Numbered from the stretch's first letter, positions 1-43,070 are shown. The stretch: DNA of 43,070 nucleotides from a virus (IMGVR_UViG_3300032274_000015:1-43070); one strand, 5' to 3'. Numbers and translations: made by a program. The notes: generated by a model not told the origin, from the letters alone.

Positions 1-229
1 ACAAGCTAGGCTTTGACCAAGGCTGAAACCTTAGCCCAGCCTTAGAGCCTGACTGAGTTCTGTATGTAACAGAGCCGCTAATTGGCATAGAACAAGATGC
101 AAAGCACAAAAGGAAAAGAACACCAACCGTTGCTAGGAGTAACATCTGAATGATCTTACCTACAAGACGTTGCTTGTAAGTAGGTCGTCCACAAAACTCT
201 AAGATTTCGTCTGGTATTCTATTGTTCAT
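1..229 (-). CDS. Partial small lipoprotein-like membrane protein (possible spanin/lysis accessory), runs off the window
   Basis: Manual translation from ATG at 229: MNNRIPDEILEFCGRPTYKQRLVGKIIQMLLLATVGVLFLLCFASCSMPISGSVTYRTQSGSKAGLRFQPWSKPSL. Open to the window edge, with a hydrophobic stretch ending in lipobox-like FASC. Overlaps the stop of the upstream gene. Confidence 0.55.
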   Translation of the reverse strand, partial: MNNRIPDEILEFCGRPTYKQRLVGKIIQMLLLATVGVLFLLCFASCSMPISGSVTYRTQSGSKAGLRFQPWSKPSL

Positions 230-680
230 CGTCTACTGGGGGTAAATCGGAGGGCAAAATAAGATTGTCAACCACACCCAACAACTGGGAAAATGGTAAA
301 TCATTACCTGTGTGAGAATTAGTACCTACAAAATATCTACCACCACGTTCAAGAACTGAATGGTTGGGGCGCATCCATGATGACCATGTATTAACTACTT
401 CCTCGTCGTCTTCGTTTGTGAATGTCGAATCTGGTAATGAACCATCCACTTCGGATGTTACATCGTCAATCTCAATAAACAGGGGGAAGCTTGAAACTTC
501 ACCGCCTTTAGAAACAATAAGTTTAGCGTGGTCAAGCGTGAAGAACTCTTCTTCAATATCGTAAGTGATATTTGTTCCATCACGGTCGGGTTGAACTCCC
601 GCCATTAACGCATACAGCGCGATAGGTTGGACTTCTTGGTCAGTTTGTAAAACCGACATTGGTAGGGTTGCTTTAATCAT
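219..680 (-). CDS. Hypothetical acidic protein in the tail module
   Basis: ORF 219..728; the likely start is ATG at 680, just after the stop of the LamG gene (685). Confidence 0.7.
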   Translation of the reverse strand: MIKATLPMSVLQTDQEVQPIALYALMAGVQPDRDGTNITYDIEEEFFTLDHAKLIVSKGGEVSSFPLFIEIDDVTSEVDGSLPDSTFTNEDDEEVVNTWSSWMRPNHSVLERGGRYFVGTNSHTGNDLPFSQLLGVVDNLILPSDLPPVDDEQ

Positions 681-684
681 GGTG

Positions 685-3561
685 TTATGGGGTTTCTGTG
701 AATTTTTCAACAAGTTCTTTGTCATCACCAGTCAAGTCATCTGCAAAGGTAATGAGTCGGTCATTCTCGGTCGATGATTTAAGCCGCATGTATGCCGCGT
801 CATTGGACGCAAAGTCTGCGCCAAATTCGATTGACTCTAAATCTGGATTGTTGTTTGTTTCTGGCGATGGGTTGTCACCCTCTGCGATATTGTATGCGTC
901 CAGCTCAGTCTCTGCGCCGTTGTAGCCGTCTGTGATGGCTGGGTTGGTGAGAGTGTCGCCGTAAACGTCTTTCGTTGGGTCTGATGTATCGGCGGGTATG
1001 CGGAGCAATGCGGGCGAGCCATTTACCGTGCCGTCGTTGCTTCCGATTTGATCTGTCCAGTCTGCATCGGTGTTTCCGTTACCCGTATATGTAGCAACTC
1101 CGTTTATGCTGATGTCATACATGGTTCCAGATAGGGACACCGAGCCTCTCTCTCCCACTAAAACATTATTGGAGTTAGTTGTTAAAGTGCAAGCGTCTGT
1201 GACTGACCGCACCTCCACGTCATCCACATAAATTTTCCACGTAGTGCCGTTAAATGTGCATCTTATTTTTGCCTTTGTGTTATTGGTTAGAGTGGGTGCT
1301 GATGCCGTGATGCCTTTTAATACAGTGCTTTCGTATCCGAAAAATCGTATGCCTGAATTGTAGTCTATGTTCCAGTTTGTTGTGGTTCCTGTCCCCTTCC
1401 CTACAAATTCATGGGAATTTGTATTGTCATCTATTAACGCATGGAGTGTTATGTCGATATTGTTGGTAAAATCGAAGTCGGCAGAATTGCCCAAATTTAC
1501 ATAATCATCCACACCATCAAACAGCATCCGCTTGCTGAATCCGTTGTTATTATTCAGCGCATTCTCCTCGCCGTCTATCCTGCCAGCCCAAAAGCCCGCG
1601 CCTTCCGTAGCGGTGGTGGCATTAACTAATGTGGCTGGTCTGTTGTTACCAGATACATCGTGTAGCGCGGCACCAACACCCTCACCAAATACATGACGAT
1701 ACGCCGCATCCCCGTTGTCATAATCCGTCTCATCGGAATATAAAGCAACCTCACCAAGTTCAAGCACAGAGCTATCCGTGTGTCCTGCGAATGACCAATA
1801 GCGTGTTCTTGCCTGTCCCCAGTCACCGATGGGAATACCAACTGAATCAACACCCCTCCATGCCGAGCCGTTGAGTGACATTTCTACATTGGCTACGTCG
1901 ATTTTCCACCTGACGGCAAGCGTGTTCCACTGGTCAAAGAAATCATCCGTAATATCCCAATAAGGATATGTTCCTGTGTTGCCAAAAATTCGCAACTCCA
2001 TCGCATCATGATAAACGCGCAATCTCGGGCCGAATCCAGAACCACCATTTCCTGCGTGAGAGTGGTTTACTAAATACGTGATCTTACCTGCGGCTTTTGT
2101 GACCTTGAATTTGAGGTATGTAATGTTGTTAGTTCGAGTCAAAACATCCGTGTGACCGTCAATCCGATCATCAACACCATCAGGCTTGCCACAATAACTA
2201 TCCCGATACTCTGGTCTGCGCGGGTAGACGCTCCCGCTGTATTGGAGCGGGTTGCCGTCGATGTCGTTTGCCGGGTCGCTTTCGTCGCGTGGCAATAGTA
2301 AGTTTTCTGGCGATCCGTTTACTGTGCCATTATTGCTTCCGATTTGATCAGTCCAATTCGCATCTGTGTTGCCGTAGCCGTTGTAGCTGGAAAGTAAAAC
2401 ATCGTCAAGGTATAGGTTGCAGTCAAAAATTAAACCTTCCCACCAAAGAGAGTTGTCACCTCTTGCCCCAATAAATACATTTGAAACTGAGTCACCATAC
2501 ACGCCAACTGGCGAACCAATATTGACTGAGGCATCTTCAACACCATTAATGATTACTGTAGCGGTATCTTGACTGAATTTTACATCAATGTCGTAGATTT
2601 GCCCTTCGGATAATACAACACTGCTCAAGATGGTGCGATAGGTAGATGTGGAGCCATTTTGCTTGATCACAATCCGAAGTTTATTGTTTGTGTCAGTGTT
2701 AACCACCCAGCCCCCTGTTGCACCACCTTGGGAAACTATAACTCTTGGATTACCACCAACTTCGATTTTTGCTGTGATGCGGATTTCTGCGCCAGACACA
2801 TTCAGAAAGGATGCTCCCAAATCAACAAAATCATTCACCCCATCAAACAGCATCCTGCGGCTGAATCCCTCAAGATTAAGCTTGTCTGCCTCTGGTGGCA
2901 ACGTGTTATCAACCACAAACGCCGCACCGTTTTGAAGTGTGCCGTGATTACCGTTTCCGCTGGAGTCGTATGCGGTCGTTCCGCTGGCGTGGTTGAGGTT
3001 GTATTGGTTGTCATTTATGACGAAGTTTGACACGCTACCATTCAACCAGTTCGTCGTTCTGCTGTAATGTGTTCCGATTGACCTTGCGCTGCTTGCAGGC
3101 CGACAAGAACCTAATGAAACAGACGGTGAAGCGACACCATCCACCCAACAAATTAAGTGCGAATTTTCGACTAATTCCCATTCGATAAAATGCCACACGC
3201 CCGCTGTGACAGTTCCTGCACTCTGTGCGAACACCACACTTGAGCCGCCTATGATTCTCAAAGCACCTCCAGAGATATACACATACCCATGAGATACAGC
3301 GCCGCCGTGATTGTAAATACCTTGCTGGGTTGTGATCTCGTCAAATTTAATCCAGCATGAGCCAGAAAAATCAACTCCGATACTTTCTGAAAGTAAAACG
3401 TAATCATCAACACCGTCAAACTCGCAGACTTGCCCTTGTTGGACTGGTCGCGTGGATGCTGGCGCGAGGCTAGAAACCGTTGGGAATAGTTTGAGGATAC
3501 GGCTATACAGCCCCGAAAGAATAGAGGAGACCGTGTTTAAGCCTAATGCGTTTTTTAGCAT
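685..3561 (-). CDS. Tail fibre/adhesin with multiple LamG (concanavalin-like) domains
   Basis: 958 aa. Repeated FDGV(D/N)D(Y/F)V starts, GTTAYDSSGNGNHGTLQNGA and a duplicated WTDQIGSN.GTVNGSP module, typical of phage LamG-repeat proteins. Confidence 0.8.
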   Translation of the reverse strand: MLKNALGLNTVSSILSGLYSRILKLFPTVSSLAPASTRPVQQGQVCEFDGVDDYVLLSESIGVDFSGSCWIKFDEITTQQGIYNHGGAVSHGYVYISGGALRIIGGSSVVFAQSAGTVTAGVWHFIEWELVENSHLICWVDGVASPSVSLGSCRPASSARSIGTHYSRTTNWLNGSVSNFVINDNQYNLNHASGTTAYDSSGNGNHGTLQNGAAFVVDNTLPPEADKLNLEGFSRRMLFDGVNDFVDLGASFLNVSGAEIRITAKIEVGGNPRVIVSQGGATGGWVVNTDTNNKLRIVIKQNGSTSTYRTILSSVVLSEGQIYDIDVKFSQDTATVIINGVEDASVNIGSPVGVYGDSVSNVFIGARGDNSLWWEGLIFDCNLYLDDVLLSSYNGYGNTDANWTDQIGSNNGTVNGSPENLLLPRDESDPANDIDGNPLQYSGSVYPRRPEYRDSYCGKPDGVDDRIDGHTDVLTRTNNITYLKFKVTKAAGKITYLVNHSHAGNGGSGFGPRLRVYHDAMELRIFGNTGTYPYWDITDDFFDQWNTLAVRWKIDVANVEMSLNGSAWRGVDSVGIPIGDWGQARTRYWSFAGHTDSSVLELGEVALYSDETDYDNGDAAYRHVFGEGVGAALHDVSGNNRPATLVNATTATEGAGFWAGRIDGEENALNNNNGFSKRMLFDGVDDYVNLGNSADFDFTNNIDITLHALIDDNTNSHEFVGKGTGTTTNWNIDYNSGIRFFGYESTVLKGITASAPTLTNNTKAKIRCTFNGTTWKIYVDDVEVRSVTDACTLTTNSNNVLVGERGSVSLSGTMYDISINGVATYTGNGNTDADWTDQIGSNDGTVNGSPALLRIPADTSDPTKDVYGDTLTNPAITDGYNGAETELDAYNIAEGDNPSPETNNNPDLESIEFGADFASNDAAYMRLKSSTENDRLITFADDLTGDDKELVEKFTETP

Positions 3562-3586
3562 AGTGTGTTACCCTGTGTCTTTATAT

Positions 3587-3847
3587 CTACGCTTGGTTGT
3601 AGGCAACAACAGAACCCGTAGCCAAAGTGAATCCCGTGATCTGCCCGTAAAGGACGTAACCTGCGGGGTATGTAGGTGTGGTTCCGTTGTCCCCAGAAGA
3701 ACTTAACTCAGCCCACGTTAGTGCGGAAAGAGTAGACTCTTCAATGAAAGATATGGCACAGAAATCGCCAGCTACTGCCCCTGTCGAAGGGGTTGCTATG
3801 ATGGCTCCGCTCTGCCCGAAAGATTGTTTTTCGATAGTGCTAGGCAT
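3587..3847 (-). CDS. Small virion structural protein (beta-rich)
   Basis: 86 aa, tightly packed in the tail operon; C-terminal PAGYVLYGQITGFTLATGSVVAY pattern. Confidence 0.65.
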   Translation of the reverse strand: MPSTIEKQSFGQSGAIIATPSTGAVAGDFCAISFIEESTLSALTWAELSSSGDNGTTPTYPAGYVLYGQITGFTLATGSVVAYNQA

Positions 3848-3853
3848 GGTATA

Positions 3854-5017
3854 TTATAGTTTAGTGATGATAAGTTGGGCTTCGGATATTGTCAGAGATG
3901 TTCCCCCGTCCGTGGACGATTGATACACAACCACAACATCATTAGCGTCTAAGGAAAGGATACCGTGAAGGGATACGTTTGTCGAATCATTTGCTGATCC
4001 TACTTCTTCCTCCGCGGCGATCCCTGTAGCAACAAAAGTGGAGGCTGAGTTATCATACTGGTAGAGCTCAAATCGGTAAGTTTTGTTATGGTCACCTTCC
4101 GCGGTAACTGAAGCACTCACTTGGTAAACGCCTGTTGAATCGGAAACCTCGATCCCGTTGAGGGTCGCATGGTTCGGGTTCAGGGTTGAGCTAAGGCCAT
4201 TTGTGTCCCAAGATATTATAGCCCTAGGAGTAGCATCCACTGATGCCTCTGCGATAGTATTTGCTGTAGTGTATAGGGCACCATATTGAGTATCCACTAC
4301 GTCCTTGACGAAAGCTGTGGTAGCCAACTTTGTAGAGTCGTCGGTAGAAGCTTGTGTTGGGGCTGTAGGGTTGCCTGTTAAGGAAGGGGACGCAAGGGGT
4401 GCGAGGGATCCTATCTCCCCTTGTACAAAAGCTGTGGTGGCTACCTTAGTTGTGCTGTCTGAAGAGGATGGGGTTGGTGCCGCTGGAGTTCCTGTAAAGG
4501 TAGGGGACGCAAGAGGTGCAAATGACCCCATCTCATTCTGGACGAACTCAGTCGTAGCTACCTTAGTTGTGTTGTCTGAGGCGGCTGGAGTTGGGGCTAC
4601 AGGTGTCCCTGTAAAGGTAGGGGATGCAAGGGGTGCGAAAGAAAGTAGCTCCCCTTGAACGTAAGCTGTAGTGGCGATAAGTGTGGAGTCATCGCCTCCT
4701 GATGGGGTGGGTGCTGATGGGGTGCCTGTTAGCGTCCCGTCTGCTAAGGGGGTAAAATCAGCTAAGGCATCCTGAACAAAGGCAGTGCTAGCCGCTGATG
4801 TGGAATCATTTGATTTTGTAAGAGTAGGGACATCAATCGCCCCCGTGGTCAAATCGACGGACCCCCCTGTTATGGTAGGGGATGCGTGATTGTTACCCGA
4901 ACCGAAAGAAACTCCATCGATAGAACCCCCCGAGACATTTACGTTGTCAGAGTTTTGAACTCCCATTGTGCCTGCCGTAGCGACATCCGATATTATTACA
5001 GTTATGTTATCACTCAT
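3854..5017 (-). CDS. Tail fibre protein
   Basis: Four to five repeats of APLASPTFTGTPxAPTPxxxDxTTKVATTAFV, a common phage tail-fibre shaft repeat, followed by a beta-sandwich-like C-terminus. Confidence 0.85.
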   Translation of the reverse strand: MSDNITVIISDVATAGTMGVQNSDNVNVSGGSIDGVSFGSGNNHASPTITGGSVDLTTGAIDVPTLTKSNDSTSAASTAFVQDALADFTPLADGTLTGTPSAPTPSGGDDSTLIATTAYVQGELLSFAPLASPTFTGTPVAPTPAASDNTTKVATTEFVQNEMGSFAPLASPTFTGTPAAPTPSSSDSTTKVATTAFVQGEIGSLAPLASPSLTGNPTAPTQASTDDSTKLATTAFVKDVVDTQYGALYTTANTIAEASVDATPRAIISWDTNGLSSTLNPNHATLNGIEVSDSTGVYQVSASVTAEGDHNKTYRFELYQYDNSASTFVATGIAAEEEVGSANDSTNVSLHGILSLDANDVVVVYQSSTDGGTSLTISEAQLIITKL

Positions 5018-5019
5018 GA

Positions 5020-5358
5020 TTACAAGGAAGTCCTTTCTTTCTCGATGTTTATATTCCCACGTAACACTCGAGTTGTGCCACTAGGTCGTGTCATAATGAC
5101 GTCGTATTTGTAGTCCAATCCAGAACGGAGGGCCTTGGTATCCGATGGGCTTAGGCTTAACTCAAAAACACCCGAACCAGAAGAGGTCTCAGATGTAGTA
5201 AAAGATGTAATAACCTTACCCCCCTCTACCAGACGTATGTCAGAAGCCAGTGCGGAAATGTCGCTAACTGGATCACCATTCGCCAACGCGAAAGTGGACA
5301 CAAACGAGAAGTTCGTGTCCCTTTCGATAGTTAGCGGGTGGTTAGTCGTGGAAGGCAT
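5020..5358 (-). CDS. Tail fibre attachment/adaptor-like protein (BppU N-terminal-like)
   Basis: 112 aa with LSLSPSDT...YKYDVIMTRPSGTTRVLRGNINI pattern; lies directly upstream of the tail fibre gene. Confidence 0.6.
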   Translation of the reverse strand: MPSTTNHPLTIERDTNFSFVSTFALANGDPVSDISALASDIRLVEGGKVITSFTTSETSSGSGVFELSLSPSDTKALRSGLDYKYDVIMTRPSGTTRVLRGNINIEKERTSL

Positions 5359-5361
5359 ATG

Positions 5362-6168
5362 CTATACATACCCCTTTGTTCGATACAGTTTAAGGGCAAA
5401 CTGGTTAGGTGACAGACTCGCGTTCTCTGGGTCAGCGAGCATTTCACTGATCTCGGCCAGCTTCCTCTTATCCATGGATGACTTGGGGTCAAACTTACCG
5501 CCATGGACCGTCTTAAATAATTCGATAGCCTTCTGAGGGTCAGCTTCTGCTGGTTCAGGTTGAGCTTCGGGTTCAGCTTTTGCTGGTTCAGCTTTTGCTG
5601 GTTCAGCTTTTGCTGGTTCAGCTTTTGCTGGTTCAGCTTTTGCTGGTTCAGCTTTTGCTGGTTCAGCTTTGGATGACCTAAACACTCCTTCCGCCCTCAT
5701 TTTCTTTTGGGCTGGGCTATCTTCTTGCGGGTTGGTATCATCGAGGCCAGTAGCATCAAACTCATCGAGAAAGGGAGATTTCTCTGGTTTGATTATGTCT
5801 TCGACGGCTTGCCCAAAAGTCCGTTCATCAGAAGTCTTTGGTTCTTCTTGGGAGTCGAGATGTGCTTGGGCTCCCTCACCTATTTTTTTAAGGCCCCTGC
5901 CAGCGTCCGCGGCATACTTGCCTTGCAACCGAGCTAATGCCAAAGGTGTAGGTAATTCAAACCCCTCTTGGGAGGTGGACGATTTCCCCACTTCGACACT
6001 TGGGATAATTCTCTGTGCCCCTTCACCTAAGCCCTCAAGAGTCGATCCCATCACTTTATTGGCGTCAGCCGACGCGGCAATGGCCAGTCGTTCTAGGGAG
6101 TTAAAAAATTTTGATGCGGAATCCTCATCAAGGCCCGTCTCCCGCGCTATCTGTTGTATTAAAGACAT
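5362..6168 (-). CDS. Hypothetical protein with KAEPA pentapeptide repeats
   Basis: ORF 5362..6201; the likely start is ATG at 6168, downstream of the capsid terminator. Confidence 0.7.
   Translation of the reverse strand: MSLIQQIARETGLDEDSASKFFNSLERLAIAASADANKVMGSTLEGLGEGAQRIIPSVEVGKSSTSQEGFELPTPLALARLQGKYAADAGRGLKKIGEGAQAHLDSQEEPKTSDERTFGQAVEDIIKPEKSPFLDEFDATGLDDTNPQEDSPAQKKMRAEGVFRSSKAEPAKAEPAKAEPAKAEPAKAEPAKAEPAKAEPEAQPEPAEADPQKAIELFKTVHGGKFDPKSSMDKRKLAEISEMLADPENASLSPNQFALKLYRTKGYV
5570..5670. repeat. 15-bp coding tandem repeat (GGTTCAGCTTTTGCT, about 6.7 units)
   Basis: Perfect tandem copies encoding KAEPA. Confidence 0.95.
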
Positions 6169-6179
6169 GGTAAATTTAG

Positions 6180-6222
6180 TAAAAGTTAAACACCACCCCA
6201 CCCCCGAAGGGGCGAAGTGGTG
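6180..6222 (-). terminator. Rho-independent terminator after the major capsid gene
   Basis: Minus strand reads CACCACTTCGCCCC-TTCG-GGGGTGGGTGGTG then TTTAACTTTT; cUUCGg tetraloop. Confidence 0.8.
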
Positions 6223-6231
6223 AAGGTTAAC

Positions 6232-7605
6232 TTAGGCGGCTGGTGTAGCCGAGTCGCGCTTGAATAGGATCACGAAGCCATACTGGGTCTTGATCGGCTT
6301 GGAAGCTGATGCTAGGACACCGCGGAAGAAACCAACGGTTCCATCTGGGTTAGTAGTGGCATGTGGGATGTTCAACCAGTTGAACTTACCTTTGTAATCA
6401 ACAGGATCAAAAGTGATACCATTTGATCCACCGAATGGGTTAGGAATCTGGGACTCCATTACCTCTGAGTGACACACGAAGGCGGCCTCAATTGGTGCAG
6501 TATCATAAGCAGGGTTGTCTGCTACGATTCCACTTGCGGTGGTGTAAGGAAGAACGCGAGTAAGTGCTCCAGAGCTAATTGTAAAGCGTGGGGCAAGATC
6601 GTCTACCAAGTGGTAGAATCCGCGGAAGGACTTCTCAACACCAAGAGGTGCGATGAGGTCACTCACTGCGGACTGATTGTATCTTACGTCGTCGCGGAAC
6701 TCAGCTTCAGTTTGTAGCTGATACGAAGCTTCCGAAGAACAGATGAGACCAAACACAGGGCGTCCATTCTCCCGACCGTAGGCGTTACGTCCAGCACCTT
6801 TACGGACGCTGTTGAAGTAAACCTTGTCGAGGATGGCATTCGAGATGTTAGCCGCAGGGCTAATGTCTGAGTTGCTTGCTCCTGATGTTGCGAGGTCGAG
6901 TCCGTCGATGGAGTTATCAAGGGAAACACCCTCGAAAGAATCATCAGCGGTACCGTCTCCGTCTCCGTCAACTGTAGATAGGATTGCAGTGCCAGAGGCA
7001 AGGCAAGAAACCAAGTTTTCAGAAACACGCTCATACTCGTCGCGGTAGCGGTTTTCCCAAGTGTAAGCAGTAGCCTCGGTCATCAGATCCATGATGGCAC
7101 GGATTTGATCCTGACGATGTGCGGCGAAGCGGAGGTCCTCAAGCGAGAGCTTAGGAGACTCGACCGATGCACGGCGTAGGTTGTAAGACTTAATCTTCTT
7201 ACTGAAGTTGATGTAAGAACGGGTATCCTGATCCGTGAGATCGCCGTCGCCGTCTAGATCACCACCAGCGGCACCTGCGTGTTGCTTGGAAGCCTTAGCC
7301 AATGGCTGGGTTCCAGTAACCACAGAACTGTTGAGAGTGTCAGAAGACTCAGTGATAGCGATGTCATGCCAGTTAACGCCCGCGGTGTTACCAGCGGAAG
7401 CGGTAGTAGGCAGGGCACGGTCATAAATAAGTGTCTGCTGTGTGTAGCCCGTTCCCTCGGGGAACGGAGTTTGTTTAATAAGGTCCATCCACGGTGAAGT
7501 GTGGAGGGTCGTTTTGTGGATGTCGGAACCGATGCGACCAGCCTCTTGGACGAGTGCGGCATCAATAGCGGACAAACCAGTATCTGAAGAAGATGCGAAT
7601 GACAT
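6232..7605 (-). CDS. Major capsid protein
   Basis: 457 aa, follows portal and scaffold, has its own promoter and terminator; composition and synteny fit an HK97-fold capsid protein. Confidence 0.75.
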   Translation of the reverse strand: MSFASSSDTGLSAIDAALVQEAGRIGSDIHKTTLHTSPWMDLIKQTPFPEGTGYTQQTLIYDRALPTTASAGNTAGVNWHDIAITESSDTLNSSVVTGTQPLAKASKQHAGAAGGDLDGDGDLTDQDTRSYINFSKKIKSYNLRRASVESPKLSLEDLRFAAHRQDQIRAIMDLMTEATAYTWENRYRDEYERVSENLVSCLASGTAILSTVDGDGDGTADDSFEGVSLDNSIDGLDLATSGASNSDISPAANISNAILDKVYFNSVRKGAGRNAYGRENGRPVFGLICSSEASYQLQTEAEFRDDVRYNQSAVSDLIAPLGVEKSFRGFYHLVDDLAPRFTISSGALTRVLPYTTASGIVADNPAYDTAPIEAAFVCHSEVMESQIPNPFGGSNGITFDPVDYKGKFNWLNIPHATTNPDGTVGFFRGVLASASKPIKTQYGFVILFKRDSATPAA

Positions 7606-7685
7606 GATATTGTAGTAGTATGGTGTTAAAGTAAGTCACATAGCCTGCGATTCAGGCTGATGTATAGATTGTTTGTATCGGGCGA

Positions 7686-7830
7686 ATACCTACTTCTTTA
7701 GAACTTGTTGTGAGGCAAGAGCAACCATACGAGGTATCCTATGTCTTTTGTGGCAATAGCCATCTGTGGATTGGTTGGGTTTTACTTCTTAGAACTCGTT
7801 AATGGCGAGAGCAACCAGAAGTTGAAACCC
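7686..7830 (-). promoter_or_regulatory. Tandem structured motif in the capsid gene 5' leader (candidate cis-regulatory RNA)
   Basis: Two copies of TGGTTGCT-CTYG-CC-N3/4-AA-CRAG-TTCTAA(A)GAAGTA with a covarying inner stem and different outer stems. Confidence 0.55.
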
Positions 7831-7847
7831 TTGTAATCTACAAACGC

Positions 7848-7876
7848 ATACTAATGGATAAAATCCTGTGGGTCAA
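7848..7876 (-). promoter_or_regulatory. Sigma70-type promoter for the capsid gene
   Basis: TTGACC-17 nt-TAGTAT on the minus strand. Confidence 0.7.
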
Positions 7877-7884
7877 CACCTATT

Positions 7885-9117
7885 TTAAACCGATCCGATT
7901 TGCCTCTCCAATGCCTCTGCGAATGAACCTTTGGGGGAACTCGCGGCGGGGGTGGTATTACTCGGGGTACCTGATAAATTAGGTTCGGCATCGGCATATT
8001 CTGCTAGTTGGCCTGTAAGGGCATCATTTTCTTTTTGGGAAACCATGAGCTCCCGAACAATACGGGGGAGCAACTGTGCGGCCACTGCTTGGTATGCAAA
8101 ATCAACTGGGTGGACAACGGAAGGGTCTACTGACGCCGCGCTCTCTTGCACGGCATCTAAATCGAGATCCGAAAACCCACTTAGGAATGGTAGCTTCTCA
8201 CTGATTCTTCCAACAACATTCCGTGTAGCATTACTTCGATTGGTTGCCCTCTCAGCGGCGGCGATATTCTCTTGCTGTTCCGTAACGAGTTTAGCCTCTT
8301 GGAGGGCTTTTTCGGCGTTCTCGTGTAGGCTGTCGCGCCTAGCTAGAATTGGGTCTACCTCTGCGGCGAGGCGGTAGAAGATAGCCTTGTCACGATCTGA
8401 TGCCTCAGGTAAGAGTTCTGATACTCTCTCCTCCTGTGTGGCTTCGTCCTCAATGGAGAGGGCTTCAGCTAAGGCCTCGGGGTCAACTTCATAACGCTCC
8501 GCTAAACTACTGACCCCCGTGAATATCTCGTCGAGGGGGTCGAGGACTGCGGATTTATATGCGTCCGTGGATTCCAGATCAGTGATCATACGCTCTTGGT
8601 CAAACGTAGCAATACGTTGCTTCAAAGCATCAACTGTATCGTCCCCCACGACACCTTCGAGTTCCTTAATCCTTGCCTCGGCAACGGTGGCACGTTGGAT
8701 CAGGTCCTCCCTTTCTGTTACGTGGCTCTTTAATTCACCCTTCAATCGCTGGAAAGCTGAGGCGGCCTTAGGTGTCCAGTCTTCTGGGACATCCCCCTCA
8801 AGGGATTCGAGTAGATCTGGTGCTGGTGTGTTGTCACCTTCAGGTGCTGGTGTGTTGTCACCTTCAGGTGCTGGTGTGTTGTCACCTTCAGGTGCTGGTG
8901 TGTTGTCACCTTCAGGTGCTGGTGTGTTGTCACCTTCAGGTGCTGGTGTGTTGTTGCCGCCATTTAATGCGTTCTCTAAAGCCTGATCAAATGAAAACTC
9001 CCCGAAGCCCATATCCTCTGTGGCTGGGATACCATCAACAGGGTTTGGTGTGGAGGCTACATCTGTGGGCTCAGGTGCGGGGGTGGTGTCTACGGTAGGG
9101 GATTCAGGGTTGGTCAT
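7885..9117 (-). CDS. Capsid assembly scaffolding protein
   Basis: Acidic, coiled-coil-rich 410 aa protein with a disordered N-terminus, between portal and capsid genes. Confidence 0.7.
   Translation of the reverse strand: MTNPESPTVDTTPAPEPTDVASTPNPVDGIPATEDMGFGEFSFDQALENALNGGNNTPAPEGDNTPAPEGDNTPAPEGDNTPAPEGDNTPAPEGDNTPAPDLLESLEGDVPEDWTPKAASAFQRLKGELKSHVTEREDLIQRATVAEARIKELEGVVGDDTVDALKQRIATFDQERMITDLESTDAYKSAVLDPLDEIFTGVSSLAERYEVDPEALAEALSIEDEATQEERVSELLPEASDRDKAIFYRLAAEVDPILARRDSLHENAEKALQEAKLVTEQQENIAAAERATNRSNATRNVVGRISEKLPFLSGFSDLDLDAVQESAASVDPSVVHPVDFAYQAVAAQLLPRIVRELMVSQKENDALTGQLAEYADAEPNLSGTPSNTTPAASSPKGSFAEALERQIGSV
8819..8955. repeat. 24-bp coding tandem repeat (TPAPEGDN, about 5.5 units)
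   Basis: Perfect GGTGCTGGTGTGTTGTCACCTTCA copies. Confidence 0.95.
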
Positions 9118-9129
9118 GGTTTTTGATGG

Positions 9130-9459
9130 TTATATGTTATCTTGGATATAGTTCCACTCTGAGAGTGCGGGGTTGGTTTCAGGTTGTCCTGTGGGTAGGG
9201 TTAGTCTCTGGAGATCACGGAAAGCGTCACAGTAGCCTGCGTACCATGTGTGGCTGACAGCGTTTTCATGTTCCGTAGCTAAGGATGTGCGTGATGGTCT
9301 ACCTGCCTCTTTCAAGGAAACTGCGGCTAATACAAAAGTATCCGACGTAATAAGCTCCCTAAGAGCGGATCCGTTAGCGGGGTTTTGATGCCATAATGGC
9401 AAGTCGATTGGGTTTACCTGTTTAACAGGCATTGGTTTTGGTGGGTTCTTCCTGAACAT
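9130..9459 (-). CDS. Hypothetical head-module protein
   Basis: 109 aa ORF between portal and scaffold, the usual position of a small head gene in podoviruses. Confidence 0.65.
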   Translation of the reverse strand: MFRKNPPKPMPVKQVNPIDLPLWHQNPANGSALRELITSDTFVLAAVSLKEAGRPSRTSLATEHENAVSHTWYAGYCDAFRDLQRLTLPTGQPETNPALSEWNYIQDNI

Positions 9460-9519
9460 TAGGATTCGCGTTGGTTGATTCCTTGGTATGCACCAAGTGA
9501 CACGGCTGTTGGTGTGCCG

Positions 9520-11763
9520 TTAAGTATTCTCTTCGCGGAACTTTAGCGCAGTTTCGGCATCACGTAAAGCTTGTTCTTCATCAAATTTACGTTTTTTCAA
9601 CTCCATTTCCAACTCAGCTTTTTGCCTCTTCATCATCATGTCCTGCTGATGAGTTTCCATCTTAGCGAGTTGGGCGGGGTCTGGTTGTTCTGGTTGTTCT
9701 GGTTGTTCTGGTTGCTCTTGGCTTGCCTGCTCCCGTTGTAATTTCTCGAGATGCTTGGACGTGTTGTTAATGGCTTCCTCAGCGTATTGCATTACCTGCT
9801 TCGTGTAGCCGACGCGACCCTCTAGTGCAGGGTCTCCCGCGGCGAACTGAACTGTTTCACCTAGGTGCTGGTAGAACGCTTGTAGTGCAGGGAGTGCCTG
9901 AACTGGATCTACCTCACCTGAGTCGAGACCTTCGATGATCCCTTCTACTTCTGGTAGGTGAACTTCCAAGTGTGCTCCGTGGTATTCGCTCGAAAGCACA
10001 GGAACTGGTCTACCACCCATCAAGTCTCTATTCTCAAAGAAGGCGATCTTCGATGCGCTGGTCTCAGGGGCCCCTTGCTCACGTGGGGTGTAGCGGTCGG
10101 CTAGGTCATGTCCCACCCTCGTGCTAACTATGTCTCGTGTTAAGTTGCGGCGACCTGATTCAGGGAACTGTCCTGAAATACCTTGTAGCTCACGAAGGGC
10201 AACCATGCGGTTGGCTTGTGACCCACCACCAATTGATCGGACGGCTTTGGTCTTATCGACATCAAGTGACCGTATGAAGCTTTCTGGAACCCCTCTTTCA
10301 GCGCACCGACCAATGAGCTCTTGAATGGCTGGGTCGTTCTTGTCTGAGACAATACGCTTAACCACACTACGCATTAGGCGGTTCCATGAAGCGTAAAACA
10401 GATTAAGTGAAGCCCCGCTCAAACGTGTGGCAACATCCATGTCGGACACCACCTGCATCTCGTTGCGGTAAGGTGAACCCTTGTCGGGACCGTAGCTACT
10501 GACAACATCAGTGTTACGCATCAACTGCTGATTCATGTCCTCTAGCGCAGGCATGACCGCCGTCCCAAGATTCGGGGATGGGCGTGGGATAATGTTTACG
10601 TTAGGGGACAGGACGGCGTAAGCACCGTAGAAAGTGAAGTCGAGCTCCTCAAGGGCTCGCTGTGAATCTGGTTGAATCATCACCGCGGACCCGAGCATAG
10701 CTCCATCAACCATTTGGCAACGAAGTCTATTGGATGTCTGGATGTGGGCGAAGATGCGCTGGCCTAGACCCCTGACTGAATGGTATGTCCCGTTGGAACC
10801 AACACCATACGAGAACATGACAAAGGCGTCTTCGGCTGACTGATATCGGTCAACCTTCTGAAACATAAATGCTTCGGGGCTAGACTCAGCGCAAGTGTAA
10901 TGAGAAATCCCGCCGCTCGCTTCGCGGACTAAAAAGTGAAGGACGTCTACTGTGGGGTTCTGCACCCCCATGTATAAATCGTTGTTCTTGAGCTCGGCTT
11001 GCATTGCCTCGAAGTCTGAGACAACCCCGCCGCCGTAGGAACCGCGACCAGTGGTCTTGACGTTCTTCGCCATGACCCGCTTAACCTCGTCTACATTCCA
11101 GCCTATTTTATTGGCGGTCTTCTCATTCTTAATGAAATGGTTTAGCTCGCTTACCCGATAGGACCGTCGAATGACTGACACATCAACTGCCTCTTCCGTC
11201 GCGGGGGATTGGCGGGGTATCAAGATATCTTCAAAGGATCCGACCCTGAATCTCCAACCTGTTGGGGAGTCGAAGTAAGCCACGCCTACACCGTGCTTGA
11301 TGAAGGTCGTGCATAAGCGAAGGTAGGATGAGTGGAACTCAGGCCACGCGCGAAGCATGTGTGAGATCTCATCGGCAACAATCTCCTCACGCTCAAGTCG
11401 CTGGTTGGATTCACCTTCTGTTCCCCGAACATCTACGAAGCGTTCAAGGGATGAATACAGATCGACGTATGCCGATAATGCAATGTCGAGTTGGCGCTGT
11501 GCCTCCCCGAAGTTTAAGTTGGTCTTCATGTTCTGACCACTAGCCCGAAGCTTTGCTTGGTCATAAGGCGCGGCCCCATCAAACATGGCGTCGAGTCGCG
11601 CACGCTGGAGGGAGCTTTCCCGATCCGCCTGATGAAGCGTTGTGTAAATCGCAAGCGCGGACTTAACGTCCTTGATGCGAGTTTTAGTTGGGGTTCCGTC
11701 TTGCTCGGTGTTTTGTAACCCGAGGCCATCAATGACGGCGAATGAACTTGGTTTGGTCGCCAT
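9520..11763 (-). CDS. Portal protein
   Basis: About 747 aa from ATG 11763; helical, with a Q/E-rich C-terminal coiled coil; first large gene of the head module. Confidence 0.75.
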   Translation of the reverse strand: MATKPSSFAVIDGLGLQNTEQDGTPTKTRIKDVKSALAIYTTLHQADRESSLQRARLDAMFDGAAPYDQAKLRASGQNMKTNLNFGEAQRQLDIALSAYVDLYSSLERFVDVRGTEGESNQRLEREEIVADEISHMLRAWPEFHSSYLRLCTTFIKHGVGVAYFDSPTGWRFRVGSFEDILIPRQSPATEEAVDVSVIRRSYRVSELNHFIKNEKTANKIGWNVDEVKRVMAKNVKTTGRGSYGGGVVSDFEAMQAELKNNDLYMGVQNPTVDVLHFLVREASGGISHYTCAESSPEAFMFQKVDRYQSAEDAFVMFSYGVGSNGTYHSVRGLGQRIFAHIQTSNRLRCQMVDGAMLGSAVMIQPDSQRALEELDFTFYGAYAVLSPNVNIIPRPSPNLGTAVMPALEDMNQQLMRNTDVVSSYGPDKGSPYRNEMQVVSDMDVATRLSGASLNLFYASWNRLMRSVVKRIVSDKNDPAIQELIGRCAERGVPESFIRSLDVDKTKAVRSIGGGSQANRMVALRELQGISGQFPESGRRNLTRDIVSTRVGHDLADRYTPREQGAPETSASKIAFFENRDLMGGRPVPVLSSEYHGAHLEVHLPEVEGIIEGLDSGEVDPVQALPALQAFYQHLGETVQFAAGDPALEGRVGYTKQVMQYAEEAINNTSKHLEKLQREQASQEQPEQPEQPEQPDPAQLAKMETHQQDMMMKRQKAELEMELKKRKFDEEQALRDAETALKFREENT

Positions 11764-11779
11764 AATAATTATGTGGTGC

Positions 11780-11808
11780 AGGATAGAGGTAAAGGGTTCG
11801 GGGGTCAA
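11780..11808 (-). promoter_or_regulatory. Sigma70-type promoter for the portal gene
   Basis: TTGACC-17 nt-TATCCT, 16 nt upstream of ATG 11763. Confidence 0.65.
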
Positions 11809-11821
11809 GGTTTTTGTTGAG

Positions 11822-12322
11822 CTACACCGATGAGAGCATTGGGCTACCCCACGCGGCTTTCACAAGGGTGGTGATAGTTGCGGTGGTGTACTTCCCGTCG
11901 AAGCGTTTCAGAGATACTCGCTCCACCCCGTCGTCGCCAACAGATGATGCCTTCGCGTATAGCCGACCAGCCCACTTACCTCGCTGGGGTGGTGTTATGC
12001 AGTATAGCATTCCGTCCTCCGTGATAGCGTAGTCAGGGAAGAGGGGCTCGATGGGGACGGCGTGTTCCTTATGCAAGATCTCCTCGAGGGTTAAGGGTTC
12101 CACGTGGAACGGATCCTCGTGATTGAGGATAATATTTTCAGGGGTGATGGTGTACCGCTTCCCGTCCTGACCCTTGATGGTCGCGCGGAACTTGCCTGAG
12201 TTTGAGTAGGTTGCAACCTCCTTGTCTTTGAGGGGGTCAGGGGATTCCCCTACCTGCTCAAATAGTTTGTGGTCCTCGGTGACATAATGATTTTCTGATT
12301 GTGGTATTTCGTAGTGTTTCAT
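11822..12322 (-). CDS. Hypothetical protein with two degenerate NUMOD4-like segments
   Basis: YEIPQSENHYVTEDHKLF and PIEPLFPDYAITEDGMLY resemble NUMOD4 starts; no HNH motif seen. Likely start is ATG 12322. Confidence 0.5.
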   Translation of the reverse strand: MKHYEIPQSENHYVTEDHKLFEQVGESPDPLKDKEVATYSNSGKFRATIKGQDGKRYTITPENIILNHEDPFHVEPLTLEEILHKEHAVPIEPLFPDYAITEDGMLYCITPPQRGKWAGRLYAKASSVGDDGVERVSLKRFDGKYTTATITTLVKAAWGSPMLSSV

Positions 12323-12367
12323 TGGTGTTGGTTTAACCCTGATTCCTGATTCCTGATTCCTGTTCAC

Positions 12368-12652
12368 TTACCTTAATGCAGGGTCGATGATACAGGGTTC
12401 AGGGTCAATGAGGGAGAGGGTGTGGTTTTGTATTATGCTCAGGGAGGTCTCTGGGGAGTCCCCTGAAACGGTTTGTCTGTAGATCATATTGAGCAGTTCC
12501 CGATAGGCATACACATCAAAGGGTGTCCAGTCCACGTCAAAGCAACTACACTCACACTGATCGTAGGCACCACAGGTGCAACTACTGCCGCCGCAGTTGT
12601 CACGCCAATTGGCGGGTAACGGATATGGCTCAGGTGTAGGTAAGTCTGACAT
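12368..12652 (-). CDS. Hypothetical Cys-rich small protein
   Basis: 94 aa with a CGGSSCTCGAYDQCECSC cluster. Confidence 0.6.
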   Translation of the reverse strand: MSDLPTPEPYPLPANWRDNCGGSSCTCGAYDQCECSCFDVDWTPFDVYAYRELLNMIYRQTVSGDSPETSLSIIQNHTLSLIDPEPCIIDPALR

Positions 12653-12778
12653 AGTATCGGGGGTGCTGTTTCGGATAACCTATCACATGTTTTATACTAT
12701 GAAAAGAGAAAACTTTAAGTTATCGGAGGTGGCGGGGGCGGGGCAACTAGCGGGGACGTCATCTGCATAACTAAATAA

Positions 12779-12880
12779 CATTAATTAAATAATGAATTCT
12801 AGAAGAAGTTTATATATACCCTGTAGAAATATATTACATATATAAACTTTACCTGACGCGAGGTATTTAATTAATGCGAG
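12779..12880. repeat. AT-rich nested inverted-repeat element, copy 1
   Basis: Outer IR CATTAATTAAATA (12779-12791 / 12864-12876), inner IR AAGTTTATATAT (12806-12817 / 12838-12849); homologous to 38527-38630. An extra arm lies at 12964-12979. Confidence 0.85.
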
Positions 12881-13180
12881 TTACTGCTCCAAAACCTTTA
12901 ATATTCTTAACCCCTTCACATTCAGTGAGTTAGCTACTATATGAGTGTAGACTTTAAAATAAACGCATTAATTAAATAAATTTTAGGGTCTCTGAGATGC
13001 CCTCATGGCATCCCTAAGATAATACTTTAATGCACATTAGTTGCGTTATGCTAATACCAAAAATACCCTCAATAATCTCCATGGGTCTCACCCGAACCCT
13101 GATTCACGCGGAAAATAATTAAACAACCCTGCGGATAACCTACGCTTTTTCGTGCGCCGACCCACCCCTTTTTGACCCTC

Positions 13181-13299
13181 TGCACCCTGTGCATGTTGCG
13201 ACTGGGAAGAGAATACTTGAACTCATTTGTCAGTATGGGATATTTACAAGGTGTGTATTTGCACCCTGTGCATGTTGCGACTGGGAAGAGAATACTTGA
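13181..13299. repeat. Exact 40-bp direct repeat pair
   Basis: TGCACCCTGTGCATGTTGCGACTGGGAAGAGAATACTTGA at 13181-13220 and 13260-13299, separated by 39 nt. Confidence 0.95.
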
Positions 13300-13387
13300 C
13301 TCTGTACCTTGTGATTTGAAACCCCTCGTTTCTTTTTACTAGCTTACTCCAGTTGTGAAATGGTTATGCACCCTGTGATTTGAACCC

Positions 13388-13618
13388 CTAACCGCTCATT
13401 TCCTTCTCTCGCTTCTTTTTGAGGTAGTATTCGCGGTGGTACGCCCGCTCACGTTCTGCGTATTCTGGGTCCTCCAATTTTCTCCTTTTCCGTTCCTCGA
13501 GGATCTCCTCGCGCTTCTTCCAGTATCGGTCCTTTTGATACCTCAATCGCTTGATTCTGTTCTTGTCGTAATACTTTCGCTTGTACGCGAGCACTTTTGC
13601 TGGGGTCTTCTTGGCCAT
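13388..13618 (-). CDS. Small highly basic (K/R/Y-rich) helical protein, probably from a leaderless mRNA
   Basis: 76 aa ORF with a promoter immediately upstream. Confidence 0.65.
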   Translation of the reverse strand: MAKKTPAKVLAYKRKYYDKNRIKRLRYQKDRYWKKREEILEERKRRKLEDPEYAERERAYHREYYLKKKREKEMSG

Positions 13619-13623
13619 GCCCT

Positions 13624-13652
13624 ATGCTACCCTATATGCCAAAAAACGTCAA
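13624..13652 (-). promoter_or_regulatory. Sigma70-type promoter, leaderless transcript
   Basis: TTGACG-17 nt-TAGCAT, then 5 nt to ATG 13618. Confidence 0.7.
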
Positions 13653-13900
13653 ATTTTTTCGTGTAACCCCCTATATAATATTAAACTACGCGTGAAAAAC
13701 CCAACCCCCACCCGTGGCGTGCACCCTGATTCCTGCACCATTTACCCTTTTTCCTGCTAAATGGAGGGTGTTAGAGTGTTCAAGGGAACAGGAAACAGGG
13801 TTCACCTCGCGCGCGCGTTCTATTCCCCGCGCGACATTTTAAAGATATGGCTGTTGCGTCGAGAGCTTCCCCCCATTGGAGGATGAAGGCGATCAACCGA

Positions 13901-13919
13901 TTTAATCGCCAATTAAACC
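13901..13919 (+). repeat. Cassette-boundary element, core-only copy 0
   Basis: TTTAAT-CGCCA-ATTAAACC identical to the core of the seven full copies, but lacking the outer arms and hairpin 2. Confidence 0.8.
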
Positions 13920-13936
13920 AAAACCAAAAAAAGAAA

Positions 13937-14428
13937 ATGAAAACAGAAAACAAAGTAAATGAAGTTACCACATTGATTCAATCCGTTATCGAACTCGACA
14001 ACCAGATTGTAGACATTGAGAATAGAGTTAATGATATTGCTCTGGAAATGAGTAAAATAGTGACGGGCTTAACATGGAGAGACATCAAACCTATCATCCT
14101 AGGAGCGGGTGAGGAAATAGCGGCTTGGTATAGCGGCTTGCAATTTAAATTGCTTGCTCGATTTGTAGCGGCATCCTTTGCCGATACAGAGGAAGGCGGG
14201 AAGTTTGCCCGCGACACTGCCAAGCTCCTTTGCGAGTCACTGTTCGGCGAATACACGGCAAGTCACCGCGCCGCGCTAAGTAAGAACTTGTCCGAGGGGC
14301 AAAAAGCTAAGCGTGCTGGTGGGCGGAAAAAAGGTAAGAAGCAGGTTGATTTGCTCGCCGCCGCCGTCAAAGCGTTTGAAGCCTTGACTCCTGCCGACAA
14401 GGCGAAGTTCCTCAAGGGGCTGAAGTAA
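13937..14428 (+). CDS. Early hypothetical protein (cassette 1)
   Basis: Start ATG 13937 after an A-rich leader; coiled-coil N-terminus and basic C-terminus. Confidence 0.75.
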   Translation: MKTENKVNEVTTLIQSVIELDNQIVDIENRVNDIALEMSKIVTGLTWRDIKPIILGAGEEIAAWYSGLQFKLLARFVAASFADTEEGGKFARDTAKLLCESLFGEYTASHRAALSKNLSEGQKAKRAGGRKKGKKQVDLLAAAVKAFEALTPADKAKFLKGLK

Positions 14429-14538
14429 ACATCACATACACAACCTATCGGTTTAATCGCCAATTAAACCGATAGGTTGCAATGTGCTGTTTGATATTCT
14501 GTCAAGCAACGCAAAACAAAAACAAAAGCAATAAAACA
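14429..14538 (+). repeat. Cassette-boundary double-hairpin element, copy 1
   Basis: Perfect 17-bp IR CAACCTATCGGTTTAAT-cgcca-ATTAAACCGATAGGTTG (14441-14479), then hairpin 2 and an A-rich leader. Confidence 0.95.
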
Positions 14539-14805
14539 ATGAAAACAATAGAAAAAACAATTAATCACCCTTCGCTGGGTGAGACGGAAATTCAAATTTT
14601 CGGCGATGACACCGCCGAGATAGTAGGACATTGTGTCCTAAACCCCATGTTAGGGGTTCATCCCGTCGAGTTTTTCGAGCCGAGCACAAGGCTTAAAAAG
14701 CTCCGCATTAAATATGCGGGAAAAAGCTGGGAGACATTCCAGCGAGCATCGGCACCCGCTAGGCGGAAGCTGGGGCTTGTGCGGAAATACCGCAAGCTCC
14801 CATAA
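14539..14805 (+). CDS. Early hypothetical protein (cassette 2)
   Basis: Start ATG 14539 right after the element's leader; stop abuts the next element. Confidence 0.7.
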   Translation: MKTIEKTINHPSLGETEIQIFGDDTAEIVGHCVLNPMLGVHPVEFFEPSTRLKKLRIKYAGKSWETFQRASAPARRKLGLVRKYRKLP

Positions 14806-14876
14806 CCCCTCATACTCAGCCCATCGGTTTAATCGCCAATTAAACCGATGGGTTCAACGCAAAACAAAAAAAAACA
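14806..14876 (+). repeat. Cassette-boundary element, copy 2 (hairpin 2 deleted)
   Basis: AGCCCATCGGTTTAAT-cgcca-ATTAAACCGATGGGTT joined directly to the CAACGCAAAAC leader. Confidence 0.95.
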
Positions 14877-15293
14877 ATGAACATACAAATTAATCATGGG
14901 CTTGGGCTTGAATACCTAGCCCACCACGAGGTGCGCACCAAGTCCCACAAGGGGATATGCGTATCTGCCTGCCTCGCAAAGCTAGGCATCCACCCTTCGC
15001 AGTATCAGTCCACGTGGACTGTGCGGAGCAAAGCCAACGCAACTTACGGCGTCCTCCGCCGTCACGGGTTCGCAGTCCGTTCCCGCAAGTCCAGCATCCC
15101 CAAGGGTGCTACGGTTGGGGGCATCCGCACCAGCATCCGCAAGATGCAAGACCCACCTGCATCCTGTTACCTGATTCATGTATCAGGACACATGCTTCTC
15201 CTCTCCAACACGGGGGAGACCATCATTGACACTGCCCCTCGCAAAAGAGACCGCCGCAAGGTGCTTGACATCAAAGCGGTGTGGCCTAAGTAA
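14877..15293 (+). CDS. Early protein, possible papain-like (C39-type) peptidase fold (cassette 3)
   Basis: Cys at a helix start (GICVSACLAKLG) and His in a beta motif (YLIHVSGHMLLL...IIDT). Confidence 0.5.
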   Translation: MNIQINHGLGLEYLAHHEVRTKSHKGICVSACLAKLGIHPSQYQSTWTVRSKANATYGVLRRHGFAVRSRKSSIPKGATVGGIRTSIRKMQDPPASCYLIHVSGHMLLLSNTGETIIDTAPRKRDRRKVLDIKAVWPK

Positions 15294-15398
15294 ACATCAC
15301 ATACTCAGCCCGTCGGTTTAATCGCCAATTAAACCGATGGGTTGCCATGTGCTGTTTGATATTCTGTCAAGCAACACGTAAACAAAAACAATAAAACA
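15294..15398 (+). repeat. Cassette-boundary element, copy 3
   Basis: Hairpin 1 at 15306-15344; left arm CCCGTCGG, right arm CCGATGGG. Confidence 0.95.
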
Positions 15399-16025
15399 AT
15401 GAAACCAAACCAAACCAAAACCAATAACAACACTACCATGGAACCAAATAAAAACTACAAGACCTACGTCGTCACTGTTGAGATTCGATCAGGAGACTAC
15501 GAGAAACATAACAGTAAGCTAGTCCATGCCCCCGACTCAGAAACCGCGTGGCACTATGCCTGTTACGCTGAGTCGCACAACCCCGACAAACTCCAATGGA
15601 ACAGAGACTCTTGGGACAAACACCAATGGTGTAATGAACCCGACTGGTCATTTGCCTATCGAGTTGGCGGGGTTGAGGAAGTGCCGGCCGATGAAGTGCC
15701 TGCGCTACGTAAGCACCTCAGCTACATGGTGTATGACGAAGCCGATCTCGCTAAGTCGGGAGACTACCTAGAAGAAATGATCCAATCCGACCACAACAAC
15801 GAAGTGCAACACACCGCCAAGACAGCGATCATCCGCTTGTCTGAACCCAGAACCTTGGACATCCTCATAGATTCCTTCGGAGACTCTGGATACATGAACA
15901 TCCACGGCACGGACATCATCATTGATACTGTCCATGTGGATGAAGACCCCAGCACCCTGCTGGAAATTACAGGCTTAGACCCCGCCATCCTTGATGCACA
16001 TGATTACCTTGTGTTCTATGTCTAA
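15399..16025 (+). CDS. Early hypothetical acidic protein (cassette 4)
   Basis: 208 aa ORF starting directly after the element (alternative start at 15438). Confidence 0.75.
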   Translation: MKPNQTKTNNNTTMEPNKNYKTYVVTVEIRSGDYEKHNSKLVHAPDSETAWHYACYAESHNPDKLQWNRDSWDKHQWCNEPDWSFAYRVGGVEEVPADEVPALRKHLSYMVYDEADLAKSGDYLEEMIQSDHNNEVQHTAKTAIIRLSEPRTLDILIDSFGDSGYMNIHGTDIIIDTVHVDEDPSTLLEITGLDPAILDAHDYLVFYV

Positions 16026-16080
16026 CCCTACCTAATCCAATCCGAACTACCAAACTAAAACCAAAAAACAAAACAAGACA

Positions 16081-16272
16081 ATGATAAACGCTACAATAAT
16101 AATCTTCACCACCGCGATCTTTATCGGGGTCATGATGGTGAACCTCTTCACCCTGAACCCCGAATCCTTCACCTTTAATCGTTGGTGTTGGATCGTGATT
16201 CGGGATTCATTCACGGCGGTATTCATCCTTGCGATGGTGTATGCCATATTTGTTATGGTGCTTGCATTCTAA
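16081..16272 (+). CDS. Small two-TM membrane protein
   Basis: 63 aa, two hydrophobic segments, A-rich leader. Confidence 0.55.
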   Translation: MINATIIIFTTAIFIGVMMVNLFTLNPESFTFNRWCWIVIRDSFTAVFILAMVYAIFVMVLAF

Positions 16273-16284
16273 ATTCATAACGTC

Positions 16285-16542
16285 ATGGAATGTATCATCA
16301 CAACTCTCCGCAAAGGTAACTTCACCAGTGGAGTTATCTTTGAATCCTCAACCCGCACCTTGATTCCCGATTCATTGGACATGATCCTCGAATCAGGGAA
16401 CATGAACGGGGATCAGCCCCGCCTAATATTTGTCAATTCAAACTTGACATTGGTAATCCGCCCCCTAAACCAAGGGGGAGACATGGGAAATAATAATAAT
16501 ACCCACCATAAAGGGGAGTGGTTCAAAGTCACTCCCGTATAA
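16285..16542 (+). CDS. Hypothetical protein (uncertain)
   Basis: 85 aa ORF whose stop abuts element copy 4; it lacks the typical A-rich leader. Confidence 0.35.
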   Translation: MECIITTLRKGNFTSGVIFESSTRTLIPDSLDMILESGNMNGDQPRLIFVNSNLTLVIRPLNQGGDMGNNNNTHHKGEWFKVTPV

Positions 16543-16656
16543 TAATAAACCCCACATACTCAGCCCGTCGGTTTAATCGCCAATTAAACCGACGGGTTGC
16601 CATGTGGTGTTTGATATTCTTTCAAGCAACACGTAAACAAAAACTAATAAACTACA
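16543..16656 (+). repeat. Cassette-boundary element, copy 4
   Basis: Hairpin 1 at 16561-16599, hairpin 2 at 16604-16632. Confidence 0.95.
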
Positions 16657-16980
16657 ATGAAAAAACTAAGTGAAGTATATAAGGAAATGGGAATTGCATT
16701 TACATTTCCAATCGAGATCAAAGATGAAGCGGGTCACGTGACATACTACGAAACCAGCGACGGCTACTGGCATAAGTTTGAGTATGACTCTGATGGTAAT
16801 GGGACATACTACGAAAACAGCGACAGCTACTGGCGCAAGAGTGAGTATGACTCTGATGGTAACGAGACATACTACGAAACCAGCGACGGCTACAAGACAG
16901 GAACACCGCGAGCATCCAAGACCTGCGAGGGTAAGGTCGTCGAGGTTGACGGTGTGAAGTATCAACTGAAGTCCTTATAA
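16657..16980 (+). CDS. Beta-hairpin repeat protein (TYYExSxGYWxKxEYDxxGN), paralogue A
   Basis: 107 aa with about 2.5 internal 21-aa repeats. Confidence 0.85.
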   Translation: MKKLSEVYKEMGIAFTFPIEIKDEAGHVTYYETSDGYWHKFEYDSDGNGTYYENSDSYWRKSEYDSDGNETYYETSDGYKTGTPRASKTCEGKVVEVDGVKYQLKSL

Positions 16981-17094
16981 TAATAAACCCCACATCCACA
17001 GCCCGTCGGTTTAATCGCCAATTAAATCGGCGGGTTGCAATGTGGTGTTTGATATTCTTTCAAGCAACACGTAAACAAAAACTAATAAACTACA
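16981..17094 (+). repeat. Cassette-boundary element, copy 5
   Basis: Hairpin 1 at 16999-17037; right arm ATTAAATCGGCGGGTTG carries two extra G-T wobbles. Confidence 0.95.
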
Positions 17095-17418
17095 ATGAAA
17101 AAACTAAGTGAAGTATATAAGGAAATGAGAGTTGCATTTACATTCCCAATCGAGATCAGAGATGAAGCGGGTCACGTGACATACTACGAAACCAGCGACG
17201 GCTACTGGCATAAGTTTGAGTATGACTCTGATGGTAATGGGACATACTACGAAGACAGCCGAGGCTACTGGCATAAGCGTGAGTATGACTCAGCAGGTAA
17301 CGAGACATACCACGAAAACAACGACGGATACAAGACGGGAACACCGCGAGCATCCAAGACCTGCGAAGGCAAGGTCGTCGAGGTTGACGGTGTGAAGTAT
17401 CAACTGAAGTCCTTATAA
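17095..17418 (+). CDS. Beta-hairpin repeat protein, paralogue B
   Basis: 107 aa; 12 substitutions relative to paralogue A by manual alignment. Confidence 0.85.
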   Translation: MKKLSEVYKEMRVAFTFPIEIRDEAGHVTYYETSDGYWHKFEYDSDGNGTYYEDSRGYWHKREYDSAGNETYHENNDGYKTGTPRASKTCEGKVVEVDGVKYQLKSL

Positions 17419-17544
17419 TAATAAACCCCACATACTCAGCCCGTCGGTTTAATCGCCAATTAAACCGACGGGTTGCCATGTGGTGTTTGATATTCTTTCA
17501 AGCACTACTCGCCAAGACATTTGGCAAACAACACAAAAAGTAAA
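17419..17544 (+). repeat. Cassette-boundary element, copy 6
   Basis: Hairpin 1 at 17437-17475; hairpin 2 GTGGTGTTTGA/TCAAGCACTAC at 17480-17508. Confidence 0.95.
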
Positions 17545-18909
17545 ATGAAAACAGAAAAAGAAACAGAGATGGTTGTGGATTACCTCGGTAATTCACAAGA
17601 AGAAAACGACTGCTACCGAATCACCCACGGTCACGCCAAGGGTGAGTGGGGGCATAAGGATGACGTAGAACACGCCACCCACCGTGATGGGGACGATGTA
17701 GTCTATGTAGACGATGACATAGGTGACCTCGTGTGGGATCACAACGGCGAACTCATCGAAGCCGATGATGCCGAGACCACCCACCTTGATGGGGACGTAG
17801 CCCACCGTGACGATTGCGTCCCAGTGGAAACCTACTACGATGGGGTAGTGGGGTACGAACTCGACGGTCACCACCAACTCGTAGAAATATACGACGACGC
17901 TTCCCGATACGCGTTGGACGATGATTGTGTATGGGTGGAGTCAAGGAGTATCTACGTCTTCACCGAGGATGATGATTACCAGTACCACGAAGGGCACGAA
18001 GAGTATTACCACGAGGATGACTACCCCCGTGCTGACGGCGAGGACGACAGGATAAACGAATACCACTGCTCCCCTGATGTGGCGGTGTATCAGAACCACC
18101 CGATGATGTGGTTCGGGGGGAAATACCTCCCCAACCCTGAATACCACAAAGTGTTCGACAGTTACACGATAGGCTTCGAGGTTGAGAAGAACAGCGTCGA
18201 TGGGTGCTACGATGAGGGTGACCCCGTTGATGAGCAACCGCTCTTCGCAGGGTGGGAGACGGACTCGTCATGTGGTGTCGAAGGCATTACTAATGCTTAC
18301 TCCCTCAATATGGGGGGGCGGCTGAAGAGTGATATTGACCGATCACCGCTCGTCAACTCGCCAACCGACGGGAGTTGCGGGGGGCATGTCAATGTCCGCG
18401 GTGAAGGGTTAACTATAGAAGCGATCCGTCCCTACGTGGGACTGATATACGCCCTATACCGAGGTCGCCTTACAAACGGCTTCTGTGCGGGCAACATACG
18501 CCTTGACGTGGGGGCGGGGTCGACCTACCCCGCCATAAAAAACAAGGGGGGTGGGATGATAGAGTTCCGCGTAGTATCGCGGGTCACTAATGGTGTTACC
18601 TTATGGCGGCGGTTCTTACTGTTCAAGGAAATCATGTGGTGTGTTCATCACAAGTTGTCCTTCAACGGTTTGATGAGACGCACACGGAAGATCCTACGCA
18701 CCATGTATCCTGATCCCTGCAAGCGAGCCATGATCCGTGATCTGGCTTACAAGTTCCAGCGATACGTGGAACTACGTGAACTACACTTAGACATCGCAGA
18801 GTGGGTCGCCGATGGCGGTGCCACACTCGTAGCAGGGGAGAGAAACACACCTGTAACAACACAAGAAACAACACAAGAAACAACACAAGAAACAACATTA
18901 TGTGCTTAA
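17545..18909 (+). CDS. Putative amidoligase (glutamine-synthetase-like COOH-NH2 ligase family) with an acidic N-terminal region
   Basis: Motifs IGFEVE, WETDSSCGVEG, SCGGHVNV and IEFR; start ATG 17545. Confidence 0.75.
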   Translation: MKTEKETEMVVDYLGNSQEENDCYRITHGHAKGEWGHKDDVEHATHRDGDDVVYVDDDIGDLVWDHNGELIEADDAETTHLDGDVAHRDDCVPVETYYDGVVGYELDGHHQLVEIYDDASRYALDDDCVWVESRSIYVFTEDDDYQYHEGHEEYYHEDDYPRADGEDDRINEYHCSPDVAVYQNHPMMWFGGKYLPNPEYHKVFDSYTIGFEVEKNSVDGCYDEGDPVDEQPLFAGWETDSSCGVEGITNAYSLNMGGRLKSDIDRSPLVNSPTDGSCGGHVNVRGEGLTIEAIRPYVGLIYALYRGRLTNGFCAGNIRLDVGAGSTYPAIKNKGGGMIEFRVVSRVTNGVTLWRRFLLFKEIMWCVHHKLSFNGLMRRTRKILRTMYPDPCKRAMIRDLAYKFQRYVELRELHLDIAEWVADGGATLVAGERNTPVTTQETTQETTQETTLCA

Positions 18910-20378
18910 TTATATACAAACCAAAAGCAAACCAGACAATACCACAGAAGTACATCGACAACGCCATGCTCATCAATCAAGATGGGTTTGGGATCACGTT
19001 CCTCGATGATGGAGAGACAATCAAAACGGCTGACTACCAGCGTGCTGAGAGTCTACTCCACATGCCACGGCCATATGTAGCACACTTCAGGTATGCTACA
19101 CAGGGTGCAATCAACGAAGAGAACATGCACCCCGCTCCCTTCTCTAAGGGATGGCTGTTCTCGAATGGTACTGTCCCCACCTTAGGGACTAAGAAAAAGT
19201 CTGACACCCGCGTGGTGGCAGAATACCTAGAGGACACACCAGAGAAACATTGGGCTAAACTACTGTCAATGACTGACACTAGGTTCGCCGTGGTCTCCCA
19301 CAACCTACGGGTTAGGCGATACGGTAAGTGGCACAAACGTAAAGGTGTCTACTACTCCAAGGACAATTGCTTCCGCACGTCCTATGCTCAGTATGGGTAT
19401 GGTTCAAGCAAGCAATACCCATGTGGGTTCGACGTTGTTGATGATGGTGAGGAGGACGCGGATTACTTCGGTAGGCACGGCTGGTATGACAATACGGGAA
19501 CGTATTGGAAATACACCGATGAGGATCAGTCTCTGCGGGACTCCCTACTAGACGGGGATTCCATGGATGAGTTCCTAGATAGGAATGACTACCCCTACGA
19601 AAATGCAATCGATGATACGTCTGCATCACAGAAGGCACTAACTGTGGAAGATCCTGACCTTCGGATGGATGATAGACAATTGCTCCAGTTCAATGAGGAG
19701 TTTAAGTATGAGCCCGCGCTCAACCTAAATGACACCGAGTTGATCGACATGATTGATCAACTCGAAACCGTCCACCTCAACAAACCTCTATCGCCTGATG
19801 CCACAGACGCGTTGGAAGAGTATTACACCGAGCTAGACAGGCGAACGAGCCTGTGTGGTTACGATGTGTATGATGCCAATTCAGCACCATCAAGGAGTGG
19901 TAGAGTGGATGAGTATGATGAGTATGATGAGTATGATGACTACATCACTTCCCCTGCTAATGAGAGCCTACCCTCAAACAATGAATTGGTTGCGGTGTAT
20001 GGAACTCTAAAGAATGGGCAAGGTAATCATTACCATCATCTCGGTGGGGATAAGTCTAGCTTCGTAGGTAGTGGGAGGACTGCACAGAAACTCCGCATGG
20101 CGGACTTCGGCATCCCCTATGTCTACGAGGGGGAGCATAAGGACGGACACAACCTAGTGGTGGATGTATTCAAACCATCGAGTGGTAAGACGTGGGCGGG
20201 GCTGGACTGCCTTGAGGGAGTTCCCACCCATTACCACCGAAAGGAGACAACCATCATCCTCGACTCAGGTGAGGAAGTCACGGCGTGGATGTACTACGCA
20301 TCGCACCAACCTGACAAGGGGGTGGATTGGATTGACAACTACAAGGGCTTAGGTTCGAGAGGGGCTTTTAAATTATAG
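18900..20378 (+). CDS. Class II glutamine amidotransferase fused to a gamma-glutamylcyclotransferase (AIG2-like) domain
   Basis: Start ATG 18900 gives M-C-LIIYKP (Ntn Cys); also HFRYATQG, MHP, SNG and SDT. C-terminal VAVYGTLKNGQGNH...LDCLEG...AWMY is the GGCT signature. Confidence 0.85.
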   Translation: MCLIIYKPKANQTIPQKYIDNAMLINQDGFGITFLDDGETIKTADYQRAESLLHMPRPYVAHFRYATQGAINEENMHPAPFSKGWLFSNGTVPTLGTKKKSDTRVVAEYLEDTPEKHWAKLLSMTDTRFAVVSHNLRVRRYGKWHKRKGVYYSKDNCFRTSYAQYGYGSSKQYPCGFDVVDDGEEDADYFGRHGWYDNTGTYWKYTDEDQSLRDSLLDGDSMDEFLDRNDYPYENAIDDTSASQKALTVEDPDLRMDDRQLLQFNEEFKYEPALNLNDTELIDMIDQLETVHLNKPLSPDATDALEEYYTELDRRTSLCGYDVYDANSAPSRSGRVDEYDEYDEYDDYITSPANESLPSNNELVAVYGTLKNGQGNHYHHLGGDKSSFVGSGRTAQKLRMADFGIPYVYEGEHKDGHNLVVDVFKPSSGKTWAGLDCLEGVPTHYHRKETTIILDSGEEVTAWMYYASHQPDKGVDWIDNYKGLGSRGAFKL

Positions 20379-20405
20379 CACCTCAACCCAACGCCTAGCA
20401 TAACT

Positions 20406-20514
20406 AAACCCCACATACTCAGCCCGTCGGTTTAATCGCCAATTAAATCGGCGGGTTGCAATGTGGTGTTTGATATTCTTTCAAGCAACACAAAACAAAA
20501 ACTAATAAACTACA
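20406..20514 (+). repeat. Cassette-boundary element, copy 7
   Basis: Hairpin 1 at 20420-20458; right arm identical to that of copy 5. Confidence 0.95.
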
Positions 20515-21321
20515 ATGAAAAAACCAACACCAGAAGAGATACTAAAAGTCGCTTCGTTTGATTATGACGAAGAAGGAAAGCTGATACTAAAACGGCTGGA
20601 TACTGACATAGTGGGTACCCACATCGGCGACCACTACGGCGACCACGAAGGCAACCACATCGGCAAGCACATCGGCAAGCACAAGGGCAACCACATTGGC
20701 AAGCACATTGGCGACCACGAAGGCAACCACTACGGCGACCACCACGGCAAGCACATTGGCGACCACGACGGCGACCACGTCGGCGACCACGACGGCGACC
20801 ACTTCGGCGACCACATCGGCGACCACGAAGGCTACCACGAAGGCGACCACTTCGGTTGCCACATCGGCAAGCACAAGGGCAACCACATCGGCAAGCACAA
20901 GGGCGACCACCACGGCAAGCACATTGGCGACCACGACGGCGACCACGTCGGCGACCACGACGGCGACCACATCGGCGACCACGAAGGCTACCACAAGGGC
21001 AACCACAGAGGCAACCACGTCGGCGACCACGACGGCGACCACGAAGGCGACCACGAAGGCAACCACTACGGCTACCACAACGGCACCCACATTGGCGACC
21101 ACGAAGGCAAGCACATCGGCGACCACGAAGGCGACCACGAAGGCGACCACTTCGGTTGCCACATCGGCTACCACAAGGGCAACCACAGAGGCAACCACTT
21201 CGGCGACCACTACGGCAACCACGAAGGCGATCACTTCGGCAACCACTACGGCTACCACAACGGCACCCACATTGGCGACCACATAGGTGACCACAACGGC
21301 GAACAGAAAACAGCACAATAA
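20515..21321 (+). CDS. His-rich (G-x-H-x)57 tetrapeptide repeat protein
   Basis: 33-aa head followed by 57 GxHx units from 12-bp GGCnnnCACnnn repeats; this frame has the conserved leader AATAAACTACA-ATG. Confidence 0.85.
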   Translation: MKKPTPEEILKVASFDYDEEGKLILKRLDTDIVGTHIGDHYGDHEGNHIGKHIGKHKGNHIGKHIGDHEGNHYGDHHGKHIGDHDGDHVGDHDGDHFGDHIGDHEGYHEGDHFGCHIGKHKGNHIGKHKGDHHGKHIGDHDGDHVGDHDGDHIGDHEGYHKGNHRGNHVGDHDGDHEGDHEGNHYGYHNGTHIGDHEGKHIGDHEGDHEGDHFGCHIGYHKGNHRGNHFGDHYGNHEGDHFGNHYGYHNGTHIGDHIGDHNGEQKTAQ

Positions 21322-21327
21322 ACTACA

Positions 21328-21693
21328 ATGAAAAAACCAACACTAGAAGAGATACTAAAAGTCGCTTCATTTGATTATGATGAAAAAGGAAAGCTGGTGC
21401 AGACCAGATTAGATGCTGACCTAATCGGCTCCCACAAGGGCAACCACTACGGCGACCACTACGGCGACCACTTCGGCTACCACGAAGGCAACCACATTGG
21501 CTACCACGACGGCGACCACTTCGGCGACCACATTGGCAAGCACATTGGCGACCACGAAGGCAACCACTACGGCGACCACCACGGCAAGCACATCGGCAAG
21601 CACATCGGCGACCACATCAGCTACCACATCGGCGACCACATCGGCGACCGCATCACACCAAAACCAGAAAAAACAGCACAAAACAAAAACTAA
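21328..21693 (+). CDS. Shorter paralogous (G-x-H-x)n repeat protein (about 19 units)
   Basis: Same MKKPTxEEILKVASFDYDExGKL head and the same leader. Confidence 0.85.
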   Translation: MKKPTLEEILKVASFDYDEKGKLVQTRLDADLIGSHKGNHYGDHYGDHFGYHEGNHIGYHDGDHFGDHIGKHIGDHEGNHYGDHHGKHIGKHIGDHISYHIGDHIGDRITPKPEKTAQNKN

Positions 21694-21702
21694 TAAACTA
21701 CA

Positions 21703-23283
21703 ATGAACAAAACAAAAACAACAGAAAAAATGACAGAACAAGAAACTACATTAGCGGACTTTGAATTACATGCATCCAGCAGAGAGAAGCTCGACCTCCC
21801 TGAGCATTTGGAGGACATTCTTTTAGTAAGTTGCACAAGAGCAGACTTCGAGAGCCTAGTACCAACTGGCGTCGGTAGGGCTATCATCCTACACCCATCC
21901 ATAGGTGGGTGTTTGAGCTTTGCAATCCTCATCCGAGACAGGGAGTGGATATACCCCGATCTCGCTAGCATCCGTCCAGTATCTGAGAGATGGGGCGCGG
22001 TCGGTCAGCGTATTCTTGTGGATGATACTGCTGATGAACAGCTATGGCTCCGCAGGGGTGGGAGTGATGAATATTTCTGCTATCAGAGCCCTGATGATCC
22101 CCTGACTTATATACCAACAGAGGACTGTGCGCCTATACAGGTGGCGGAGGGGAGGGTTGATTCAGTATCTGGATATGTAAGGTATGGTGATGAGCTCTTG
22201 TCGGTAAGAGACTGTGTCTATGTGGACTCTGGCGTATGCCCTATATTTAAAGCTATAAGGCTAGCCCCCTATTATGGGGATTTCAGATTTGTTGACCCAG
22301 ACGTAAGTTATGTCACGGAGCATGAGCGGGGGTGGTACTTTGTATATGACATGAGACGGATCGAGCCACGTGGTGGCACCCCATTCTATTCCGCTCCAGA
22401 TGAGGGGGGTTATTATCACTGTGACATTAGGGGGTGGATTCCTGAGGATGAAGCCCTGCTTGATATGGAGGGATACATCCATGAGTATCATTCTTCCCCA
22501 CCACCTAAAATGTATTTCCCGCAACTTGTGAGTAGGCTAGGTGTGGGGTTAGGTGAGGCTACATTTAGCAACCAACGCGGGCGATCCGCCTTATGGAAAT
22601 ATGGATTGGGATTTGAAATCGAAAAGAATTACGCCGTATGTCCTGATACGGGAGAGTATTTGAATAAATGCGGGGATGTGCTCCCCTCTGAACCACTCTT
22701 CGCAGGGTGGGAGACGGACTCGTCATGTGGCATAGAGGGGATTACTCATGTCTACTCTATTATGAACTTCGATCAGTTCAAGGATGATGTAGGTAACAGC
22801 CCCCTCGTAGACCTACCATCCAATTTATCTTGTGGGGGTCACGTTAATCTGAGTGGGCCTAATGTCACCTTAGCAACGGTAAGGAATTACGCAGGTCTGT
22901 TCTACGCCCTCTATCGTGGTAGGCTAGACAACCATAACTCCAATAAAAATAAACGTATCAACCCATCATATGAGGAGCATGATCACGAGGATAGGTATGC
23001 CTGTATTCGATCCAAACGGAACGGGGTTGTCGAGTTCAGGTTAGTGTCCCGTGTCCAGACACGAGCCCAACTAATTAATCGGTTCCGATTATTTCGGGAG
23101 TTGTGTTACGCGATGCACTACCGTAAGACATTTGGGGACTTTGTTAATGATAGTGAGCTAATCATATTGGATATGTATCGGGGGAGTTCATCGTCTGTTG
23201 ATCACATCCGCAGGCTCGCTGTTGATTTCCAACAGTGGCTAGACACAGGGGTAGGAATGAGTAGCATATCAAAGTACTTGTAA
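21703..23283 (+). CDS. Second putative amidoligase (COOH-NH2 ligase family) with an unrelated N-terminal region
   Basis: LGFEIE, WETDSSCGIEG, SCGGHVNL and VEFR; C-terminal half is paralogous to 17545..18909. Confidence 0.75.
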   Translation: MNKTKTTEKMTEQETTLADFELHASSREKLDLPEHLEDILLVSCTRADFESLVPTGVGRAIILHPSIGGCLSFAILIRDREWIYPDLASIRPVSERWGAVGQRILVDDTADEQLWLRRGGSDEYFCYQSPDDPLTYIPTEDCAPIQVAEGRVDSVSGYVRYGDELLSVRDCVYVDSGVCPIFKAIRLAPYYGDFRFVDPDVSYVTEHERGWYFVYDMRRIEPRGGTPFYSAPDEGGYYHCDIRGWIPEDEALLDMEGYIHEYHSSPPPKMYFPQLVSRLGVGLGEATFSNQRGRSALWKYGLGFEIEKNYAVCPDTGEYLNKCGDVLPSEPLFAGWETDSSCGIEGITHVYSIMNFDQFKDDVGNSPLVDLPSNLSCGGHVNLSGPNVTLATVRNYAGLFYALYRGRLDNHNSNKNKRINPSYEEHDHEDRYACIRSKRNGVVEFRLVSRVQTRAQLINRFRLFRELCYAMHYRKTFGDFVNDSELIILDMYRGSSSSVDHIRRLAVDFQQWLDTGVGMSSISKYL

Positions 23284-23308
23284 AATAAACCCCTAATTAA
23301 GAAAAACA

Positions 23309-23352
23309 TTGACGTGCCCATCCACCCCTGATAAACCAAGGAGTGGGTGGGC
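23309..23352 (+). promoter_or_regulatory. Candidate promoter overlapped by a 15-bp hairpin
   Basis: TTGACG-17 nt-TAAACC with extended TG; the -10 lies in the loop of TGCCCATCCACCCCT/AGGAGTGGGTGGGCA. Confidence 0.45.
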
Positions 23353-23378
23353 AACACCCTAGATTAAGAAAAAAATAT

Positions 23379-23555
23379 ATGAATACACCAATCGAAAAAA
23401 ACAAATCCGAAAGGGGGCAACAACTGCACCCCTACCCACAGCAAAGCCCTGAACCCTTTACCGTGCATCCTTTACTGGGGATGGTGGTATCACTCATCGT
23501 GTCCACGGTTCTAACTATTGCTACATTATTAATCATCATAACTATATTCTATTAA
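23379..23555 (+). CDS. Small membrane protein
   Basis: C-terminal hydrophobic helix; ATG at 23379 follows an A-rich leader. Confidence 0.5.
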   Translation: MNTPIEKNKSERGQQLHPYPQQSPEPFTVHPLLGMVVSLIVSTVLTIATLLIIITIFY

Positions 23556-23556
23556 A

Positions 23557-23838
23557 ATGAAAAACCAAATTGCACTTGAAGTAAATAGCCAACCCGTTGA
23601 AATTAAATCCCGACGCGAAGATACGGTTAGTGGGTGGGCGATCATCGCCTTCACCCCTATCTGTTCCATACGCTCCACTAAGGTGGGCTCTGAAGGACTT
23701 AGATTCCTTCTGGCTGAAGCCATCAACGCGGCGTGTGGGGGTGATCCTAGAGATCCTTTCATCGACTACATCGCCATCGCCATCCATGAAATCACATTAC
23801 TGAATGATGACACCAATGAGTATGATGGAACTGAGTAA
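23557..23838 (+). CDS. Hypothetical protein
   Basis: 93 aa, packed tightly against its neighbours. Confidence 0.6.
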   Translation: MKNQIALEVNSQPVEIKSRREDTVSGWAIIAFTPICSIRSTKVGSEGLRFLLAEAINAACGGDPRDPFIDYIAIAIHEITLLNDDTNEYDGTE

Positions 23839-24169
23839 TGAAGCTAAGGATGATATCCTGCGATATGTGTCGGAGTTTTCGGGGGTGCCAGTAGATGCCC
23901 TCCTAAGTAAGACAAGACATTCAGCGAACGCCTCCGCGTGGCGGTCACTCGCATACCTTATTCTGAGGGAGAGTGGGTGCACCTACCAGCGCATCGGGGA
24001 CTACTTCGCAGGGAGGGGATCCTCAACCATCTTGCTAGGTTGCAAACGAGCAAGAGCCATGGTTGACAACGACGAATTAAGTAAGGTTGCATGGAGTAAC
24101 CTATTGAACAAAGCTAAACAAATTATGAACCACAACAATAAACAAGAAAGGACTACGGGTAATGCCTAA
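23822..24169 (+). CDS. DnaA C-terminal (domain IV)-like HTH DNA-binding protein
   Basis: VSEFSGVPVDALLSKTR...RSLAYLILRE...YQRIGDYFAGRGSSTILLGCKR matches the DnaA domain IV pattern; no AAA+ domain. Confidence 0.75.
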   Translation: MMELSNEAKDDILRYVSEFSGVPVDALLSKTRHSANASAWRSLAYLILRESGCTYQRIGDYFAGRGSSTILLGCKRARAMVDNDELSKVAWSNLLNKAKQIMNHNNKQERTTGNA

Positions 24170-24365
24170 TAGTAGACACCCATTTGAACGCCCCGTCGGG
24201 GGTAAAGGTGACCGAGACATAAGAACAAACCCATCCCGCTATCGGGATGGGCTCTTCTGGAAAAGGTCTGAATGCTGTGACTCCCGAGTCGAACTAATAC
24301 CCCACTCTGATGATGGGGACAAATACACATGTAAAGAATGTGAACAACCATGCCAATGCAAATAA
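24162..24365 (+). CDS. Small Zn-ribbon protein
   Basis: SECC...CKECEQPC. Confidence 0.6.
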   Translation: MPNSRHPFERPVGGKGDRDIRTNPSRYRDGLFWKRSECCDSRVELIPHSDDGDKYTCKECEQPCQCK

Positions 24366-24382
24366 ACAACAATAACAACATT

Positions 24383-25198
24383 ATGTCAGATACACAAAAT
24401 ACAACCGCCCAACCCGTAGGACGACCACCACTTACGTGGAGTCCTGTTAAGATTAGTTACGCCGAGGAGTACCTAGATGACCACACACAAAAAGAAACCG
24501 CGGATCACTTCGGCGTTTCTGTGCCTACCTTAGTTCAAATCCTTGGTGATGTATGCACCCCTGAACCTGTACCGAAGAGTAGTCGAATGACTCTTTACAG
24601 GATGCGGAATGCCGCTCCTGAGGTCTATGATGAGCTCCTAAGTAAAGCACTGTTACAATACCACACCACAGATATGAATTTGCGGGAAGCCTCGGAGATG
24701 GTTCAGGAAGTCGGGGGGTGTGGGGTTAGCGCGGCAATATATGCTATGCGTACACATAGGGATTACGTCGGTAAACCAAAGGCGAGGCGTAAGCGGAAGC
24801 TATCTCACGATGAAGAAGTCTTGATCGGTGAGATAGTTCAGTATCATATCAGTAACCATACAACACTTGAGGAGACCTGTGAGAAATTCAGGGAGGTAAT
24901 TGATATGTCTACTAGCAAACTACGTGCCCTCATATCATCGCACCCTGAGTATAAACCCAACCCGAGAGGGAAGGTCGCAGGGGTTCACCTACCAACAGCA
25001 TTCCTTTTGTTATCTTTCGGCTACACGATGGAGCGAGTGGGGGTACTGTTCGGGGTGAGTAGGGAGAGGGTAAGTCAGTTGACTCGTGACACCAGCGTTG
25101 CGAAGATTATAAGACCAGAATATAACGTGGCTGAGAACATGAACGTAGATCACGAAGCCGTTGTTCGCGCACTGGAGGCGGTTAATACGGCATGTTAA
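24383..25198 (+). CDS. Multi-HTH DNA-binding protein, candidate transcription regulator
   Basis: TQKETADHFGVSVPTL and YTMERVGVLFGVSRERVSQL (sigma region 4-like) HTH motifs; start ATG 24383. Confidence 0.65.
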   Translation: MSDTQNTTAQPVGRPPLTWSPVKISYAEEYLDDHTQKETADHFGVSVPTLVQILGDVCTPEPVPKSSRMTLYRMRNAAPEVYDELLSKALLQYHTTDMNLREASEMVQEVGGCGVSAAIYAMRTHRDYVGKPKARRKRKLSHDEEVLIGEIVQYHISNHTTLEETCEKFREVIDMSTSKLRALISSHPEYKPNPRGKVAGVHLPTAFLLLSFGYTMERVGVLFGVSRERVSQLTRDTSVAKIIRPEYNVAENMNVDHEAVVRALEAVNTAC

Positions 25199-25259
25199 AG
25201 GCCCTGAGAATCGCATATACGAGACGACCCTAGGCAACTACCCTATACATTCATAACAC

Positions 25260-25305
25260 AAGGACCCTTAATCCACCTTAATTGGTGGGTTAAGGGTCCT
25301 TTTTT
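25260..25305 (+). terminator. Rho-independent terminator between convergent blocks
   Basis: AAGGACCCTTAATCCACC-ttaatt-GGTGGGTTAAGGGTCCTT followed by TTTT. Confidence 0.85.
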
Positions 25306-25309
25306 GCGT

Positions 25310-28300
25310 TTACGGATTAAGCTCAATCTGGCGTGGTAGCTTCGCCCTCTCTTCAAAGATGACCCTACCTCGCTCGATGATACCTTCCTCTTGAAGTCGC
25401 CTTGCCTTCTGCGGGCTGATCATCGGGACATCCATTACACCATTCATAATGTTCTGCACCCGTCGTTTCCCGAACCCTGCTTTGACCATAGTGTGATACA
25501 TTTCTTTCTTGCTGACGCCGAGTTTCTCGAAGCCCCCCATCTTACGTAACAGATCTTCACTGATTATCTTATTATCTTTGATACCTTTTAGATACAATTC
25601 ACGGATGGACTCCTCCGACATAGGCTTCTTATTAAATATTTTGAACTGCCTTTTATTAGCGCGGCTAAACTCACCCTTCTTCTGGAATAAGAAGTTTCGG
25701 AATTGCTTGCCCGCGTCGATCGTGTGTGGCTTCAGGGGTCGGAATGCGGTTAATACAATGCCAGCGGATGTATCCTCGAATTTCTCCGCCTCTATACTTT
25801 GTGCATCATATATTGCCTCACCCCGTTTCCAGAAGTCAGGTTTGTAGGCTTCTTTAAATACATGGCCCATAACCTTCCCCGCTATATCACCAACGGAATC
25901 AGTGGTTTCTTCATATATTGGGTCACCCGTTGTGGGGTCTTCATTGTTCGAGATAGATAGGAGCGAGCCTGCTAAGATCTGGTCGTCAAATAATATGTCT
26001 GCCACCAATCCTTCGGCAACACCCACCGTGGCATCACTGAAGTCGCCCCGAACCATGGAATTGAAACCCCGTAAAAATGGATCAACTATCATTGCATACG
26101 GGTTAATGTACGTGAAGTCATAGGAGGTTAGCTCCCCCTCTTTGTCTCGTAAGTAGAAGAAGGTATGCCCACGTAGATAATCAGGTATGGACGCCCTGAG
26201 AGCCTCCTCCTCATCATCACCTATATCGGCTATCATTGCGACCACGGCGGGTAACACCGTTGACCACCCTGCCATCACAGTCAATAAACCTGTCATACGA
26301 GAACGTCCTCGGGATCGCATAACAGAGTTGCCAGATCTTATCTCCTCAAGGGCTAACTTAACTGTGTTAATTGGGATCCGTATTACCTCCGTTCTGAATC
26401 GAAGGAACGGGGCGAACATTAAGGTGGCACCTGACTTCGTCATCTGTTGCACGATGGGCATCACTTGGTCGGCAGACTGCGAAGTCATACGTACTTTCCG
26501 CGCCGCTTCCATCTTCAAGACGCGGTCTGACAACTCAAAGTAACGGTCCCCTTCAACCGCCTCCTCACGTGCTCTTTCTAGGTGGGATACCTCGTGCTCA
26601 AAGTATGCTATCTTATAGAAGGCGTCTACCGCAGATGCCATCTCCGCCGCTTTTTTATAGGCCGCTTCTGCTGTTTGCCCCGCCACTTTTTTGGCTTTAT
26701 CAGTTCCCCGCTCTATCGCTTCTGCCTTAGCAGTTAGGTCATCAACCTGACGTTGTAGGGAATGAACATCGGACGTGCCGTTGAAGAGTTCCATCATAAC
26801 CTTAGATTGTATCTCAGCACCTACAACTCCCAAACCGTATAACTCTGAAAGATACCCATCAACTTTATTAGGGTTGACTGCGACTTGTGTTATGTGCTTT
26901 GCCGCGGATTTGAACATCTTGTCCATCCTCCAGAACCCCTGCGAAGGTCCGAAGAAAAGTATGTTGGAGAGTATGTTACGGACGTAGAACCCTGCGGATC
27001 CTAAAGTTTTTGTTGCCATAGCCGCACCTGTTGATCTATGGGCTAATTTTACGATGCTATGAGCCACGTGACCCGCTGTCGTATCAGAGAACTGAGACAG
27101 GTTCTGTTTGGAAGTCATCTGGCGGAACGAATCGACCATATCTTTTGGGGCCCAAAGACCATGCAGGGGATCCTCGGCGCCTAGGTCAGACTGGCGAACA
27201 GGCTCCCACTCGCTATACTTCTGGTAATTCTCGTCACTTATAGCCTTAGCTTCCTCAAGCTCCTGCGCGGTGAGTAGGAATTTATCCTCAAGGGTTGCCC
27301 CCTTCTGGTGGGTGGCAGTGCCGATGACTCTCACACGCTCAAGGAATGTCTGAGTGGCGGTCATCGTGTTCACAGTAGCGAACGTCCTTAGTAGGTTGTC
27401 TAATCCTTGGTCATCATTCTTACCTAGAATGTTTTGCAGTTCCTCAGGTAGGTCATGACGCTTTCTCCGTAAGTTGTTCATCGCCAGCTTATATCCCGTG
27501 GACCTGTTACCTAGGGCAACTTCACTATCTTGTGAGTAAGAATAAATGAAATCCATAAGTGCGTTGTAACCTAGTTTTGGATTACTACGTAGCTCGTGAC
27601 GGGCTTGGGCTAACGCCTCCGAGGATGACATCTCCTCATCTTTGAGTAGGGATTCCACCCTAGCTTCGACAAACTGACGCTCAAACAAATCAATCGCTTG
27701 GTCTCGCATTTCTACATAGTCGCCTTTACCTTGTTTGATGCCGTCCAAGGTTCTCTGATAATGTCCAGACTCTGTAAACATCTTATATGTTCTGGTGATG
27801 TAGATCCCGAGTTGGTTATCAATCCTTGCTCCGAGTTGATCTGATACTTGATGTGTATCCCTAACCCGCTTGGATAGGGTATCAATAATGTCCACCCGCA
27901 GTGTGCGTATGAGCTCTGCTAACTTCGGTGAAGCCTGCCTAATTTGATCCATGGCGAGTTCTTGCTTAACTCGGATCGCGTCAGCGGCGGCTGACTCCGC
28001 ATCCGATCTCTTAGAATTATGGCGGGCGTAAATCAACGCGAGGGAAGACTCCCTTTCTTCTGTGGTAAGATCCTTCTCGGCGTTTAGTAGTTGGATGGCG
28101 TCTTGACGATCTTTCTCGAGGTTGTCGTAAACATCCTGATCTAATACAGCCCCTACGCTACTACCTATCGCTTCATTAAATAACTCAGTTGGGGCGGCCT
28201 CGAGTGACCCATATGCCTTTTTAACTTCCTTATTAAATGACACGCTGAAGTCCTTGAGAATCTTTTCCCCCCAACGCTGTGTGTCTTGGAAAAGGTCATA

Positions 28301-31300
28301 AAGACGTGTCAACCGTGGATCTGCATCACCTTGGAACAGGCTCGCAAATTTCTTGGGTGCGGCATAAGGTCCTGCGTGCATGAGTGGAACCTCAAATATT
28401 TGTGGTATGTAAGAGAAATCCAGTGAGGACTCCCCTGCAATATCCGCTGATCCCCCTACGCTGGAGGCAGAGTATTTTGGTCCAACGTCATACCCCATTT
28501 CTTTGGCTACATCTATGCTAATTTTTTCCCCCATGATAGCCTCGAGTAACACGAGGTTTGCTTCAGGGTTATTAGGGTCGAACGCCACCCCGTTGGGGCC
28601 TTGGCGGTACCCTGATTTAACTTGGCGGAGCTCCATGATAAGTCTATTGACTTTGCTATCAATGTTGGTAGTTCTGCCACTTAACTTATATCTCTCGATA
28701 AGTGAGACCATCACCCCTCGGACATACCTGAAAATGACACTTGTCAGAGATGGGTTACTTTTGAGGAACTGAACATCTTGCTCAGTAGTAAACCCTTTCA
28801 TGGCTTTATTAGCCCTCATGCGTAGATACTCTTCCACCATGGAATAAGTTTCTACTGCCACGACATCTGGGTCCTCGGAACGGAGCCGCTCCTTCGCACT
28901 ATTGCGTAGTTCATCAGTCTGGTAATAATCCTCTGCAACTTTTGATAGCCCCTCAACACCTAAGGCTTTACCAACCTGCATGATTTCCTGTTCCGTTAGG
29001 ACATTGTAACTTGCGTAGTGGGCTAGCTCCTCATCTAGGATTGAGAGCATTGTAATGTTGGAGTTTGTCTGGGACATGCCACTAACTACACCCGTCATTC
29101 TAGTAGGGTTAAGATATATAACCCCGCCTTTGAAGGCCATTGAGGAATCAAGTCCCCAATCAACTTGGAAGTTGACCTCGGGAGGTGTATAGGATCTCAA
29201 GAACACTATGACCCCCTCTAGCTGATCTTGGAGCTCTGTAGCGTCTAAGTTTCGCATTCCGCTAGGTAGCAAGTGTGGGCTATTAACAAGCTGTTCAACC
29301 ACGGATTGTATGTTGCGCTCCATGTCTGCCCCCATCTCGGAAGATACACTCATGCTTTCCTCTAAAACGTCTAGCCCGAGTTCTAGTTGGGTTGACCCAA
29401 TGACTTCTATCGGGGACTTAATGTTGGTTTGGGCACCTTCCCCCTTGTGAAACTCGATGTCTTTGGCATTGGAGTTTGCGTCATCAATGCTTTCGGATAA
29501 CGATTGCTCAACAGTACCTCTACTTCCTTTCATGTCTGACCGTGTTAGGTCTACGATGTCATTCAACGCGGCGGTGTATTGTGATACCTCCTTCGGGGTT
29601 ATCTTCCCGTTGGTGATCTTACGGAACATGGTGACAATCGCTTCGATAATACGTGACATCAACCCTCGCTGTTTCGCAGGGGTCTCAACTGATTTTAAGA
29701 ATGATTGGAATGTTGGGTTAAGTAAAAAGTTAGCAACGAACTCATCGACATTTTCAAACCCTAGCTTAACTGTTTCAAACTGGGTGTCACGGCTGACGAA
29801 CTCGGCCTTAGCTATTTTCATTAACCCTTTGAGCCTGTTCCTAGCCATCGCCTGAGCTTTAGTTAGTGAGCCCTCAGGTCTAGCCAAGATATCAGACGTG
29901 AACGCATGTATATATTCCTCAAGGAGGACGTTAACTAAACCGCGACCATTCGAGCCTGCAAGGTTAAGTGTCACGTTATGCTCTCCGTCTGCGGTCTTTT
30001 CATATAACCCAGCTACTGCCGTAGTGGAATCTACGATGTGGAAATTTACAGTTGAGATAAACTCCGAGTCCTCGAGTAATAGATCCGCTACCAATTGGTG
30101 GTTCTCGTTTTCATCTGATTTTCTGATCTCTTCTAGTGCCGATATGACCGAAGAGGGATCCCCTGACTCAAGTGCGAGTTGGGAAACTACCTCTCCGTTT
30201 TCTTTACGGGCGGCTTCACGAGAAGCATCCGTGTCTGCTATTGAAGTTGACTTCCTCTGTCTGATCACTGCGGCGAGTCCATTGAGGATAGTCTTTGCTT
30301 CCTGCACCGTGTATGATGAATCCCGAAGCTCTAAGTCATTCAGCGGCTTGATCATCGACTTTGCAAACTCGTCACTAACCTCAGTTGGGAACACAATAAA
30401 TTTCAATGCCTCCCGCAGGTCTACTCCAGATTCCAGCTTTCCTAGACGCAGGTTCCTCAGGAACCCGAGGATTTCTGGTTCATGTTCATACGTGGCGCCG
30501 TCAATGGTTCCAGCTAATGAGTCCCATGCGGTTGCTACATTCATGTTGTCGTAGGACTTTTGGATCACGCCATTGTTCCGATCAACCGTACGTCTCAACA
30601 TATCAATAAACGCCTTTCGGGCGGTCGGGTCTGTTTCGATGTGGCTAATCACCCTTTCACGGGCGTTTTTGTAGAGGGAGTCGCGGAGCTCTATGGCAAT
30701 GTCAGCCACCTCCCTTAGATCTTTTACATCCTCGGGGTGGTATGACTCGAGGGTCGCCCTGTCGAGGGCTTCTGCAATAGCATTCTCGTCCTCTTCGACA
30801 GTGAGCGGGGTAGCCTCAACGGGGACTCCCTTAAATGGATCACGCCTCCTGCGACCAGTAGTTTGCATTTTATCTCCTACCTCTGTGTCTTGGTAGGCTT
30901 GGAGGAACGCTTGGAGTTCCTCTTCAGTTTCAAACGCGTCCATGCTCACCTCGGCGGGGGCGCCCTTTATTTCAAGGAGACGTTGTGCCTGATACCGATC
31001 CTTGATTCGTTTAGCGATCGTCGCCATCGAGGGCATATTGCCCAAGAGTAAGGATTCATGATTCAGGATGTGGGATTCAATATAGGTAACGATAGTTCCA
31101 TAGTGCATCTCTTGTTTCTCAGAGTTGCTCATCCCTTTGTTGGATCTGTTATCTACATCATAGTCTGAACCTTGGAGGTTCATGCGTTTACCTAAAAGAT
31201 GTGCCACCCTTCCAATATCGGGGCGGGAACCATCAGGTTGCTCAGTGTAGGTTAAGAATAATCGAGCGGCATGCTCCATCTTATCAGGGGCAATAGAAAA

Positions 31301-34300
31301 CACCCCGTCCCCATCCTGACTAACCATACCTTTTCTCTTAGTAATCTGGTTTCGTATCCCGTGGAGTTGGGCGGTTAAGGCATACTCCGCATGGAACGCC
31401 GCAACGGCAGTAGAGAAGTACTCGGGGGGTAAATGCAGAAGCTTCCCTTTCGGGTCATTCAACATCATGCTTAATTTACGTGCGGCTTTACTGGTGGTTT
31501 CTTGAGGTTCTGGGCGGGAGCGTCGGGAGTTTCTCTCCTCTATCTTCCCTAAGAGGTTTTCCAATCGTAGAATATCCTCCTGAAGTGATGTGATCTCTTC
31601 GCTTCTAGGGTTCATCCTCTGAGTGTCCTCAAGGTCTTGTTTGAGTCCCGATATCTCCGCTACGATCTTGGCTTCTTCGCGTGAGCGTTCCTCTCTCAGA
31701 TTACCTTCTGAAACTTGGTCCATCCCCACACTCAACTGTGTGTCGGGTCTCATACCCTCCATACCAGCTTTGATAAAGCCCTCGAAGTCACTAAGGAAAT
31801 CATTTAATGATGTAGTCTCTGGCTTACCACCTTTAATGGCGATATTCCCAGCATCTAAATCACCTGAAGTGTTAAATCTTTTTACCTTAGGAAGGGGTAG
31901 GGGGAGATCTTTGTTAAATATCCCGACGATGTTTGCCGTCAGATCACTATACGTGGTCGCAGGGGCTGTTCTTTGTTTCCTCCGTGGGGCTTGATAGGCT
32001 TCCGTATGTGTGCCATCTGCATTCATCACCCGAACAGCTTGGACAAATCCGTCTCGGTCGTATCTGATAGCGGGGTTAATCTGCTCTTTTCGGATATCCC
32101 CAACACCGCGTAGGATGTCGGCGGGTATCTTGATAGGGATGCCACTTAATAACATCTCACCGACTAGAACAGGGTCATTATTGAATACCCCACGTCCATC
32201 ACGGTCGATAGCCCCACGAATAACCTTGTGGGCGGTGGTCACGTTACCATCGCTATCTACTACAGCTTGTGAAACTTTTCTATTAGAAGTGAATGGTCTA
32301 TAGGATTTGTCTAACTTAACCTTCGGTTCAGGGCGGGGCGTATCTGCTACCCTTGCTTCAATCTCATCCGCTTTAGTTATTAGGGTCTTGGCGAGTTGGC
32401 CACCCCTCTTATCAGCTACTTTACGTAACTCCTCAGCGAGCTTCAATGCCTGCTTCTCAGTGTACTTTTTACCCTCAGGTTTTAGGAGATTGTTATTTAC
32501 GGATTGACGTTGGGAAGTGGTGAGCTTCTTAATAGTTATAAATGGCTCCCTGTCTGCGGCCCTCGAAGCTCTCTTCTCCGCGGATTTTAGGTCCTCAACG
32601 ATAAGACTTTCAACATCCCCAATGTCGAGATGGGGGTAAACCTCAATTATTTTTGCCGCGAGGTTTTGCCTGATGTAGGCTCGGTAACCTACGCCCTTCT
32701 CGAGCCCTAATATTTTACCGTAAGCCTCTGGACCTGATCCTTCAGATTGGGCATACATACCTCTCATTGCCTTAGCTTCAAATGTAACAGGGTAACCTAA
32801 CGCGACAAGGGCTCTAAACTGATCCATCTGATGACGTTGGATCATTTCTGCCGCCGTCGGTGCGGTAATGCCCTCGACTTTTGAGATGGGGGTGGCGGGA
32901 ACTTTTCCAGCTTTTACAGGTGGGAGATTCGGGGATGGCTTAGTCTCAAGGGGGAAAAGTTGCTTGAGTGCATTATCATCCAGAGCGAATGTGGCGAGCG
33001 GGGATCCCTCAACTTCAGGTAAATAGCCTATAAGGGTTTCGGGGGTCTCCTCCTGAGGTTGAATGCGTCCTATTGCTTTCACATTCTCCTCACGCTTAGT
33101 GCGGATCATCTCTTCGATCTCTTCCTCGGTTACATCCGAATTATCGAGTGCGCTTTGTGTGCGTGTGACTTCTTCATCTAGTAGTTGTTTCTTCAGGAGT
33201 TCCGCACGGCGTTGTGTTAACGTAGGTTCACCACGCTCTTTTAATAAACTCTGTGCGAGTTCCAACTGCTGGGCGGCGGGGCCGTCATATGGGTTAGAAA
33301 TTAGCTCGGCTTCTGCGGCTTCTTCCATAGCCCGCAAAGAACTTACGGGGGTGGTTTCATTGATGGAGTCCCCAAAAACAATATCACTCTCCACGGGGGC
33401 TACCACTACGGTGTTAGCTTGACTTACGTCTGGGGCACTCTGGCTGAGTTGTTCCATATCCAGAACAGACCCCGTGGGGTCCCCCATAAACCATAGGATC
33501 TCACCTTCAGTTTCTTGACCAACTACGACAGACCTCGCGGATACCACAACGTCGTTGGATTCCATTAGGCTACCAAAAAGATACTCCCCTTCGTCTATAC
33601 CTAACCCACTATATCTCGTAGCGGCCTCCGAGGGGCTGAGAACCTCGAGAACTTCTATCTGTGTCTCAACACCATCCTCCGTCAAAGCGAAGATGTCTCC
33701 TGATTGGATGGATTCAACATCAGTATCTGTGTCCTCCTCTGTTTCATCTTCCGTTTCATCTTCCGTTTCATCTTCAGAAACCGCAGGTTTTTTTCTCTTG
33801 GTGGATTTGGTTTTCTTCGGGTTCTTACCTGAGGGGCTGGAAGTAGCCCCACGGTCCGTGTTCCGAGTTACTTTTTCCTCAGGTGTAAACTCTGATTGTG
33901 GCGGGAACTCACCTAACTCTATACCTTCCCGAGCGGCTTTGGATCTCATCACTACCTGATAAAATTCATATTCAGTTGGTGACAGCTTGTGAATAGGTCT
34001 GCCTGCTGGGATACGATTTCCTTTGTGTGGGGTTACTGAGTACCTTGTTTTCCCATCTTTGGTTAACCCATCAATTGATAGGTCCTGCTCCATTACTTTA
34101 CGAGCCGCTTCATACTCGGTACGATGCTCTATAGAAAGGTCTTTGATTCTAGTCCCTCTTCGGATTAGTACCCCGTCCCCCATCTTCCTAGAGAACCCAG
34201 TGACTTCTTCTACAGAAGGTGCGTCCTCTTGGGCTTTTTCTGATAGGTCAGCTTCTTGTTTTTGAAGGGTTTCTTTAGCACTTAATACACGATTGGTAAT

Positions 34301-36832
34301 TTCTTCACGCCTACGTGCGGGTAGATTTAGTAAAAAGTCTACTTGCTTTGCCGTGATAGGTAGCCCCGCTTGCTCGACATTTGTGGCGACAGCCGCCCTG
34401 AACTCTTGGTCTACTTTCGTTTGCTCGGCAAGGATGTTACGCTTGGCGTTAAGCGAGCCAGCTACGTGGCGTATAGTTGGGACGCCACCACCCATTATAC
34501 CACCAATAACAGCGGCATGACCTGCTTGTTGGAGGCGTTCGAGGAAAGGGGTGCTTTCGTCAAGCGCGGAATCCATTACGAATGTATTCGCAAACTCGTC
34601 AAACCCTTCTTCAACGGCTTCATCTACAACATTAGTCCCCACAGTCTTAGCGAGCCCCATGTAGCCACCGTGTTTTGCTAACGTCGTTGCAATTGTTCTC
34701 TTAACAATTGTATTGAACGCACTCTCTGACATCTCACCAACCTGACCTCCGCGGTTTGCTACGCCATCTAAAACTGCTTTGACCTGTTTCTTGTTCAGGC
34801 CTCCAATTAATGCGCCTTCCAAACCAGCACGACCCAAAGCGGAAAAACTTGCCGTAATTGTTCCAGTTAGCGCCCCTGCGGTCATAGCCGCACCTAGTGC
34901 GCGATCTCTAATTTCTTCGTCAGACAGGTCACCTGTCCGAGAAAGCTGGTCATAAACAGAGGCGTAGGTTGCACCCGCGGATCTGTTGGCGGCGGGGATA
35001 AACATAGCAGGTACAAGGTTCATTTTGCTGGCTACAGCCTTGTTATAACCTTTAATAACACCCATCGCGGTTTCCTCACTCATTTCCTTGGCGGCACCTT
35101 TGACGAGGCCTTGTGATACTAATCGCTTCGCGGCTAGGCGAGTTGCCTCACTTCCTGAGGCGCGTAAAGTGTTTGTGACTAATCCTTTTGCGATACCTTT
35201 TGCGGTTAATCTCGCGCCTTGTTTAGCGGCAAGATATGCGACACCACCAACACCCCCCGTAGCATATCCGAGTGCAGTCGTTGCCGCCATGTCGGCTAGC
35301 ATCGGGGCGATCTGTTCAGCGATGTCTTGCCCTAAACCAAAATCGTCCCCAAACAACCGCGCAACTTCTCGGCGGTTGGACTTCTCCCTCATGTTGTTGA
35401 CGAGGTAGTCCTTAGCCCAGTCTGCGTCCATCATGGCGGGGATGGCCGCAAACATCTCCCCGACACCATCCACAATAGACCCCCCTACTCCTCGGAGGCG
35501 GGAGGAAACAGCGCTGTAATTATCGGGGTTTTTTAAAAATTCTTGTAAGGTGTCAGTGTCCTTAACTTTGTTAGCTCTCCCCTCGTGGAGGGCATCAAGC
35601 CACTCTTCAGAGACATCGCTGTCTACAAGGGTTTTGCTGTAACTCTCAAACGCACTCTCGAGGAATAATTCACGGTGTGTTGCGAGGAGCTTTACTTCCT
35701 CGGGGGTTAGGTCGGGGTTTGCACTTATTGTGGCCTCGTACGCCTCAGGGTTTGCCATGGTGGCTGGGTGTATAAGGGGCATAGCATACCCTAATCGCCG
35801 TAAATTTTTTCCTGCGTCCTTAGCATCCTCAAAGTATTCAAAACCCCCACTGGAGTTCAGGGCATGTGCGGCGTTATGCTCCATCGCCTTTCTTACATTA
35901 TCGAGGTCAACATCCCCCTCCCCCTCACGAAGACCACTTACATTTAAGTAGTGCTCCACAGTGGTGGTGGCAGATTCCATTCTCTCTTCTAATACTTCCC
36001 TACGTTCGGGGGATACGTCCTCATTCTGAAGTTCCGCTAGGGATTCTTGATACGAAGAAAATAAGTTGCTAACATTTTCGTTCTCTTTAGATAACGAGTC
36101 AATCAAAAGACTAACATTCTCATATTCCTTGACCCTGTATCGTGGTTCCTGATACCCGATAGGGGTTTCAGATATCCTCTGTGCTTCAGCGGCATCGCTG
36201 TAGCTCATACCTCCAACTGATACTGATTGCTTTAAGGCTTCATTAAAGCTCATGTGGCGCATCAGCGGTCCAGCGATGACCTCTTCCATCCCCTCTGAGT
36301 CAGTCACTTTCGCCATGGCAATCTCCCCTGCGGATACTGCATTACGGAGTGCTGTATTGTAATACGTGTTGGCAGTCTGTTCAGCACGACTACGGTGCTC
36401 CTTCTCCTTTTGGGCGAGATCTGGATTGTTCTCTAAGTCCCCGTCATTTAAAGCATTTTGGAAAGCTAAGTATTGGGTTGCGGACATCCACTGTTCCGAA
36501 TCAGACTTAGCAGTTGATTGTATAAAACGAAGCTGATCTTCGAGTGGTGGCTTCTCAGTCTTTAATAGCTGGTTGAAGGTGTCCTCGTCCCCCTGATCAA
36601 CCGCACCTACTTGAATTAGGGATTCCTTTAGCCCATCACGGATTGATTTCTCGACGCCCCCATCATAGGAACCTGCCTGTAGGTATGACTGACGCACATA
36701 ATCTGAGTATCTCTTGCGATCCCCAATATGGTCCTGCTGACTATTCTTAGATTCCCAAATGGAGTATGAGTCAAATTCAGGGGCGGTGGTCTCTTCTTGC
36801 GAAGGCGTTAGTAGGCTAGGTAGTTCAGACAT
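25310..36832 (-). CDS. Giant internal virion / DNA-ejection polyvalent-type protein (3840 aa)
   Basis: Last of three co-oriented helical genes. No Cys seen; Gly/Ala-rich hydrophobic helices near the N-terminus; two degenerate zincin motifs (EEYIH...EFVANFLLNPTFQ and EELAH). Confidence 0.75.
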   Translation of the reverse strand: MSELPSLLTPSQEETTAPEFDSYSIWESKNSQQDHIGDRKRYSDYVRQSYLQAGSYDGGVEKSIRDGLKESLIQVGAVDQGDEDTFNQLLKTEKPPLEDQLRFIQSTAKSDSEQWMSATQYLAFQNALNDGDLENNPDLAQKEKEHRSRAEQTANTYYNTALRNAVSAGEIAMAKVTDSEGMEEVIAGPLMRHMSFNEALKQSVSVGGMSYSDAAEAQRISETPIGYQEPRYRVKEYENVSLLIDSLSKENENVSNLFSSYQESLAELQNEDVSPERREVLEERMESATTTVEHYLNVSGLREGEGDVDLDNVRKAMEHNAAHALNSSGGFEYFEDAKDAGKNLRRLGYAMPLIHPATMANPEAYEATISANPDLTPEEVKLLATHRELFLESAFESYSKTLVDSDVSEEWLDALHEGRANKVKDTDTLQEFLKNPDNYSAVSSRLRGVGGSIVDGVGEMFAAIPAMMDADWAKDYLVNNMREKSNRREVARLFGDDFGLGQDIAEQIAPMLADMAATTALGYATGGVGGVAYLAAKQGARLTAKGIAKGLVTNTLRASGSEATRLAAKRLVSQGLVKGAAKEMSEETAMGVIKGYNKAVASKMNLVPAMFIPAANRSAGATYASVYDQLSRTGDLSDEEIRDRALGAAMTAGALTGTITASFSALGRAGLEGALIGGLNKKQVKAVLDGVANRGGQVGEMSESAFNTIVKRTIATTLAKHGGYMGLAKTVGTNVVDEAVEEGFDEFANTFVMDSALDESTPFLERLQQAGHAAVIGGIMGGGVPTIRHVAGSLNAKRNILAEQTKVDQEFRAAVATNVEQAGLPITAKQVDFLLNLPARRREEITNRVLSAKETLQKQEADLSEKAQEDAPSVEEVTGFSRKMGDGVLIRRGTRIKDLSIEHRTEYEAARKVMEQDLSIDGLTKDGKTRYSVTPHKGNRIPAGRPIHKLSPTEYEFYQVVMRSKAAREGIELGEFPPQSEFTPEEKVTRNTDRGATSSPSGKNPKKTKSTKRKKPAVSEDETEDETEDETEEDTDTDVESIQSGDIFALTEDGVETQIEVLEVLSPSEAATRYSGLGIDEGEYLFGSLMESNDVVVSARSVVVGQETEGEILWFMGDPTGSVLDMEQLSQSAPDVSQANTVVVAPVESDIVFGDSINETTPVSSLRAMEEAAEAELISNPYDGPAAQQLELAQSLLKERGEPTLTQRRAELLKKQLLDEEVTRTQSALDNSDVTEEEIEEMIRTKREENVKAIGRIQPQEETPETLIGYLPEVEGSPLATFALDDNALKQLFPLETKPSPNLPPVKAGKVPATPISKVEGITAPTAAEMIQRHQMDQFRALVALGYPVTFEAKAMRGMYAQSEGSGPEAYGKILGLEKGVGYRAYIRQNLAAKIIEVYPHLDIGDVESLIVEDLKSAEKRASRAADREPFITIKKLTTSQRQSVNNNLLKPEGKKYTEKQALKLAEELRKVADKRGGQLAKTLITKADEIEARVADTPRPEPKVKLDKSYRPFTSNRKVSQAVVDSDGNVTTAHKVIRGAIDRDGRGVFNNDPVLVGEMLLSGIPIKIPADILRGVGDIRKEQINPAIRYDRDGFVQAVRVMNADGTHTEAYQAPRRKQRTAPATTYSDLTANIVGIFNKDLPLPLPKVKRFNTSGDLDAGNIAIKGGKPETTSLNDFLSDFEGFIKAGMEGMRPDTQLSVGMDQVSEGNLREERSREEAKIVAEISGLKQDLEDTQRMNPRSEEITSLQEDILRLENLLGKIEERNSRRSRPEPQETTSKAARKLSMMLNDPKGKLLHLPPEYFSTAVAAFHAEYALTAQLHGIRNQITKRKGMVSQDGDGVFSIAPDKMEHAARLFLTYTEQPDGSRPDIGRVAHLLGKRMNLQGSDYDVDNRSNKGMSNSEKQEMHYGTIVTYIESHILNHESLLLGNMPSMATIAKRIKDRYQAQRLLEIKGAPAEVSMDAFETEEELQAFLQAYQDTEVGDKMQTTGRRRRDPFKGVPVEATPLTVEEDENAIAEALDRATLESYHPEDVKDLREVADIAIELRDSLYKNARERVISHIETDPTARKAFIDMLRRTVDRNNGVIQKSYDNMNVATAWDSLAGTIDGATYEHEPEILGFLRNLRLGKLESGVDLREALKFIVFPTEVSDEFAKSMIKPLNDLELRDSSYTVQEAKTILNGLAAVIRQRKSTSIADTDASREAARKENGEVVSQLALESGDPSSVISALEEIRKSDENENHQLVADLLLEDSEFISTVNFHIVDSTTAVAGLYEKTADGEHNVTLNLAGSNGRGLVNVLLEEYIHAFTSDILARPEGSLTKAQAMARNRLKGLMKIAKAEFVSRDTQFETVKLGFENVDEFVANFLLNPTFQSFLKSVETPAKQRGLMSRIIEAIVTMFRKITNGKITPKEVSQYTAALNDIVDLTRSDMKGSRGTVEQSLSESIDDANSNAKDIEFHKGEGAQTNIKSPIEVIGSTQLELGLDVLEESMSVSSEMGADMERNIQSVVEQLVNSPHLLPSGMRNLDATELQDQLEGVIVFLRSYTPPEVNFQVDWGLDSSMAFKGGVIYLNPTRMTGVVSGMSQTNSNITMLSILDEELAHYASYNVLTEQEIMQVGKALGVEGLSKVAEDYYQTDELRNSAKERLRSEDPDVVAVETYSMVEEYLRMRANKAMKGFTTEQDVQFLKSNPSLTSVIFRYVRGVMVSLIERYKLSGRTTNIDSKVNRLIMELRQVKSGYRQGPNGVAFDPNNPEANLVLLEAIMGEKISIDVAKEMGYDVGPKYSASSVGGSADIAGESSLDFSYIPQIFEVPLMHAGPYAAPKKFASLFQGDADPRLTRLYDLFQDTQRWGEKILKDFSVSFNKEVKKAYGSLEAAPTELFNEAIGSSVGAVLDQDVYDNLEKDRQDAIQLLNAEKDLTTEERESSLALIYARHNSKRSDAESAAADAIRVKQELAMDQIRQASPKLAELIRTLRVDIIDTLSKRVRDTHQVSDQLGARIDNQLGIYITRTYKMFTESGHYQRTLDGIKQGKGDYVEMRDQAIDLFERQFVEARVESLLKDEEMSSSEALAQARHELRSNPKLGYNALMDFIYSYSQDSEVALGNRSTGYKLAMNNLRRKRHDLPEELQNILGKNDDQGLDNLLRTFATVNTMTATQTFLERVRVIGTATHQKGATLEDKFLLTAQELEEAKAISDENYQKYSEWEPVRQSDLGAEDPLHGLWAPKDMVDSFRQMTSKQNLSQFSDTTAGHVAHSIVKLAHRSTGAAMATKTLGSAGFYVRNILSNILFFGPSQGFWRMDKMFKSAAKHITQVAVNPNKVDGYLSELYGLGVVGAEIQSKVMMELFNGTSDVHSLQRQVDDLTAKAEAIERGTDKAKKVAGQTAEAAYKKAAEMASAVDAFYKIAYFEHEVSHLERAREEAVEGDRYFELSDRVLKMEAARKVRMTSQSADQVMPIVQQMTKSGATLMFAPFLRFRTEVIRIPINTVKLALEEIRSGNSVMRSRGRSRMTGLLTVMAGWSTVLPAVVAMIADIGDDEEEALRASIPDYLRGHTFFYLRDKEGELTSYDFTYINPYAMIVDPFLRGFNSMVRGDFSDATVGVAEGLVADILFDDQILAGSLLSISNNEDPTTGDPIYEETTDSVGDIAGKVMGHVFKEAYKPDFWKRGEAIYDAQSIEAEKFEDTSAGIVLTAFRPLKPHTIDAGKQFRNFLFQKKGEFSRANKRQFKIFNKKPMSEESIRELYLKGIKDNKIISEDLLRKMGGFEKLGVSKKEMYHTMVKAGFGKRRVQNIMNGVMDVPMISPQKARRLQEEGIIERGRVIFEERAKLPRQIELNP

Positions 36833-36869
36833 ATCTGTAACTTGTATTAATGTGATGTGTTAGTTGGGA

Positions 36870-37727
36870 CTATTCAAAAAAGGATGTGAATCCTTTCCCA
36901 CGGGTGGTTCCCCCCGCATCTGGCTGTATTAATCTTTCTTCTCTGTTTATGAGAATGCTAAGTTCGTTTCGTAAAGTGTCATCATCGAGGGACTCAACAG
37001 TTCCGCGCGGCTTTCCACTAAGTCTAATAGCTAGATCTTCTAGCCTCTTGCGGCTTGCGAGCTCCATCTTTGGTTTTTGATCCTCCGCGTATATCTCGGG
37101 ATCCTCATATTTGATACCCCCGACAACACTGCGGTAATCATCTATCTTTTGACGCTCGCGCCCAAGTTTCTTTTCGAGATCTCTCTGCTGACTTTGAATT
37201 ATCTTGGTATCCTTGTCCTGTTGTAGAAGAGATTTACGTAGGGCTATGCTTTCTTTTCGAGCTTCCTCTACACGTTTGATTTCATCTCTTTTTGCCGCCG
37301 CTCCGAACGTGGCACTCGCGGCATTCAGCATCGTACGCATGGAGTCCCCACCCCCTGCGAAAGCCCCTGCATTCGTAGTCACGTAATTCCCCCACTTCTG
37401 TTGCTTGGTGTAGGGGTCATCGCCCGAATTGTTGATGCCCTCAAAAACCGAAGATAGGGTACTTATTTTATCATTAAACTCTCGTTGCTGGGAAGACCTC
37501 TTACGAGCCTCATCTAAAGCTAGCTTTTGGGTTTCATACTGCATATCCCTACTCCGAGTTCTCTCAACAGTATCAATCATCTTCTCAGCCATTTGCATGG
37601 TGCCTTGCTTTATAGGGGCGGAAGTATCGGCATACTTCCTCGCTAGAGCGGAGGCGTACACGGATGGGGTATCAAAATAACCCCCTTTTAAGGGGGTAAT
37701 GTCCCCCGCTATTGAAAATTCTGCCAT
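36870..37727 (-). CDS. Probable internal virion (ejection) protein
   Basis: 285 aa, helical, Cys-free, directly upstream of the giant protein. Confidence 0.6.
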   Translation of the reverse strand: MAEFSIAGDITPLKGGYFDTPSVYASALARKYADTSAPIKQGTMQMAEKMIDTVERTRSRDMQYETQKLALDEARKRSSQQREFNDKISTLSSVFEGINNSGDDPYTKQQKWGNYVTTNAGAFAGGGDSMRTMLNAASATFGAAAKRDEIKRVEEARKESIALRKSLLQQDKDTKIIQSQQRDLEKKLGRERQKIDDYRSVVGGIKYEDPEIYAEDQKPKMELASRKRLEDLAIRLSGKPRGTVESLDDDTLRNELSILINREERLIQPDAGGTTRGKGFTSFFE

Positions 37728-37736
37728 CTTTCTGGG

Positions 37737-38447
37737 TTATTCATTTAGGAGGTCCCTTTGCTTTTTACGGAGAAAGCTCGAGTAATAGTCCATTACACCC
37801 CTCTGCATTTCCTCACGCTCACGCATGTCTTCAGCCAGCTTTCTTCTATTAGCCTCTTCCTGCTCTCGGTAATCCTCTGTCTTAATTCCGGGTGTTCGGT
37901 AATTCATTTCCTTACCTAAGGCACCACTGACGACTCTTTCCGCGGAGGAATCAAGGCCTGCACGTTTAGCCCTTCGAGCTAATCGAAAGGCTCTCCCGAG
38001 GTCGGACTCTAATGGTCGATTACTACCTGAACCTAGAGAACTCGCTGATCCTAAAGGTGTTCCCTGCATTGCGGCTTGGCGGTCCAAGCCTCGAGTTTTA
38101 GTAGCCCCTCGTTGTCCCGCCAGTGCGGCGTTTTTATCCCGCGCCCGCTCATCCCGTTTGCTATAATATGTGCCGTCTCCAACCGTGCCGTATTCTGTAG
38201 CTTTGCGACCTTCTGGCTCAAAATCATTAGCACCCTCGTAAGGATTTTTAGCAAGGAAGGAATCAACTTTCTCGCGGTCTAGGCCTAGAGTATCCCCCCT
38301 ACCATAGAGGCTTTGGGTAAGATCGTCGTGGAAACCATCTTCATCGAAGGCTGTTTCAGATCCGATATTACCTTTACGTTGTTGCTCACGTATTTGTTTT
38401 GCAAATTTTTGACGCTTTTTAATGAGGTCTTTATCAGGGTCTGCCAT
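37737..38447 (-). CDS. Probable internal virion (ejection) protein
   Basis: 236 aa, charged, Cys-free, in the same operon. Confidence 0.55.
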   Translation of the reverse strand: MADPDKDLIKKRQKFAKQIREQQRKGNIGSETAFDEDGFHDDLTQSLYGRGDTLGLDREKVDSFLAKNPYEGANDFEPEGRKATEYGTVGDGTYYSKRDERARDKNAALAGQRGATKTRGLDRQAAMQGTPLGSASSLGSGSNRPLESDLGRAFRLARRAKRAGLDSSAERVVSGALGKEMNYRTPGIKTEDYREQEEANRRKLAEDMREREEMQRGVMDYYSSFLRKKQRDLLNE

Positions 38448-38458
38448 AACGTAATACC

Positions 38459-38487
38459 AATATACGTAAAATATAGTAATTCTGCAA
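38459..38487 (-). promoter_or_regulatory. Sigma70-type promoter for the internal virion operon
   Basis: TTGCAG-17 nt-TATATT, 11 nt upstream of ATG 38447. Confidence 0.6.
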
Positions 38488-38526
38488 GCACTAATACAGG
38501 TTTCTCAGGGGGTTGGCTAGCTTGGG

Positions 38527-38630
38527 TCGCATTAATTAAATAATGAATCATAGAAAAAGTTTTATATGTATTATAGATGTTATAACCTATATAAAAACTT
38601 TTCCAGACGGGGGTTATTTAATTAATGCGA
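38527..38630. repeat. AT-rich nested inverted-repeat element, copy 2
   Basis: Perfect 17-bp outer IR TCGCATTAATTAAATAA (38527-38543 / 38614-38630) and an imperfect inner IR AAAAGTTTTATAT / ATATAAAAACTTTT. Confidence 0.85.
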
Positions 38631-38634
38631 GTGA

Positions 38635-40413
38635 CTATAAGTAAGCATCATCGTTGTGTAGGGCGTCCTTCATGGACTTAATGTTCCTATTAGGGCGTGT
38701 GTATGACCCTCGACTCTTATCCTGCTCCCGTTTCTCTTGTGTTATTAGCCCGTGCCTTTGTCTCGCGCAGTCTAAGCATAGGAAAGCCGCATCCGCTAAG
38801 TCAGGACTCCTACCCAACCTTGATTTAAATTCAACCTTGGTCTCTATCTTTACCTTGAGCCCCCCAGTCTTAATGAGCTCATAGTTCCGTCCTATAATCT
38901 CCTGCGCTAGATCTGTATCTACCCCAAACAACTGCCCCGTCCTCATAAACTCCTTGCCAACGAACCAGAGTTCTGAGACTCGGTTGACATAAAGCTCTGT
39001 CCCCTTGAGTGTGGAAGTTACAGACACCCTTTTGTCCGAGGGCTTCCCACCAAACTGAACTCTCAAAAATCGTGAGGACCATTCCCCTGCCAAGACGTCG
39101 CAGAAAGGTGACCCCGCGCCAGTGGCATCCACCGCCAGATCGTCAGGGGCAATCCCTTCTTTAACACATATGTCTTTAACTTGAGTTACAATCTGGTATG
39201 TCCTTGGGACCGCTTTGTTGGTGGCATCATCATTTAGTTGATAGCTCCGCCCAAACTCAAACACGAAGTCTCCGTGGTAGTTGTAGCCAACGAACCCTGT
39301 GTAGAGCACCGCCCTATCACCACCATTAGTAAACGCAGGGTCGAGCCCCGCGACTTTCGTCGGTCTGCTCGCCCACTGCACGCTACCCATTGAACCGCTG
39401 TTTGATATCTCGTTTTCTGTGTAAATCCCCTCATCTTCATCAGAGTCATAAAACACCGCCCTAACCATCCGCATGTAAGCCCTAGATTCAGGACCAAGTA
39501 ATGCCTTGTCCTCGTCTAATTTTTCTTGGGTTGGTAGATATGGGTAAACTACTTCCCCTGCGATTATGTTGGGGCTCCTCTCCCCATCTAGGCGAATGTA
39601 CTGACCACCCCATTTCGTTTCCCACTCGTCTGCGACGTTTGTGTCAACTGAGTCCCAACCATCCCTCGGCTCCGCCCACACTCCGAATGCGTCAAAGCGA
39701 GAGTTAGGGTTACTCATACCGATGATCTTCAGGTTGGGGTTCTTTGATAAGTTTGATAGACCCGAGTGTACGATAGCCTCTGACAACTCTGAGAGCTCAT
39801 CCCCGATAAGTAATACGTTCTTTTGTTTAATACCGATGAATTTACCTACAGCTTCTCGCGTCTTCGATTTCTCTGCCGCGATTAAAGATATACCTGCCTT
39901 ATCCACAACCACCCCCGTTGGCGAGACATACGCGATACTACCAATTGAATCCCGTATCTTGAATGGTGCATCCTCTACCACGTTCAAGAGGGTGATAATT
40001 GAACCCCATATCCTTTTCCGTGCTTCCCGTAACGTGGTCGAGGTGACAAGGACCAGCGTATCCTTGGGCTGGGATAGGAAACATATGATACCCCACGCGG
40101 CCATTGTATGGGACTTAGTACTGGAAGCGGCGCCACCAATTGCCATGTATTTGTGCCCCGCCACTTCTTTTATCATTCGGTCGGACCACGGGTTCCGCTC
40201 CATCATAGGCTCTGGGAAATCAGGTCTATTCCATAGCTCATCACAAATCCTCCAGAAATAATACACCTTTTCTTCTACACCTTCGTGGTTTGCAAACCCA
40301 CATAACAATGAGGTAAGTAAACTGGTCTGTGGTATTTCTAAGTCACCCACGGATATGTTTCCAGATTCAGGGTTCAGGTAGGGCTCAAACTGCGTGTTAA
40401 TTTTTGTTCTCAT
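38635..40413 (-). CDS. terL: Terminase large subunit
   Basis: Walker A-like GGAASSTKS, Walker B LLIGDE, motif III GMSNP, nuclease motifs AGLDPA, VDATG and SPDLADA. Confidence 0.9.
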   Translation of the reverse strand: MRTKINTQFEPYLNPESGNISVGDLEIPQTSLLTSLLCGFANHEGVEEKVYYFWRICDELWNRPDFPEPMMERNPWSDRMIKEVAGHKYMAIGGAASSTKSHTMAAWGIICFLSQPKDTLVLVTSTTLREARKRIWGSIITLLNVVEDAPFKIRDSIGSIAYVSPTGVVVDKAGISLIAAEKSKTREAVGKFIGIKQKNVLLIGDELSELSEAIVHSGLSNLSKNPNLKIIGMSNPNSRFDAFGVWAEPRDGWDSVDTNVADEWETKWGGQYIRLDGERSPNIIAGEVVYPYLPTQEKLDEDKALLGPESRAYMRMVRAVFYDSDEDEGIYTENEISNSGSMGSVQWASRPTKVAGLDPAFTNGGDRAVLYTGFVGYNYHGDFVFEFGRSYQLNDDATNKAVPRTYQIVTQVKDICVKEGIAPDDLAVDATGAGSPFCDVLAGEWSSRFLRVQFGGKPSDKRVSVTSTLKGTELYVNRVSELWFVGKEFMRTGQLFGVDTDLAQEIIGRNYELIKTGGLKVKIETKVEFKSRLGRSPDLADAAFLCLDCARQRHGLITQEKREQDKSRGSYTRPNRNIKSMKDALHNDDAYL

Positions 40414-40418
40414 TATTA

Positions 40419-40446
40419 TTGCAATAAAGGTCTGCTAGATTATACT
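40419..40446 (+). promoter_or_regulatory. Sigma70-type promoter
   Basis: TTGCAA-16 nt-TATACT, 10 nt upstream of GTG 40457. Confidence 0.6.
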
Positions 40447-40456
40447 TGGGGACGTC

Positions 40457-41089
40457 GTGAGTAACAACTCCAAAAAGAAGAAGAATCCATTCGGTCGTAA
40501 TGGTAAAAAAGCGCGGCTCTTCCATAAGGCTATCCACTTATATGAAGAGGATTATAAACTAACGGAGATCTCGAAAGCTTGTGACGTACACACTTCGACT
40601 CTACGACGGTGGTTTCGACAGGCGGGGTTGCCCCCAAAACTCAATGGTAATGTCCCTAACCCTAAGCCCTACCTCGACGATCAAAAAGAGGTAGACCCTA
40701 AGAAAGTGTTTGATGGGTTTGAGGAACGGAAAGCTAAAGACGTAGTGGATGAGGCCAACACCATAGCTAAAGCTGAAGAGGAAAACAAAATCACAAACCT
40801 AGCAGGATCCCAGAGTACACCCGCTGATCAGTATCAGAGTTACATGGCTTCCAATTCCGTTAAACTGATGCGGGACGGTTTAAAGAACATGGCCCCTCCC
40901 AAGAACGTAAGGGAAATGGAAGTCCTAGATAAGATCGCTCGACGCCATTTTGGTTTGGATCAACGGGAATCCTCAGGGGTTGGTAATTTATCTATTGATA
41001 TTTCTATTCTGAACGACGCCGCCGCGACAACACGCACCAAGGTAACTAAAAAACCCGCCCCACCATCACACACCATCGACATAGACTAA
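40457..41089 (+). CDS. HTH protein, probable terminase small subunit
   Basis: N-terminal HTH (LTEISKACDVHTSTLRRW), helical core and a C-terminal SIDISIL strand; adjacent to and divergent from terL. Confidence 0.55.
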   Translation: MSNNSKKKKNPFGRNGKKARLFHKAIHLYEEDYKLTEISKACDVHTSTLRRWFRQAGLPPKLNGNVPNPKPYLDDQKEVDPKKVFDGFEERKAKDVVDEANTIAKAEEENKITNLAGSQSTPADQYQSYMASNSVKLMRDGLKNMAPPKNVREMEVLDKIARRHFGLDQRESSGVGNLSIDISILNDAAATTRTKVTKKPAPPSHTIDID

Positions 41090-41322
41090 TGTTTACATTA
41101 AGAGAAAAAACAACCAACCCCCATGTGGTAACCCTCGCAACCCAAAAAATAGGTTCCGAGGTGTCATACACCACGAAAGAAAAACGAGGAGTGTTCTATA
41201 GAGTCATACCCTCAAATGCCCGAGAGGTTTTTTACATCGCCAATCTGGAAACAGGGGTGGACTCATTTGCCCCAAGCGAAGGTGATGGGGTTTATATCGC
41301 TGAACGATGTATGCCTAAATAG
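41089..41322 (+). CDS. Hypothetical protein
   Basis: 77 aa; start overlaps the previous stop (TAATG). Confidence 0.65.
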   Translation: MFTLREKTTNPHVVTLATQKIGSEVSYTTKEKRGVFYRVIPSNAREVFYIANLETGVDSFAPSEGDGVYIAERCMPK

Positions 41323-41811
41323 ATGGTTGTAGGGGTAGATAATGGATCAAGTTCAGGGGGTGCGACTCTCTTAAAAATGGATGGCACCATAATCGAATAC
41401 TTCCCCCTACCTTCGATTAGCCGAGGTAAACGTTCAGAATTAGACGTAGGGAAATTTATATCAAAGATTCAGGTGCATGGTGCCCCGTGCAGGATCGGGG
41501 TAGAGGAGCCTCTCCACCACGCCCCTTCCTCGCAATCCATGCGGTCCATGGCTCTTTGTTATGGCCAACTCAAGGGATTAAGTATTGCCCTAGGGTGGGA
41601 GTTTATTGATGTCGGAGTACACCAGTGGCAGAAAAAGATCCTAGGTAATTTTCCTAAAGGCAAGTCAAAACACTATGCTCTCGCCACCGCAAAAAAACTC
41701 GCCCCTGAAGAAGAGTGGCTAGACCCTACAAAACCGAGGGCGAGAACAGCACATATGGGTATTGTAGATTCATACCTTATAGGTTATTACACGCTCAATG
41801 AGGTGAGGTAG
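41323..41811 (+). CDS. RuvC-like Holliday junction resolvase
   Basis: VVGVDNG (catalytic D), IGVEE, QWQKKIL and GIVDSYLIG match phage RuvC-like proteins. Confidence 0.8.
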   Translation: MVVGVDNGSSSGGATLLKMDGTIIEYFPLPSISRGKRSELDVGKFISKIQVHGAPCRIGVEEPLHHAPSSQSMRSMALCYGQLKGLSIALGWEFIDVGVHQWQKKILGNFPKGKSKHYALATAKKLAPEEEWLDPTKPRARTAHMGIVDSYLIGYYTLNEVR

Positions 41812-41813
41812 CG

Positions 41814-41888
41814 GGGTCTTTCGCCATTGACTTTGTTTTTAGACAAGGGTCTTTTGCCATTGACTTTGTTTTTAGATAGGGGTATTCA
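41814..41888 (+). promoter_or_regulatory. Tandemly duplicated 33-bp promoter segment
   Basis: GGGTCTTTYGCCATTGACTTTGTTTTTAGA occurs twice; the second copy gives TTGACT-17 nt-TATTCA, 7 nt before ATG 41896. Confidence 0.65.
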
Positions 41889-41895
41889 TTAGCTA

Positions 41896-42186
41896 ATGAG
41901 TTCAAAAAAAGATAGCCGATTGGTGAGGGCGGGTGTTAAAGGCTTTAACCGCCCCAAGAGGACCCCCAGCCACCCAAAAAAAAGTCACGTTGTTGTCGCT
42001 AAGGAGGGGGATAAAATAAAGACTATCCGATTTGGGGAGCAGGGGGCTAAGACCGCAGGGAAACCTAAGGCGGGAGAGTCCGAGCGGATGAAAGCCAAGA
42101 GGAGAAGCTTTAAAGCACGGCACGGTCGTAACATTAAAAAGGGCAAGTTGTCTGCGGCTTATTGGGCAAACAAGGTTAAATGGTAG
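41896..42186 (+). CDS. Conserved small basic phage protein
   Basis: KTIRFGEQG...RRSFKARH...SAAYWANKVKW pattern, which I recall as widespread in aquatic phages. Confidence 0.8.
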   Translation: MSSKKDSRLVRAGVKGFNRPKRTPSHPKKSHVVVAKEGDKIKTIRFGEQGAKTAGKPKAGESERMKAKRRSFKARHGRNIKKGKLSAAYWANKVKW

Positions 42187-42253
42187 GGGAGTTCCACCAA
42201 ATATGGCATTCATATTGACTACCCCCCCACCCCAACATATAACATACACACAC

Positions 42254-42439
42254 ATGACAACACCAAAGAAGAGCACCGTCAACAAAGCTGGGAACTACAC
42301 GAAGCCCTCCATGCGTAAGAGTCTTTTTAATAAGATAAAAGCAGGGGGTAAGGGTGGGAAGCCTAGCCAGTGGTCAGCCAGAAAAGCGCAGATGCTGGCC
42401 AAGCAATACAAAGCAAAAGGTGGCGGGTATAAAAAATAA
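42254..42439 (+). CDS. Small basic protein, DUF5872-like N-terminal half
   Basis: NYTKPSMRK...KGGKPSQWSARKAQMLAKQYKAKGGGY; start ATG 42254. Confidence 0.7.
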   Translation: MTTPKKSTVNKAGNYTKPSMRKSLFNKIKAGGKGGKPSQWSARKAQMLAKQYKAKGGGYKK

Positions 42440-42446
42440 ACTACCC

Positions 42447-42686
42447 ATGAAAACAGCATCCCAAAAGAGTTTAGATCGTTGGACCAAACAAAAATGGAGA
42501 ACCCCCTCAGGGAAAAAGAGTGGGGAGACGGGGGAAGTTTATGCCCCTTCTCGTGCAATTGAAAAGCTAAAGAGCACCAAAAAAGGGGCCACCAAGTTAG
42601 CTGAAGCTAATAAGAAAAAGAGAAAAGCGACTGCCAAGGGGGAGCAGTATGCACGTCATGGGCTACATAAAGGGAAGAAAAGATAA
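42447..42686 (+). CDS. Small basic protein, DUF5872-like C-terminal half
   Basis: SQKSLDRWTKQKWRT...YAPSRAIEKL...NKKKRKATAKGEQY; start ATG 42447. Confidence 0.7.
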   Translation: MKTASQKSLDRWTKQKWRTPSGKKSGETGEVYAPSRAIEKLKSTKKGATKLAEANKKKRKATAKGEQYARHGLHKGKKR

Positions 42687-42843
42687 GAAAAATCTTGACC
42701 CTGCTGTAGAAAAGACTTAAAAAGATCTCAGACACGAGATCAAGCAAGCATCCGAATTTCTCGCCCACCTTTCACTGAGGCAATCTGCCCTTGCGAACAG
42801 CAAGCGATGTCACGGCGAAAGCAAATAACCAACAAACAATCAA

Positions 42844-43070
42844 ATGAGCTATAAACCAGACAACTACCACCAGACCGATCCACCATGCGAACTTAAAAAA
42901 GATGTCATGGGTCGGCAAGGTTCTAAGAAAGGACAGAAAGAATCAACTCCGAGCGATGAAGGGTCGGATGCTTCGCCTTGTTCTGCTGGCAAGCTGTATG
43001 CCAAACGAGACTTAAAGGGAATTGCCAGCCTTTACGGAAAGCACCTGATGGCAATGACCTCCGAAGGATT
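42844..43070 (+). CDS. Partial hypothetical protein running off the window
   Basis: ATG 42844 after an A/C-rich leader; frame open to the end (MSYKPDNYHQ...KLYAKRDLKGIASLYGKHLMAMTSEG). Confidence 0.55.
   Translation, partial: MSYKPDNYHQTDPPCELKKDVMGRQGSKKGQKESTPSDEGSDASPCSAGKLYAKRDLKGIASLYGKHLMAMTSEG

Follow-up and report, generated by a model that had tools for sequence, protein, structure and literature searches.

The early region of the viral DNA analysed here (the window, 43,070 nt) raises the question of why one hairpin-forming repeat stands between gene after gene. A sequence-only reading had proposed an integron-like array of gene cassettes; the repeat could also be an expression signal, or a structural feature of the RNA or DNA. 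A scan for its 17-bp core returned eight exact copies, all on the + strand (chance expectation 0.16 in the window; Table 1), and no further copy elsewhere in the window at up to three mismatches. Seven of the eight cores sit within stems of 16-17 bp, with hairpin 1 folding at z = -6.3 to -8.1 against shuffled sequence, and the copy at 13901 is core only. The scan thus confirmed both the seven intergenic hairpins in one orientation and the core-only head copy of that reading.

Its two-hairpin architecture applies to six of the seven copies but not to the one with its core at 14828, which is 28 nt shorter and of a type found again in relatives. Hairpin 2 and an outer extension of hairpin 1 are mutually competing folds, and a long copy can equally be modelled as a single imperfect hairpin of ~70 nt. 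Nor does every module consist of a single unrelated gene: two of them contain 2-3 genes, and the pair of 107-aa genes is paralogous. Almost every copy follows a stop codon and is followed by a leader. Perfect identity extends over 21-91 bp between element copies and over 20-30 bp between leaders, and the 5′ flank of the element tracks the upstream gene or the array position, with no fixed crossover point. The array matched no Rfam model at E values up to 1.

Table 1 Features of the early array in the window
Feature	Position	Strand	Core start	Hairpin 1	Remarks
Head copy	13901-13917	+	13901		Lone 17-bp palindromic core, 19 nt upstream of gene 0; predicted RNA fold 0.0 kcal/mol; retained in L003, L081 and L122
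Gene 0	13937-14428	+			163 aa; basic protein, all-helical in the model
E1 (long)	14429-14538	+	14452	14441-14479	TGATATTCT at 14492; A/C leader
Gene A	14539-14805	+			88 aa, no assigned function; placed after B in L003
E2 (short)	14806-14876	+	14828	14818-14854	28-nt deletion
Gene B	14877-15293	+			138 aa, no assigned function
E3 (long)	15294-15437	+	15317	15306-15344	
Genes C, D, E	15438-16542	+			C 15438-16025 (alternative start at 15399), D 16081-16272, E 16285-16542
E4 (long)	16543-16656	+	16572	16561-16599	
Gene F1	16657-16980	+			107 aa; 21-residue repeat protein
E5 (long)	16981-17094	+	17010	16999-17037	
Gene F2	17095-17418	+			Paralogue of F1; 438-bp tandem duplication, element included
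E6 (long)	17419-17544	+	17448	17437-17475	Extra small hairpin in leader; loop flipped in the L073 counterpart
Lig1	17545-18909	+			Within the 17545-20378 block
Glutamine amidotransferase-like + gamma-glutamyl cyclotransferase gene	18900-20378	+			GGACT E 2e-16; GATase match weak
E7 (long)	20379-20514	+	20431	20420-20458	
Genes G1 and G2	20515-21702	+			His/Gly four-residue repeat proteins
Lig2	21703-23283	+			Paralogue of Lig1

Lig1, which we take to be amidoligase-like from a motif, has no Pfam match. PADLOC returned no match for nine array proteins, counter-defence roles lying outside what it reports on.

Comparison with six related contigs showed that, between copies of the element, genes have been acquired and lost, have been duplicated and have changed order. 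This is what the sequence-only reading had predicted, and gene content and order do not stay constant between the copies. Given this rearranged and duplicated content, the element bounds mobile early-gene units, which are shuffled among relatives. Gene B follows four different genes (A, gene 0, I and H) over five records, in all five with a short 3′ half of the E2 type directly upstream. Gene C has moved on its own in L073 and is preceded by an extra gene, X, in L003; the F gene differs among relatives in copy number and in repeat number. A 31-nt direct repeat of leader sequence without a core stands on both sides of the G1-G2 block, in place of which L003 has an F cassette; upstream of Lig2, L003 has a full element where the window and L073 have a bare leader. 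Core-free leader junctions include the G1-G2 block and X|C, together with C|F, F|F and F|Lig2 in L073.

An L003-type join was present in one of the four sequencing runs examined, out of 20 listed. A backward joint from 15391 to 14550 (run X12) was considered as a circle of A and B and rejected, its inserted letters and depth fitting the L003 gene order. No isolated phage was found as a relative through the terminase-like or the capsid-like protein, and single-protein scans of viral contigs gave only a 97% relative and one distant locus that ends before its array. Relatives of the portal protein turned up in two assemblies, one assigned to Opitutae and the other to Acidimicrobiaceae. Literature searches, with most subscription papers and supplements outside reach, returned nothing on the element or the phage family.

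The core had been described as invariant and asymmetric, which is true of the window but not of its relatives, where loops vary and flip. The window and the six related contigs together provide 23 distinct copies, whose loop is CGCCA in 19, CACCA in one, CGTCA in one and the flipped TGGCG in two. It is therefore variant or flipped in 4/23, with one orientation dominant (19 vs 2) and the orientation of the element itself unchanged in the flipped copies. Across eight lineages the commonest loop is also seen flipped in four and never flipped in the other four; flips in half of the lineages are as expected of a symmetric DNA site.

The outer stems of the same 23 copies contain 31 G-T and no A-C pairs. 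Those of seven other lineages contain 28 and 13, respectively (p 0.03), and one variable pair followed over 33 copies is G-C in 14, G-T in 10, A-T in nine and A-C in none (P 0.0024), although copies share descent and p values here overstate their independence. Retention of G-T with avoidance of A-C points to RNA structure, and the outer stem probably has an RNA role. The core, on the other hand, is retained where folding is impossible (head copies, 0.0 kcal/mol), and elsewhere its folds are weak: all 14 ACTAGT copies lie at -4.1 to -5.4 and 33 of 40 TAACAA copies are weaker than -6. Most copies from the other lineages consist of AT-rich arms of 6-8 bp, and their flanks are unrelated. Overall, we slightly favour the view that a phage protein recognises the core as DNA.

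Palindromes of this kind recur in the wider phage family (~60-kb genomes), where 20 of 56 loci have the same palindrome at least three times in the stretch before the portal gene, compared with 1/65 control stretches with an equally repeated palindrome. The palindrome sequence differs by lineage, and in the four records checked no core falls outside the early region and the cores are exclusive to their genome. In one lineage the cores stand doubled in tandem. Gene 0 is the first array gene in all five records that cover it. Core type coincides exactly with the gene-0 family in six of seven families over the 56 loci, and the core never occurs without its gene, a co-occurrence that is partly circular (families were chosen from array-bearing loci) and confounded by linkage. 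L229, newly found by protein alone, carries five matching cores; L172 and L213 have the same core and the same gene-0 family although their portals are distant; and neither that core nor that gene-0 family is present in five loci whose portals are closely related to those of L155/L163, which have both. Two gene-0 families are homologous (hhalign 94%), and their cores are similar in length and different in sequence. The f24 gene lacks its core at two of the four loci carrying it, and L151, L157 and L162 have another element in common with no common first gene.

Gene 0 is a tentative candidate for the core-reading protein. Pfam and PHROG searches gave no match to it, and PDB sequence searches found nothing; neither of the two models matched a known fold, the fold searches returning only generic helical similarities (best Z 6.5 and 6.3). 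The Atlas links it to a Streptomyces phage repressor family at 0.76, a lead only. A helix-turn-helix is suggested by the f42 model, in which two short helices precede a basic RLRGKR-DAG stretch that we take to resemble transposase linkers in motif; the window gene 0 has no detectable relation to the f42/f57 family (E 0.13-0.15).

A consensus scan found no full sigma-70 promoter (-35 and -10) in the window's elements, nor do they carry a U-tailed terminator. An extended -10 candidate (TGATATTCT) is present in six of the seven, the pattern TGnTAnnnT occurring on its own at a background of 1.3-2 per kb. In relatives a full promoter lies downstream of 10 of 160 cores, and host-type TTGAC promoters occur in the same region. 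A fixed activator spacing was rejected, as core centres lie a variable 15-41.5 nt upstream of the -35 box.

The account we prefer, to which we give about even chances, is a PeSL-like expression cassette built around a probable phage-protein operator and reshuffled by short-homology recombination. In this scheme the first early gene would encode a dimeric regulator that binds the head copy, a candidate autoregulatory operator, and all downstream copies. Because it would bind every copy, any gene landing behind one would come under phage control. The GC-rich outer stem may terminate or shield the transcript, and long copies would contribute their extended -10, which may restart transcription. 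Swapping itself likely proceeds by homology-driven recombination between repeats, where the identity between copies or leaders would allow deletion, duplication and import with the signals preserved. Two findings count against the scheme: RecT and ERF annealing proteins were not found in four near-complete array-bearing relatives, and no integrase was found in these phages, in which a repressor would have no obvious purpose.

Set against this is a dedicated site-specific cassette system, in which a recombinase from the phage or its host would act on the palindrome or on the ~70-nt hairpin, much as happens at attC or lox/dif sites. In attC sites the first R box reads RYYYAAC, an unpaired spacer and extrahelical bases lie between the R and L boxes, and CALINs do not require the integron integrase. 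The attC GTTRRRY box and the existence of attC arrays on phages, as CALINs, are documented in the accessible text of PMC9892861. Judged by that text, the likeness lies in imperfect palindromes between mobile genes whose order changes as that of cassettes does, and in long copies that, as DNA, form one imperfect hairpin closed by a loose AAC/GTT pair (23 of 33 full copies). Besides, the core parses as 13-7-13, the G-T bias is also compatible with single-stranded DNA, 30% of this genome was unseen, and a host enzyme could work in trans. However, R boxes (RYYYAAC/GTTRRRY) occur in 0/33 full copies on both strands, which also eliminates an attC site in reverse orientation. DNA folds of four long copies show a 1x1 mismatch and a 3x2 loop instead of an unpaired spacer beside the AAC/GTT pair or extrahelical bases, and short copies without a GTT arm still bound mobile genes. 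Flipped and variant loops without gene inversion, together with junctions in core-free leaders, do not fit the fixed asymmetric spacer and confined crossover of lox/dif-type sites, and other lineages have only the 6-8-bp arms. The proposed search for a recombinase, HUH nuclease or annealing protein found no tyrosine recombinase (PF00589) in five records, three of them at least 98% complete, or among 39 window proteins, with 30% of the window's own genome unseen. Serine (PF00239) and Y1 (PF01797) families were likewise not found in four near-complete array-bearing relatives. With its floating 5′ flank as well, the element lends no support to an integron-like site, and we regard such a system as very unlikely.

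The stems could alternatively act in RNA only, as processing or stability hairpins of one long early transcript, with the core kept uniform by copy conversion and shuffling a by-product. The model here is T7, in which, as in the SPO1 host-takeover module, early genes are separated by long hairpins of the transcribed strand, in T7 the RNase III sites. The window's elements share with the T7 site a long duplex of 16-17 pairs on that strand with a G-T bias, and they differ from both systems in being near-identical, in having a DNA-like conserved core and in acting as exchange points. The 31:0 bias, the 17-bp stems directly after stop codons, loops free to flip and the lack of a consensus promoter all suit this explanation. 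It remains rather doubtful, since the core persists alone and unfolded at the array head, other lineages mostly have short AT-rich arms in unrelated flanks, a host nuclease signal needs no lineage-specific sequence, and the core co-occurs with gene-0 families. Selfish or structural DNA without influence on gene control, either REP-like palindromes spread by an enzyme in trans or sites pacing DNA entry, is highly improbable: the doubled cores and the short simple repeats adjoining arrays (possible genome-end marks) would agree with it, but copies are restricted to the early region, nearly all between stop codon and leader, and no Y1 transposase was found. N4-like phages have hairpin promoters used by a virion RNA polymerase, and here too one hairpin precedes each early unit and the gene at 25310-36832 specifies a virion-type protein of 3840 aa. 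That this protein is such a polymerase is the least probable proposal, as a pattern search finds no single-subunit polymerase motifs in it, it has no PDB or Atlas match (Atlas: residues 901-2200 only), the loops flip, and relatives use host-type promoters in the same region.

Returning to the operator-containing cassette, the closest precedent is the PeSL of T4-type phages, described in the accessible parts of PMC2839356 and PMC4122927 as ~100-bp intergenic stop-to-start repeats with a stem-loop, a full sigma-70 -35/-10 promoter, a Shine-Dalgarno sequence and proven mini-circles, where recombination of one copy with another adds or removes genes. As far as these descriptions go, the present element is likewise a ~100-bp intergenic stem-loop repeat beside variable genes without known function, to which gene gain and loss map, here with some junctions in the leader part only. 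It differs in having no -35/-10 boxes, only an extended -10 candidate with A/C leaders, and in its lineage-specific palindromic core, its gene-order changes and the genome that carries it, a ~60-kb non-T4 phage known from contigs. In phiC31, inverted repeats lie inside terminator-promoter units. The sites of Streptomyces phage phiC31 and the stoperators of mycobacteriophage L5 are dispersed repressor sites of temperate phages with proven repressors, asymmetric and genome-wide in L5 (PMC4557955, PMC6550527, in their accessible portions). On those accounts, the likeness is many genome-specific copies, one beside the candidate regulator's gene, whose sequence co-varies, here confounded by linkage. 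Unlike those sites, ours are palindromic, restricted to the early region and set within RNA stems, with no integrase and a binder that is a candidate.

A further idea, which we consider unlikely, is a dedicated cassette system throughout the family that works with no classical recombinase: the gene-0 protein of a given lineage would recognise that lineage's palindrome and bring two copies together, and a single site would both put incoming genes under phage control and direct their exchange. Gene-0-paired palindromes would then be lineage-specific addresses for accessory genes. As it stands, the array shows gene modules being shuffled between strains in the manner of PeSLs, and also reordered and amplified, in a family of marine phages that is abundant, uncultured and not related to T4. 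The lineage palindromes, matched to a small family of unannotated first early genes, are candidate regulator-operator pairs of differing specificity, and such pairs would explain how newly gained genes are controlled in a phage without lysogeny genes.

The 17-bp palindromic core occurs as eight exact copies in the window, all on the plus strand, against a chance expectation of 0.16. Seven are enclosed by stems of 16–17 pairs, which bears out the seven hairpins of the sequence-only reading but not their uniform double-hairpin form, as six copies are long (85–98% identical over 85 nt) and the one at 14828 is short, with 28 nt missing. In a long copy the second hairpin competes with the outer extension of the first, so the whole may equally be taken as a single hairpin of ~70 nt. 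Perfect identity between any two copies spans 21–91 bp. Rfam gave no match at the array, and a literature search of main texts found no paper on the element.

The window, a linear virus record ~70% complete, has structural genes on the minus strand and a plus-strand small-gene region at 13.9–25.2 kb. Locus L061 matches it at 99.9–100%; L061 lies in a 59,549-base contig that seems to end with the window's 43,070 bases, so that ~16.5 kb would precede the window on its left. At E < 1e-10 the portal-like protein, named by position and size without a family match, retrieves at least 723 relatives, the best 120 being mostly 63–67% identical; its alignment retrieved 80 of 106 viral loci, many in 55–67-kb records. 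The terminase-like and capsid-like proteins matched no isolated phage. One near-complete relative codes for polymerase A, primase, a DUF2800 exonuclease and a RuvC-like resolvase.

Positions of features in the window and, in the last row, in its nearest portal relative
Feature	Position	Strand	Observation
Repeats between divergent gene blocks	13160–13730		direct repeat of 40 nt at 13181 and 13260; four TGCACCCTG copies; simple repeats at the equivalent place in relatives; possibly near a genome end
Head copy	13901	+	core alone
Gene 0	13937–14428		follows head copy
Hairpin starts	14441, 14818, 15306, 16561, 16999, 17437, 20420	+	cores within stems
Gene F	16657–17418		2–3 or more copies among strains (also L003, L036, L073, L117–119); 21-residue repeat count differs, protein 106–191 aa
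Two paralogues and a neighbouring gene	17545–20378, 21703–23283		the neighbour is an amidotransferase-like plus gamma-glutamyl cyclotransferase gene
His/Gly proteins	20515–21693		two proteins built of four-residue repeats with a 12-nt period; L003 and L073 lack them; length differs in run X8
Terminator-like hairpin	25260–25301		18 pairs, between plus-strand region and convergent 3840-aa gene
3840-aa protein	25310–36832	−	two zincin-like EExxH motifs, at residues 2305 and 2601; polymerase motifs absent; no match in Pfam, PHROG, PDB or, for residues 901–2200, Atlas; counterparts 2764–4242 aa
HTH gene	40457		weak excisionase-like match (E 0.003); read as small terminase from position
RuvC-like gene	41323
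L136 element	845–6064		differs from the window's; has TGCAA...TGATATT...TCAA in common with the window's long copies, in their distal half

Genes are shuffled between copies of the element. Core pattern scans returned one viral contig and at least 124 metagenome loci (51 of 64 parts covered); most metagenome matches are single chance hits, and arrays stand on at least six contigs besides the window's own. With a slash marking an element, the window reads g0/A/B/C,D,E/F/F/Lig1,GAT/G,G,Lig2 (g0, gene 0; GAT, glutamine amidotransferase-like; the rest, other array genes), while its 97% identical relative L003 reads g0/B/A/X,C,D,E/F/F/Lig1,GAT/F/Lig2, L073 reads g0/H/I/B/D,E/F/Lig1,GAT/C,F,F,Lig2, and L081 and L122 both read g0/J/H/B, so that related phages do carry different genes and orders between elements, as had been predicted. 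Shorter strings come from L036 (F/F/) and L117–119 (F/F/F/Lig1). Gene B is preceded by the short 3′ half of the element in 5/5 records, after four different upstream genes. In X12, one of the runs compared (4 of 20), the gene order is that of L003; in X8 the leaders have other neighbours. Gene F is itself accordion-like. The two paralogues in the table, which have no Pfam match, carry what we take to be an amidoligase-like motif set, and with the adjacent amidotransferase-like/cyclotransferase gene possibly form a peptide-modification module.

Comparable palindromes recur across the family. At least three copies of one perfect 6-bp-arm palindrome were found at 20 of 56 loci, each with at least 5 kb upstream of the portal, versus one among 65 downstream controls. 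Counted in the 20 are the 97% relative, a near-duplicate pair and one locus matched via a word other than its real core, and the survey misses some array loci, such as L149 and L157. Core types follow lineage: ACTAGT-N4-ACTAGT, GGTATA-N6-TATACC, GGTTAAC-N4-GTTAACC, TAACAA-N5-TTGTTA and TAGTGC-N4/5-GCACTA, among others. In the four records checked whole, cores are restricted to the early region and do not cross between records. Some cores in the early regions of L192, L194 and L200 are doubled head to tail, with one TTAA in common.

We hypothesise that the core is bound by the product of gene 0, a 160–240-aa helical gene right after the head copy; in the ACTAGT lineage it contains the first core, and at loci of the f24 family it is not the first gene. 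Core type corresponds exactly to gene-0 family in six of seven families across the 56 loci, with no core lacking its gene, although such co-occurrence is limited by linkage and by circular choice of families; the f24 gene lacks its core at two of four loci. A record retrieved via the gene-0 protein alone contained five matching cores. On a quick midpoint-rooted portal tree of 39 loci, built from the first 620 residues and weak at several deep nodes, L172 and L213 lie far apart yet have core and gene 0 in common; both are missing from five close relatives of L155/L163, even though L157 shares 4 of 18 early genes with L155, at 65–97%. Several points weigh against the binding and keep it a hypothesis: this linkage and circularity; a different repeated hairpin element (CTCCCT-N5-AGGGAG) in the early regions of L151, L157 and L162, which have no common first gene; two gene-0 models (pLDDT 76 and 82) that gave no fold match; no significant similarity of the window's gene 0 to the f42/f57 family; only five relatives in a 1.8-billion library, one of them probably false; and an Atlas repressor lead that scored 0.76.

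Outer stem and core are constrained in different ways. In the window group, 31 G-T and no A-C pairs occur in the outer stems on the transcribed strand, and in seven other lineages 28 versus 13 (p 0.03); the base pair lying five positions out from the core has left–right alleles G-C 14, G-T 10, A-T 9 and A-C 0 (n = 33; P 0.0024), these p values being optimistic as copies share descent. Single-stranded DNA would give the same G-T bias as RNA. The core at the array head is retained though non-folding, and in other lineages most copies have weak 6–8-bp arms with unrelated flanks; recognition of the core as DNA, by a symmetric protein, fits this better than an RNA loop does. Ten of 160 cores stand ahead of host-type promoters. 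Two relatives have a TGCTATTCT −10, and its resemblance to TGATATTCT in the six long window copies weakly hints that these are promoters.

The integron-like array with an invariant asymmetric core, as first proposed, was not supported. The loop is not constant: 4 of the 23 distinct copies from the window and related contigs have a deviating one, two of these being flipped with flanks and genes in unchanged direction; an artefact is unlikely, we infer, since the arms fall short of the word lengths that assemblers normally use. An outer AAC/GTT pair, loosely defined, does occur in 23 of 33 full copies, but integron R boxes occur in 0/33 on either strand, and the 5′ flank tracks the upstream gene or array position, with the downstream gene no predictor, a pattern that speaks against the outer AAC as a fixed crossover point. 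The X–C, C–F, F–F and F–Lig2 joins all lack the core, as does the 31-nt leader repeat on both sides of the G1–G2 block. PF00589 was not found in five records, three of them 98–100% complete, nor PF00239, RecT, ERF or Y1 transposase in the window and four records 95–100% complete. A dedicated, protein-targeted exchange system is improbable.

T7, SPO1 and N4 are further systems for comparison. The element array is not an integron attC array (PMC9892861). The element works in the manner of the promoter-stem-loop cassettes of T4-type phages (PMC2839356; PMC4122927), but lacks their full promoter. It also resembles the dispersed repressor-site systems of phiC31 and L5 (PMC4557955; PMC6550527), though with no proven repressor and no integrase found. 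Real, dynamic and family-wide, the element is most probably a regulatory cassette whose core resembles an operator and which recombination at short homologies rearranges.
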